Part shown: piece by piece, positions 1 through 64,000 of the stretch | Numbering within the stretch: position 1 is the stretch's first letter | How the letters are laid out: each line of letters begins with the position of its first letter | Assembly (NCBI GenBank): GCA_009602735.1 | Contig: WELA01001776.1 | Span: 62,001-126,000, forward strand | Length of the DNA: 64,000 bases | From: Mesotaenium endlicherianum | Lineage: Eukaryota | Reading direction: 5' to 3' | Made by a program: the position numbers and the translations under genes | Notes under the pieces: model-generated | What the model saw: only the letters and a program-made list of their open reading frames with translations | Databases searched by the model: none | Told to the model about the DNA's origin: nothing

Positions 1-3000
1 TGAGGTGGAACCGTTTCAACGCCCCTTTGGCATTGGTCAGTTGGTCTTTAAATTCCCAAGTGTCTCCAGAGGCATCGTAACCCTTCCATCTGACCAGGTG
101 CTTCATGACATATTTAGATGATCGACGGACAGAGCGAGCGTCTAAAATCTCCTCGACCTCATATTCCTCAGGGTCACCATCCCGGACAGCGGGGACCGGT
201 CCCGGTTGGACAGGTAACCGACTTGTGAACAATGTGTCACCTTTCATGTACGGTTCGAGGAAGGAGACATTACAGGCCGGGTGACCCTTGTATTCCGCTG
301 ACATGTTCTATTTGCAAGCATTTTGATCGACACGGCGCACCATCGAATATAGACCGACCCAGACAGGACCAAGCTTTTTCTTGACCACCCCAGGCAGGTA
401 CAGGTGTTGAGAATGCAGTTTGACCAAATCGCCCTTAGAAAATGTCAGTTCTCGACAGTGCAGATTAGCGTATTTTTGTTGGTTTTCCTGGGCTTTGTGC
501 AGGTTCTGTTGGACTTCTGACAAGGTGTCAGCAAACTCCTGAGTTAACTGGACGGAGACCAAATTGTCAATCCCTTCAAGGTGAGTTAAAGATTCCCCTA
601 GCACATCTAAAGGAGACTTAGGGACTCTACCCGAGCTCAATTCAAAAGGAGACTTGCCCGTTGACGCGTGCACCGCACTGTTGACCGCAAACTGCATTTG
701 AGGTAACAGGTCATCCCAATTGTCTTGCTTTTGGTTAATATATGCTCTCAGCACCTCTTGCAGAACTTGATTAGTTCTTTCAGTCTGCCCATCAGTCTGA
801 GGGTGGTTTGCTGCGCTGAGCAGCTGTTTAACTCCCGTTAACCCCATTAAAGCTCTCCAGAACTTAGAGGTAAATTTTGAGTCTTTGTTTGAGATAATAT
901 TTGAGTGTAGCCCATGTTGGCATACTACATGGTTGAAGAACTGTCTCGCTATTTCAAGTGCAGTTACTTTGACAGTTGTGGGGATGAAAATGACCATTTT
1001 TGTTAGTTTATCCAAGACTACCAGTATTGAATGCCCATTGGCAGTTCGTGGCAGTGTTACCACCCAGTCCCTGGATATTGTTTCCCAGCGTCCAGCTGGG
1101 ATGGGCAGCGATTGTTAGAGACCCCCCGATGGTGTGTCTCTAGACTTATTTCTTTGACACTGATCACAAGACTTAACATATTTAAAGACCTCCCGAGGTA
1201 ATCCCTCCCCAATGATAATGTTTTGCCAGTTTGCCAACAGTTTTGGCCTGCCCCAAATGCCCACACAGTAAACGGTCATGTGCTTAACTCAGTAAACGGG
1301 ACCTCATTTCCAAGTTATAAGGAATGACCAGCTTCAGCCTGCTTGAAGTGGTTTCAGTCACTTAGACCCCACCCTTGAGCTTATACCCGAGTGCGGTAGC
1401 ACGACACATACCAGTAGTGGGGCTGGGCTCAAATGTTGGGTCAGAAAGGTAGGCTTTCCTAAGTTGCTCAAGGAAGGACTTTTTCACCTTTAGTGAAGTG
1501 AGTGCACACAGGACTTTATCTACAGCATGCTGACTAAAGTTCCTTTCTTGCAAGTTTGGTCTTCTAGAGAGTGCATCAGCAGGATTCAACTTCCCTGGTT
1601 TGTAGTCAATCTGGACTTGAAGCTGCTCCAGCATCTCGCTCCAGCGGTTCTCCCNAATCTGGACTTGAAGCTGCTCCAGCATCTCGCTCCAGCGGTTCTC
1701 CCTCCTTGACAGCTTGGACTTCTTCTGAAAGTGAGTCAGAGCTAGATGATCTGTAATCACCTTAAAAGCTTTACCATGTAAGTATGCTCTCCATTGTTTG
1801 AGCACATGAATGATAGCTAGCATCTCTTTATCATGCNTCTCTTTATCATGCACAGAGTAATTAATCTCAGCTGGATTAAATTTCCTAGACTCGTACAACA
1901 CAGGATGCCACTCCTGTTTTACCTTACCATCCTTTGTGGTTTTGTCAGCAGGCTGCAACAAAATAGCACCCATGGCAAAGTCGGAAGCATCAATAATCAC
2001 CTGCACAGGTTTGTTAGGGTCATACACGGCTAGCACTGGGGCAGAACAAAGAGCATCTTTAAGAGTCTGGAAGGCAGCCTGCTGCTCTTTCCCCCACACA
2101 TACCCTATGTCTTTCTTAGTAAGGTCAGTCAGTTTACTGGCCTTTGTAGAATACTTCTCAATAAATCTCCTACAGTAGTTAGCCAGCCCAAGGAAGGATC
2201 TAACTTCGGAGACAGATTGTGGTACAGGCCAGTCCTATATGGTCTTGACTTTCTTATGATCTACACTGATGCCTTCTTTGCTGACAACGTGGCTTAGAAA
2301 TTCAATACTTTCTTTGAAAAAATCACAATTGCTCATTTTAGCATACAACTGGTTTCTTCTCTGAGTTTCTATGACTGTCTCTAAGTGTTCAGCATGTTGA
2401 GCTTCATCTTTAGAGAAAATTATCATCCAGGAAGACTTGCACAAATTTATCCAGGTAAGGTCTGAAAATGTCATTTATAGCACCCATGAAGGTTGCAAGA
2501 GCATTAGTCAGTCCAAATGGCATCACGTTGAACTCAAAGTGTCCATAATGTGTGCGGAAGGCAGCCTTGTGTTCATCCCCCTCAGCAATTCTCATTTGAT
2601 GATAACCACTCTCAAGATCTATCTTACTAAACAGTTTAGCACCAAACAGGGTATCAAGCAAGTCCTTGATTGTGGGTAAAGCATACTTGTTCTTTACTGT
2701 AATTCTGTTAAAAGCTCTGTAATCAACGCACATCCGCATACTCCCATCTTTTTTCTTAACAAAGAGGATGGGTGTGCCATAAGGTGATTTGCTGGGGGTG
2801 TAACCATATTCCTCAAGCTCCGCAATTTGTGTTTTCAACTCTTCGCTCTCCACATAAGACAAGCCATGAGTGCGTTGCTAGAGTGGCTGACTCCCAGGTC
2901 ATAAGTCAACTTTGTTATCCACTTCCCTCTTAGGAGGTAGTCCCGGAGGCATACAAAAAACATCAATAATTTTTGCAGCAGTAGGGTGCTCTGGAGGGCT

Positions 3001-3782
3001 TACCTTTTTTTCAACCACTTCTTCAGGTTGAGGAGGTACCTCTCTTAGCAGCAGACACAACATTCTATCTTCCTTCTGGTTCCAGCTTTGGATGAACTCC
3101 ATTGCGTTCAGCAGTTTGCATCCTCCTGGAAACCTCTCCTTTTCCTTCATCTGCCATCCACACAGGACAAGAGGAAGAGCACTGGTGGGTGCCAAGTCAG
3201 TCTGCCCATCACTGGCTCCTCTCACTTTAACTGTACCTCTGCTCCAACACACTTCAGCTTGATGTCTATTAAGCCAGGACCTGCCTAGCACGAGATTATA
3301 AAAACCAGCGTTGAGTACCTCAAATGTAAGCGTTTCAATTAGAACTGCAATGCCAGAACCTAACTGGACCTCAATAGGCTTGGTTATGATTCCTCCCGGG
3401 ATACTTAAGGCATCTCCAAGAAATATTTTTCTATTCCCTTGGGTGACAGTAGGCAGCCTTAGCCGCTTAACTAAGTCCTTATGGATGATGAAAGTATGTG
3501 ACGCCCCTCCGTCAACAAATGCACTCACCTTCCTACTTGCAATCATGCAATGCAGTAGGATAGGGGGGACTGTCTTTTCCTGACTTTCGCATTGTTCTCC
3601 TGACTTAGCAAATAAATGTTGGACATCAGGTGGAACAAGATCATCCAGAGTGTGCACTCTCTGGAGATCTATATTGCTGATGGTCTCCTTTATCTGATTG
3701 ACAGGCATGCATAGTGAACCCAGTTCACCAGGACCCATAATACCTGCTACGAGGGCAGCTAGTGACGACTCACTATTTCTAG
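1..3782 (-). pseudogene. pol: A1 pol (protease, RT, RNase H, integrase, chromodomain), disrupted
   Basis: ORF fragments 2899-3738 (FVDGGASH protease), 2410-2862 ([14 protein letters not shown]), 1362-2099 (RNase H, DASD) and 308-1063 (integrase, HPQTDGQTER). Several stops and frameshifts. Confidence 0.93.
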
Positions 3783-4525
3783 TGAAAGGGGCAAGGTGCC
3801 CTAGTGGAAGCGTAGTGATTCACGAGGAAAGGAACTAGTTGCAATCATACTAGAGAGTGCAGCGGCATATCACTAACAAAGTTTAGGAAAAATACTTAAC
3901 ACTTTGAGTAGCAAGAAAGTGCTCACAAATGATGATGGATAAAAGGCCTTGTCATTACAAACCCGTAGAAATTTACAGAAGTGAAAACTGATAAGAAACA
4001 AAGAAATTATGCCTATTTATAATTTTCTACCTAAGTGCTCCTCTCTAGGAGGAAGCTACGGATTTTCTAAGTGTTCGTCAAATCGTCCCTTCCAGAATAT
4101 TTGTGAGTAAGCTAGATCAGTCTATTCTGACGTGTTGGGCCGAATTGACGTCCACATACATGCATCGACATTACTAGAATATTCTATCTTAGACGCGCTA
4201 GGCTAAATCGAAACTTCTAGGTGAATCGACCTAGTCGGCACTCCGCGTCAGCCGAACTTACGTGAAGGTTCGAGTTCATTCTAACGGGCCAGATCGCTCG
4301 ACGCTGGCGGTCAATCCGACGGTCGCGCTCACCGCAAATTAAGGACAGTCGTCAACTAACCTCAAAACTAATTAAACTTCAGAAATCCGTAACTCTCTCA
4401 ATACTTGACCAAATTCGATGAACTTTATATCAAAATGACCACAAAAATGCACTCTACACTAATAAACAATCAACACATACTTCTATGAAACTCAAAAATG
4501 CACTTTATAACTTCATGACCTTACA
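3783..4525 (-). repeat. 3' LTR of element B
   Basis: Near-identical to 18014-18756. Starts TGAAAGGGG and ends TTACA on +. Adjacent to the PPT complement TCATCCCCCTCCTC. Confidence 0.95.
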
Positions 4526-5156
4526 TCATCCCCCTCCTCAGAATGCGTCGTCCTCGACGCATTCTGCAGATAACGTCTCAATATACTCTTACAATGAGTC
4601 AAGTTGGCCTCTGGCTCCCATGTGTTGTCGTCCGCAGGGTAGCCTTTCCACTTGACTCGATACTCTTGGACAAATCGTTGACCTCGCTTGACTCGTCGAT
4701 CGCCAATAATCGCCTCCACTTCATACTCCAATACATCATCGATCTCGACCGGTGGTGGCGGTGTAGGTTGTTGTCCTGGATGTCCGTCATTCGGGTCAAC
4801 GTATGGCCGCAGACAACTGACATGGAACACGTCATGGATACGCCAGCCTCAAGGAAGTTCCAACTTGTAGGCCATTGGATTCACCTGCTTGAGCACTACA
4901 AAGGGACCTGTAAACCGTGCCCGCAGTTTCCTCTTGCCTGTGAAAGGTAGGTTCTCTGTGGACAAGAGTACTTTGTCGCCCACATGGAATGTCACTTCCC
5001 TCCTGTGCTTGTTAGCATGCTTGACCTGCTCTTCCTGTGCCTTCCAAATACACGTCTTTGCCATATCCCACATCTTGGCCATCTGCTCCATAAAAGCTTG
5101 TGTAGTAGGAACCTGAGTCTCCTTGGCCTTCTCCAACAAGATGTTCCCTGGATGAT
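4513..5156 (-). pseudogene. Element B integrase C-terminus (GPF motif) and chromodomain
   Basis: ARFTGPFVV...FHVS...YEVEAII...YRVKWKGYPADDNTWEPEANL. Separated from the integrase core by the A2 insertion. Confidence 0.93.
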
Positions 5157-5876
5157 TGAAATGAATCGACTTACCCAATAGGCGATTAACAATTAATAAA
5201 GATCTTTATATCAGCAAGTAATCTTTATGGTATTTTTCGTTAACTAGTTAAACGGCAAAGGACAACACACTAGCAGTGAATCATACTCGTAAGTTAAATG
5301 CGAGTAAACTAGCATCAATAAAAGAATCAGTAAACTCATACATAAGCAAGGTTAGAAGACAGTGCGTATCAATGGCTTCTCGCCTTGGATTCAGATCTCT
5401 CTTAGTAAGCTGTACGAGAGAGTTGGCCTCGTTTCCAAATGCCGAACTCGAGAGCAATGCCTAGCGTATGTACATGGAATGACTTTATCGTTCAACGGTC
5501 AGTGCGATGGCACCGCCTACCCGGGAGTTAACCACGTTGGTAGGACTTCGATTAACCAAATCCACCGCCATCTCCCATCATCCCGAATCGCCATCCATCA
5601 TAAGCATCTCATCTGACCATTCATTTAGCATACCACACTTAGGTGCATATCGAGGCAGTTCGCTGCTACTGAGTACGGAAGTCAGTTGGCTGTCAAAGAA
5701 TGTGTCAGCAAGCTGACTTAAGCTGACTTCAGCCTGCTGCTTCCGGCTGAGTCATTAAACTGTTATTAAATATAAAGTCCAGCAGACTGATTATTAACTA
5801 GAGTTCAGCAGGCTGAACTTATTTAATTGTTATATTTAAATGAATATTATATCAACCAATATACTGATTCATTACA
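5157..5876 (-). repeat. 3' LTR of A2
   Basis: TGAAATGAATCGAC...GATTCATTACA on +. Matches the other family A LTRs. Confidence 0.95.
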
Positions 5877-5890
5877 ATCCCTCCAACTTA
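5877..5890 (-). promoter_or_regulatory. Polypurine tract of A2
   Basis: TAAGTTGGAGGGAT on the minus strand, immediately upstream of the 3' LTR. Same sequence at 36408-36421 in A3. Confidence 0.85.
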
Positions 5891-5995
5891 ACATGTTGTC
5901 GTCTCGACAACACTGACACAGGGGACATGGATTTCCCCAACTGAAATTACTGATCCCTCTCCCATACAGCGTGCTGTGCCCTTGGCCTTCTGCCT

Positions 5996-7660
5996 TTAAG
6001 AGGAAGATGCCCCTGGGGCCCTATGGTCAGGAGAGTCAGACCTTCTCCTGCCTTGGGGTCTTCTGAAGCCTGTCAGAGAGGGAGGCTCCTCGTAGGGACC
6101 CTGCGGAGAACGCAGTAACTGTGCGGTTTCCTCCTGCATGGTCTGAAACTAAATGGAAGCAGCCTTCTCCTGAGCAGCCCTCAAACTAACTGGTACATAT
6201 ACCAGCATTCCAGAAGGATGTTGCATGACATGAGCTAAGGGTACATGCCCTCTCTGCGAGGGAGATGCCGGCAGGCCTCTGGCTATTTCTCTAGCAGCCC
6301 TCCTGTCTGCCCTGTCTGACTGGGTCTCCGTGCCTGGAGATGGGCTCAGTCCTATGGCAGTTCCCAACCAAGTGATATCCTCCTCTTCAGCGAGCTGCTG
6401 CAGGGCCGACTCAGTCTTCTCCCTTACAGGAGATGTGGCTGGTGTCAAGATCACGGCGGGGCTAGTGTCCTCCTCCTCGCCTTCCTCCTCTTCTTCCTCT
6501 GATCCCTCCTCCTCTCCGTCCCCGGGTTCCTCTAAGACTGCTCGGGTCTCTTCTGTCAGCTCCTCCATCTCCTCTCGAGAAAATGAATATCCCACTGACC
6601 TTCCCCTTTTAGGTGCTGGTGGGGGCTGCTGAGTCCGGACCGCATACATGTCCTTTTCCCCCTGCTTGCTTGCCCATTTGGCATAAGCATGCTTCCCTTT
6701 AGAGAATGAATCTCGGGCCCTGCTCCTGTCCCCCAGCATTTCTTGGCTCATGCAGTCTCTTACTCCATCCAATCTTGGGTCCCAAGCCGCAATGTGAGGG
6801 GGCAATACTGTATTCCCCTTTAGGTCTGTTAGGAAATCCTCATCCGTCGCCTTGTCGTTCTGCATGTCCCTCGTGTTGATGGTCATTCACCGCCAATCGG
6901 TGTGCTTCTGGAAGAAGGCAGGGTCTGTCCTTTTCAGAGTACAAGGGTACCAGTGCCCTGCAAAGTCCAGCGGACTGGTTTCCCTGGCCAAGAATTCCCA
7001 GCTCCTTCTCTCCACCTCATTATACATGGCCTTGAACAAGTTATAGGGTGTAGAGTCCTTAAAGCTGTCCGCGTCCATGGGGATCATCCTGATGACCCTA
7101 TCTTTTCCCCAGATACCCGGAATCGATACAGCCCCTGCTTTGTTCGCCTGGGCCATTGCCTTGGCCTCTCTGACTGTATATCCTACCATCCTGGCATAAT
7201 CATCGTAGAGGAGGAGCCCTGTGCTGACCTCTATATACTTGTCAAAGTTTTCGGATGTCTCCCCTTCCTTCTGTAGGATGTCCTTCTGTGACTCGCTGCG
7301 ACTTCTCTGAGCATACTTGAAGGCCTCCTCCAGTAGATCGAAGCCCTTGCCCAGCACTGTGTAGCGGTAGCTGCTGATTCTCCTCTGCTCTTCTTCAGCC
7401 TGCTGCTTCCGCCTCTCCTCAGCTTGCCTCTCCTCCTCTGCTTTCTTGGCCTCCTCTGCAACTTTTCTGTCCAGTTCTTCCTGCCGCAGTCTGGCTTGTT
7501 CTTCCTCCTCCTTCTACTTCTGTGCCTCCCGCTGTTGTTGGAGTCGTTGTGATTCCCGAGCGGAGATGGAGGATGATTCGATGTCGCCACGGAATTGCAA
7601 GTATTCTGCATGTGCCTCTTCCGCTCTTCTCTTCCTCTTAAGTTCTGACTTTTAAGTCAT
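5996..7660 (-). pseudogene. Family A extra ORF of unknown function (~555 codons with in-frame stops)
   Basis: ORFs 6149-6886 and 6887-7357 are in the same frame as an ATG at 7660. Homologous to A3 38165-39406 (YNEVERRSWE.LARE, LPPHIA.WDPRL, GHVPLA.V.QHP.GM.VYV). Confidence 0.8.
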
Positions 7661-7969
7661 CCTGCTCACTCATCAACACAATGCCGTTAGTGAAGTCATG
7701 ATATATTGCCGCTACTGAATGCCCTTGATGAAGAGGACGCGATAGGACGAGTTCCTAGTGTGAAATACCTGATGTGAGTGAATATCAGGGTAAATTGAGT
7801 TTAGACAGAAAGTGAGTGTGAGCGCGGCTGAAGTCAAGACAGAACACCACTCCCTCCTTCTTAATTTTAAAGGTGGGCTGCCTGTCACAACTGTCACTAA
7901 CTGTCACATTCCCCTCCAACTTATATGGAGACATGACCTCCTTCTCCTGTCCCTGGCTACGAAAATGAC

Positions 7970-10900
7970 ACTGAGGGAGGTGCTCCAGCCGCCCGATGGT
8001 GGAACCGTTTCAACGCCCCTTTGGCATTGGTCAGCTGGTCTTTAAATTCCCGTGTCCCCAGAGGCATCGTAACCTTTCCATCGGATGAGGTACTTCATGA
8101 CATATTTAGACGATCGACGGACAGAGCGAGCGTCTAAAATCTCCTCGACCTCATATTCCTCAGCGTCACCCTCTCTGACAGCGGGGATCGGTCCTGGTTG
8201 GACGAGTAACCGACCGGTGAACAGTGTGTCGCCTTTGATGTACGGTTCCAGGAAAGAGACATTAAAGACTGGGTGACCCTTGTAGTCTGCTGACATATTC
8301 AATTTGTAAGCATTCACCGACACGGCGCACCACCGAATATGGACCGACCCAGACAGGACCAAGCTTTTTCTTGACAACACCAGGCAGGTACAGATGCTGA
8401 GAATGCAGTTTGACCAAATCACCCTTAGAAAATGTCAGCTCGCGACGGTGCTGATTAGCGTATTTTTGTTGATTTTCTTGGGCTTTGTGCAGGTTTTGTT
8501 GGACTTCTGACAGGGTGTCAGCAAACTCCTGAGTAAACTGGAGGGAGATCGGATTGTCAATCCCTTTAGGGTGAGTTAAAGACTTCCCTAGCACATCTAA
8601 AGAAGACTCAAGGACTCTACCCAGGCTGAGTTCAAAAGGAGTCTTGCCCGTTGACGCGTGCACCGCGCTGTTGACCGCAAATTGAATTTGAGGCAACGAG
8701 TCATCCCAATTATCTTGTTTTTGGTTAATATATGCTCTCAACACCTCCTGCAAAACTCGATTAGTTCTTTCAGTCTGCCCATCAGTCTGAGGGTGGTTAG
8801 CTGTGCTGAGCAACTGTTTGACTCCCATTAACCCCATTAAAGCTCTCCAGAACTTAGAGGTAAATTTTGAGTCTCTATCTGAGATGATACTAGAGGGGAG
8901 CCCATGTTGGCATACTACATGGTTGTAAAACTGCCTCGCTGTTTCGAGTGCAGTCACTTTGACAGTTGTGGGGATAAAAATGATCATTTTTGTCAGTTTA
9001 TCCACGACTACCAGTATTGAATCATGCCCATTGGCAGTTCTTGGTAGTGTGACCACCCAGTCCATGGATATAGTTTCCCAGCGTCCAGCTGAGATGGAAA
9101 GTGTTTGCAAGAGACCTCTCGGTGGTGTATGCCTAGACTTATTTCTTTGACACTGATCACAGGACTTCACGTATTTCAAGACCTCTCGGGGCAACCCCTC
9201 CCAATGATAATGTTTTGCCAGTTTGCCAACAGTTTTGGCCTGTCCCAAATGCCCACCCAGTAAACTGTCATGCGCTTGACTCAGTAAGAGAGACCTTATT
9301 TCCAAGTTATTAGGAATGACCAGCTTCAGCTTTCCTGAAGTGGTTTCAGTCACCCAGACCCCTGCTTTAAGTCGGTACCCGAGTGCAGTAGCACGACACA
9401 CACCAGTAGTGGGACTGGGCTCAAATGTTGGGTCAGAAAGGTAGGCTTTCCTAAGTTGTTAAAGGAAGGACATTTTCACCCTTAGTGAAGTGAGTGCACA
9501 CATGACTTTATTTACAGCATGCTGACTAAAGTTCCTTTCTTGCAAGTCAGGTCTTCTAGAGAGTGCATCAGTAGGATTCAACTTTCTCGGTTTGTAGTCG
9601 ATCTGGACTTGGAACTGCTCCAGCATCTGGCTCCAGCGGCTCTCCCTCCTCGACAGCTTGGACTTCTTCTGAAAGTGAGTCAGAGCTAGGTGATCTGTAA
9701 TCACCTTAAAAGCTTTACCATGTCAGTATGCTCTCCACTGTTTGAGCACTTGAATGATAACTAGCAGCTCTTTATCATGCACTGAGTAATTAATCTCTGC
9801 TGGATTAAATTTCATAGACTCGTATAACACAGGGTGCCACTCTTGCCGTACCTTACCATCCTTTGTGGTTTTGTTAGCAGGCTGCAACAAAATAGCACCC
9901 ATGGCAAAGTCAGAGGCATCAGTGACCACCTGCACCGATTTGCTGGGGTCATACACGGCTAGCACTGGGGCTAAACAAAGGGCATTTTTAAGGGTCTGGA
10001 AGGCAGCCTGCTGCTCTTCACCCCACACGTACCCTATGTCTTTCTTAGTAAGGTCAGTCAGTTTACTGGCCTTTGTGGAATAATTCTCAATAAATCTCCT
10101 ATAGTATTTAGCCAACCCGAAGAAGGATCTAACTTCAGAGACAGACTGTGGTACTGGCCAGTCCCTTATGGTCTGGACTTCTTAGGATCCACATGGATGC
10201 CTTCTTTACTGACAACGTGGCCTAAGAATTCAATACTTTCCTTAAAGAAATCACACTTGCTCATTTTAGCATATAAGTGATTTCTTCTCAGAGTGTCCAT
10301 GACTCTCTCTAAGTGTTCAGCGTGCTAAGCTTCATCTTTAGAGAAAATTAAAATATCATCCAGGAAAACTTGCACAAATTTATCCAAATAAGGCCTGAAA
10401 ATGTCATTCATAGCACTTATGAAGGTCGCAGGAACATTAGTCAGTCCAAATGGCATCACGTTGAACTCATGGTGTCCATAACGTGTGCGGAAGGCAATCT
10501 TGTATTTATCCCCCTCAGCAATTTTGATTTGATGATAACCACTCTTGAGATCTATCTTACTGAACACCTTAGCACCAGACAGGGTATCAAGCAAGTCTTC
10601 GATCCTGGGTAAAGCATACTTGTTCTTTACTGTAATTCTGTTCAGGGCTCTGTAATCCACACACATCCGCATACTGCTATCCTTACAAATAGGATGGGTG
10701 CGCCGTACTGGGGGAAATATAACCATTTTCCTCAAGCTCTGCAATTTGTGTTTTCAACTCCTCGCTCTCCACATAAGACAAGCCGTAAGTGCGTTGCCAT
10801 GGTGGCTGACTTTGAGGTAGTAAATCAATCCTATGATCTACTTCCCTCTTAGGTGGTAGTCCCGGAGGCATGATAAAAACATCCGTGTACTGAGCAACAA

Positions 10901-11804
10901 GTTTTGCAGCAGTAGGGTCCTTCGGAGGGCTTACCTCTTTCTCAACCACTTCTTCAGGTTGAGGAGGTACCTCTCTTAGCAGCAAACAGAACATTCTGTC
11001 TTCCTTCTGGTTCCAGCTTTTGACGAACTCCATTGCATTCAGCAACTTGCATCCTTCTGGAAGCCTCTTCTTTTCCTTCATTTGCCATCCACACAGGACA
11101 AGAGGAAGAGCACTGGTGGGTGCCAAGTCAGTCTGCCCATCACTGGCTCCTCTCACTTTAACTGTACCTCTGCTCCAACACACTTCAGCTTGATGTCTAT
11201 TAAGCCAGGACCTGCCTAGCACGAGATCATAAAAGCCAGTGTTGAGTACCTCAAATGTAAGCGTTTCAGTTAGAACTGCAATGCCAGAACCTAACTGGAC
11301 CTCAATAGGCTTGGTTATAACTCCTCCCGGGATACTTGAGGCATCTCCAAGGAATATTTTTCTATTCCCTTGGGTGACAGTAGGCAGCCTTAGCCGCTTA
11401 ACTAAGTCCTTGTGGATAAAAGTATGTGACGCCCCTCCGTCAACAAATGCCCTCACCTTCCTACCTGCAATCATGCAATGCAGTAGGATAGGGGGGACTG
11501 TCTTTTCCTGACTTTCGCATTGTTTTCCTGACTTAGCAAAGAAATGTTGGACATCAGGTGGAACAAGAGCATCCAGAGTGTGCACTCTCTGGACGTCTAT
11601 ATTACTGATGGTCTCCTTTATCTGGTTGTCAGGCATGCATAGTGAATCCAGTTCAGCAGGACCCATAACACCTGCTATGAGGGCAGCTAATGACGACTCA
11701 CTATCTCTAGCATCCTCACAGTCAGTAGCCTGGAATACTGACTGTTGCTGTCTTTTAAAGGCTGGTCTTTTCTCTCGACCTTCGGAAGGTGCTTGACAGG
11801 ACAC
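7970..11804 (-). pseudogene. pol: A2 pol (PR-RT-RH-IN-chromodomain), disrupted
   Basis: ORFs 10683-11804, 10325-10744, 9723-10115, 9459-9704, 8262-9401 (HHCC and DDE) and 8042-8422 (chromodomain). Confidence 0.94.
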
Positions 11805-13212
11805 TGTTCACTGTAGTGGCCCAATTGCTGACAATGGTAGCAAATGGATTTCGATGAGGCTGGTCTCGGCTTAGTCCTACCACCACCTCTTCCATAGCCG
11901 CCTCGAGAGAAACCACCTCTACTTCTAGACTGTATAGCATTATACTCATACTCGTATTCATCACCCGGATCATCCTCAGCCTGGTCTCTTTCAATTGCAT
12001 TGTAGGAACCGTGGGGCTTTTTGAAAATCTTAGACACCAAAGCATTACTCTGGCGCTTGTGATTGAACTGCTGCTGATCCCAGGCATCAGCATCCTGGAT
12101 CAAGTCAGCCAGTTTCTCATACTTCTTCTCAGCAAAATGACCAGAGACTTCGGATTTCAAGCCCTACCTAAAGTATGCTATCCTATACCGCTCTGGCAAG
12201 TCTAGCTGTTTCATCATGTTCTCTTGGAGCTTTTGAGCAAACTCAGCAACTGAAGTGGTCTGCTTCAGTGTTAAGGAGATCATCGCATAGATAGCTTTCT
12301 CCTGCTGGTTGATGACATCAAAGTTCTCATGCAACTTCTCGACAAATTCTACCCACGTAGGATCACCGAGTTGCCGAGCCTTACGTTCTCCTTTCCAGGA
12401 CAGCCCCCAGTCTGCGTCACTGCCTTTCAGTAGCGCACCAGTGTGCCTGACCTTCTCGAAATCTTGCAGCTCTGGGTAGTTCTCCAGCCACTGCTCAACA
12501 TCCGCGAGAAACTTGATCACGTAATATTTCCTGTTTCCCTCAGGATCATAGTCCTAAAAAGTTTTGGCTTAGGCTTACTAGGCCCTCTCCCACCACCACC
12601 AGTGGTTTGAGACCCCAGTTGGTCTCTGTCCCGCAGTAGAGACATTATGATTGTTTTGTCCTCCTGTTGGGACTGATACATGGTCGCCATTTGCGACTGC
12701 ATTTGAACGAACAATGCTCTTAAGTCTACACTCTGGGGTGGTAGTCTAGCAAATGCAGCAGCAGCATTGGCATCTACTCGCTGAGTAGTGTCCTCAACAG
12801 TCCCTCTCGCTCCTGCAGCAGCAATTCCTGCCGCATTCAGCCGGTCACGTGTTTGACCTAGGGGTACATTGAGTTGTACAGCAGGAGGTGGGTTAAGAAC
12901 ATTGGCCGTGGATGCCATAAGTTCTTCAACAGTGCGCTCGTCAGCTTGCTGTCCTTCCCTCCTTTCTGTATCTTCAGCAGCCTTTGCTAATTGTTCAGCC
13001 TCTAATCTGGCTCTCTCCTCCTCAGCTTGCTGTGCTGCGACTACGGCAATAGCAGCTGACTCATCTGCAGCCTCTCTAGCTGCAGTATCTGCCATTGCTT
13101 CAGAATAGGTACGGGTTCCCGCTACATGGCTTTCCGCGTGGTTTTTGACATTCTCGTTATCCTGGTTCTCCATGTCTCGGGAGTTGCTAGTTTGAGACCT
13201 TGTCCTTACCAT
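11687..13212 (-). pseudogene. gag: A2 gag with CCHC zinc knuckle, disrupted
   Basis: MVRTRSQ start just after the PBS. Capsid-like region 12164-12520. CYHCQQLGHYSEQC knuckle. Confidence 0.9.
11718..11759 (-). promoter_or_regulatory. Putative -1 ribosomal frameshift signal at the A2 gag/pol junction
   Basis: U_UUA_AAA in gag phase, 7-nt spacer, perfect 10-bp stem ACAGTCAGTA/TACTGACTGT. pol is in the -1 frame. Conserved in A3. Confidence 0.75.
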
Positions 13213-13231
13213 ACAAAGAAGACTGTGATAA

Positions 13232-13245
13232 CGGCCTTGATACCA
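13232..13245 (-). promoter_or_regulatory. Primer binding site (initiator tRNA-Met-like) of A2
   Basis: TGGTATCAAGGCC one base after the 5' LTR. A1 (20292-20303) and A3 (45030-45041) read TGGTATCGGAGC. Confidence 0.8.
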
Positions 13246-13246
13246 C

Positions 13247-13979
13247 TGAAATGAATCGACTTACCAAATAGGCAATTAACAATTAATAAAGATCTTTATA
13301 TCAGCAAGTAATCTTTATGGTATTTTTTGTTAACTGGTTAAACGACAAAGGACAACACACTAGCAGTAAATAATACTCGTAACTTAAATGCGAGTAAACT
13401 AGCACCAATCAAAGATTAGTAAACTCATACATTAGCAAGGTTAGAAGACAGTGCGTATCAATGGCTTCTCGCCTTGGATTCAGATCTCTCTCAGTAAGCT
13501 GTACCAGAGAGTTGGCCTCGTTTCCAAATGTCGAATTCAAGAGCAATGCCTAGCATATGTACATGGAATGAGTTTACTGTTCAACGGTCAGTGCAATGGC
13601 ACCGCCTACCCGGGAGTTAACCACGTTGGTAGGACTTCGATTAACCAAATCCACCGCCATCTCCCATCATCCCGAATAGCCATCCATCATAGGGATGTCA
13701 TCTGGCCATTCATCTAGCAGGTGGTACTTAGATGCATATCAAGGCAGTTCGCTGCTACCGAGCACGGANTACCGAGTACGGAAGTCAGCTGGCTGTCAAA
13801 GAATGTGTCAGCAAGCTGACTTAAGCTGACTTCAGCCTGCTGCTTCCGGCTGAGTCATTAAACTGATATTAAATATAAAGTCCACCAGACTGATTATTAA
13901 CTAGAGTTCAGCAGGCTCAACTTATTTAATTGTTATATTTAAATGAATATTATATCAACCAATATACTGATTCATTACA
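13247..13979 (-). repeat. 5' LTR of A2
   Basis: Direct repeat of 5157-5876 with TG..CA termini. Confidence 0.95.
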
Positions 13980-13984
13980 ATGAT

Positions 13985-16967
13985 ATACTTCTCGCCCATA
14001 AACCATAGCGAATGGTGACTACTTGGTGGATCCCTGCATACTGTTGTTGTAGGCAAACTCCAATCCTGGCAGCTTCTTGTCCCACTCTGAAGGGTCCTCC
14101 ATAGTGAAACTCCTGAGCACCTCTTGCAGAGTTCTGTTGAGCGTCTCACTCTGCCCGTCTGTCTGAGGGTGATAGGAAGCGCTCATACTCAGCTTGGTCC
14201 CCATCAAAGTAGACAATGACCGCCAAAAGTTGCTGGTAAACCTTGGATCCCGATCTGAAACAATCACCTTCGGCAACCCATGTAGCTTGAAAATATGATC
14301 AAAGAATAGCCGTGCCACATCCGCTGCCGTAGAAGTCTCCTTCATGGGAATGAAGTGAGCCATCTTGCTGAGTCTGTCAGACAAAACCCATACTGCATCG
14401 TCAGCNAAACCCATACTGCATCGTGCTTTTGACCACTCACTGGTAACGATGTATTGAAGTCCATAGCAATCTGCTCCCAAAGATACTCTGGAATAGGCAG
14501 GGGCTGCAATGTACCTCCCTTCTTTTGATTTGGTGTCTTATTTCTCTGGCACGCATCACAACTCTTGATCCACTCGTCGATATACTTGTCCATATTTCTC
14601 CAATAGTACTCCCGCTTCAGCACGCTTGCCGTCTTCTCGCTTCCAAAGTGTCCAGCATATAAGCAGTCATGATGCTCCGCAAGTAGTAAGTCTCGTAGCT
14701 CCTTGATGTCAGGTACCACCACTCTCTTGGAATCACCATAATACCACATGCCGTCCTTCTTCTGCATACTTGAGTTAGACTCGGTTGTTTCATTGTCAGC
14801 AAACTCTGGATCCTCCTTATAACCTCTCTGAAGCTTCTCCTTGAAGTCCATACTCTCCTTGATGACCGAGACAGCTGCAAGGTCACACCTTCTGGATAAA
14901 GCATATGCAGGGTTGACCTTCCCAGGTAAATACTCAATCTTGTGGTCGAATTGTTGCAGAAACTCCATCCACCTTGCCTGTCTTGGTGTCAACGTTGGTT
15001 GCGTCATAAACTTCTCTAAGCTCTTGTGGTCGGTCTTGATGAACACCTTCCGGCCGTCCACATACCATCGCCAAATCCTCAAAGCCTGAATAATAGCCAA
15101 CATCTCCCGCTCGTGTGCTGCATAATTCTGCTCAGCAGGACTCAACTTCCTGCTCTCGTATGCCATAGTTTGCAATCCTTTGCCCTGGTCCTGGAGAAGA
15201 ATGCCCCCCACTGCAAAATTTGATGCGTCCGTGATGATGGTGAAAGGAAGCTCTGGACTTGCAATTGCCAACAAAGGTGCCTGTGTCAACAGCTCCTTAA
15301 TCTTCTCAAAGGCTTGCTGCTCCTTGTCACCCCATAGCCACTTCTCCTGCTTCTTCAACATGTCCGTGAGCGGTGCACACACCTTGGCAAATTCTTCAAT
15401 GAAACGTCGATAATAATTCGCCATGCCGAGGAAACTCCTGAGTTGATGAATATCAGCAGGCACTGACCAATCTCTGACTGCTTGCACCTTCTTCTGCTCC
15501 ACCTTTACTCCTTCAACTCCCACTATGTGTCCAAGGAACTCGACCTCCTTGAGACAGAAGTCGCACTTGCTCATCTTCCCATATAACTTCTGATCTCTCA
15601 AGACCTCCAACATCTTTCTCAGATGCTCCACATGCTCTTCCAAGGTCTTTGAATAGATGAGGATGTCGTCCAAAAATAACACCACAAACTGGTCCAAATA
15701 GGGTCTGAAGATACTATTCATGAGTCCCATAAATGTAGCAGGTGCATTAGTCAATCCAAAAGGCATGACTGTGAACTCGAATAAACAATAGCGAGTCCTG
15801 AAAGCAGTCTTCTGCAAGTCTCCTTCCGCAATCTGTACCTGGTGATAGCCACTCCTCAAATCGATCTTCGAGAAATACTTCGCCCCGACAAGCCTCTCAA
15901 TCAACTCGTCCACTCGTGGAAGTGGGTACCTGTTCTTGATAGTGACCTTGTTGAGTGCCCGGTAGTCGACATACATCCTCATAGTCTCATCCTTCTTTTT
16001 CACAAATAAGACTGGCGCTGCAAATGGAGACTCGCTGGGTCGGATGAATCCCTTCTCCAATAACTCTTTCAGCTGCTTCTTCAACTCATCCAACTCCGCA
16101 AACGATTGACGATAGGCGGGCCTCACTGATGGCTTGCTCCCTGGTTCCAACTCGATCTTGTGCTTCATAACTCTCTGTGGAGGTAATCCTGTAGGTAGCT
16201 CCTCAGGAAATACGCTCTTGAACTTTTCCAATAGCGCCTTAATTTGGGCAGGCATCTCAGCAGGCTTCTTCTCTTGAGCAGTTGGGCTCTGCTCCTTCTG
16301 AGCAAGGGGATCAGACACCACTACTTGCTCCTCCGGCGATGTACATTCGTCCAGGCTGTTAGGATTCACGCTTGCTCCGTCTCATGACCTGGCCAGGGCC
16401 ACCAAAACAAGGTACATCTCCTTCACCTGATTTGCCCTGCATAGCTTCTGAACTTGCAGGCTCGACAGAAGACAGTTACTTATGGTCGTATCTACCTCCA
16501 CCTGTTTCGCTGTCTCCATTCGACCATCACGCCCTTGGACTTTCACTTGTCCTGTGCTCCAGTGCACTCGAGGGTTGGCTTTTCTCAGCCATGGTCGGCC
16601 CAATATCACCTCATGGTGACCCAACTTCCTTACTCCGGTGCCCCGCTACTTCCACATGAATAGCTTCCGTAGGTGCACCACACTCGAGTCTCTGCCCATT
16701 CGCCAAAATTGCCTCCTTAGGCTCATAATGCTTTTGCACAGGGATTCGCCACTCTTTCACCAGCTTCTTGTGCACAAAATTTGCACTTGCACCATTGTCG
16801 ACCATACACTTCGCCTTTTTGCCGTCGACTACTCCTTCCACGATGATAGGCTTGTCAACATCTCGTCCTTTGCTTCTCGGCAGGCTCCTGGGGATAACCT
16901 TTTTGTGAGTTCTTGTCTTCACGCCAGTAGACACCCCAGAACGACTTACTGGCGTCCTCCTTTTTCC
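13985..16967 (-). pseudogene. pol: Element B pol (protease, RT, RNase H, integrase core)
   Basis: MVDNGASANF protease in 16611-17159. 675-aa ORF 14342-16369 with FLDD, TDASN and HHCC. 14019-14480 has SDRD and HPQTDGQSE. Confidence 0.95.
16921..16967 (-). promoter_or_regulatory. Putative -1 frameshift signal at the B gag/pol junction
   Basis: G_GAA_AAA in gag phase, 5-nt spacer, 9-bp stem ACGCCAGTA/TACTGGCGT that contains the gag stop. The protease is in the -1 frame. Confidence 0.6.
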
Positions 16968-17990
16968 TGCTGTTGAGATTGCTTCGCCTTCAAATAACAG
17001 TCTCGAGCCAGATGTCCAAGCTTGCTGCAAATATAGCAGGGTCCTCTCGGCTTGAGATTCTGTTGCCTGCTCTGGTACTGCACAAGTCCCAACTCCATAG
17101 GTACTGGACCTTGTCCACTCGTGCTTGGCGCTTGAGATCCAAAGTGTCGATACCTCCAAAGTTGTGGCTGCCCCACTGCTTGTGACTATACTCCACAGCG
17201 TCGACCCTCGTTGCCAATGCCATCATTTCTCCAAGACTGGTAGGGTCCTTGAGCGCCACTTCCTTGGCCACAGTTGGCTTGAGTCCCCTCTTGAACTTGT
17301 CCATCATCTCCAACTCGTGCATGGATGGGCATTGAAACACCAGCTCGTCGAAGCGCAAAACATACTCCTGAACGCTTCCTCGCTGACGAAGGCGCACCAA
17401 TAGATCTCGAGCGGTAGCCTCGGATGCAATAGGTTGAAATTGCCTCCTCAAGCCTTCGAAGAGCTGATCAACAGTAGCAAGAACTCCAGACAGCTGTTCT
17501 TCTCGTTCATACCAAGCTCTAGCACTCTTTTGCAGCAAAGTTATGACAAAGGCGACTTGCCTGTCGGGCGTGAGCGCGAAGTACTCCATAAATTTCTTCA
17601 CTCCAAAAATCCATTGATGAACAGGCGGCGATCCACGCTCTCCAGTATAAACTTCAGGCTTAGGCGCACGCACTCCTGATGCGGGTGGAATAACTGGTTG
17701 CACCACTGGGTTAACATGAATCGGTGGCACAACAGATGCAGGTGCCAAACTCGTCGAAGCGGCGTTCCCCATAACAACTCGCACCATTCTCTCCACCTCC
17801 GCGCGCATATTTTGTTAGAATTGGGTATAGACTTCTCCTCCAATTGCATTCGCCATTTGCCTTAGCATCGCCTGCATCTCTTATTGCTCTCTGGTCATTA
17901 TTGGTGCTGCCTGCTGCCCCGCGCGCTCAACATACTCGACATGTTTGCCTCCTCCAGCTGTCGACTGCGACTCCATAGTATAATATGCAA
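16946..17990 (-). pseudogene. gag: Element B gag with zinc knuckle, frameshifted
   Basis: 16990-17808 retrotransposon gag (LRQRGSVQEYVLRF, FKRGLK). CYICSKLGHLARDC in 16946-17176. The start position is approximate. Confidence 0.9.
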
Positions 17991-18013
17991 ACTAGCCCAG
18001 CTCCAATACCAGA

Positions 18014-18756
18014 TGAAAGGGGCAAGGTGCCCTAGTGGAAGCGTAGTGATTCACGAGGAAAGGAACAAGTTGCAATTATACTAGAGAGTGCAGCGGCATA
18101 TCACTAACAAAGTTTAGGAAAAATACTCAACATTTTGAGTAGCAAGAAACTGCTTACAAATGATGTAAGATGAAAGGCCTTGTCATTACAAACACGTAGA
18201 AATTTACAGAAGTGAAAACTGATAAGAAACAAAGAAGTTATGCCTATTTATAATTTTCTGCCTAAGTGCTCCTCTCTAGGAGGAAGCTACGGATTTTCTA
18301 AGTGTTTGTCAAATCGTCCCTTCCAGAATATTCGTGAGTAAGCTAGATCAGTCTAATCTGACGTGTCGGGCCGAATTGACGTCCACATACATGCATTGAC
18401 ATTACTAGAATATTCTGTCTTAGACGCGCTAGGTTAAACCGAAACTTCTAGGTAAATCGAGCTAGTCGGCACTCCGCGTCCGCCGAACTTACGTGAAGGT
18501 TCGAGTTCATTTTAACGGGCCAGATCGCTGGACGCTGTCGGTCAATCTGACGGTCGCGCTCACCGCGAATTAAGGACAGTCGTTAACCGACCTCAAAACT
18601 AATTAAACTTCAGAAATCCGTAACTCTCTCAATACTTGACCAAATTCGATGAACTTTATATCAAAATGACCACAAAAATGCACTCTACACTAATATACAA
18701 TCAAAATATACTTTCATGAAACTCAAAAATTCACTTTATGAACCTATGACCTTACA
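18014..18756 (-). repeat. 5' LTR of element B
   Basis: Direct repeat of 3783-4525. PBS TGGTATTGGAGC at 18000-18011. Confidence 0.95.
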
Positions 18757-18761
18757 TCTAT

Positions 18762-20270
18762 CATCCTCATAGTCACTAGACTGGATTGCTGACTGTTGCT
18801 GTCTTCTAAAGGCTGGTCTTTTCTCTTGACCTTTGGGAGGTGTTTAACTGGACACTGCTCTCTGAAGTGACCCGTATGCTAGCAATGGTAGCAAACAGAT
18901 TTTGCTGAGGCTGGTCTCCGCTTAGTCCTACCACCACCTCGTCCATAGCCGTCTTGGGAGAAACCACCTCTCCCTCTAAACTGCATAGAATTATACTCAT
19001 ACTCGTATTCATCACCCTGATCATCCTCAGCCTGGTCTCCTTCAATTGCATTGTAGGAACCGTGGGGCTTTTTGACAACCTTAGACAACAAAGCATTACT
19101 CTTCCGCTTGTGATTGAATTGCTGCTGATCCCAGGCATCAGCATCCTGGATCAAGTCAGCCAGTTTCTCATACTTTTTTTCAGCAAAATGACCTGAGACT
19201 TCGGCTTTTAAGCCAAACCTGAAGTATGCTATCCTATACCGCTCTGGCAAGTCTGGCTACCTCATCATGTTCTCCTAAAACTTTTGAGCAAGCTCAACAA
19301 CTGAATTGGTCTGCTTCAGTGTTAAGGAGATCATTGCATGGATAGCTTTCTCCTGCCGATTGATCACATCAAACTTCTCATGCAGTTTCTCGACAAACTC
19401 TACCCAAGTAGGGTCACCGAGTTGTTGAGCCTTACGCTCTCGTTTCCAATACAGCCTTCAGTCTGCTGCACTGCCTTTCAGTAAAGCACCTGTGTGCCTG
19501 ACCTTCTCGTAATCTTGCAATTCTGGGTAGTTCTCCAGCCACTGCTCAACATCAGCGAGAAACTTGATGAGGTAAGACTTTTTGTTCCCCTCAGGATCAT
19601 AATCCTGGGGAGGTTTAGGCTTCGGCTTACTAGGCCCTCTGCCACCATCACCTTCACCAGTGGTTTGAGAACTCAGTTGGTCTCTGTCCCGCAACAGAAA
19701 CATTATGATTCTCTTGTCCTCCTTTTGGGACTGATACATGCTCGCCATTTGCGATTGCATTTGCACAAACAATACTCCTAGATCCACATTTTGAGGTGGG
19801 AGTCTAGCAAATGCAGCAGTAGCAGTGGCATCCACTCGCTGAGTAGTGTCCTCAACAGTCCCTCTCGCTTTTGCAGCAGCAATTCCTGCCGCACTCAGCC
19901 GGTCACGAATTTCACCAAGAGGCACATTGAGTTATACAGCAGGAGGTGGGTTCAGAACATTGGCCCTTGCTGCCATACGTTCTTCGACAGCGCGCTCGTC
20001 CGCTGGCTGCCCTTTCCGCCGTTCTGTATCTTCAGCAGCTTTTGCTAATCGTTCGGCTTCTAGTCTAACTCTTTCCTCTTCAGCCTGCTGGGCTGCGACT
20101 GCAGCAATAGTAGCTGCCTCATTTGCAGCCTCTCTAGCTGCAGTATCTGCCACTGCTTCAGAATAGGTACGGGTTCCCGCTACATGGCTTTCCGCCTGGT
20201 TTTTGACATTCTCGTTATCCTGGTTCTCCATGTCTCGGGAGTTGCTAGTTTGAGACCTTGTCCTTACCAT
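18762..20270 (-). pseudogene. gag: A1 gag, disrupted
   Basis: Fragments 19932-20270, 19458-19925 and 18879-19250 are highly similar to A2 and A3 gag. Confidence 0.9.
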
Positions 20271-20304
20271 ACAAAGAAGATTGTGATAATTGCTCCGATA
20301 CCAC

Positions 20305-21019
20305 TGAAATGAATCGACTTACCAAGCAGGCGATCAACAATTAATAAAGATCTTTATATCAGCAAGTAATCTTTATGGTATTTTTCGTTAATTGAATTAA
20401 CAGCAAAGGACAACACACCAGCAGTGAACAATACTCGTAAGTCAAATGCAAGTAAACTAGCATCAATAATGCAATCAGTAAATTCACACATAAGCAAGGC
20501 TAGGAGACAGTGCGTATCAATGGCTTCTCGCCTTGGATTCAGATCTCTCTCAGTAAGTAGTACAAGAGAGTTGGCCTCGTTTCCGAATGCCGAACTCGAG
20601 AGCAATACCTAGCATATGTACATGGAATGAGTTTACTGTTCAACGGCCAGTGCGATGGCACCGCCTACCCGGGACTTAACCACGTTGGTAGGACCTCGGT
20701 TAACCAAATCCACCATCTCCCATCATCCCGAATCGCCATCCATCCTAAGGATGTCATCTGGCCATTCATCTAGCACACCACACTTAGGTGCATATCTAGA
20801 CAGTTCGCTGCTACAGAGTACGGAAGTCAGCTGGCTGGCAAAGAATGTGTCAGCAAGCTGACCTAGTAGACTTCAGCCTGCTGCCCCCGACTGAGTCATT
20901 AAACTGATTATTTTATAAAATCCAATAGACTCAATAATAACTAAAGTTCAGCAAGCTGAACTTATTTAACTATTATATTTAAATGAATATTATGTCAACC
21001 AATATACTAATTCATTACA
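20305..21019 (-). repeat. 5' LTR of A1
   Basis: Family A LTR sequence with TG..CA termini and adjacent PBS. Confidence 0.93.
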
Positions 21020-21039
21020 CTACTACACAAATTACTTAC

Positions 21040-21494
21040 TACTTTTGCTTATGTATAAGTTCATTGACTGCATTATTGATGCTCTTTTTTTGCATTGCCT
21101 CAGGAAAATTGCATATGTTAGTTGTGTTCTGCTTTTTTTTATTTAATGAGTTGATTAGAAAACACCATAAGGATTACTTAGTCACATAAAGCTCTTTATC
21201 AAATTGTATATTGCTTATTGGTAAGTCGATCCATGCAAGTAGGGAGGTCAAAAGTTCAATGTGATGCCTTTTGGTCTGACTAATGCTTCGCAACCTTCAT
21301 GGACGCCATAAATGACATTCTGATTACATTTTTGATGCTTGTTTACTTGATTTGATTATTTAAAATTGCTTACGTCAATTGTGTTATGCTTTGGCTTTTT
21401 AATAACTTAATCAATAACCACCATAAAAATTACATGGTGATGTGAACATCTTCACGAAATCCTTGTTCGCATATTGGTGAGTCGATTCATTTCA
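21040..21494 (+). mobile_element. Old family-A-like debris in the opposite orientation (two LTR-end fragments and a short RT fragment)
   Basis: ATTGGTAAGTCGATCCATGCA and ATTGGTGAGTCGATTCATTTCA resemble the family A LTR 3' end. 21254-21320 encodes [11 protein letters not shown]. Confidence 0.7.
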
Positions 21495-22575
21495 ACAGCT
21501 GACAAGTTTCAGTGCGGGACATCCTGCCCCTGCAATTACCGTTGCGTAGTATCGCTAAAATCCGTGCGAGCGTGCGAGCGTGTGGGCAATATCGCGTTGC
21601 TCGTTGAGTGTTGGTAGTCAAGTGCCTGCCACATTGCGGCCGTGTGGGGTTGCCAGGATTCAGCACCTGAGCGCCTAACATTTTGAATGCAATCGTGTAA
21701 TCACCGTCTGGCGCTGCGTCAATGCACAAACTTATGGACAATGGCAAGTTGCTCGTCGCGACTGCACCTACCATCCTATCAGGTGACGGCGTGCATACAA
21801 ATGTTGCACAGATGCCACGTGTCGGCGTGGCAATATCGGTTGAGAGCGCGGGTGCAAATGAGGCCGACATGCATTGTAGCTGACGGCACTGAATAGCGCA
21901 CAATGTCAAGAGTTCTCATCCTCGAACGCAACCAGCTCGTTGCTGATCGCGTCGTAACTCAATACATCCTCGCCACGTGTTAGAGCAGCGTCGACTGGCG
22001 CTACGACTGCAGTCTTTGCGGCGATGTCGCTCGTGCGCATTAGCCCAAAGTCGCTGCCGAGTCTCCGCGAGTCCGCTTGTGCTCGTGGTTGCTCTATTCC
22101 TGCAGGTAGACAACCTGCAGGTGCCCGACCTTGCCGTAGCACGTGCAGCATTTGGCTTGTCGTTTTGCGCGAAGATACTGTTCCAACGAGAGTGACCCAT
22201 CCTGCTGCAGACTTGGCAGTGGTTATCCTACGTAATGGCGGCCATAGAGATGCGGCTTGGGAGGTGCTGTGCTACTCCGTCGCAGCTCCTGGCGCACAAC
22301 AATGGACGCCAATCCGACGTGATCACTAATGTTGCTGCGTTCGGTTGCAAAACCGACTTTGTCTCTCCACGACTCTGTAGGCGTCACCCAACATGTACTT
22401 GACGCCAGCGCAACCGATGAGAGGTGCATGACTCTCTCTCTCAGGCGTGGCTCTATATCTTGTAGAAATATATTTGCGGCCTCACGATAAGTGTCGGAGC
22501 CCACTTCTCTACGTAGGTGGGTTAAGCAGCGGAACATCATGCAAATCGTCTCTCCCTTGCCGAGGAATAAGTGGT
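21495..22575 (-). mobile_element. Degenerate relic of a family-C element (gag region), left part
   Basis: MMFRCLTHLRREVGSDTYREAANIFLQDIEPRLRERVM and SNISDHVGLAS match element C gag (MMYRRLTHLRRDVGTVTDREPTEIFLRAVEPHLRERAM; SNISDRVGLAS). Confidence 0.8.
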
Positions 22576-22730
22576 TGAAATGAATTGTCTTACCAAATAG
22601 GCGATTGACAATTAATAAAGATCTTTATATCAACAAGTAATCTTTATGGTATTTTTCGTTAACTGGTTCAACGGCAAAAGGACAACACACTAGCAGTGAA
22701 CAACACTCTAGTCAAATGCGAGTAAATTAG

Positions 22731-22865
22731 TGTCGTGCAATAGGAGGTCGGATGCGTATCAATGACACAAGCAATGCATAATATGCAAGCAGGCTTTGCT
22801 GCAATGAAGTCTAAATACATGTGGCTTCATAGCCAAACGATAGTCACGCGTCAAATATTTTAATT
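22731..22865 (-). repeat. Element C repeat B2 (135 bp, element 3' terminus)
   Basis: Near-identical to 23795-23930. Confidence 0.92.
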
Positions 22866-23792
22866 CTGGAAGCACATCATGATCTTCAAGAGTAGTCCTA
22901 TATCAGGGGATATAAGCTGTGACTTTGCTCACCACTTGTGAAGTTCTTTTAGTGAGTGGAAACCAGCAAGGCTTGCTCTTCACAAGAGAGAGACTAAGTG
23001 GTCCTGAAAACACAAGAGATAAAAGTGTAAGCTTTACTGAAAATCTCTGTGACTTACAACTGGCATAATGGGACCTCTAAAAAGATGTTCCTCTAGGGAC
23101 ATCTCTAGCACTTATACTCCTCAAAACCCGGCGTCGTATGCGGCGGATCCAATGCATGTAGTCACTCTAGGAGGCTCTCCTATGTCCACTAATGTGTACA
23201 AGGCATGTACTAGCACTCCTATAGGCTAAGCATAACTCAAACCAATCAAAGCAAAGCACGTAAAATATGCTAAGTGTCTCTCATTGGTGGAGCTTCCCTT
23301 GGGTAGTTCTACCTAGACAACGCCTCAAAAGTGAATATGAAACTTGAGGAAGCTTCCTCTAGGAGTAGGTGATGCAATCACCAAGTTATAGCCTCAATGA
23401 TGCACTTATACTGTGGAAATGCAAGACTTATGTAGTCTAAAGGGCTCGCGGACTTGTGCGCACAAAGCTAGGGGTCCTTGGGGTCACGAATAGTCAACAT
23501 TGTCACCTTTGGGTGCATTGAGTCACAAGTTGGCCATTTGGTGTGATTCCGCTCGGTGCCGAAAGGAGTGCGGACTAGATCGCGTCTATCTCGCTCGATA
23601 ATTAACCAAATGACGCGAAACCGGTGCCATTCGGAAGATGCTTCAATGCACTACACTTTGGTGACTCGAAAATCTAGAGAAGGTCAACATATGGATGCGT
23701 AAAGTCAATGAAAAGTTGGTCTTCCTAGGTTGATGGTTCACACACGTAGAGCTTGGTTTTGTACGTCAACCTCGAGTTAATAAATCATGACA
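22866..23792 (-). repeat. Element C repeat A2 (~927 bp)
   Basis: Near-identical to 34875-35810. Confidence 0.93.
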
Positions 23793-23794
23793 GC

Positions 23795-23930
23795 TGTCGT
23801 GCGGTAGGAGGTCGGGTGCGTATCAATGACACAAGCAATGCATAATATGCAAGCAGGCTTTGCTGCAATGAAGTCTATAATACATGTGGCTTCATAGCCA
23901 AACGATAGTCACGAGTCAAATGTTTTAATT
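23795..23930 (-). repeat. Element C repeat B1 (136 bp), preceded in element sense by a G-rich PPT-like tract
   Basis: Copy of 22731-22865. GGGGGGGA at 23931-23938 on the minus strand. Confidence 0.92.
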
Positions 23931-23943
23931 TCCCCCCCAGCTC

Positions 23944-25755
23944 TCAGCCACAGGCTGATGGGCTGTGATCGCTGTCTAGAGCCAAAGCAGTGCAGTCGCT
24001 ACAAAACCGATCGCCAGCTGGCACGCGGGCCAACGGCAAGTCAAGGCAACCGATGTGGAAGTCGAGGTTGCAGCTGTCGCAGAGCAGCATGCTGACCTCC
24101 TGGCCGGGGCTGTGGCAAATATGGCAAGCCCAGTCCTTGGGCGACCTCGCGTCGCGGGGACGAATCTGCATGTCAAGGTTAGGAAGGTGGCATGGTCCAC
24201 AATTCTTTGTGTGGTCCTTGTGAAGACGGCCATCTGCGCCTTTCAGCTCTAGAACTCCTGACGCCAAGACACGCCTGACGCGTAGGATGACGGGCGAGCT
24301 GTTGGTGTCGAGGGTGTTCTTTGTCTGGCGTCGCAGGTAAACGAAGTCACCTGCGGAGAACTGCAACACCCGCGGGCAATAGGCTCCTCCATGGGTCATG
24401 GCATACCTCAGTGTGTCGCGGTGCTGAGCAATGCTGACGTTGTCCATGGCCATGGGCATCAGGCGTCGAAAGAGCTGTGCACGCTGCCCGATAAGAGCGC
24501 TCCACGTCTCGGGACTGTCCAAGTCCAAAAGGTTCTTGGCCACGGTCCTGGCTGCTGCGGGCAGGACTGGCTGTCGACCGTAGAGAAGGAAGTAGGGAGA
24601 ATGCGAGGCCAAGGAGGCCTACTTATTTAACCTGTACCCCATAGCCAACCATGGGAGGGCGTCGTCCCAGTGGGTGCTGTCGTGGGCCAGGCAGTACTTC
24701 CGCAACCCAAGCTTGACAGTCTGCACCATGCGCTCTACGAGGCCGTCAGCCTGGGGATGGTCGCGGGAGGTGGTGCGGTGATCGATCATCGAGCGCTCTA
24801 GCAGCTTTTGAAAGCTGCCCTGGAACTCTTTGCCTTGGTCGGTGAGGACCTCAGCGCAACCGCCAAAGCGGCTAAGGACGTGATCGAGGAAAGCCTGGGC
24901 AATCCCCTCACTGGCCTTGCTGGGCAACGGCACAAGCTCGATCCACTTGGACATGTGCTCAATCATCACCAAGACATAGAGGTTGCCTCGGCGAGACTTG
25001 GGCAGCTCCCCAGCCAAGTCGAGCGACCACCTGTAGAACAGCCCCTGGATAGGGAGAGGGCTGAGAGCGACGGTGCGGGCTGTGAAGCTCGAGCGCACCC
25101 GGTCGCAAAGTGTGCAGCTACTGACGACGTCGGCGACAACCTTAGTCATGCCGTGCCACCAGTACTCAGCTTGGAGGAGGCTGAGAGTGCGCTTAACACC
25201 GAAGTGTCCAAGCGTCTCGTGCACACGTCGCACCAGCTGGTTGCGTATAGCGGGCTCAGGGACCACCAGGACAGAGCCGTCCGCCATTACTCGCCGCATG
25301 CGCCCCTCCATGAAGACGAAGTCCGAGCTACGCTTGAGGACGCGGTCACGTTCGCGCGCACTAATGCCTGGGACCAGCTCCTTGGCCGTGACGTACTGCA
25401 GCACCGGGGTGTCGTCCCACACGTCCTCGGGCCCGCGCTGCCAATTGTCTTGCTCCTCAGCTGCTGCCAAGGCTAGTCGTCGAGTGGTAACAGTCACCAT
25501 GTCTAGGCTAGTGAGCCCTGCGGGCCGCACGTCGCCGTCAACGGTGAAGGCCAAGAATGCCGCTGCGTGCCAGGCCACTGGCTCATCCTCATCGTGGCGG
25601 GCTACCGTGAGGTCTCCCGAAGAGGGCAGCGGGTTGCGGCTGAGGCCGTCAGCGTCCAGGTTTGTCGACCCTGGACGATGATGCACGTCAAAGGTGTACT
25701 CCTGCAAGATGAGCGCCCACCGTGCGTAGTTGCCCGTCAGGCGCTCCGACGTCAT
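23944..25755 (-). pseudogene. Element C DDE integrase with C-terminal PHD finger (one in-frame stop at 24619)
   Basis: H-H-C-C (VHETLGHFG..CTLC), D (WSLDL), D (LTDQG), E (LVERM). C4HC3 PHD finger CHIC..CDSC..HIGC..CSDC at 23992-24126. Confidence 0.93.
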
Positions 25756-25758
25756 GAG

Positions 25759-27050
25759 TCACTTGAGTGGCTGATGGTCGGTGACCAAGCGGAAGTGGGT
25801 GTCGTAGAGATAGTGCCTGAAATGCACAATCGCCCATACTGCTGCCAGGCACTCCCCCTCATAGGAGCCGTAGTTGCCCTTGGCACGGTTGTTGCTGCGG
25901 TTGGCGTACGCCACCACATGCTTGAAGCCGTCATGCTCCTGTACCAGCACTGCTCCAAGCCCTGCCTGCGACCAGTCGGTGTGGAGGATGAAGGGCTTCT
26001 GATAGTCAGGACGCCGTAGTACTGGGGCGCTCACCAACAGCTCCTTGAGTTTGTCAAACGCTGCCTGCTGCTCTGGTCCCCATACGTAGGCAACGCCCTT
26101 GCGTAGCAAGTCGTTGAGCGGCTTGGCCAGCTCGCTGAACCCAGGCACAAAGCGGCGATAGTAGTTGGCAATGCCAAGGAAGGCCCTCAACTGCGAGAGG
26201 TCGGTCGGCGGCGGGATGCCTGTGATGGCCGAGATCTTGGCCAGCTGAGGAGCCAAACTACTGGAAGACAGAAGATGCCCGAGGTACTCCACCTCCCGGG
26301 TCCCAAAGGTGCACTTGCCTGGATGGCACTTGAGCCCAACGGCCTGCAAGCGGTCCAGAATTGTAGTGATATGCGCCACGTGCTCCTCAAACGTCTCACT
26401 GAAGACGAGCACGTCATCGATGTAGCACCGAGCAAAGGCGAGCCCTGCCAGCTCCTTATCCATGACTCGCTGGAAGGTGGCAGGAGCGTTCTTCAAGCCG
26501 AAGAGCATAGCCCTCCACTCGTAGAGACGCTGCGATCCCCAAAAAGTCGTCTTATGCTGGTCCTCCTTCGCAATGAGTATCTGGTTGAAGCCCTGCCTCA
26601 AATCCAGCACCGAGAACCAAGTACAAGCGCCGATGTCGTCGAAGATTTCGTGAGGGGTCGGCATAGGATATCTGTCCTGCTCAGTGACCTCGTTAAGCTT
26701 ACGATAGTCACCGCACATCCTCTTCTCAGACCAGTTGCCTGAGGCGTCCTTCTTAGTTGGCATGACTGTGGGCGCAGCGTAGGTGGAGGCAGACTCACGA
26801 ATGAGCTGACACTCTTCTAGCTTGCCTGTCTGCGTGCTGATCAGGTCGTCCTCAAAGCGACTGTAGCGGTAGCGCTTCTGGAAGATGGGCACGTCTGTCT
26901 GGAGGGGCATCCTCATAGGGTCGCCTGTGTAGCACCCAAGATCGTGCATGCCGCTGGCAAAGCTGGCACTGCGCCGTGCATCCAGCAATGCCGTTAGCTG
27001 AGCAGCCTGTGCCCTAGTGAGAGTCCCCCCCAGCTTCCAAGTAGGGACAG
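25759..27050 (-). pseudogene. Element C reverse transcriptase and RNase H
   Basis: RMCGDYRKLN, LDLRQGFNQI, FGLKNAPATFQR, YIDD, LHTDWS, VTDHQPL. Confidence 0.95.
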
Positions 27051-27479
27051 CTGGTGGTGGCTCCTGCGCTGCAGCTGGCGCCTCCTGCCCTGCTGCTGGC
27101 GCGATCTGTGTGTCTGCAGGCGTCACCTGTCCTGCAACTGGCTCCACTCGGCCTGCCTCAGGTGCCCTCTCCTCGGCAGCTGCTGCCATCTGCCCTGCAC
27201 CACCTGTAGGCGGCGGAGAGCGTGGAAAAAGAAACGGGGAACGAAACTCCCTGGGTTGCTGTGTGGACTCCTGTCTCCTCCTGCCCCCCCCCAGCAAACC
27301 AGAACGAGGACCAGGACAAGGCGCAGGCGGCTGCTGGGAAGCTGGACCCTCGCGTTGGGAATGCCAAGTCGTACCAGGCGGGGCGCGGCCGTCGTCGTCG
27401 GAATGTCAATCCATGGCGTCATAGAACTGGTCCATCTCAGGATGACGAGCCTGGGCGTAAAGGGGAGTCAGGGCCTGTG

Positions 27480-28430
27480 TTTGCAGGAGAAGCCACGTCA
27501 AGACGTTGGCATCAATAGCCTGGCCAAGGAGACGCACGCGGTTGACCTCGGTGATGCCGTCCACCTGTGTGAGGTGCGGAGGATAGCCCATCGCACGCTC
27601 CATCTCCATGGCACGGGCTCGTTGGAACATGCCAGTCTTGAGGTCAATGATCATGCCGCGCTGGTCGCCCACGTAGGCCGCGCTATCGTAGCGACTCACG
27701 AACGTAGGAAGCGCCCGCGTGACGTCGCGGAGGACCTCACACTGGGCCTGAGAAGGATGCGGAAGGGCGACCACGCGCTGGGCCTGGCGCGCCACGTCGA
27801 GGATGGAGTCAACGTTGCGCGTGTGGCGTGGATGTGCGGCCGCTAACGCCTCAAGCGTGCCTGGCATGGCCAGGTTGGTGAAATAGGCGCGCACACGATG
27901 CGCGAAGGAACCAATCTAAGCGGCGTCGATGACAGCCTCACGACCAACGTAGCTGCTGCAGAGGGCAAAGTCGGCGCTGACGTTGGGCTGCGAATCGTGG
28001 CGGACAGCCACGTTCTCCAACACCCAGGCGAGCGTGTGCGGCGGCTGGCGGTCCTCAACCATGTTGAGGACGCGGAGCAGGTGCCAGAACAAGGCCGTAC
28101 GCGGGTCACCAAGCGCGTTGCCCCGTCCCGCAATGGAGAAGCCCTGGCACTCCCAGCCAGCAATGATGAGGTCAATGGGCCCGAGGCGCGTGATGTGCTC
28201 GGCGGTAATGTTGCGGATGTCCATGGGCCAGTCAGTCTGGGCGCGGTAGAAGGCATGCTCAGGGAAGAGGTCTGGGAAACGCTCGTGGCATAAGGCCATC
28301 TGCCTGTGGGCGACCTGCTGCGCCTCGCCATCGGGGTCCACGTAGACGTAGCGACGTACAGGGATGCCAGCCTGCAGGGTGGCCAACAACCCTGTCGCAA
28401 TGACGGCAAAGAGTTTGACAAGGACAATGC
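27480..28430 (-). pseudogene. DNMT3-like C5-cytosine DNA methyltransferase domain within the element C polyprotein (one in-frame stop at 27916)
   Basis: Motifs in order: I (VLVKLFAVIATG), III (DIRNIT), IV (IDLIIAGWECQGFS), VI (VLENV), VIII (AHRVRAYFTN), IX (EMERAMGYPPHLT), X (RVRLLGQA). Same reading frame as RT and IN. Confidence 0.9.
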
Positions 28431-30399
28431 CGCCGGGACGCTTGTCGAGCTGTGCGGTGTAGATAGGCATAGGAAGGGGGCGACAGCCCAGGGCGGGATC
28501 GCCGGCCTGCGCTGGCGGTGGATAAGAGCGCAGCAGACTGTGCTGATGGGGCCCCATGCGGAGGGCCGTCACTGCAAGCTCTGCGTAGTGGCGAGTAAGT
28601 CAAGGAATGTGGTCGAGCAGCGGCTGCGGGCGAGCCGTGCGAGAATGTGCCTGATAAGTGCGCCAGCGCGCACGCGCGTCTTGCAAGGCCTCCTCGGGCA
28701 CTGGGCGGGCCAGAGCCTGCGCGTCGCGCACGCACTGCTGCTGCCACCGGTCCCTTGTCCTGTAGTCTGCGTGGTGTGAAGCGGCGTGGGCCAGCTGCTC
28801 TGTGGCGGTGCGCTGGGGCAGCTGGGAATGCTGATCAAAGTACGAACGCAGCCGCTCGCAAAGATCCGCCTGAAGGGGCACTGTGCAGACGGAGCGCTTG
28901 TCCCACTGTGCTGCCTGTCGAGGACGAACGAGCTGACGTGGGGCGAGTTGGACTCGCAGGCGCAGCGGCAAAAGAGATGGGAGTTGGACGTGCTCCCGCT
29001 GGTTGCGCTGCATGGGCCCTGCGCGTGTTGCGTGTGGATGAGGATGGAGGTCGCGGAGGCGCGTAGCGGTGCGGGCCACCTTATGAGGAGGTGACCCAGA
29101 CGGCCCGTCGCCGGCTATGTGACTGCGCGGGACGTTGGTAGGCCAGCCAGGCGGCGTGGGTATAATGCGTGGGCTACAGTGGTGGAGGAAGACTGTGCGT
29201 CATGCTCGCGGGGGCGGAGATTGCGCAGACCGTCATACGGCAGTGTGACTGAGCGTGGGCTCGTCTCGCGCAAAGGAGTGACCTCTCTCCCCTCGCGAAG
29301 AGGAGTGACCTCTTGTGCGTCCCTGTGAGTGTCGCGCAGAGGTGTGACCTCGCGTGTACGCCGGTCTAGGGGCAGAGTGCGACGTGCTTAGCGTAGAGCT
29401 GGCCCGGCGTAGGGGGAAGGACCTGTACGCCGAGGACCGAGGATGCTGGTCTTGGCCACTGTCTGATGCGCAGGTCCGGCACGCGGGTCGATAGCGGAGA
29501 AAGGTACCGTGGAGGCAGTGCTGGCGGAGGCGCAACCTGACCAGCCTGTGCTCAGGCTGTTGCCAGCGAACAAGTGTGTGACGTCACGGCACTCGTTGCT
29601 GGTCAAACAGTCGTGCTGTATCGGACGACTAGACCCGCCGGCGCATGGATGGGCTTGACGGAGATTAGCCGTGGTCTCTTGTGAGAGAGAACTAAAGCCG
29701 GGAGGCCCTGTAGGCTGGCGTCGGACGCGAGCTGTAGGCGTGGGCGGCAAAGGCTCTGCCGATGGCTGGGCTGCGGGCTCCTCTGCGGCCTCCTGGGACC
29801 ACTCTTGCCACTCCTCCTCCTCGCTGCTCAATGACGCGTCGTTGGACCTGCCTGGGAACGCTGCCTGCCTCATGGCCTCGTCCTCAGACGTGGTAGTGCG
29901 TGGCCATGAGTCGCCTGTCCTGTGCGACGGTGAGGATGAGGGCGACTGGGAGGCCATGCGGTACTGGATGGCGACCCCCACAGGCACGTCATGCCGTACG
30001 TGGACGTGTGATCTCAAGGAGGGTCCGCTCGTCGCAGGAGGCTGTGGCTGAGGTATGGCTGCTGCGGCTGTGGCTGCGTCATGAGCGTGAGCTGCAGCAG
30101 TAAGGGCAGCCGTGGCAACGGCGTGTGCCTCTACGGCGTCTGCCGCCATCTGACGCATCATGGCGTTATGCGCGGCGTAGATCCGCACTGTCTCCCTGGC
30201 TTGTGCGGCTAAAGCGTTAGCCTGCTCCTGGGGCGTGAGGTGGAGCTCAGCACCAGACAGCTCGGGATCCTCCTCCTGCGTCTCCAGTAAGTCGGCGCCA
30301 ACGGAGACCTCATCATCCTTGGCTCCCCCATTATCGGTCTGAACTACAGACCGATCGTCATCCAGCGCCATGAAGCCGTAGAGGGTGGACTCAGCTGAG

Positions 30400-30800
30400 C
30401 GATGATCCATGATGTCAAGTGGCACAGATGCAGTGCGGGTCCCCCCTGACTGCCAGTCGGGTCGATAGAAGACCCTCTCCACCCAGTTATCCATTGCGGC
30501 GCCAATAGGAAAGAGCACGTTCTGGCCAAGGAGCACGTCGAAGGTCTCGGAGCGAGTGACCAACGCATGCTGGTGGATGGTCGTCTCATCCGGAGTGCCG
30601 GGCCGAAAGGTGAAACGAAGGGCCAGCCGCGTGCGCCCGGTGACGGTCTTGGACGTGCCGGCAGCGGTGTTGATCCGCGTAGGCGAATCCTCTAAGTCGG
30701 CTGACGAGAGGCCCAGCTGGCGGAAGTAGCGCAGGCTGATGAGGACTGGCTGGGCGCCAGTGTCGAACATGATGCGCTGCGGAGCTTACGTGTTGACTAG
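30400..30800 (-). pseudogene. Element C aspartic protease
   Basis: MFDTGAQPVLIS active site and FDVLLGQNVL in ORF 29388-30770. Confidence 0.85.
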
Positions 30801-31367
30801 CACGATGCCCTGCGAATTATCCAAAAATGCAGCGTTAGACGTGCTGATCATGCTGCGCTCATGCGCAAGTCGCGCGGGTGCGAAGAGCACCGCGGCTGCC
30901 GCGTCTGATGCAGACCTGTTGTCAGAGGCGCGCTGGCTGGCCCTGCGCGCCTAGAGCAGTAGCTAGGTCGCCTGCCGTGTGGCCTCCATCGACACGCCAA
31001 GCTCAGCGAAGGAGACTGCGGGCATGCGGTGAAGCGCCAGCGAGATGACCTCGGCGCTGAGCTGCATCGTGGTCATCGACAAGGCTATCGCGTGAGGCGC
31101 GAAGGCCGCTGGCGCTGCTGGCGTGTCCAGCACGCGGAATGAGCGGGGCAGACGCGGCGCCTCCTCCGTGCGACGTCCCTGAACCGGCCCGGCGCGCTTC
31201 TGTGCCACCGCTGGGCGTCCGGCTGCCACCAAAGCGTGCTTGCGCCGTGCGCTGCCGTCTTCTGTGCGGCCTCCAAGTGGCACTGTGCGTGCGCAGCAAA
31301 CCAGAATGGGGCCGCACGCGGCTGCAGCAGCAGGCACAGCCGCTCGGACAGCCAGTACCTGAGCGGC

Positions 31368-31545
31368 TGGCACACCTAGCGCTGGCGTACCTGGCGCAGG
31401 TGCTCCCAGCGCGGATGCACCTGGCGCTGGCGCGTTCGGTGCAGGCGCACCTGGCGCTGGTGTACCTGGCGCTGGTGCTCCCAACGCGGATGCACCTGGC
31501 GCTGGCGCACCTGGCGCTGGCGCGTTCGGCGCAGGNCGCTGGCTC
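31368..31545. repeat. 15-bp coding minisatellite (GCACCTGGCGCTGGC-like, PAPGA units)
   Basis: Repeated GAPAP/GTPAP/NAPAP units. Contains an assembly N at 31536. Confidence 0.8.
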
Positions 31546-33297
31546 GGGTCCTCCAGCAGCTAGCGCCTCGGCAAACGCCGGTGCCTCCGTCGGGACGGCT
31601 GTCCATACCAGCGCCGCTTTGGCCGCAGGCGCTTCGGCTGCTGGTATGAACGCCGGAGCTGGCGCAGGCTTGGCTGCTGGCAATTTAACAAGTGGCGCTT
31701 CGAGGGCGCCGCTGGGCCTGCCAGGTCGCGTCGCCCGACCGGGGCCAGTGTCGGTATCGGCTGCCCTAGGCAAGGCACGTGGCGCCCTCCAGGTAGAGCG
31801 CGCGCTTGCCGGGACCCTCGCTACGCTTATCGCGCAGTTCCAAGGGTTTTGTGCGCAGCCAGGGTTTAAGCCTTGGCTGTGCGCAGCCGTGTGTGTGCTG
31901 TCGCAGCTCCAAACGAAGATACAACCGCACAGCGCGATTGGAGATGTCGCTCCCTGACTTGGGACGACAGTCGTGGCCGCCAGATTTGCGCTGGCTGAGC
32001 CGGACTGCGTGCGCGTGCCAAATGGCAGCACGTGTGCGCAAGTGCTGTACGCAGCGGCTGACGTGGCTGTCGTGAGGTGGTCGCGTGGCGGGCTGCTGAG
32101 CGAGCGTCGCAGTGCTGTGCGCGGCGTGTGCGAGCGTGTGTAGAGAGGCGCACATGTGAAGCTGCCGTCAGGCAAAGTCTCGCCAGCCGCGCACGCGTCA
32201 GGTGCGACGGCTGCTGGCGCGGCTGCCGGGACTGGCGCAGGGGCGGTCGCTGGGAGGCTGCCATGTGGCGCCTCCCAATTGATCTTGGGATTGCAGGGGC
32301 GCGTGGCCGATCCGGCTTCAAGGTCCGCGTCGGCTGCCTTGGACGCCGCCCGTGACGCCCTCCTTCTGGCGCGGGCGTACGCCGAGGCCCCCATAGCGCG
32401 AATTGCGTTGGCGCGGGGATTTTGGGCGCAGCCAGGGTTTAAGCCCTGGCTTTGCGCAGCCGTGAGCGTGCCGTCAGCGCTCCGCACGGCAATCTGGCCG
32501 CACAGCGCAATCAGGGATGCCCCCTCCTGACTAGGAATGGCGATCGCAGCCGCCGAATCTGCGCTGGCCGTGCCGGACTGCGTGCACGCGCCACGTGGAA
32601 GGACGTGTGCGCCGCTGGCGTGCGCAGCTGCTGCTGTGGCTGCCGAGCTGCGATCTTGTAGCTGGCTGCCCGGCAAGTTTTGCGCCGCCGTGCGAGGTGT
32701 GAGCGGACGCGTGAGCGCGCAAATGTGCGCGTGGCTGCCGGCAAGAGCGGCCTGGCCTGCCGAACATGTGGCAAGGGTCGGCGCGTGCTGGACCCTGCTG
32801 CTTGCAGCAGCCAGCAGGGTGAGACCCTCCTGGCGTTGCCGGCTGGTGCGCAGATCTGCGCACAGAATGGCGACGCGTATGGCAAGGGCCACGACAGCCG
32901 TGTGTGCTGCAGACGTGTCACTCAGCTGGCGAGCACGCCTTGTCGCGACAGCTGTCAACACGCAGACTGCTGGCAGCACTGCTGGCGTCAGCAGGACGGC
33001 ACAGGCCAGAGGGGCTGCCGAAGCCTGCGGCTGTGCTGGCGTGTGTGCCGGACCGTCTAGGGGCGCGTTGGGAGCTGCAGCGTCTATGACGCCGGGTAGC
33101 GAGATTGCGTGCGCCTGCAGCCTGCCATCTGGCAGCCCGACCGAACGAGCGTAGCGGCTGCTGACGAACATCAGCGCAGAGTGCGCAGGTCTGGCAGAAG
33201 CGTCTGCGCAGACGTCTGCGGCGCTGGTCGCCGTAGCTCTACCGTGGGGCGGGTGCGTGCGATGCTGCAACGTTGCTGTAGCGCCAGGTGCCAGCCT

Positions 33298-34740
33298 CTA
33301 AGGCTGCCACGTGTTGGCATCGTGAAAGTGCGCAGGAGCTGCGCAGACGCCAGCTGTCGGAGCTGAAGCGTCGGACGACGGGACGCGTGCGAAGAGGGCT
33401 CCGCACGCGTCGTAATTGTCGGTGGAGACAAGACCGCGGAGTCTGACGATCTTTGCGTTGGCCTCTACGAGGGCGTCGCTGACGTCGTCGAAACTGTAGT
33501 AATGAGCTCCGGGGGTCAGCGCGGCGTCCATCGTAGCCGAGGCTGCCGTCATCGGGGGACGTCCACCCGTGCGAGGGTTGCGCATGCCCCGAAGTCCTGC
33601 TGCTGGCGCAGGGCCGTCACGAGCACGCCCGTTCTCGACGTCGCGCTTCTTTTGCAGGCATACGATCTGCAGGTGGCCGGCCTTGCCACAGTAGGTACAG
33701 TCACTGGGCTTGCCATTCTGCACAATAGTGCAGTTCTGGCGAGAATGGCGCGTCTTCCCGCAAGACCAACAGGGGTCGCTTGTCGTGGCGGCCATGGAAA
33801 TGCGGCCATGCGGAGCCCCGCGCTGGTGGGTCTGCTGGGACAGCTGAGAGCGCTGGGGCTGCTGCTGCTGGGGTTGGCGAGCCGGAGTTGGGCACATCGT
33901 CGTGGATGGCAGCACCAAAGACTCCTGGCGAACGCCCGTGGATGCGAGGCCTACACGGTCGCTAATGTTGCTTCGTGCGGCGGCTAAGCTCTGCTTCTCG
34001 ACTGAGAGGTAAGCGTCCTCCAGCGAGTACTTGGAGCCGATGTGGTAGATGAGAGGAGCCATGGCTCGCTCCCTCAAATGTGGCTCTACGGCGCGCAAGA
34101 AGATCTCCGTTGGCTCCCGGTCAGTGACGGTGCCAACGTCTCGGCGAAGGTGCGTCAAGCGGCGGTACATCATGCGGATCATCTCATTCTTGCGGCGGAA
34201 GAAGTGGTGCAGCTCGTACACCTTCTCTTCGGTCGCGGCCTGGAACTCCTCCCTGAGGACGTCCCAGAAGGCCTTGACCGGGTCAGCGAGGGGGGGTCTC
34301 CACTGGGGGTTCTCCCACAGGCTGTGTGCGTGCATAGATCTCGTCACCCTTCAACGAAATGTGTCACGGGCCTCGTAAAGGAGATAGCGCATGAGCGTAT
34401 AGAACACGTCACGCTTAGTGAGCGCGGGCGTCTTAAGCCTCGCGGTCACGAACTCAGCCTCGAACTCTGAGATTGTGTCGTCCAGATCACAGGTTCCTGG
34501 TCTGCCGCTGAAGCGGAAGAGGGAGGACCTGTCAGCCTTGACCTCGTGGTCACCTGCCATGGGATACCAGGAATTGTGGTAAGCCCAATGGGAAGGCTGC
34601 TCAGGGACAATCACAGGGAGCACGAGTGCCGGCTGTTCCCCTTCAGAGGGTTCAATGACAGTACTGAGATCGGAGTCTGAGTCTTCTCCACTAACACCTT
34701 CGTAGTAAGGCTGGTAAGCACGCCCACTACGGGTAGGCAT
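33298..34740 (-). pseudogene. gag: Element C gag with two CCHC zinc knuckles (in-frame stop at 34351)
   Basis: MPTRSGRAY start. CWSCGKTRHSRQNC and CTYCGKAGHLQIVC. Confidence 0.88.
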
Positions 34741-34874
34741 ACGCTGAAGATTCTAATTGCGTGCAGGCAAAGAGAGATCTTTTTAGAAGTAAGAAGTGTG
34801 TACTCTCCAGAGTGAGCACCTCAAGACTGTAATCTGGTAGGAAAACAACTAATGAAGTCTGGCCCAAAAGATCA

Positions 34875-35810
34875 CTGGAAGCACATCATGATCTTCAAGA
34901 GTAGTCCTATGGCAGGGGATATAAGCTGTGACTTTGCTCACCACTTGTGAAGTTCCTCTAGTGAGTGGAAGCCAGCAAGGCTTGCTCTTCACAAGAGAGA
35001 GACTAAGTGGTCCTGAAAACACAAGAGATAAAAGTGTAAGCTTTACTGATAATCTCTGTGACTTACAACTGGCATAATGGGACCTCTAAAAAGATGTTCC
35101 TCTAGGGACATCTCTAGCACTTATACTCCTCAAAACCCGGCGTCGTATGCGGCGGATCCAATGCATGTAGTCACTCTAGGAGGCTCTCCTATGTCCACTA
35201 ATGTGTACAAGGCATGTACTAGCACTCCTATAGGCTAAGCATAATTCAAACCAATCAAAGCAAAGCACGTAAAATATGCTAAGTGTCTCTCATTGGTGGA
35301 GCTTCCCTTGGGTAGTTCTACCTAGACAGCGCCTCAAAAGTGAATATGAAACTTGAGGAAGCCTCCTCTAGAAGTAGGTGATGCAATCATCAAGTTATAG
35401 CCTCAATGATGCACTTATACTGTGGAAATGCAAGACTTATGTAGTCTAAAGGGCTTGCGGACTTGTGCGCACAAAGCTAGGGGTCCTTGGGGTCACGAAT
35501 AGTCAACATTGTCACCTTTGGGTGCATTGAGTCACAAGTTGGCCATTTGGTGTGATTNAGTGTGATTCCGCTCGGTGCCGAAAGGAGTGCGGACTAGATC
35601 GCGTCTATCTCGCTCGATAATTAACCAAATGACGCGAAACCGGTGCCATTCGGAAGATGCTTCGATGCACTACACTTTGGTGACTCGAAAATCTAGAGAA
35701 GGTCAACATATGGATGCGTAAAGTCAATGCAAAGTTGGTCTTCCTAGGTTGATGGTTCACTCACGTAGAGCTTGGTTTTGAACGTCAACCTCGACTTAAT
35801 AACCTAGACA
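34875..35810 (-). repeat. Element C repeat A1 (element 5' terminus)
   Basis: Copy of 22866-23792 with no adjacent B segment. Confidence 0.93.
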
Positions 35811-36407
35811 CTAGCATCAATAATGCAATCAGTAAAACTCATACATAAGCAAGGTTAGAAGACAGTGCGTATCAATGGCTTCTCGCCTTGGATTCAGATC
35901 TCTCTCAGTAAGCTGTACAAGAGAGTTGGCCTCGTTTCCGAATGCCGAACTCGAGAGTAATGCCTAGCATATGTACATGGAATGAGTTTACTGTTCAACG
36001 GCCAGTGCGATGACACCGCCTACCCGGGAGTTAACCACGTTGGTAGGACCTCGGTTAACCAAATCCACCGCNAGACCTCGGTTAACCAAATTTACCGCCA
36101 TCTCCCATCATCCCGAATTACCATCCATCATAGGGATGTCATCTGGCCATTCATCTAGCATATCACACTTAGATGCATATCGAGGCAGTTCGTTGCTACC
36201 GAGTACGGAAGTCAGCTGGTTGTCAAAGAATGTGTCAGCAAGCTGACTTAAGTTGACTTCAGCCTGCTGCTTCCGGCTGAGTCATTAAACTGATATTAAA
36301 TATGAAGTCTAGAAGGCTGATTAACAACTAGAATTCAATAGGCTGAACTTTAATAACTATTATATTTAAATGAATATTATATCTACTAATATACTGATTT
36401 CTTTACA
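35811..36407 (-). repeat. Remainder of the A3 3' LTR
   Basis: Resumes the family A LTR at CTAGCATCAA, ends TTTACA and is followed by the PPT complement. Confidence 0.93.
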
Positions 36408-36521
36408 ATCCCTCCAACTTAACTTGTTGTCGCCTCGACAACATTAATCTACAGAAGTCTTAAATAAGGGAACTGAACGTGACCAGCCTCTCCCACTAGT
36501 TGCCCCCTTTCAGCCTGTCAC

Positions 36522-39382
36522 CTAGGGGGTTGTTCCTGGGTGAAATGAATCTTGCTTATTCAAGATTAATACATTTCGTTTAAATATAAAAGATCAGAGA
36601 TAGGTGGAAGCGTGTGAAATCAGGGAGCGATCTTTGCCCTTACAATGAATTCCGTTTTTACTCATCTACACCCCTTGACTCATTTACCGTAGTGTGCCAT
36701 AGTTGCACACTAACACGAGGCACAAGTAAGAGGCGAGCTTGAGGACTTGAGCTTCTCCTTTAGAAACTCATGGCCTCTTGCCTACCAGGCATGCAAGCAT
36801 GTATATCACAAGCACAACATCAGGGGACTGAATAGCAAAGGCGTTCTCATTCAGGTGACCATAATGTAGCTAAAACACATCCCACTGACTTAGGTGCAAA
36901 ACCATGGAATCTGTCCGCTGTGTGACCCCGAAATGTTAGAGGGCATAACTCTGCCAATACTATTTCAAATTGAGCAAACTGAACGGCAACGAATGCATCT
37001 TGACGAGACCTTTTCGAAAAGTTCTAGTTCGCTCCATTTGGAGCGCAGACGAAGCAACCATGTCAATTTCCGTGAAGGCTGGTCATTAGTAGTAGAAATC
37101 CGACTGTAAAGCCTACTGTCCAGAATGAGGGACCACGAGATCCCAGCCTGCTGTGTACCTAGTGACCACCTGGTTGACCACGGCGCAAGGTGCGCCGTTT
37201 CGTGGGAAACCCGTTAAGTTGGGACCCACGGATCTAGGTTTAACGACCATATTAATGGGTCGGTTGACTGAAGTCCTAATAGTTCAGTTGACTGACGACG
37301 GCTCCGCCCACCCAGGAGTTAACCACACTGGTAGGACATCGGTCTATCGAATCTCAGTCGACCTTCCGACTTTCAGTATACTACGGTCACATGTGCCAAT
37401 CTACAAACAATAATCTAAATGAATGTATCTATCCTCGGCGTACTGAAGCTAAGTATAGTGACTAATATCAAGCGAGCTTACTATATGTCAACCTACCGAT
37501 ATTACATCCTATATATAGCTGATATATAATTCTTAGCAAGCTACACTGTGATACAAAAGTCATCCTGCTGACCTTTTTGACAAAGTAAATAAACTTGTAT
37601 TACATCGACATACATTCATGTAAATGAACTCGCGCATGTAAGTATATTGACGTAATACTTATTTGGTGTTGTATTTATACATGCAATTAATTAAATAAAT
37701 AATGAACTGATTCATTACACTGGGGCTTCAAGATCAGGAGATTGAGATCTGGACCTAGATCTGGACAGCCCTCTAGGTCTGTCAGCTGGCCTTCTAAAGA
37801 ACCCCGTTTGTTCTAAAGTTGGACCTCGAGGAGAACGAAGGATGGTAGCCTGCTCTTCACTCACTTGGGTATTGATCCCCACATAGACAGGCATTCCAGT
37901 AGGATGCTGAAATACATTGGCAAGAGGTACATGTCCTTGAGCAAAGGGGGAGACCGGCATACCTCTGGCCACCCCGCGTGGCCCTCTTCTGAAACCCCTG
38001 TCCTCTGGGGATTTATGCCTGTGTCTGCTGCCAAGTACAGTCAGATCAGCTTCTTAACCTGCTTGGGCAGGTTGGCTGGGGGAGCAAGTGCGGGGTCCAG
38101 TTGCCTCCATGACCGGGATCACGTTCCATATACCCGATCTTGGTTCCTTAGGAAGTGCCCCTGCCTACCCCTGGGTCTCCTGAGTACCAGCTCCTGATAC
38201 TTCTCCTCTGCCTTGTTCTTCTTCCTCATCCCCCTCATCCTCCTCCTCTGAGAGAGTAGAAGTCTCGTCAACTAAGTCGTCCTGCTCTCGGGTAGACATG
38301 GAGTAGTCTACTGACCTCCCTTTCTTAGGGCGCGCTGGAGGTTGTTTGGCCTTCAGCCTGCTGATATCTATCCGGCCTGCATTCTTCGCCCATTTGACAA
38401 AGGCATGCTTTTCCTTAGAGAAGTAGTCGCTCCCCCTCCTCCTGTGCTCTTTGGTCTCTGCATTCATATTGCTCAGGCAGCCATTCAGCCTGGGATCCCA
38501 AGGAGCAATGTGAGGTGGTAGGATGAGGTAGCCGTCTAAGTCATAGTGGAAATCATCGGGTTGGGCTCGGTCACACTCGTGCTTTTTGTTTGTGACGGTC
38601 ATCCACCTCCAAACTGTTGGGTGCTGGTAGTTTTGGGGTCCATGCTCAGCTTTTCTCAGTTTACATGGGAAGCAGTGGGGGAAGAACATCTGCTGTCTTG
38701 CTTCCCTGGCCAAGTACTCCCAGCTCCTTCTCTCAACTTCATTGTAAGCTGGCAATAGTGTGAGGTAGAATACCGTATCCTTAAAGCTATCGGGCCGCAT
38801 GCTCACCATCCTGATGAGTCTCTGATCCCCCACTATTCCCGGTATTGGGACTGGCTTGTTCTCTGAATCATCGGCAAGGTACCGGGCCTGCTCTGCTGTA
38901 TAGCCCACCATCTTGGCATAATCTTCGTAGAGGACCACACCAAAGTGTGTCTCGATGTACCTATCCAGTGCTGCAGCTCCTTCCCTCTGTAGCAGTGTTG
39001 TCTGTTCCAGCCTGTTGATCTCCTGGGCTGCCAGCAATGCTTCCTTCAGGTTATCGAAGTTTTGGCCACCCACCACAGTATACCTGTAAGTGGCCAAGCT
39101 CTTCTGCCTGTCCGCTTCAGCCTTTTTCCTTCTCTCCTCCTCTGCCGCTGCCGCTTCTTCTTGTTGTTTCTTCTGTCTCTCCTCCTCAGCTTTCCTGAGG
39201 TTTTCCGCTTCCTGATCCTTCTTCCTCTGTGCTTCTTCTGTCGCCTCTTGTTGTTTGCGGACCCTTTCTTGTTCTCTCCTGGTGAGGTATGTCGCCGCCA
39301 GCTCCTTCTGGTATTGCTCCATTGTCCTCCTGGCTTCTTCTGCCTTGCGCTTTCTGTCCTCCTTTTGTGTGGTGGGAGCCAT
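36522..39382 (-). pseudogene. A3 extra ORF of unknown function, interrupted by solo LTR D and in-frame stop(s)
   Basis: ORFs 38165-39406 and 37715-37972 are in one frame. Homologous to A2 5996-7660. Confidence 0.8.
36541..37719 (-). mobile_element. Solo LTR of a related family (D), 1179 bp
   Basis: TGAAATGAATC...GATTCATTACA termini as in family A. Perfect TSD CTGGG (36536-36540 / 37720-37724). No internal domain. Confidence 0.9.
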
Positions 39383-39788
39383 TTTGCACATGTAATCAGG
39401 GCACAAGTTAGTAGAATATTGGCCTTTGTCCTAGAAGTTGCAGGAAGGGAGTAAGTTCGTAGTAGAATGGTGTATTTGTTCCTGTTTACCTTACAGGGTG
39501 CTTGCTAGGAGTTGACGTAGTTGCGATGCGCTAGACATAAACATATGAATGTGTTTACAAGTGTGGTCAGTGATGTATGGCTGTGCGAGGCCCTTTTTTT
39601 CCTTCAGCTAAAGGTGCTTTATGTAGGCCAGGCTGTCCCCTCTGTCACTATGTTGACACTTAGGGTTCACATAACTGTCCCTAACTATCCCTTTTTTGCT
39701 CTCGCACACTAACTGTCATATATTTTCCCCTCCGACTTAAATGGAGACAGGACCTCTTGTCACCTTCCCGTGTCAACTGAAATGACTG

Positions 39789-42700
39789 TTAGGGAGGTGC
39801 TCCAGTCGTTCGAAGGTGGAACCATTTCAACGCCCCTTTGGCATTAGTCAAATGGTCTTTAAATTCCCAAGTGTCCCCAGAGGCATCGTAACCCTTCCAT
39901 CGAATGAGGTACTTCATGACATATTTAGACGATCGACGGACCGAGCGCGCGTCTAAAATCTCCTCAACCTCATATTCCTCAGGGTCGCCGTCCCGGACAG
40001 CGGGGATCGGTCCCGGATGGACAGGTAACCGACCTGTGAACAGTGTATCACCTTTGATATAGGGTTCCAGGAAGGAGACATTAAAGACCAGATGACCCTT
40101 GTATTCGGCTGACATGTTCAGTTTGTAAGCATTCTTATCGACACGACGCACCACCAAATAAGGACCAACCCAGACAGGGCCAAGCTTTTTCTTGACCACA
40201 CCAGGGAGGTACAGGTGCTGAGAATGCAGTTTGACCAAATCGCCTGTATAAAAGGTCAGTTCTCGACGGTTCTGATTAGCGTACTTTTGTTGGTTTTCTT
40301 GGGCTCTGTGCAAGTTCTGCTGGACTTCTGACAGGGTGTCAGCAAACTCCTGAGTTAACTGGAGGGAGATCGGATTGTCAATCCCTTCAGGGTGAGTTAA
40401 AGAGTCCCCTAGGACATCTGAGACTTAGGGACTCTACCCAGGCTTAGTTTAAAAGGAGTCTTGCCCGTTGACGCGTGCACCGCACTGTTGATCGCAAACT
40501 GGAATTGAGGTGACAGGTCATCCCAATATCTTGTTTCTGGTTAATATAGGCTCTCAGTACCTCTTGCGGAACTCGGTTAGTTCTCTCAGTCTGCCCATCA
40601 GTCTGAGGGTGGTTTGCTGTGCTGAGCAGCTGTTTGACTCCCATTAATCCCATTAAAGCCCTCCAGAACTTAGAGGTAAATTTTGAGTCTCTGTCTGAGA
40701 TGATATTAGAGGGTAGCCTATGTTGGCATACTACATGGTTGTAGAACTGTCTCGCTGTTTCAAGTGCAGTTACTTTGACAGTTGTGGGGACAAAACTGAC
40801 CATTTTTGTCAGTTTATCCACGACTACCAGTATCGAATCATGCCCATTGGCAGTTCGTGGCAGTGTGACCACCCAGTCCATGGATATTGTTTCCCAGCGG
40901 CCAGCTGGGATGGACAGTGATTGTAAGAGGCCCCCCGGTAATGTGTGCCTAGACTTATTCTTTTGACACTGGTCACAGGACTTAACGTACTTCAAGACCT
41001 CCCGAGGTAATCCCTCCCAATAATAATGTTTTGCCAGTTTGCCAACAGTTTTGGCCTTCCCCAAATGCCCACCCAGCAAACTGTCATGTGCTTGACTCAA
41101 TAAAAGGGACCTTATTTCCAAGTTATTAGGAATGACCAGCTTCAGCCTGCCTGAAGTGGTTTCAGTCACCCAGACTCCTCCCTTAAGCTTATACCCGAGT
41201 GCAGTAGCACGACACATACCAGTAGTGGGGCTGGGCCCAAATGTTGGGTCAGAAAGGTAGGCTTTCCTAGATTGTTCAAGGAAGGACTTTTTCACCTTTA
41301 GTGAATTGAGTGCACACAGGTCTTTATCTAGAGCATGCTGACTAAAGTTCCTTTCTTGCAAATCAGGTCTTCTAGAGAGTGCATCAGCAGGATTCAACTT
41401 CACTGGTTTGTAGTCGATCTGGACTTGAAATTGCTCCAGCATCTAGCTCCAGCGGTTCTCACTCCTTGACTGCTTGGACTTCTTCTGAAAGTGAGTCAGA
41501 GCTAGATGATCTGTAATCACCTTAAAAGCTTTACCATGTAAGTATGCTCTCCACTGTTTGAGTACATGAATGATAGCTAGCAACTCTTTATCATGCACTG
41601 AGTAATTAATCTCCGCTGGATTAAATTTCATAGACTCATACAACACAGGATGCCACTCCTGCCGTACCTTACCATCCTTTGTGGTGTTGTCAGCAGGCTG
41701 CAACAAAATAGCACCCATGGCAAAGTCAAAGGCATCCGTAACCACCTGTACCGGTTTGCTGGGGTCATACACGGCTAGCACTGGGGCAAAACAAAGAGCA
41801 CCTTTAAGGGTCTGGAAGGCCGCCTGCTGCTCTTCCCCCCACACACACCCTATGTCTTTCTTAGTAAGGTCAGTCAGTTTACTGGCCTTTGTGGAATAAT
41901 TCTCAATAAATCTCCTATAGTAGTTAGCCAACCCGAGGAAGGATCTAACTTCAGAGACAGACTGTGGTACTGGCCAATCCCTTATGGTCTGGACTTTCTT
42001 AGGATCCACACTAATGCCTTCTTTACTGACAACATGGCCTAAGAATTCAATAGTTTCTTTAAAGAAATCACCCTTGCTCATTTTAGCATATAAGTGATTT
42101 TTTCTCAGAGTGTCCAAGACTGTCTTTAAGTGTTCAGCGTGCTGAGCTTCATCTTTAGAGAAAATTTAATATCATCCAGGAAAACTTGCACAAACTTATC
42201 CAAATAAGGTATGAAAATGTCATTCATAGCACCCATGAAGGTGGCAGGAGCATTAGTCAGTCCAAATAGCATCACGTTGAACTCATAGTGTCCATAACGT
42301 GTGCGGAAGGCAGTCTTGTGTTCATCCCCCTCAGCAATTCTGATCTGATGATAACCACTCTTGAGATCTATCTTACTGAACACCTTAGCACCAGACAGGG
42401 TATCAAGCAAGTCTTCGATCCTAGGTAAAGCATCCTTGTTCTTTACTGTAATTCTGTTCAGAGCTCTGTGATCCATACACATGTGCATACTGCCATCCTT
42501 TTTCTTAACAAATAGAATGGGTGCGCCGTAAGGTGATTTACTGGGAGAAATATAACCATTTTCCTCAAGCTCTGCTATCTGTGTTTTCAACTCCTCGCTC
42601 TCCACATAAGACAAGCCATATGTGCGTTGCCAGGGTGGTTGACTCTCAGGTAATAAATCAACCCTATGATCTACTTCACTCTTAGGGGGTAGTCCTGGAG

Positions 42701-43699
42701 GTATATTAAATACGTCCGTATACTGAGCAACCATTTTTGCAGCAATAGGGTGCTTCGGAGGGCTTACCTTTTTCTCAACCACTTTTTCAAGTTGAGGAGG
42801 TACCTCTCTTAGCAGCAGACAGAACATTCTGTCTTCCTTCTGGTTCCGGCTTTTGACGAACTCCATTCCATTCAGCAACTTGCATCCTTCTGGAAGCCTC
42901 TTCTTTTCCTTCAGTTGCCATCCACACAGGACAAGAGGAAGAGCACTGGTGGGTGCCAAGTTAGTCTGCCCATCACTGGCTCCTCTCACTTTAACTGTAC
43001 CTCTGCTCCAACATACTTCAACTTGATGTCTATTAAGCGAGGACCTGCCTAGCACGAGATCATAAAAGCCAGTGTTGAGTACCTCAAATGTAAGCATTTC
43101 AGTTAGAACTGCGATGCCAGAACCTAACTGGACCTCAATAGGCTTGGTTATAACTACTCCCGGGATACTTGAGGCATCTCCGAGGAATATTTTTCTATTC
43201 CCCTGGGTGACAGTAGGCAGCCTTAGCCGCTTAACTAAGTCCTTATGGATAAAAGTATGTGACGCCCCTCCGTCAACAAATGCCCTCACCTTCCTACCTG
43301 CAATCATGCAATGCAGTAGGATAGGGGGGACTGTCTTTTCCTGACTTTCGCATTGTTCTCCTGACNNNNNNNNNNNNNNNNNNNNNNNNNNNNNNNNNNN
43401 NNNNNNAACATCAGGTGGAACAAGAGCATNAGAGTGTGCACTCTCTGGACGTCTATATTGCTGATGGTCTCCTTTATCTGGTTGTCAGGCATGCATAGTG
43501 AATCCAGTTCAGCAGGACCCATAATACCTGCTACGAGGGCAGCTAGTGACGACTCACTATCTCTAGCATCCTCACAGTCAGTAGACTGGATTACTGACTG
43601 TTGCTGTCTTTTAAAGGTTGGTCTTTTCTCTCGACCTTCGGAGGGTGCTTGTCTGGACACTGCTCTCTGAAGTGACCTGGCTATTGGCAATAGAAACAA
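39789..43699 (-). pseudogene. pol: A3 pol (PR-RT-RH-IN-chromodomain), disrupted
   Basis: ORFs 42126-43307, 41443-42117, 40444-41442 and 39789-40313 (GPY and chromodomain). Confidence 0.94.
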
Positions 43700-45008
43700 A
43701 TCAATTTTGCTGAGGCTAGTCTCGGCTTAGTCTTACCACCACCTCTTTCATAGCCGCCTCGAGAGAAACCACCTCTTCCTTTAGAGTGCATAGCATTGTA
43801 CTCATACCCGTACTCATCACCCTGATCGTCCTTAGCCTGGTCTCTTTCAATTGCATTGTAGGAATCGTGGGGCTTTTTGACAACCTTAGACACCAAAGCA
43901 TTACTCTGGCGCTTGTGATTGAACTGCTGCAGATCCCAGGCATCAGCATCTTGGATCAAGTCAGCCAGTTTCTCATACTTCTTCTCAGCAAAATGACTAG
44001 AGACTTCGGATTTCAAGCCATACCTGAAGTATGCTATCCTATACTGTTCTGGCAAGTCTGGCTGTTTCATCATGTTCTCCTGGACCTTTTGAGCAAACTC
44101 AGCAACTGAAGTAGTCTGCTTCAGTGTCAGGGAGATCATCGCATGGATAGCTTTCTCCTGCTGGTTGATGACATCAAACTTCTCATGCAACTTCTCGACA
44201 AACTCTACCCAAGTAGGGTCACCGAGTTGCTGAGCCTTACGCTCTCCTTTCCAATATAGCCACCAGTCTGCGGCACTGCCTTTCAGTAGCGCATCGGTGT
44301 GCCTGACCTTCTCGTAATCTTGCAGCTCTGGGTAGTTCTCCAGCCACTGCTCAACATCCGCGAGAAACTTGATCAACAAATATTTTCTGTTTCCCTCAGG
44401 ATCATAGTCCTGGGGAGGTTTTGGCTTGGGCTTACTAGGCCCTCTGCCACCACCACCAGAGGTTTGAGACCCCAGTTGGTCTCTGTCCCGCAGTAGAGAC
44501 ATTATGATTCTTTTGTCCTCCTGTTGGGACTGATACATGGTCGCCATTTGCGACTTTATTGAATGAACAATGCTCCCAAGTCTACACACTGGGATGGTAG
44601 TCTAGCCTCAACAGTCCCTCTCGCTCCTGCAGCAGCAGCCGGTCACGTATTTGACCTAGGGGTACATTGAGTTGTACAGCAGGAGGTGGGTTCAGAACAT
44701 TGGCCCTTGGATGCCATAAGTTCTTCAACCGTGCGCGCGTCCGCGGGCTGTCCTTCCCTCCCTTCTGTATCTACAGCAGCCTTTGCTAATTGTTCAGCTA
44801 ATTTGGCTCTCTGCTCCTCAGCTTGCTGTGCTGCAACTGCGGCAATAGCAGCTGCCTCATCTGCAGCCTCTCTAGCTGTAGTATCTGCCACTGTTTCAGA
44901 ATAGGTACGGATTCCCGCTACATGGCTTTCCGCCTAGTTTTCGACATTCTCGTTATCCTGGTTCTCCATGTCTCGAGAGTTGCTAGTTTGAGACCTTGTC
45001 CTTACCAT
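43547..45008 (-). pseudogene. gag: A3 gag, disrupted
   Basis: ORF 43681-44589 plus upstream fragments. Premature stop inside the zinc knuckle. Confidence 0.9.
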
Positions 45009-45042
45009 ACAAAGAAGACTGTGATAACTGCTCCGATACCAC

Positions 45043-45762
45043 TGAAATGAATCGACTTACCAAATAGGCAATTGACAATTAATAAAGATCTTTACATCAG
45101 CAAGTAATCTTTAGGGTGTTTTCCGTTAACTGGTTCAACGGCAAAAGGACAACACACTAGCAGTGAACAATTCTCTAGTCAAATGCGAGTAAACTAGCAT
45201 CAACAATGCAATCAGTAAAACTCATACATAAGCAAGGTTAGAAGACAGTGCGTATCAATGGCTTCTCGCCTTGGATTCAGATCTCTCTCAGTAAGATGTA
45301 CAAGAGAGTTGGCCTCGTTTCCAAATGCCAAACTCGAGAGCAATGCCTAGCATATGTACATGGAATGAGTTTACTGTTCAACGGCCAGTGCGATGGCACC
45401 GCCTACCCAGGAGTTAACCACGTTGGTAGGACCTCGGTTAACCAAATCCACCGCCATCTTTCATCATCCCGAATTGCCATCCATCATAGGGATGTCATCT
45501 GGCCATTCATCTAGCATATCACACTTAGATGCATATCGAGGCAATTCGCTGCTACCGAGTACGGAAATCAGCTGGCTGTCAAAGAACGTGTCAGCAAGCT
45601 GACTTAAGTTGACTTCAGCCTGTTGCTTCCGGCTGAGTCATTAAATTGGTATTAAATATGAAGTCCAGCAGGCTGATTAACAACTAGAATTCAGTAGGCT
45701 GAGCTGTAATAACTATTATATTTAAATGAATATTATATCTACTAATATACTGATTTATTACA
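45043..45762 (-). repeat. 5' LTR of A3
   Basis: Family A LTR with adjacent PBS, followed by the TSD. Confidence 0.95.
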
Positions 45763-45767
45763 GTGGT

Positions 45768-46093
45768 GCAGCCCGTGCACTTTCTTTTTAGTAGAAGATT
45801 GAAATTCAGTCTTTGGTATTGTCCAAAACTTAGTTACAGTATCTACGAGTGGCGTGGCGACCGAAGATTCTCCCACAAGCTTTATGCAGACTGACATCTA
45901 AGCAACATTCAGCATCAGCGTGCCAAACACTCGGCGCTAAATGTACTTATGTGTCTTTGGCTGTGCGTTGCCAAAAGTCGACATCGAACTCAAACAGACT
46001 GGTGTTTAAATCACGGGTGCCACGCCTACTGCTGAAGCAAATGAGGAAGGTCCCGTCTGTCTTTGTTTGGTACTAGGTAGTCACCTGCCATGG
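45768..46093 (-). mobile_element. Family-C relic, right part (continues 21495-22575 across the A3 insertion)
   Basis: AAGTGGT|GCAGCCCGTGCAC rejoins to match C gag AAGTGGTGCAGCTCGTACAC (~34202). GTCACCTGCCATGG matches ~34549. Confidence 0.72.
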
Positions 46094-49000
46094 AAGTGTG
46101 CGATGGAAGTGTGCGGGTCAAATTTGAAATAGGTCCACAAGTACGCCTGAAAATATGATTTGTTGCACCAGTATACATATTTGGAGCTGAAGACCTACGA
46201 TTACTCAGACTACTTTTTGACTGTCACTCTCGAAAATGTCATTGTCCCACTAGAGTGGCTACATTTTTCCCAATTGCCTTTTCTCCCCTCCGTCCCTTGT
46301 TCCATTCCCTTACAGTCATAAGTTCTTACCGAAGCGCATATTTGAGTGTTATTGAGAAGCTGAGAGAGATGGCATCTGTTGAGGTACTTCATATTGTACT
46401 TAATCAATGAGGAAGTATTTTGCATGCAACACATGTATAGATTGTGTAACAAACAGACCGATTGACTATTTTAAGGGACTTGTCTTTTGCGCATTGTCGA
46501 GATTGGAAGCATAAAACAATAATCATAACAAGAAAAAAACGTGGTTGCACACATATGCTTTACAATACAAGGGTTGGTGGGTTGGTTCAAGGGAGTACAT
46601 ATAGGCGCACACACTTGCAGACGTATGTGTGAGCGTCCTTTGAAATGCCAATGTGACGCAAAAAGAAAATTGTTGGCGCATTCGTGTGTTGTGGTCGTGA
46701 AATCTCGATGGTGCGTCGGCACATGAATATAAGCGTAATTGCCCAAAGATGGGTCCATGTATGCGCAGCCACTCTCTTACATGCTTAATATGTGACGATG
46801 TCGTAATTGACCCGCAGGTCATTAACGTGCGTGCCGTTTGACGCAAGCAAAATTCGATGCGCATCTCGTGTGACTACACTCCGCCATTGTTGTTCATTAT
46901 TCTACCATGAATATAAACTCCTTCATATTCAATTTTTATGTAAGTTACCGTGAGGTAATGCACGTGCACTGTTGGAAATGTACTTTGCCTGAAACACCTG
47001 CGACCGCCTCTTCACACGCCCATTGACTTAACCGACAGGTATTTGACCTCCGAACCCCGTTGACGGGTTCGGATTGATTTTGATAGGTTTGAAATAAGTC
47101 GTAGTGCTCAATATATTCGGCGAATGTGGAGTGGGGGTACGGTTTTCTGACACCACCCGTCGCATCCGCTCGTTTAATTGTCGGATTCGAGATTGGACGC
47201 GCGTCGAGGATACGTGCGGCACAGTACGCCACGAGCTGGATGTGGGCAGGAAGCTGGCAACTCCACGCCCGTCCTTGCAAATCGCGAAAAGAGCGATTTT
47301 CAGGTCTTCCAAATCGGGGCTTTCCCGATTTGGTAAAATGGTTATTGCGAGGATGGGTTGCGTATTAGGGCACCCCATTTTCATTATTCATCTTTCGAGC
47401 TGATGTATGGGTTAAAGTGGGTTAAAGAGTGATAATGCGCATAGGGCAGGAGTCGACGTTAAGCAAAATAGGTGTCCTTCGCAAGTGCATGCCTAAGCTT
47501 GGGGCCTAGTGACAATCTAATGATGATTCAATCTGGATTTGGAGCCACAAAATAGTACAGGGTACCGAGTGCGCATCGAGCTATTTTGGAAGGTCGCGAA
47601 AAAACTACGGACCACTGCCAACTGCTGCGGTACAAATCGTCTACGTGAGGAATTAGCGGACTCGAATTTATTCGTATCATATGTTCAAAACTTCTAGAAA
47701 ACACGAGAGCGACTGAATGTCGTGCGCGAACGCCGGAAGTTTGACTAGCAGAGAATGGTGCTGACCAGCAACGATGTGGATTGAACGGGATTCTGACCAC
47801 CGACGTAGCGCTAACTAACGAACCCAGCTACTGCATTTATGTAACCAGTCCTCGCGGTTTTCACTAGATGAGTATGGACCTTCATGTTCTTTCGGTGCTC
47901 GCTCCAATTTTATTGATACATACCCCCCCTTTTTTTCTTCTTTTTTAAAACTAGAGCTCACTTATCCTTATTTCTCCCAAAATTTTCTATTTCCATTTAA
48001 TTACTAAGGCGCTATAAGGTAACATGCTGCTTCCGAACTTTCTCGCCTATTTTTTGGTTGTTTGATGATTTGTCGCAGTGCAGTCAAGACTCGATGCCAG
48101 TCGAACAAATACAAAAGAACGCATCCTGCAGGTCAAGGACGACAACCAATGGCAAGAAAGGAGAGCTTTAATAAAGATACCTGACCGACATGAAGTCGTG
48201 CGCTCATGTGTGCTGAATCCTGACGGGAGTGCAATTTCCGAAGCAGTCGAATCTCGAGTCCTGCACATTCTTCATGCTCCTCCTGGCTAGACTTTCCTCT
48301 CCTTTCCCGTGCCACTGAAGTTGGTAGGCTTATTTGGAGGAGCGCGAAGGCTGTGCGATGTTGTGATCCATGGCCTTTTAGTTTTACGGTGCATATAGCA
48401 GGTGAACGCGTCAACCCTTGCTTCCATGTCCTCATGCACGTCGTCCACACATGTACTCGTAGAGGGGACTTGACGGCCCTTGCAATTCATGTTCATGTTA
48501 CCCCGTTTAGTCGTTTTTTTTCTCTATTTTGGGGCTCCAAGGATATCTCAGGATTGAGTAAACACGTTTATACAAACCTGCTGTGCCACCACTTATTTCA
48601 AATTTCTGGACGTGACATTGCTGAAATAGCCTTGTGTGGGAGAAATGGGTGATTATAATTGTTTATGTAGTCGTAGCGAAGTTGTGCACTTTGACATTTT
48701 AAACAAGCATATTTCAGGCTTTCCTTGCCCTTCCTGTTCTGTTGTCACTCCAACATCCACTCTGGAGCTTGGCATATTTGTGCGTGGAATTCTGACAACA
48801 AACACGCTTACTTCCCACTGCATTTGTACACCCATGAATGTGACGAGTTTTGTTCGTTCTACGATTTCAAAGACTGCATTCCGTGGCATGTTGTTTGTAC
48901 AAGAATGTCTACTTAGTTATGTGCCCATCCCTTCTTGCTGCTTCTCGGATCTTGGTGACTACCGCTGTGCCTTAGTAATTCTGCAATTTTATTCAATGAG

Positions 49001-49257
49001 GCCTAAAACCAGGCGTATCGGGCTCTTCTAACCAGTCGTGGAACACAAGTGAGGTGTCGTCTTGAAAACTTCCTGATGGGGACTTTGGTGTGGCTGAATG
49101 CAAGTATCTCTGTAACAGCCTATACGATATGAAATCATGTGACATCCTCTCTCACCACCTTTTTAGACACTTATTCATGATAATAGTGCCCTTTTCTGTG
49201 TACACCTGCAGACGCTTACAATGCATGTGCACCTGTGTGTGCAGGTGATAAGCAATT

Positions 49258-52200
49258 ATGGCTTGTTTTGGAGGTGGAAAGAAGAAGCAGCATGTAATAG
49301 GTATGTAGTGCAATGCTGCTGTCTATGTGTATAGGTTGCACATGCTAGCTGTCTCCTCTGACTTCTTTCGATGGGGAAACAATGTCCTTTGTATGCATTA
49401 CAGCGTCATCTACTCTATTAAGAAGAAGATTGAGTAATGTACCTCCTAAAGCACAAAATCCTGCTGTGAGGTTCCAGCTTGTGCACACCTTGTTAGATGT
49501 ACATGCTACCTTTTTTGGAAATGTCTGCTGGATATGTTCCTATCCATGCTTGAAGTCCAGATACATAGACTCCTTTCCATATCATGACATTATTGAACTA
49601 CCGAACTATGTGCCACAACCCCTTTTTGTTTGTGAAGAACTCTGCCGTTTATAAATTGGGCTTGCTGCCTTCTTGTGAGTTTGTACCGTCCAGAATGACT
49701 TTTCCTGCCCCGTCTTGGAAGGTTGACTTATTTGAAGGTAACAAGGATCTTCCAATGCTGCACTTGTCACTTCAAAGACATACATTCTTATGACGTGTCT
49801 TGTTTTATTGGCAGATCCAAACCCTCAGCTAGAGAAAGATCTTGTTGCTGTGCGAGGGGAGAGGGACTCCTTGAAAGTAGAGATCGCAACTCTGAAGGCC
49901 AAGCTTCAGACTGCAGATGTTGCACAGCAGGAAAACGAGACTCTGAAGGCCTCTGAGAGAGCTTTGAATACACAAGTCCAAACATTAAATGCAAACAGAA
50001 GTGAGCAGGCAGCTAAAGTAAAAGAGCTGGTTGCTGAGTTGGATGCTGTCAAGGGAGAGTTATCGCAGGGACGCCAGAGCTTTCTGGAACTGCAGTCTGA
50101 GTTGGAAGCCAAGAAGAGGGATATATTGGAAACACAGGCTGAACTTGAAAAGTATAAGAATGAGCTTGCTCAGCATCATGACCGACTATTGGGGGTCAGC
50201 TCTGAGCTTGAAGGTAAGAGGCGTCAGCTGCTGGAGCATCAAGTGGAGCTTTCAAAGGCTGGAGCTGTAATCACACTGAACCAGAAGAAGACAAGTGCCA
50301 TCAGCGGAGAGCTTGAAGCCAAACGCAGGGAGCTTCTTGAGTACCAAGTCCAGCACAGTAAGCTTGCTAGCAAGCTTCAGTCTGTTGAGCTTATTAGTGT
50401 CAGCCATCAGGATCGTGCAATTAGTGCCATAGCTGAGCTCCAACAGGCACAAGCTGAGGTTGCGCGCCACAAAGATAGGAATGGTACTCCTGAAGGTTTT
50501 AAGAATGTTAAGCCTGACATGGTGGGGATCCAAGATCTCTCCATCAATCATCAGCTTGAAGCCGCCCTTGGGGAACTTGAGGCTGCACAAGGAGAGCTTG
50601 TTGATCATCAGAAGCGCTACAATGTTGTCTACGCTGAACTGGAGGCTAAGCGCAGGCAGGTCCTTGAGTACCAGGTCGAGTATTCTTCCCGTAGGGAAGA
50701 AGGAGGTGGGATAAAGAAGCGTCTTGATGTTGTCAGTGCTGAGCTTGAAGGGAAGCGTCGCCAGTTGCTAGAGTACCAGGTACAGCTATCTAGTGTCCAG
50801 GCTGAGCTTCAAGCGCGGGTTGGAGTCTTTGGAGGGGTACTGGCCCAGTTGGAAGGCAAGAGACGTGAAGTTTTGGAGTACCAGGTAGAGTTGTCCAGAA
50901 CAAAGGAGGAACTTGCCATCTATCAGAAGCGTTACTCTGCAGTAAATGGAGAACTGGAGGGCAAGAGGCGTCAAATGCTTGAACAGCAAATTGCCTTTTC
51001 TAAGGCTGGATCAGGAGAATCTCGCAGCATTGTTGCGCCTACTCTCTTGGCTGCTGCTGGTGGAGCAATGGTCGGCACTGCTGCCGGTTTGAGCACTTCT
51101 GAGGCTCATGTCGCAGATCAACAAAGTTCTGCTGCCATACATGCGCAAATGGAAGGGAAGAAGCGAGAAGTACTTGAACTTCAGGTGTGTCATCAGGCAT
51201 ACAGAGAGTAGGCATTGTCATGCGTGTGTGTTTTAGCAGATTGCCAGCAATTCCTGTTTACTATTGCAGAGGCCTGCAGGCCATGTCTTTGGACAAAAGT
51301 AAACCATGCTGGTCAGCACATTGTTTGTGAGTTAGCCTGCACCTGGCAAATGCTCTACAATTAAATGCCACCGGTCTTGTGTGGAGGCCATTGTCAGCTA
51401 TGAAGTCTCAAACTGTGGTAAATTCTCATGCTGTAGGTGGAGAATGCCAAATTGAGCACGGAGCTCACCTTGTGTCAGAAGAAACTTACTGCGGTAAGTT
51501 CTGAGTTGGAGGGTAAGCGTAGGGAGCTTCTGGAAGCACAGGTGGCATTTGAGAAGGCTTCAAAGGACACTACTGACAGACAGACTCGCTTGAACGCGAT
51601 ATATGCGGAGCTCGAGGGCAAAAGGCGCGAACTTCTTGAGCTTCAGGTCAGTATCACTACCCTGTAGTGGTGACTGCTTGGTGAAGGCACTGTCCACTTG
51701 ATGAATATAGTCAAGGTTAGCCGTATTGCAGGGGAGGATGTCGATACTACCATCTCTCCTTGTGAAGCCCATAACCTTCGCTCATACTGTACAGACGCGA
51801 GATCTATGTTCTTGTGGTGGCTTTGCTTCACGCATTCTGGTAACTAATATTTTCATGCTGGTGTATTGTAAAATCTCCTGCCGTTGTGAGTCACACTCTA
51901 GGCCGGTAGTAAGTTGCAGAGCACATCTCCTGATTATCGGAGTTTCATATCCAGATATATCCTCGTAGTCTTTTCTTGGATCTTCATGATGACGGGCTCT
52001 TACAACTCCCATCTTCTAAGACTGCTAGTCAGGTGAGGAATGAGCACGTCTTCAATGTTGGCCTTCAGGCATGCAGCTTAAGTACTCTTTATGTCAAACA
52101 CATAATTCTCACTCATTTGGTGCACCGACTTGGAGACTCCTAGCAGTTGCTAGACTTTGCATGTCGTCGGTAAGACTGCTGAAGGTGTGCGATGACAACT

Positions 52201-55200
52201 TGATATTATTTTGGTGCAGGTGGGAGCACGGGATGCATTGGGTACTGGCGTACCTCAGAAACAGGAGTTCGCAGTCTCTAAATCGACGTCAATGGTACGG
52301 CACAAATGCTGCAATAGCATCTGCTTTATAATGTTGTCGTCTTTCAGCCATCAGAGCATCTGTTTTCAACCATTTATATAGCAAGGCCTACACCTTCTAT
52401 AATATGTGCTATCTGGTAACCTTTTTAATATGCAGAACTGTAGGTTGCAAGTTAAATGCAGCTTCATAAAAATTAGCTGGACTCTTCTGTGTTACTTTCA
52501 TCTTATGATTAAGCAGGGGAAAACACAATTGGCGATCCCTTAGAACATTTAATATCTCCTGCAATGCACTCCAGTACACAAACCTAAAACACTTATTGGG
52601 TCTCGAGCTGCAGGAGAATGGTGTTGGGGCAAATGGGGACCTTCAGAGTCATGAAGTGTCTAAACTTCGTAAGCAACTTGAGGAGTACAATGACGAGAAT
52701 GTGGCACTTCAGCTGCGAATCAAAGTGCTGAATCAGGCTTTGGAGGCTGCTAAGGAGGGCATGATGGTGGGAAGCGACTCTGGGGTTCAGGAGAGGGCCT
52801 TCTCTATGCAGCCTGTCTCTAAGGCGTCAGTTGGAGGTGAAGTCATCCGCATTAACGCCACACCTGAGGGGTTGGAGGCTCCTGTTCAGACTGACGTGGA
52901 GGACAGCTTATCTGCTATAAAGGCTGACCTGGACTCGCCAGTTCGCGATGAGAAGGACATGAAGGTATGCATAATCTGCTTGTCTTTGGGGCACAGAGAG
53001 CAAGAGGTCATACTACCCTCTGCTCCTCTTTTGTGCCTAAGTGTCACTACCAGACTGGATGTCGTCCTGCCCTCCTGTGCTGTTCGCGTCGTGATCTAGC
53101 TGATCCTCTTGACCACTTGTCATTGTCTACCTCTAGTGCCCTGTGTGTTTGAGAGATTACGCCCTATGCCGCAAGAGGAGCATTCATATCATTTTCTTCA
53201 CTTTCCAGTTGATATGTTTGCATTTGCCAGTTCCGTACTCTAAAGAGAAAGCGATGAGCTTTCATTGTGCAGGCCAAACTTGGGGCAGCTAAGGAAGCTC
53301 TGGAGAGCCTCTGGCAATACAACACTGCCTTGAAGGAGGATGGAGAGGCCCAGAGGGCACGAGCCCTGGCTGCTGCAAGTGAGCTGGAAAACAAGCGTAG
53401 GGAGCTGCTGGAGCACCAAGTGGAGCTTTCAAATTCTCGTGCTGTAGTTACGGAGCGGCAGAGGAGCATTGCTGGTCTGGGCAACGAGGTCGAGGGCAAA
53501 CGCAGGGCTCTCTTGGAGCACCAGGTACTCGTGTTTACTTATACTCAAGGCTCGAGTGTTGCTCATCTCCTTGATCGACTCCCGCTTCTTGTGCAAGGTT
53601 GAATCCTAGATCAGACTGGATCTAGTAGATTTGCAGTCTGCGATGAGTTGTGCAACAGATGACTAGTTCATGTATGAGCTTGGTTGCCAAGCTTTAGGTG
53701 GTTGACTTGCCCACTACCCTTTTGATGTATGTGAAGTCGGGCTCAGATGAGGATACTGGAGAATCACTGCCTCTGAAGGGGGTCTGACAATGGCTAGTAT
53801 CATGCCTGCATTGCAGGTGAAAATTCAGGCGCTTGAGCAGAAGGTCGCAGGGCTTGAGAAGCTTCAGGCTGGAACTGCAAGTGAGCTGGAGGGTAAGCGC
53901 AGACAGCTCCTGGAGCACCAGGTGGAGCTGGGCCGTGTGCAGAGCGTGCTCACTGACAACCAGAAGAAGACCAGCAACATCAGTGCGGCGCTGGAGGCTA
54001 AGCAGAGGGAGCTTCTTGAGCACAAGGTCCAGCTGGCTTCTGGCCAGGCAGCACCTGCCTCCTCTGAGAGGTCCTTTGTCCTGCCAGCTGCTGCTGCTGC
54101 TGCTGCTGGTGGTGCCGGTCTCGGAGCTGTCGGTGCTGGTGCACTGGCTGCAGCGTCTGGCAACGCCGAAGGGGCGACACAATCCGAAGCTCGTGACGTG
54201 TCTGGCCTGTATGCCGAGCTGGAGGGCACGAGGAGAGCCTTGCTGGAGGCGCAGGTCGAGATTGAGAAGTACAAGGGTGCTCTTGGCCACCGCCAGGCTC
54301 TGCTGACAGGTGTCAGCTCCGAGCTCGAGGGCAAGAGGCGTGAACTCCTGGAGCACCAGGTGGAGATGTTCAAAACAAAGGAAGAGCTAATTGGCTATCA
54401 GAAGCGTTACACGGCTGTGAATGGTGAGCTGGAGGGCAAGCGGCGTGAGATGCTGGAGCAGCAGGTTGCCTTCTCCAAGGCTGGGCCAGGAGAGTCTCGC
54501 AGCTTTAGTACTCCTGAATTAGCTGCTGCTGCTGCTGCTGCTGCTGCTGGAGCTGGAGGAGCAGTTGCAGGTGCTGCCGCAATGGGCAGCAGTGATGGAA
54601 GTATCCAATCTGAGACCCGTGATGTGTCTGGCCTCTACAGCGAGCTGGAGGGCAAGAGGAGAACTCTCTTGGAGACGCAGGTTGAGCTGGAGAAGCACAA
54701 GAATATGCTTGGCCAGCGCGGGGCGCTACTGTCTGGTGTCAGTGCAGAACTCGAGGGCAAGAGACGACAGCTACTGGAATACCAGGTGGAGCTGGCCAAG
54801 ACGAAGGCAGAAGTGACTGCCTACCAGAAGCGGTACACGGCTGTGAATGGGGAGCTGGAGGGCAAGCGGCGTGAGATGCTGGAGCAGCAGGTTGCCTTCT
54901 CCAAGGCTGGGTCAGGAGAGTCTCGCAGCTTTAGTACTCCTGAATTGGCTGCTGCTGCTGCTGGGGCAGCCGCCGTGGGAGCTGCTGCCGGCGTAGCTGG
55001 TGCGGCTGGAACCGGCGTAGGTGCCGAGAACGAGCAGAACGAGGGCGCTGACGTGTCTGGGCTTATCAACGAGCTTGAAGGCAAGAGGCGCCAGCTACTT
55101 GAAGCCCAGGTCAGTTTTCAAACATGCCACTGTGCAGAGTTGTTGTGAAGCAGTCCATCTATACATAAGGGCTAAGCACGTCGACAAGGCAAGTACATGA

Positions 55201-57282
55201 CATACTTTTTCTCTTGTTATGGGACCATGTCGCCTCCGTCACCTTGAAGGGCTGAAAGTCTGCATTAATAGTGCTGTCAAATAACTCGAGATGGCCTCTC
55301 AGATGCTGAAATTATGCTCTCAATCTGCCTGATTTTGTAAGCAAGAACTATAGTGCATAGACTACGTTCTGACAGTGTGGCACTGGAGTTTGTGGCAGGT
55401 ACAAATCTCTGCCCTTCAGGGCGCGTTGAACCAATGCAAGGCGTCTCTCAGCCAGACCACTGCTGAACTAGAGGGCAAGCGACGTAACCTCCTTGAGCAC
55501 CAAGTTGAAGTGGCTAACGCCGCGCAGGAGATTCAGAAACGCCATACTCTATATATAGCAGCAGCCGGGGATGCTGAGGCAAAGCGCAGGCAGGTGCTGG
55601 AGCTTCAAGTGGAGCTGGCTAAGACACAGACTCAGGTCACTGTCTACCAGAAGCGCTTCAGTGCGGTTTACTCAGAGCTGGAGGGCAAGCGCCGGGAGCT
55701 GCTGGAGCACCAGGTGGAGCTGGGCCGCGCATCTCAGCAGCAATCGAGCTCTTCCTCCTCCAGATCGTTTGCTGCTCCTGCTGCTGGTGCTGCTGCTGCT
55801 GGTGCAGTTGCTGGTGCAGTTCTGGCGTCAGGGGACCAGGCATCACAGACAGATGGGCGAGACGTGTACGGCCTGTACAGTGAGCTGGAGGGCAAAAGGC
55901 GCCAGCTGCTTGAATCTCAGGTCCTTGCCACATCCATTGTCTTACTTCCTAATTTGCTGTAGGCGTACATGAAGTGCATTCGGGATAGCAACCCCTGCAG
56001 CTGGAACTCTTTGCTGTCGCTTGGACCACAGGTGTGTTACTGCAAGTTTGTGACACCACCCCTGTCATTTTCGGGGTGCATACAGTTAGTGTCATTGGTT
56101 GTGCTTGAAGATGAGTTTGGGGGCCCTGTGAGCTCTGTGATGAAGTCCTGAATGATGTCATGTGTGGAATGCTTCCTGCAGGTTGAGAATGCTTCCTTGG
56201 CAGCGGAGCTGACACAGTGCAAGAATGCACTGAGTGGGGTCAGTGCTGAGCTGGAAGGCAAAAGGCGCCTTCTTCTAGAGCACCAGGTTGAGCTTTCACG
56301 TCGTAGTGGTACTGCGGGTATTTCTTCCGCCAGGTCATTTGCACTGCCGGCTGCTGCTGCCGCCGCCGGTGGTGCCGCTGCTTCAGTCTCTCTTGCGGCA
56401 GCAAGTGCCGGAGAGCAGACAGAGAGGGTGGAGTCTCGTGATGTGTCGGGCCTGATCAGTGAGCTCGAGGGCAAGAGGCGCCAGCTCCTTGAAACCCAGG
56501 TCAGCCTCAAATTTCAGAGAGCCTACCCCCATTCCGTGGTCTTAATATGTGAAGCATTTGCAAAACTTATGCAATAAGCATGTGAGGCGTCCCCTCTTAA
56601 AAGTTTATGTGGGCCCTCCTAATGACCTTTGGAAGTAGGTGTTGAAGTAAGTTTGAGGGATGCCTCGACTCCTCTTGCATCAAGATAGCATATACTTTCT
56701 CTGCTTGATGACCATAGGGGATTATAATTTCCTCGTCATTCTCCCGTTTATTATTCATAGATACCAGCAGTTAGACCAGGCACACTGCTTGCTTCACTCT
56801 AAAGGTTGTAGTGAGCGTGGTCACGTACTACGCCTCCTTCTGAAGTGGAAGAGGGTCTTTGTTGCGAGTCTGTTGCCTAAACTTGGGGTGGGAAGCTGTT
56901 CTTGTAGGTACAACTTGAGGCTGTGACAAGCGAGTTGAAACAGTGCAAGGAGGTCCTCAACAAGAGTGGTGCGGACCTGGAGGGGAAGAGGCGCACTCTC
57001 CTTGAGCACCAGGTCGAGCTCTCCAGGGCAAGGAGTGAAGCAGACAAGCAACACAAGCTGTACCAGGCTGCTGCTGGGGATGCAGAGAGCAAGCGTAGAC
57101 AGCTCCTGGAGCACCAGGTGGAGCTGGGCCGTGTGCAGAGCGTGCTCACTGACAACCAGAAGAAGACCAGCAACATCGGTGCGGCACTGGAGGCTAAGCA
57201 GAGGGAGCTTCTTGAGCACAAGGTCCAGCTGGCTTCTGGCCAGGCAGCACCTGCCTCCTTTGAGAGGTCCTTTGCCCTGCCA

Positions 57283-57314
<32 letters not shown>

Positions 57315-60300
57315 CGGTCTCGGAGCTGTTGGTGCTGGTGCAGTGGCTGCATCGTCCGGCGATGCTGAAGAGACGAAGCAGTCCGAGACTCGTGATGTGT
57401 CGGGCCTGCAGAGCGAGCTAGAGGGCAAGAAGAGAGTGTTGCTAGAGACGCAGGTTGAGCTTGAGAAGAAGCAGACTGAGCTTGACCGTCGTCAGTCGCT
57501 TCTCACAGGTGTAAATGCTCAGCTGGAGGGCAAAAGGCGTGAGCTTCTGGAACACCAGGTAGAGCTGTCAAAGACGAAGGAAGAGCTGACTACCTACCAG
57601 AAGCGCTACACGGCTGTGAGTGGTGAGCTGGAGGGCAAGCGGCGTGAGATGCTGGAGCAGCAGATTTCATTCTCCAAGGCTGGACCAGGGGAGTCTCGCA
57701 GCGTTGGTGCACCGGCAACGAGCGATGCTGGGGAAACCAAGCAGGCAGCACCTTCCTCCTCTGAGAGGTCCTTGGTCCTTCCAGTCGCTGGGGCGGCCGC
57801 TGGTGCCGGTCTCGGAGCTGCCGCTGCTGGTGCACTGGCTGCAGCGTCTGGCAGCGCCGAAGGGGCGACACAATCCGAGGCTCGTGACGTGTCTGGCCTA
57901 TATGCCGAGCTGGAGGGCAAGAGGAGAGCCTTGCTGGAGGCGCAGGTCGAGATTGAGAAGTACAAGGGTGCCCTTGGCCACCGCCAGGCTCTGCTGACAG
58001 GTGTCAGCTCTGAGCTTGAGGGCAAGAGGCGTGAACTCCTGGAGCACCAGGTGGAGCTTTCGAAAGCTCAGGCGGATATCACATCTCGCCAGAAGCAGTT
58101 TGTTGCCGTGAAGGGCGAGCTTGAGGCCAAGCGCAGGGAGCTTCTTGAGCACCAAGTTCAGCACGGCAACCTTGGAAGCAAGCTCCAGGCTTCGGAGGAG
58201 ACCGGCCTGGGCCACCAGGAACGCACTCTCGCTCTCATTGCCGAGCTTGACAAGGCCCGCACTGAGAACTACGAGCTAAAGGAGCAGCTGACGAGCCTGG
58301 CTGAGATGGACCCAAGCGGGGTGTCAGCGGAGCTCCTGGACTACCAGGAGCGCTACAAGGTCATGAACTACCAGCTCCAGGATGCCCTGGAGGAGGTGGA
58401 TGCGTCAGAGGCAAAGCTCCTGGAGCTGCAGAAGCGCCACGATGGTGTCTATGCTGAGTTGGAGTCCAAGCGCCGGCAGGTTCTGGAGTACCAGGTCGAG
58501 CACTCCTCGCGCGCCCAGGAGGTCACAGCTCTGAAGGCACGCCTCAACGCTGTTAGCTCTGAGCTTGAGGGCAAGCGCCGCCAGCTGCTCGAGTACCAGG
58601 TGGAGCTTTCTAATGTCCACGCAGAGCTTGAGGCGCGCGTGGGAGCTTTTGAGGCAGTCACTGTCCAGCTGGAGGGCAAGAGGCGCGAAGTCCTAGAGCT
58701 CCAAGTGGAGCTCTCCAAGACCAGGGGGGAGGTGGCTGCCTACCAGGCCCGTTATGCTGCAGGCAATGGGGAGCTGGAGGGCAAGCAGCGTGAGATGCTG
58801 GAGCAGGAGGTTGCCTTCTCCAAGGGTGGGCCAGGAGAGGCTCGCAGCTTTGGTACTCCTGAACTGGCTGCTGCTGCTGCTGGGGCAGCTGCTGCGGGAG
58901 CTGCTGCTGGAGTTGCTGCTACTGGGGGAAGCTCAGAGGCCACTGGGGGAGCTTCAGTGGATCAGCAGCGGTTCAATGCAACATATGCCGAGCTGGAGGG
59001 GAAGCGCCGTGAAGTGCTTGAGCTCCAGGTACTGGCTGTCCCGCACCTCAAAGCAGCGGCCGTTGCTAGAAGGTTCTTGTGCATGTCGCCTTCTCTGTTG
59101 ACTTCTTCTATCTCATTACTTATGTTCTTCTGCATGGTGGTGGTTTAGAGGTGGAAGTCATTTGCAAAGCAGAGAAGGATAGACTGTCAAAAGTACTTGT
59201 GAAGTGCTGTTGGTACTCCTGTCAATGATCAGTTGGCCTCCAAGCGTTGACATTGTTTCAATCCTACCATTAGCCCGGCATACTAAGCACACCATCTCAG
59301 CTTGAACTTGGAACCCATGTTTCACCCTGGACTTATCGCTGTGTTTCGGGGAGCTGGCAGGTGTCAAACTCTTCCCTCGCTAGCCAGCTGGCTGAGTGCA
59401 AGCAGACTCTGAACGGAGTCAGCGCTGAGCTGGAGGGCAAGAGGCGTGCCGTGTTGGAGCTCCAGGTTGAGCTGGCCAAGGCAGGGGAGGAGATTCTTAG
59501 CCGTCAGAAAATGCACCAGGCTGCTGCCGGAGATGCCGAGGCGAAACGCAGGCAGGTGCTGGAACTCCAGGTATGTCTGTGGCCGAGGCTGTGTAGGAGT
59601 GGCACTCCTTTGGTCAGCTCCTCGTGGTTGTTTGCGCTTCTGAGTTGCAGACGATATTTTGCAGTCGTGGTTTTTAGTTTCAGCCCACGAGGCCACAAGG
59701 CCACAAGCTGTTGCTGAACTGCTTTGTGCTTGCGAACGCGCTATTTGGCCTTTCCAAGTTTTGTAGTTGTTTTCATTCTTTCTGCTCGTCGCTGACATGC
59801 CTTGAGGTGCGTGTTTCAACATGGGTGTATTCTGCACCCTCGTGCACAGCTGCTCAATCCTGGCTGGGCACTAATTCTAGGTACCGAATCAGGATGCTTC
59901 ACTATTTCTGCTACATTTGCGCTTTCTGACTGACCGCAAATGCATCTCTGCAGGTTGCTCTGGAGGCTGCTACCCGCCAGGAGGCTGAACGACATGCTAA
60001 ATTTACCCAAGCAGCAGCAGCAACTGAAGCCAAGAGCAGGCAGCTCCTTGAAGCACAGGTTGAGCTGACAAATGCCGAGCGGAAGCTGGAGGAGTACCAG
60101 AGGCGAGCAAACAGCTTGAGCGCGCAGCTAGAGGCCAAGCGCAGGGAGCTCCTGGAGCACCAGATGAAGCAGAAGCTTAGCAGCGAGAAGGTGTTGGCAG
60201 CGCCGATGGATGTGGAAGTGGATTTGGCAAGGAAAGACAGCATAGGTGCAGCATCTCCTGCAAAATCATCTTCCAAGGGATCCAAAGAGCAGCTCCCACA

Positions 60301-60361
60301 GCCTGCTGCCAGCCCGAGCACCCAGCCCAGCCCCAAGCGCGGCTGGGGCTTGTTCAAGTGA
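49258..60361 (+). CDS. 12-exon gene for a ~2390-aa repetitive coiled-coil protein of unknown function
   Basis: Predicted exons 49258-49300, 49815-51184, 51437-51646, 52220-52294, 52614-52964, 53273-53524, 53817-55109, 55399-55920, 56182-56499, 56908-59028, 59361-59570, 59954-60361. All introns are GT..AG and phase-compatible. Total 7173 nt, no stops seen. Confidence 0.82.
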
Positions 60362-62170
60362 TCGGCAGGTTGTTGATGCTGCATTGGTGGAGGTCTGTAA
60401 TCCATCTTCTTGATTCAGGTTGCTTGATCTGGCCTGTCTGCTGTGGTCATGGTGATTGGGGTTTGGCAGCTGCGTAACCTGTTGAATGTGGTGGTGTTGT
60501 AGTCCTCTCTGGTAGGTCATGGTTTGTCAAATATTTATGTTTGCCAACAAGGTAGTTTTATTGAGTGTTGGAGCTTGTCGGGTTATATATACAGCCAGCC
60601 TCTTCCAGGCTGGAAACGGACCTGCTTGTCATGTCCGCAGGTAGTTTTACGCTTGCTTTTTAGGATCTGATTGTTGCAGCAAGACTGCAACTTATGTCCA
60701 TGTTGTTGTCCAGACTATGAAGCCTTATTGACTATACAATGCTAATCACCTTTTTAACCTGTTGGTTTCTGCCATGGATTACATTGGACATGTTCAAGTC
60801 TCCGGACAATGGGTCGTATTGCCAAATTCAACTGCCAACTTATCATTCCAATGTTGGTATTGCAAAGCCCCCCCGTAGTTTGTATCTTGTGCACTCAACG
60901 TGAGCCCTAAATACTTACATTGAAGGTATTTTGAGGACTATTGGAAAATTTCAGTAGTTCTATGAGATTCCTTTGGCATCGAATGGACATGTACAGCTCG
61001 CCATCATCTGTTAGCATTTCCATATCACACTCTCCTTCTGATGAAGCATCATGTTCCCGCAACACAATTTGTTATCAAGGTATTGCATTATCTTCCTATG
61101 TCAATGAGCAAGACTTTTTGGGGTGCGTGAAATTGGTTGATGTTCATGAAAGTGCAGGGTCTATCGTCTTGTTTAAAATCTGAAGGTTTGCAACATAATA
61201 TGTCGCAAACCGAAATTTGACAAGTGTGATACTTATCGATTTGCTAACACGTTGTCGCTCTGGCTCTGTAATGTTTCAGATAGATAAAGTACTTAGTAGT
61301 ATAGAATACTTTATCTATTCAAGACAAGGATCTTTGAACACAAGTGGAAGCTTCTTGAAAGAGAGATAACTTCTTGAAAGTTGATATATTTTTGCAATTT
61401 GGCAAGTACAAGAGTGATTCTAGAATGCCTTTCGATGTTCTAGCTCTTGTTTATATACTTGGTTCATAAATAATATTTCAGGATGGTGCATGTTGATGTG
61501 TTGGCACCCGACACATCCCAAAACTTGCCACCTCTTTGTATAATGTACACGTGTCCTTTTGACCTAAAAATGACATATTTGACTTTTGCCACGTGGAGTT
61601 CTTCTAGGTCCTTCCTCTAACTTCGAAAATGCCTTAGAAGGTTCAAAGGACATGGACCAAGTCACTAGAGTATCTATTTACACTTGAATCCACGCAAAAC
61701 TACTCTAAAAATATTCAAAATCATAATAATAAAAACAAACTAAGATATTCTAACTCATATCACTACACTCTCGACACACCTAAACCCACTAAAGCTTTTT
61801 TCTTGTGATGCAACATTCATTGCAGCAGGACCTAAGCTGCTACACTTACCCACCCACCCTATAATCCCCACACTGGAGCTGCAAGGGTTTGGGCACGAGC
61901 CTCAAGCTTAGTACCATCTACCAGTATCAGCCAATGAAAGATTGAATATGGTTGTCTCAACATAGTCGGGTAGATTTAAATGGTAGCAAATAATAGCTAA
62001 ACTTAAAGAGGATTAGACAAGAATAATGCATTTTTTGTAGCATATTACTTCTACTATTCTTTCTAATCACCTTCTTTCTTTCAAAATCAGGCAATTTGAT
62101 GACATTTTGTCAAATGTTAATCTCGATCTGGCCCCCATACGTTTTATAGATCCATATACCACTGATGCAT

Positions 62171-62242
62171 GTTCGATTTCTTCATACATCCACCTTAACA
62201 CACATAGTTCGATTTCTTCATACATCCACCTTAACACACATA
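62171..62242. repeat. Perfect 36-bp tandem duplication
   Basis: GTTCGATTTCTTCATACATCCACCTTAACACACATA twice. Confidence 0.85.
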
Positions 62243-62703
62243 CTACAATCAGAGTCACTTGCATCAGAGTGAAACACCGTCCTCCTTATGGACATAAGCG
62301 TGTCACATGCACGGCACCAAGTGACAAAGTGCATCACTTGGTTTGACCGATCTTAGTCACGCTTTCGCGTGTCAGCACTTTGACCGTCACTATTGACTTT
62401 GTACGTGTCAGCAACCTTGGTCGGTGAGTCAACGTTGACTTTCCGTACCTGAGGCAGCCGTGACTTGCGTCAGGCGTGCTGCGTCGTCCAACTTGTAATA
62501 GTTGCAACAAGGTGTAGCCTGCGGAGAATTTGAACAAGGCACAAAAAATCAATTGGGCAAGTATTTCGACGGACCGACGTTGTGCTTAGCCGTATCGGAA
62601 CCATGACACTTGTGAGGCTCTCTTGCACGTGTTTCAAGTTAAGTAGAGAAGATTTTGAAGGTCACTTGTTGATTCCAAGTTCTTGAACAAATAAATGACG
62701 GTT

Positions 62704-62724
62704 AATTGGTAAGTCGATTCATTT
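62704..62724 (+). repeat. Isolated family-A-like LTR terminus
   Basis: AATTGGTAAGTCGATTCATTTC closely matches the family A LTR end. The extent of the parent element was not resolved. Confidence 0.5.
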
Positions 62725-64000
62725 CTTTGGACCTCTGGGGTGGAAACCGTGGAATGGTAGTAGTGAGCACATGCATGTCTTAATAGAGTGGTATTTCATG
62801 TGAAAGGTGCCATTTGGCAATGCAGATGCCTCCTCACCAGAGGTGGATAAAGTTATTGGAAGTAAGCATGTAAGACTAGCAACTTGGACTGCAGACACGT
62901 AACAAAAACTATAGCGCATCTCACAAGCTAGTGCAATATTTCACCATTCAAAACGCGCAAAGCATGTAACAGCAAACATATTAAGTATGGATTGCTTTGG
63001 CGTGAGCAGCAAGATGAAGTGCAAGCATGGAGGAATCAATAACTGGACACGACGCATAATTCCGTGGGTAAAATGAAAATCCCTTTTCACGCAGAAGTGG
63101 AATACATTGTTAGACAAGCTCGTAACACTCCAGAGTATAGAGACCACAAACAAGAGATCTATATCAAATTATTAGAGCTATCAAAAGGTTACATCACGCT
63201 ACGTCCTAAGAGATGGTGAACTTGGAGCGTAAGAAGAGTAGGTTGAGAACTTAAAAATACAAGAAGAAATGTATATTCTCGGAAACTGTAAATTGGAATA
63301 TGACCTTGCGTGCCGTCTTGGCGCCTTGAGCGTGATACGCATAAAAAACTCAAAGGGGTTGAAAGAGGTTGATAGGGGTTGAAGTAGTACGATTAAATGA
63401 CCGTCACTTAGACGACCTGAAAAGCGACGACTCATTACGACCAGTAAGGAATACTACGTACCTGCGCTAGTCAACAGGTCAATACGTGCTGTGTTGTGTC
63501 CGCATCCTAGGACGAGTATCTACACCTGATCTTCACCTTGACAGAAAGTGACCGCAGGCGCGCCCCAGCGAGCAGCTGCCAGTATCTGGCAAATAACCCC
63601 TCCAGCTGCAAAAGTGAGTGAAAATGCTCCAAGTATGATGCAGACCTCTTCGTTTCGTCATACCAACAGGTTCCAGAGCTCGTTCAGATCTCTCAAAAGG
63701 CATAACCCTGTTGGAGAGTCACCATCAGAGTCTACTTTCCGTCGCACTCTGCTAAGAACATCACTTAATGATATGCTCGCTTATATGGCTAGATTGGGAC
63801 GCGGCCTTTTATACGACGACTCAGTAAAACTGCTCCCCGACAACGTGACTCTTGTGACAATGGATAAACTCTTGCCTGCAGGAGCCGTCTTGAGCGTTTT
63901 CGTCGCAACAGTCATTGCTGCAGTAGCCAGAAGTCACAGAAAGACTTCGAACAAGAAGTGCTCTAATGAACGTTATCCCATTCACAGCAGCAAAAACATG

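Follow-up and report, generated by a model that had tools for sequence, protein, structure and literature searches.

By the textbook rule, LTR retroelements integrate linear cDNA, their primer-defined ends are the sites of integrase action, and circles are mostly dead ends. Opening of two abutted ends with a 2-3 bp spacer by a DDE enzyme is known from the copy-out circles of the IS3 and IS30 families, bacterial DNA transposons without reverse transcription that otherwise resemble the seam opening proposed below. Split direct repeats of the A..B-A-B type are found in PAT, Ngaro and TOC1, and the element described here shares them; unlike those elements, it shows no tyrosine recombinase in the ORFs scanned, and combines a DDE integrase with TG..CA ends, a 4-bp target-site duplication (TSD) and a Ty3-like reverse transcriptase (RT). 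In HIV-1 and foamy virus two-LTR circles, retroviral integrase can cut the palindromic end-to-end junction internally, as proposed here; in those viruses such cleavage is a back-up route, with the palindrome arising by joining of cDNA ends (PMC1905944, PMC4372172, PMC1180852), and HIV two-LTR junctions are described with deletions and PPT retention (PMC12478370). Tf1/Sushi and the plant element Tcn1 are described as LTR elements of the ordinary kind, Tcn1 carrying chromodomains; in both, the PBS can base-pair with the beginning of the element's own RNA (PMC4600332, PMC6317226).

A repeat order like that of our element has been reported once. KnitGypsy-Dnmt3 of Klebsormidium nitens was noted as having a DIRS-type arrangement, A-coding region-B-A-B, which was left unexplained (de Mendoza et al. 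2018, PMC5890265, legend of Fig. 4c). Both elements have Gypsy domains and a Dnmt3-like methyltransferase in the Pol frame; this is a likeness by description rather than by sequence comparison, and the text cited is silent on termini, TSD, priming sites, a PHD finger and a mechanism for KnitGypsy-Dnmt3. Our literature search (most subscription journals and Repbase reports lay outside it) returned one paper only for 'KnitGypsy' and no mechanism that would account for a Gypsy element with split repeats; Gypsy-DNMT3 is mentioned, without repeats in the part consulted, in bioRxiv 10.64898/2026.05.21.726589. The initial annotation of the present locus, which knew of no description of its proposed mechanism for a Gypsy element, was thus anticipated as to the layout and not as to the mechanism.

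Organization of the element

The window, meaning the whole 64,000-nucleotide stretch of Mesotaenium endlicherianum DNA that was analysed (contig WELA01001776.1, positions 62,001 to 126,000), contains a decayed Gypsy copy (Table 1). Its A-internal-B-A-B order in element sense, TGTC..GACA ends and 4-bp TSD, all claimed by the initial annotation, were borne out by self-BLAST and by the flanks (CTAG/CTAA, one mismatch). The two B repeats (22731-22865 and 23795-23930) are 95.6% identical and the two A repeats (22866-23783 and 34875-35802) 97.1%, with 130 of 135 and 907 of 925 ungapped columns identical, respectively. The insertion lies inside a chromovirus-type LTR; a single CTAG occupies this site in three of the four other copies of that LTR examined, the excerpt of the fourth having missed the anchor. 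Troyka, considered as a possible group with split repeats, was rejected, as it has ordinary LTRs with CG..CG ends and a 3-bp TSD.

A1 had originally been ended at 34875, and the repeat match does stop there; the A repeat of the family nonetheless likely runs to about 34791, since this is where B is joined in contigs of other copies (read joints), and the A2 of the window copy would thus be 84 nt short. A|internal joints are present in contigs from three studies. A1 likely comprises the 3' part of U3, R and U5, and B1 the 5' part of U3.

Table 1. Features of the element and its flanks, in window coordinates.
Feature	Position	Strand	Remarks
Left TSD, CTAG	35811..35814	-	Empty host LTR copies hold one CTAG
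Right TSD, CTAA	22727..22730	-	One mismatch to left CTAG
A1, 5' repeat	34791..35810	-	Starts TGTC at 35810; matches A2 over 35810-34875
B1	23795..23930	-	Ends CACGACA; repeat match and terminus
A2	22866..23792	-	Without the last 84 nt carried by most copies at the A|B seam
B2	22731..22865	-	Ends GACA at 22731; repeat match and terminus
Host chromovirus-type LTR, interrupted	3' part 22576..22730; 5' part 35811-36443	-	
Palindromic B1|A2 seam, GACA-GC-TGTC	23789..23798	.	Predicted integrase cleavage site; conserved in relatives
TATA-like box	35120..35125	-	Putative function; 30 nt before predicted transcription start 35095
Predicted self-primer (RNA 5' end)	35082..35095	-	11 nt exact complement of PBS; 14 bp with one G-U
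Predicted PBS	34777..34790	-	Not tRNA-type TGG
G-tract (PPT)	23931..23945	-	Adjoins B1 directly
Gag-like region, two frames	33298..34752	-	CCHC-like knuckle read by eye; no Pfam match
Ala/Pro-rich GC-rich stretch	31003..33297	-	Internal 515-nt duplication (68%); no family match
Aspartyl protease	30500..30785	-	PF13650, E 2.9e-07
Dnmt3-like C5 cytosine methyltransferase	27406..28420	-	RT frame, broken by a stop; PF00145, E 4.7e-10
RT and RNase H	25762..26970	-	Best matches entry 4ol8 and Ty3 Gag-Pol, E 1e-68
Integrase	24150..25260	-	H2C2 finger, DDE core, C-terminal motif that we take to be GPY/F-like
PHD finger, polyprotein end	23992..24126	-	PF00628, E 2.7e-08

The coding region specifies protease, Dnmt3-like methyltransferase, RT, RNase H, DDE integrase and PHD finger, of which the initial annotation had recognized the integrase and missed the methyltransferase and the PHD finger. 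Read through its stop (as X), the methyltransferase finds DNMT3C, 3A and 3B as its best PDB matches (E 5e-13); its N-terminal half alone has no PDB match. The polyprotein has no Chromo domain match, the PHD finger being present instead, and tyrosine recombinase was absent, as first noted, from the 45 of 47 ORFs of at least 100 aa that were scanned. Read depth over the element is lowest in the GC-rich stretch. The domain order protease-RT-RNase H-integrase, Ty3-like RT and HHCC/DDE integrase agree with Ty3/Gypsy, as do the TG..CA termini and a TSD in the 4-6 bp range; the end layout departs from the canonical one, in which complete direct LTRs form both inserted ends, a PBS follows the 5' LTR and a PPT stands immediately ahead of a TG-starting 3' LTR: here the repeats are permuted, and the PPT adjoins B instead of the TG that opens A. 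The element is Gypsy by its proteins and non-canonical by its ends.

Recurrence, seams and priming sites

Recurrence of A..BAB with 4-bp TSDs, which the initial annotation had said would support its model, was found in metagenome relatives: 26 of 80 loci end in B-A-B (23 independent insertions), and 13 (12 independent) are two-ended A-internal-BAB copies. The layout is common to four RT lineages, and one further family (L042) has it by eye. Among the 12 independent two-ended copies, five TSDs are perfect, three have one mismatch, three have two transitions and one copy has none. Most TSDs are not NCGN, the Phygy target preference, a comparison that is blurred by CG decay. Ordinary AB...AB copies, named beforehand as refuting, did not appear: none of 27 loci has a 5' end with A, then B, then internal DNA. 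For 12 A-internal-BAB copies there was not one mirror product A-B-A-internal-B (two-sided p 0.0005), and all 25 independent 5' ends lack an upstream B. Seven copies read A-internal-B, five of them with a TSD (four perfect, one with one mismatch); they are scattered through the RT tree, where B-A-B and single-B copies are intermixed. This tree was made by a quick method with SH-aLRT only (107 rows, 16 of 120 proteins added), without L090-L093, whose RT match was too short. The viral-contig scan gave 13 distant loci, none with B-A-B. The family has very many copies in the host, with named relatives in a liverwort (Calypogeia) and in a zygnematophyte alga (Closterium).

The B|A seam reads GACAGCTGTC, or differs from it by transitions only, in 20 of 25 cases; the GC spacer between B1 and A2 and the PPT-like tract abutting B1 were correctly read at the outset, and a G-tract stands immediately before B1 in all 26 B-A-B loci. 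In all families, the upstream seam is 113-175 nt from the left cDNA end. The A|B seam, by comparison of copies, looks end-joined: it is blunt in 15 of 23 and deviates by eye in 8 of 23. L065 retains, after an A that ends exactly, some 135 nt of internal sequence including the PPT (83% similar to its source), and in L022 an inversion breaks precisely where A2 ends and again 15 nt inside B2; both are single events that could be post-insertion rearrangements. Repeats within one element share more transversions and indels than shuffled pairs (B, 47 vs a mean of 18 and a maximum of 32; A, 228 vs 93, maximum 175), and B1 and B2 have zero fixed differences, as would follow from B2 being copied anew from B1 with every cycle.

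A tRNA-type PBS was sought and rejected, since A1 is not followed by a TGG-type site either in the window or in the 13 loci inspected for it. In 17 of 25 independent 5' ends, 10 or 11 of the 11 positions of the putative self-primer pair with the PBS, a score reached by 3.6% of control 11-mers; the other eight ends score below 10 of 11. Primer and PBS covary, with three different sequences in the window, the main family and L019, and their helix is present in both MFE and centroid folds; the fold of the whole leader is not more stable than shuffles (z -0.65). This sequence signature points to Tf1-like self-priming. Since the G-tract adjoins B and the primer/PBS pair adjoins A, the two priming sites bracket B+A, which is likely the replicative LTR, in support of the original proposal. 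Unlike in Tf1/Sushi and Tcn1, the primer-defined ends would not be the inserted ends, and in the RT tree the element lies outside the branch holding the window's chromovirus.

RNA reads on the window number 199-714 per run, mostly over repeats, and depth is zero across 26754-30641. Reads crossing the A|B seam (X22, six reads from one start plus 17 loose-end reads; X24, four reads) count against our model, because it excludes this seam from element RNA; given the zero depth over the interior, they may derive from host transcripts that run through solo A-B units. In X22, 11 RNA molecules have an end at 35064, which lies 31 nt beyond the predicted start; the signal is too weak and too distant to be used as evidence, and no poly(A) site was seen in the RNA reads on the window. 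About 480 reads at 25130-25170 match over only about 40 nt and originate elsewhere.

A proposed integration route and its alternatives

It is probable, in our judgement, that this A-internal-B-A-B Gypsy element replicates through a B+A LTR and that its integrase cuts the internal palindrome, not the cDNA ends. RNA would begin in A1 about 30 nt past the TATA box and terminate in A2; judging from the covarying sequence, its first 11-14 nt would anneal to the PBS that follows A1 and start minus-strand synthesis in the manner of Tf1, while the G-tract before B would prime the plus strand, yielding linear cDNA BA-internal-BA whose ends lack a conserved TG..CA. Integrase would then cut each strand of GACA-GC-TGTC behind its CA, with a stagger of 2 nt, leaving two ends with recessed CA and a 5' dinucleotide that would be inserted with a 4-bp stagger, and the true cDNA ends (A end, B start) would be joined by host end-joining. 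In contrast to HIV-1 and foamy virus, this element encodes the palindrome within its presumed U3, and the joined cDNA ends would form a separate, non-att seam.

The initial annotation held that opening of a two-LTR circle gives exactly the observed order, and one prediction of this simple form fails: a plain circle with two identical B|A seams should give the mirror product too, and its absence means that the upstream seam must be favoured, an asymmetry that has to be added. We suggest that this seam might be used since, once the second strand transfer has taken place, it would be the first to become double-stranded. Copies of the A-internal-B type could arise via one-LTR circles, when both seams are cut, or through subsequent B1 x B2 deletion; they would be dead ends. 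As to when A and B are joined, we lean slightly towards a two-LTR circle formed first over joining at the target after strand transfer; repair joining of A to B at the target would give the same product as a closed circle.

A route without any free circle, in which integrase cuts the upstream B|A of linear cDNA and inserts a short B piece and the long piece, with host repair joining A|B at the target, has a minor though appreciable probability, which is carved from the at-target alternative just given; it shares priming and product with the preferred explanation and differs only in the timing of A|B joining. L022, in which both 'free' ends are joined to the internal break and not to each other, is in its favour, and the short distance from the left cDNA end could favour the upstream seam. 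Against this, most A|B seams are blunt and exact, and the 135-nt piece would have to be held through repair, for which we know of no precedent. We regard as unlikely a PAT/Ngaro-like copying scheme, in which transcripts would extend from A1 to B2 and so pass on the A|B seam, the split repeats would restore the ends in the course of reverse transcription, and integrase would then cut B|A. The conserved, covarying PBS after A1 and the PPT before B1 set the cDNA ends at the A end and the B start, fixed B1/B2 differences are absent, the PPT is kept at one A|B seam, and the ORFs scanned hold no tyrosine recombinase, even though such copying would give the one-sided order (mirror forms 0 of 12) without an extra assumption and would fit the RNA reads that traverse A|B. 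Marginally more doubtful still is a symmetric circle from which both single-cut products form, with A-B-A-internal-B collapsing fast to A-internal-B via A x A deletion: the dispersed A-internal-B copies with TSDs and the greater length of A than of B agree with it, but one form would have been wholly lost while 12 of the other persist, and the repeats of B-A-B are equally close together. A single rearrangement of an ordinary AB..AB element, or an assembly error, is refuted at the family level and retains almost no probability, for although neither of the stretches examined with reads spans the A2|B2 seam of the window copy, independent insertions of four RT lineages agree in order and seam and have TSDs, the A|internal joints come from three studies, the expected 5' end is absent among 27 loci, and the layout is in print for K. 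nitens.

Implications for LTR retroelements

The layout itself was already known; what is new here are the priming sites bracketing B+A, the conserved palindromic B|A seam and the end-joined-looking A|B seam. The mechanism proposed from them would explain the 2018 observation on KnitGypsy-Dnmt3, and places reverse-transcription ends and integrase ends of this family at different positions, making it a natural system for testing junction cleavage by integrase as a main route. LTR finders would mis-bound or miss such elements, calling A..A and losing the true ends and TSD. More tentatively, and with somewhat less than even confidence, we extend the proposal to a whole streptophyte Gypsy clade, in which ends made by RT may be uncoupled from integrase ends, with a pre-formed attachment junction inside U3 and an end-joined two-LTR circle, as a rule, opened at one chosen seam. 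If true, this would be an LTR retroelement with a circle as its obligate substrate, and the PAT/Ngaro layout would have been reached by convergence with a DDE enzyme.

Layout of the element and its recurrence

Visualizing the repeat layout by self-BLAST and from the minus-strand ends reproduced the A, B and terminus coordinates of the initial annotation (table), and the PPT-like G-tract does directly precede B1, as had been claimed. The B1|A2 seam reads GACA-GC-TGTC, a palindrome. The element lies in an LTR of a conventional chromovirus-type Gypsy element; the window contains five copies of this LTR, and a single CTAG at the insertion site in three of the four others examined fixes the element ends and the 4-bp target site duplication (TSD) independently. 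The main A|B joint in the reads places the family's A end near 34791, so that the focal A2 lacks 84 nt. The gag-like relic beside the host LTR indicates that the host chromovirus inserted into an older copy related to the focal family.

Features of the window and of the focal element
Feature	Position	Details
Nested chromovirus-type Gypsy elements	1-21019, 35811-45765	conventional, inserted in each other, 85-94% alike; LTRs about 720 nt; TGGTATC PBS
Chromodomain of the nest	39789-40424
Second Gypsy family	about 14000-18000
Decayed gag-like relic	22286-22575	directly after host LTR; 67% like focal gag (33922-34208)
B2 and B1	22731-22865, 23795-23930	95.6% identical
A2 and A1	22866-23783, 34875-35802	97.1% identical
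Element termini (minus strand)	35810, 22731	TGTC start, GACA finish; flanks CTAG / CTAA
Frame interrupted by in-frame stops	29199 to 23944
Ala/Pro-rich, GC-rich stretch	31003-33297	between gag and protease; 515-nt internal duplication
Candidate self-primer	35095-35085	begins 30 nt past TATAA
Candidate PBS	34787-34777	exact complement of self-primer
Long host gene	49742-60414 (+)	many 105-nt (35-aa) repeats of type ELEGKRRELLEHQVEL, Ala/Gly-rich spacers between; Pfam matches only weak coiled-coil ones, below cut-off

The same order recurs among copies retrieved by reverse transcriptase (RT) similarity, a check that the initial annotation had proposed. Of 80 metagenome loci picked on that similarity alone, 26 carry a B-A-B end and 13 are two-ended A-internal-B-A-B; in three pairs both loci represent one insertion, which reduces the independent cases to 23 and 12, respectively. 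Among these 12, TSDs are perfect in five, have one mismatch in three and two transitions in three, and are absent from one. The relatives' termini, TGTCATG..CACGACA, match those of the window element, and one more family with the layout (locus L042) was read by eye. We also found seven two-ended A-internal-B copies, five with a TSD, and one solo A-B with a TSD, inverted within locus L041. All B-A-B elements fall in a single RT clade of four lineages (SH-aLRT 100; midpoint root, quick search), together with liverwort and Closterium proteins and separate from the window's chromovirus. In a sister lineage (L006:3640-3741) a G-tract is followed by TG, and the contig stops ~100 nt further; judged from this sequence, the lineage may carry conventional LTRs. 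Reads of the host itself show the family to be very abundant (11974 contigs in run X1, 11747 in X2), with A|internal joints in each of the four runs, which come from three studies, and main A|B joint depths of 1518, 1957 and 1645 in X1, X2 and X3, which are one sample. Loose ends in the RNA at 23792 and 23795 correspond to other flanks at the A start and B end.

Predicted cDNA and the two seams

No tRNA-type PBS was found after A1. The candidate self-primer and PBS fold as a 14-bp helix. Both the main metagenome family and locus L019 keep this geometry but use other sequences for it, and pairing at 10-11 of 11 positions occurs in 17 of 25 independent 5′ ends versus 3.6% of controls. This pattern carries the signature of Tf1-type self-priming (PMC4600332, PMC6317226). 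Taken with the G-tract that precedes B in the 26 B-A-B loci, it predicts a BA-internal-BA cDNA.

The B|A seam is conserved, being equal to GACAGCTGTC or differing by transitions only in 20/25. Cutting each strand after CA with a 2-nt stagger would yield ends resembling 3′-processed retroviral ends; the chemistry behind such ends is established, and we infer its use at B|A. HIV-1 integrase cleaves the palindromic LTR-LTR junction of HIV-1 (PMC1905944, PMC4372172).

The A|B seam is blunt in 15/23 and, as read by eye, deviates in 8/23, including small losses or gains. At locus L065, ~135 nt of internal DNA including the PPT lie behind an exact A end, a type of seam reported for PPT mutants of HIV at their 2-LTR junctions (PMC12478370). 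In L022, one breakpoint of an inversion lies exactly at the end of A2 and the other 15 nt inside B2. Private changes common to the repeats of one element exceed those in shuffled pairs, and B1 and B2 show no fixed differences. Together, these features suggest free DNA ends at the end of A and the start of B, newly joined every cycle. Internal inversions occur in several relatives (L022, L011, L050, L072).

Asymmetry of the products and alternative routes

The initial annotation proposed a two-LTR circle opened by integrase at B|A. Its newly joined A|B agrees with the seams, but the B|A seam would be present twice, in identical form, in such a circle, and opening the downstream copy would give A-B-A-internal-B, which was seen in none versus 12 A-internal-B-A-B (p 0.0005); B was likewise upstream of A in 0/25 independent 5′ ends. 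Some bias must therefore be added to the circle model. Following the second strand transfer, ~1 kb of synthesis would make the upstream LTR duplex, while the downstream LTR would need the whole internal region; our guess is that integrase would thus load at the upstream LTR first. Alternatively, A may be joined to B after strand transfer without a prior circle, with an identical product. A PAT-like route, in which RNA spans A1 to B2 and the A|B seam is inherited through it, is a less probable rival that draws on RNA reads spanning A|B; however, RNA depth is zero over most of the coding region, and solo units are a possible source of those reads. As for origin, the B+A unit of the L019 family begins near a TG and ends in CA, a weak hint that a spare attachment junction entered the U3 of an ordinary LTR.

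Coding content and published relatives

The coding parts comprise a gag-like region, an Ala/Pro-rich stretch, protease, C5 methyltransferase, RT, RNase H, H2C2/DDE integrase and a PHD finger. Among proteins of solved structure, the best matches are Ty3-type RT for the RT, foamy-virus and Ty3 integrase for the integrase, and DNMT3C/3A/3B for the methyltransferase. The relatives found among named proteins belong to the liverwort Calypogeia fissa and the alga Closterium, which makes a streptophyte host likely. The in-frame stops mark the focal copy as dead. No recombinase was detected by Pfam in 45 of 47 ORFs (the two omitted both overlap an N), in keeping with the earlier reading. The Ala/Pro-rich stretch is much shorter in metagenome relatives and thinly covered by contigs of other copies.

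The layout is in print for one Gypsy element. KnitGypsy-Dnmt3, described from Klebsormidium nitens (De Mendoza et al. 2018, PMC5890265), is stated in the Fig. 4c legend to have repeats ordered as in a DIRS element and Gypsy domains, the DIRS arrangement being A-coding region-B-A-B in Fig. 1e; the available sections of that paper offer no mechanism. Beyond it, the literature searched yielded no further description. The layout is real and recurrent, and was previously known from one figure legend; as far as our searches reach, the priming sites, seam anatomy and asymmetry are undescribed.

In a long-branch relative (L054:3282-7982), which also has a PHD finger, the methyltransferase lies between RT and integrase, not before RT; B-A-B was not seen at this locus. 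Dnmt3-type C-terminal matches are present in many metagenome relatives, on AT-rich contigs. Should a land plant be the host of these relatives, DNMT-bearing Gypsy elements would extend beyond charophyte algae.

Follow-up and report, generated by a model that had tools for sequence, protein, structure and literature searches.

What a cytosine methyltransferase does inside the polyprotein of a retrotransposon is the question raised by a locus of Mesotaenium endlicherianum, where such a domain lies between the protease and the reverse transcriptase (RT) of a Gypsy element. The window, meaning the whole stretch of 64,000 nucleotides that was analysed, contains one such element. The reading that we favour, with moderate confidence, is that this is a decayed Gypsy-Dnmt3 copy and that in working copies the methyltransferase (DNMT) likely methylates the element's own new cDNA. 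The parts of this reading carry different weights: we are highly confident that the element belongs to the Gypsy-Dnmt3 (KnitGypsy-Dnmt3) kind, the family probably includes an active enzyme somewhere, as judged from residue conservation, and the proposal that the element's own cDNA would be its main substrate stands about even.

The methyltransferase itself comprises the following features.

27445..28473, minus strand: DNMT3-like C5-cytosine methyltransferase domain, motifs I-X in canonical order, with a stop at 27916-18 and a degraded motif I
28419-28390, minus strand: motif I, VKLFAVIATG
28164-28135, minus strand: motif IV, IAGWECQGFS
28149-28147, minus strand: catalytic Cys codon
28026-28006, minus strand: motif VI, WVLENVA
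27906-27874, minus strand: motif VIII, FAHRVRAYFTN
27609-27583, minus strand: motif IX, MEMERAMGY
27537-27511, minus strand: motif X, VRLLGQAID

The full ordered motif set that the preliminary description had claimed is thus present (I, IV, VI, VIII, IX and X), and the catalytic Cys is kept within WEC, as it had stated. The Pfam profile DNA_methylase, which had been proposed there as a check, gave a significant match of 41.2 bits (cut-off 22; E 1.8e-10) to the domain translated with an X at its single stop. The suggested resemblance to DNMT3 was also borne out: in a single-query phmmer search of PDB sequences, DNMT3A was the best match (1e-14) and DNMT3A/B/C made up the first 29 of 47, ahead of DNMT2 (5e-5), the best DRM-type sequence (4e-4) and M.HhaI (1e-3). 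A six-sequence family profile likewise placed DNMT3A (8e-25) before the best DRM-type match (2e-13). An AlphaFold model of the domain (mean pLDDT 67.5, pTM 0.74, with residues 221-287 poorly modelled) retrieved DNMT3 chains at the top of a Foldseek search (E 3e-13), and all 38 matches listed were DNMT3. Judged by these similarity ranks in sequence and fold searches, the domain is DNMT3-like. A DRM identity was rejected, as the motifs run from I to X and lack the circular rearrangement that places VI-X before I-V; the domain is intronless and unrearranged.

The domain is one part of a larger element, whose anatomy is as follows.

22731..35810, minus strand: whole element, very probably Gypsy-Dnmt3, 13,080 bp, ends TGTC...GACA
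34791..35810, minus strand: repeat A1, whose left terminus is TG; it has TATAAG at 35125, and its transcript is predicted to start at 35095
34774..34787, minus strand: putative self-priming site, able to form 11 perfect pairs, or 14 if G-U is allowed, with the stretch that begins at 35095
33298..34740, minus strand: Gag region, with Gag similarity to relatives, two CCHC zinc knuckles (33789-33652) and a frame change near 34353
30495..30776, minus strand: aspartic protease (MFDTGA), in a separate frame from the DNMT
25666..26889, minus strand: reverse transcriptase (YIDD) and RNase H, in the DNMT frame
24547..25293, minus strand: integrase (H2C2 zinc finger and rve DDE core)
23989..24138, minus strand: C-terminal PHD finger, with the Pol stop at 23944-46
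23931..23945, minus strand: polypurine tract, immediately before repeat B1
23795..23930, minus strand: repeat B1, 136 bp, ends GACA
23789..23798, no strand assigned: B1-A2 internal junction, a 10-bp palindrome, GACAGCTGTC, in which two element termini are abutted with a 2-bp spacer
22866..23792, minus strand: repeat A2, K2P 0.019 to A1, its B2 side about 80 bp shorter than in other copies
22731..22865, minus strand: repeat B2, right terminus, ends GACA

The features that define Gypsy-Dnmt3 elements are found here, namely a DNMT3 domain in Pol together with RT and RNase H, and the protease-RT-RNase H-integrase set with a DDE integrase. The zinc knuckles were identified by eye, whereas Pfam gave none, and the integrase C-terminus carries no chromodomain, only the PHD finger. 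The repeats are split in a DIRS-like order, A-coding-B-A-B (A1, gag-pol, polypurine tract, B1, GC, A2, B2); the end of A1 near 34791-34798 was set from joints in other copies. Membership of the DIRS or tyrosine-recombinase retrotransposons was nevertheless rejected, since an rve DDE integrase is present and none of the 10 ORFs scanned matched a tyrosine recombinase. The element lies within an LTR that belongs to another retrotransposon, where its insertion duplicated 4 bp of target (CTAG/CTAA); all four other copies of the target LTR within the window are uninterrupted at this site. The alignment of A1 with A2 shows 17 differences over 911 sites, and the insertion is therefore fairly young.

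The linker between Gag and protease (31366-32713) is long: a 15-bp tandem repeat (APAPG) spans the N gap at 31536, a stretch of 515 bp is duplicated internally at 68% identity, and a frame change in this linker may be an assembly effect. With regard to the neighbourhood, the invaded LTR (22576-22730 plus 35810-36443) belongs to a chromodomain-bearing Gypsy family, and nested chromodomain-bearing Gypsy copies devoid of DNMT lie at 3-4536, 7895-13982, 18014-21019 and 39707-45765. A Gag relic at 22286-22575, 67% like the element's own Gag (33922-34208), comes from an older related copy. On the plus strand, 49742-60361 holds a spliced host gene with GT-AG introns for a very long coiled-coil protein made of repeats like ELEGKRRELLEHQVEL and alanine-rich spacers, for which no homolog was found among longer proteins; its best Atlas match was uninformative (score 0.88, with low recognition).

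Whether the methyltransferase is truly a part of Pol depends on the reading frame. A single minus-strand frame, 29199 -> 23944, encodes DNMT, RT, RNase H, integrase and PHD, interrupted by five internal stops (28600-02, 27916-18 within the DNMT, 27406-08, 25759-61 and 24619-21). The shared frame broken by point stops that had been described therefore stands for these domains but not for the protease (30495-30776), which lies in another frame in this copy. This offset is attributed to a one-base length difference near 29158, seen in one contig from other copies (depth 879 of 1117). A programmed frameshift between protease and DNMT was rejected, as relatives have a single ORF and the contig shows the length difference.

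Other ways for such a domain to reach this position would be nesting by chance, retrocopying of a host DNMT3 or an error of assembly, and the single-N gaps inside the element (31536 and 35558), in a region that is itself a nest of LTR elements, speak for some caution. These explanations are barely credible in view of the frame, which is continuous with RT, and of the domain, which is bounded neither by repeats nor by a target duplication, so that a nested insertion of the DNMT was rejected. Moreover, contigs of many diverged copies span the domain and unrelated assemblies show the same fusion. The decisive refutation comes from four relatives (P0163, P0165, P0170 and P0171) in which protease, DNMT and RT lie within one ORF each. 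The closest full relative, P0163, carries Gag-PR-DNMT-RT-RH-IN-PHD in one 2300-aa ORF and is 51% identical to the window over RT-RH-IN-PHD and 40% over the DNMT, which upholds the earlier view that the DNMT is a component of Pol.

This particular copy is dead, as seen from its stops, its frame change and the loss of the motif I glycine, a residue present in all 128 ungapped relatives. The contigs of other copies all differ from it at the damaged motif I codon (15 of 15 in X1 and 8 of 8 in X2). The copy retains the catalytic Cys, the motif VI Glu and both motif VIII Arg. Where the window and other copies differ in X1, A/T stands in the window for G/C at 478 places and G/C for A/T at 226, a bias of about two to one that would fit a methylated, decaying copy.

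The read data show that the element is multi-copy, with many diverged copies in the same organism. Among the DNA-run contigs, one of depth 85 matches the flank 22000-22604 without a difference, and the summed contig depth over the DNMT bins reaches 15,000-36,000 in X1 and 9,000-22,000 in X2, values which do not translate into a copy number. Within 24000-28800, the RT-integrase part has roughly two to four times the summed depth of the DNMT part, in X1 as well as in X2; there may be related copies without a DNMT, or copies more diverged there.

With regard to RNA, none of the listed runs contained the stretch, and 6-24% was read of each of three runs with the same species label. In all three, with no host-gene positive control, no RNA read was found over 27091-30142, which includes the DNMT; this is a weak negative. 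Repeat A is represented by a few reads, mostly diverged. The predicted start at 35095 does not show in the RNA: reads cross it, and read ends accumulate only at 23458, a position in repeat A that lies upstream of that start and at which 16 of them are stacked in run X21; these reads are mostly 90-99% alike and likely come from other copies. Within the integrase, dozens of reads from the three runs match about 40 bases at 25130-25170 and then continue into unrelated sequence, and they represent a short integrase-like piece inside another transcript.

When 1.84 billion cluster representatives were searched with a profile of the family, 515 scored E<=1e-30. The best 150 of these 515 and earlier hits were analysed, giving 155 classified proteins after one phage-like match had been set aside. 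The alignment comprised 149 domains (six short ones removed), and residues were counted on the 144 rows other than the five seeds. In these 144 relatives the catalytic Cys and the motif VI Glu are invariant, and the two motif VIII Arg are found in 144 and 143. WEC, which the preliminary description had found unusual and whose status as family consensus it had left to be checked, is the commonest form of motif IV (71 of 149 rows, and 10 of the 15 rows in which the DNMT lies as in the window). It is for this reason not a sign of decay, and was rejected as a lesion of this copy.

The same replacement has a second possible meaning, namely that the domain was kept for binding and not for methyl transfer, as a DNA- or RNA-binding module or as a decoy for the partners of host DNMT3. 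The Pro that precedes the catalytic Cys is replaced by Glu in 89 of the 144 relatives and kept in only 46, the element is not depleted in CpG, and the Klebsormidium nitens domain was inactive in yeast in the experiments described in PMC5890265, all of which would suit a binding role. Nonetheless, there is almost no variation at the Cys, the Glu, the two Arg or the SAM-binding Gly, and WEC and WPC are intermixed in both architecture groups described below. Pseudo-enzymes such as DNMT3L, by comparison, lose catalytic residues. A binding-only role is accordingly considered improbable. By the alignment, the catalytic core is held across clusters less than 50% identical, which argues for an active enzyme in the family.

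The relatives also differ in where the domain lies. In type A, assigned by hand, the DNMT follows the protease or precedes RT, and in type B it follows RT/RNase H or precedes integrase; 17 of the 155 proteins are type A (window included), 96 are type B and 42 were too short for the position to be read. The two types separate across one branch in DNMT trees that are unrooted and built without cellular DNMT3 (SH-aLRT 96 with all rows; 100/99 with 15 type A and 30 sampled type B rows). The K. nitens protein GAQ93235.1, a Gag-PR-DNMT that is 34% identical to the window over 329 aa, falls on the window's (PR-DNMT) side of the 100/99 split. Of the 30 clusters looked up, 7 have a species name. Six of them are type A, namely one of K. 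nitens and five of Closterium, and the seventh is of Scenedesmus sp. PABB004, so that the word chlorophyte for type B rests on one of 13 type B clusters. A K. nitens-like subgroup (P0148, P0134/P0198 and P0135/P0199) has FPC as motif IV, and four of its proteins end a few residues past the DNMT; RT may be in a separate ORF in this subgroup, in which case the DNMT-RT fusion would not be universal. In the RT tree, the window is nearest to P0163 without starred support, and two of its neighbours devoid of DNMT fall in the same group.

A close viral or bacterial donor was not seen among the viral contigs and prokaryote genomes, in searches of low sensitivity. The viral contigs gave 31 loci, all partial (28-43% identity, E >= 6e-11) and none full length, and none of 245 candidate stretches in prokaryote genomes was confirmed. 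The metagenome scan yielded a single short locus (L001, 42% identical).

Granted an active enzyme, its substrate has to be considered. The Pol parts of Ty3/Gypsy polyproteins are packaged with Gag-Pol. The DNMT would then be packaged with RT and integrase as part of Gag-Pol, be cut free by the element's protease, and first meet the element's cDNA, to which it would add de novo 5mC before or during integration, probably in the CG context as DNMT3s do. The new copy would arrive premarked, with the possible benefits of passing as host DNA, of protection from editing or of setting its chromatin. Methylation of the cDNA is favoured because this is the first DNA that a packaged DNMT would encounter; it was also proposed for DIRS elements by de Mendoza et al. 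(PMC5890265, Discussion), who report that SymbioDIRS-Dnmt3 domains carry out de novo CG methylation in yeast. KnitGypsy-Dnmt3, the only Gypsy-Dnmt3 domain with a published assay, gave no methylation there, a result called inconclusive by the authors; human DNMT3B also failed in this assay (PMC5890265).

The base composition counts to some extent against this reading. The coding DNA of the element (23944-34740) has 59-68% GC and a CpG observed/expected ratio of 0.78-1.02, and is not depleted, in contrast to 0.45-0.48 in the neighbouring LTR elements devoid of DNMT (46% GC) and 0.45-0.49 when the host gene is included; a loss of CpG might be anticipated in an element that kept methylating its own CG sites. 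The high GC and CpG possibly reflect a recent arrival from a GC-rich host, or a selection for CpG.

An active enzyme could also work mainly on host DNA, either at the target site and nearby chromatin through a tether formed by integrase and PHD, or on other copies in trans. Pol terminates in a PHD finger in the present element and in the majority of complete relatives, and where the position of the DNMT could be read, 96 of 113 relatives have it directly before integrase, with which it would stay in the integration complex. We regard this as unlikely, given that the DNMT of the present element adjoins RT and not integrase, and that the K. nitens methylome, as presented in PMC5890265, is land-plant-like despite such elements. 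Methylation of the element's own cDNA remains the favoured role.

The cDNA in question might take an unusual form. A1 is not followed by a tRNA primer site, the scan of the window gave no tRNA gene, and no Rfam match was found within 22000-36500. Directly after A1, 34787-34777 pairs perfectly with 35095-35085 over 11 bases (14 with G-U, -15.1 kcal/mol). The arm of this pairing in A begins 30 nt past a TATA-like box, one of only two found in A by scan, and 38 of 2000 dinucleotide shuffles reach >=11 pairs anywhere in A. By analogy, this would be the self-priming pattern of the Tf1 type, in which the RNA of the element would prime its own reverse transcription. A primer site after A and a polypurine tract before B would yield a [B-A]-coding-[B-A] cDNA with ends lacking TG...CA, as the TG and CA ends are internal to the repeat and abutted in the palindrome (CA-GC-TG). 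Closure of this cDNA would give a 2-LTR circle, and integrase, by opening the circle at the internal CA-GC-TG palindrome, would produce exactly A-coding-B-A-B.

The joints in other copies bear on this scheme. One form of the A-B joint predominates (depth 1518 in X1 and 1831 in X2), next to several minor ones with deletions and filler (depth 76-246), about 80 bp being absent from the joint here; such a variable joint fits end-joined circles. Furthermore, matches stop at the B end, 23795, in 7 contigs (X10, mixed flanks) and 9 reads (X18), and at the A start, 23792, in 7 reads (X18), and both are therefore real termini of other insertions. Taken together, the candidate self-priming site, the palindromic junction and the variable A-B joint suggest, at the level of sequence, an integration from a 2-LTR circle.

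Among known systems, the closest is KnitGypsy-Dnmt3, for which a retrotransposon-borne DNMT was indeed published, so that the precedent invoked in the preliminary description is real: de Mendoza et al. (2018, PMC5890265) describe in K. nitens a Gypsy element with Dnmt3-related domains in its Pol ORF and repeats as in a DIRS retrotransposon. Both elements have an intronless, unrearranged DNMT3-like domain in a Gypsy Pol and combine DIRS-like split repeats with Gypsy domains (Fig. 4c legend), and GAQ93235.1 shares the Gag-PR-DNMT order and groups with the window's DNMT. They differ in sequence (only 34% identical) and in motif IV, FPC in K. nitens and WEC here. The C-terminal PHD finger is absent from the main text of that paper, whose available text proposes no replication mechanism, and the copies here far exceed the number it implies for K. 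nitens. The capture of a DNMT3 by a Gypsy element, the repeat layout included, is already published, and the present copy is a further, distant member.

SymbioDIRS-Dnmt3 of Symbiodinium, as portrayed in PMC5890265, also has a DNMT3 in Pol, the A-coding-B-A-B layout and two coexisting domain orders, but uses a tyrosine recombinase, whereas the element here encodes a protease and a DDE integrase and is flanked by 4 bp of duplicated target. Cellular DNMT3s (human DNMT3A/B and the moss PpDNMT3b discussed in PMC6453930) share the catalytic sequence, fold and canonical motif order; the element's domain, about 23% identical, has neither PWWP nor ADD nor introns, has W-E-C as motif IV and is part of a polyprotein. 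EpiLTRs/DAM-LTRs, as outlined in bioRxiv 10.64898/2026.05.21.726589, are likewise LTR retrotransposons with methyltransferase and chromatin-reader domains, yet their DNMT is sister to DNMT4 and is accompanied by DAM and a chromodomain; their authors treat the streptophyte Gypsy-DNMT3 as a distinct capture. Later papers still give streptophytes as the range of Gypsy-Dnmt3, and an opinion paper states that these elements are not in land plants such as tracheophytes.

Among the papers found in a literature search for which subscription journals lay mostly outside, none dealt with a circle mechanism, with WEC as motif IV or with the other position of the domain in Pol. Similarly, no wider survey of such elements was found, no title on a split-repeat Gypsy with integrase and PHD appeared in the best 20 of 137, and no paper joining DNMT, Gypsy, Scenedesmus, retrotransposon and methyltransferase was found in a search mostly outside subscription papers, theses and Repbase reports. 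Beyond the print found, the DNMT of relatives occurs at two Pol positions (PR-DNMT-RT and RH-DNMT-IN) that are cleanly split on the tree, and the second, with its one named chlorophyte cluster, extends the published streptophyte range. In addition, the many intact natural WEC and WPC domains make activity and substrate testable beyond a single construct that failed in yeast.

With regard to replication, the DDE enzyme of IS3-family circle junctions acts on abutted ends. The self-priming Tf1/Sushi and Tcn1 chromoviruses (PMC6317226) resemble the present element, as far as that source describes them, in lacking a tRNA primer site and in having a short site after the 5' repeat that pairs with the RNA start, a pairing that is predicted here; the element differs from them by a PHD finger in place of a chromodomain, by its split repeats and by its DNMT cargo. 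Foamy virus integrase is reported to cleave palindromic LTR-LTR circle junctions (PMC1180852), and in foamy virus as in HIV-1 (PMC1905944) the likeness lies in a DDE enzyme meeting an abutted TG...CA palindrome. The palindrome of the present element differs in being encoded by the repeat, and it would be the normal attachment site and not a by-product of end-joining. The repeat anatomy thereby offers a testable circle-based integration route for a DDE integrase. Tentatively, and as a combination that we consider rather doubtful as a whole, Gypsy-Dnmt3 may be a large, old green-lineage clade with a single captured DNMT3 that occupies either of two places in Pol (PR-DNMT-RT in streptophytes and RH-DNMT-IN in chlorophytes), self-primed, with a 2-LTR circle that would be methylated by the DNMT3 and opened at the internal palindrome by a retroviral-type integrase. 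If true, this would be an LTR retrotransposon that normally uses a circle-junction substrate, long deemed a dead end in retroviruses.
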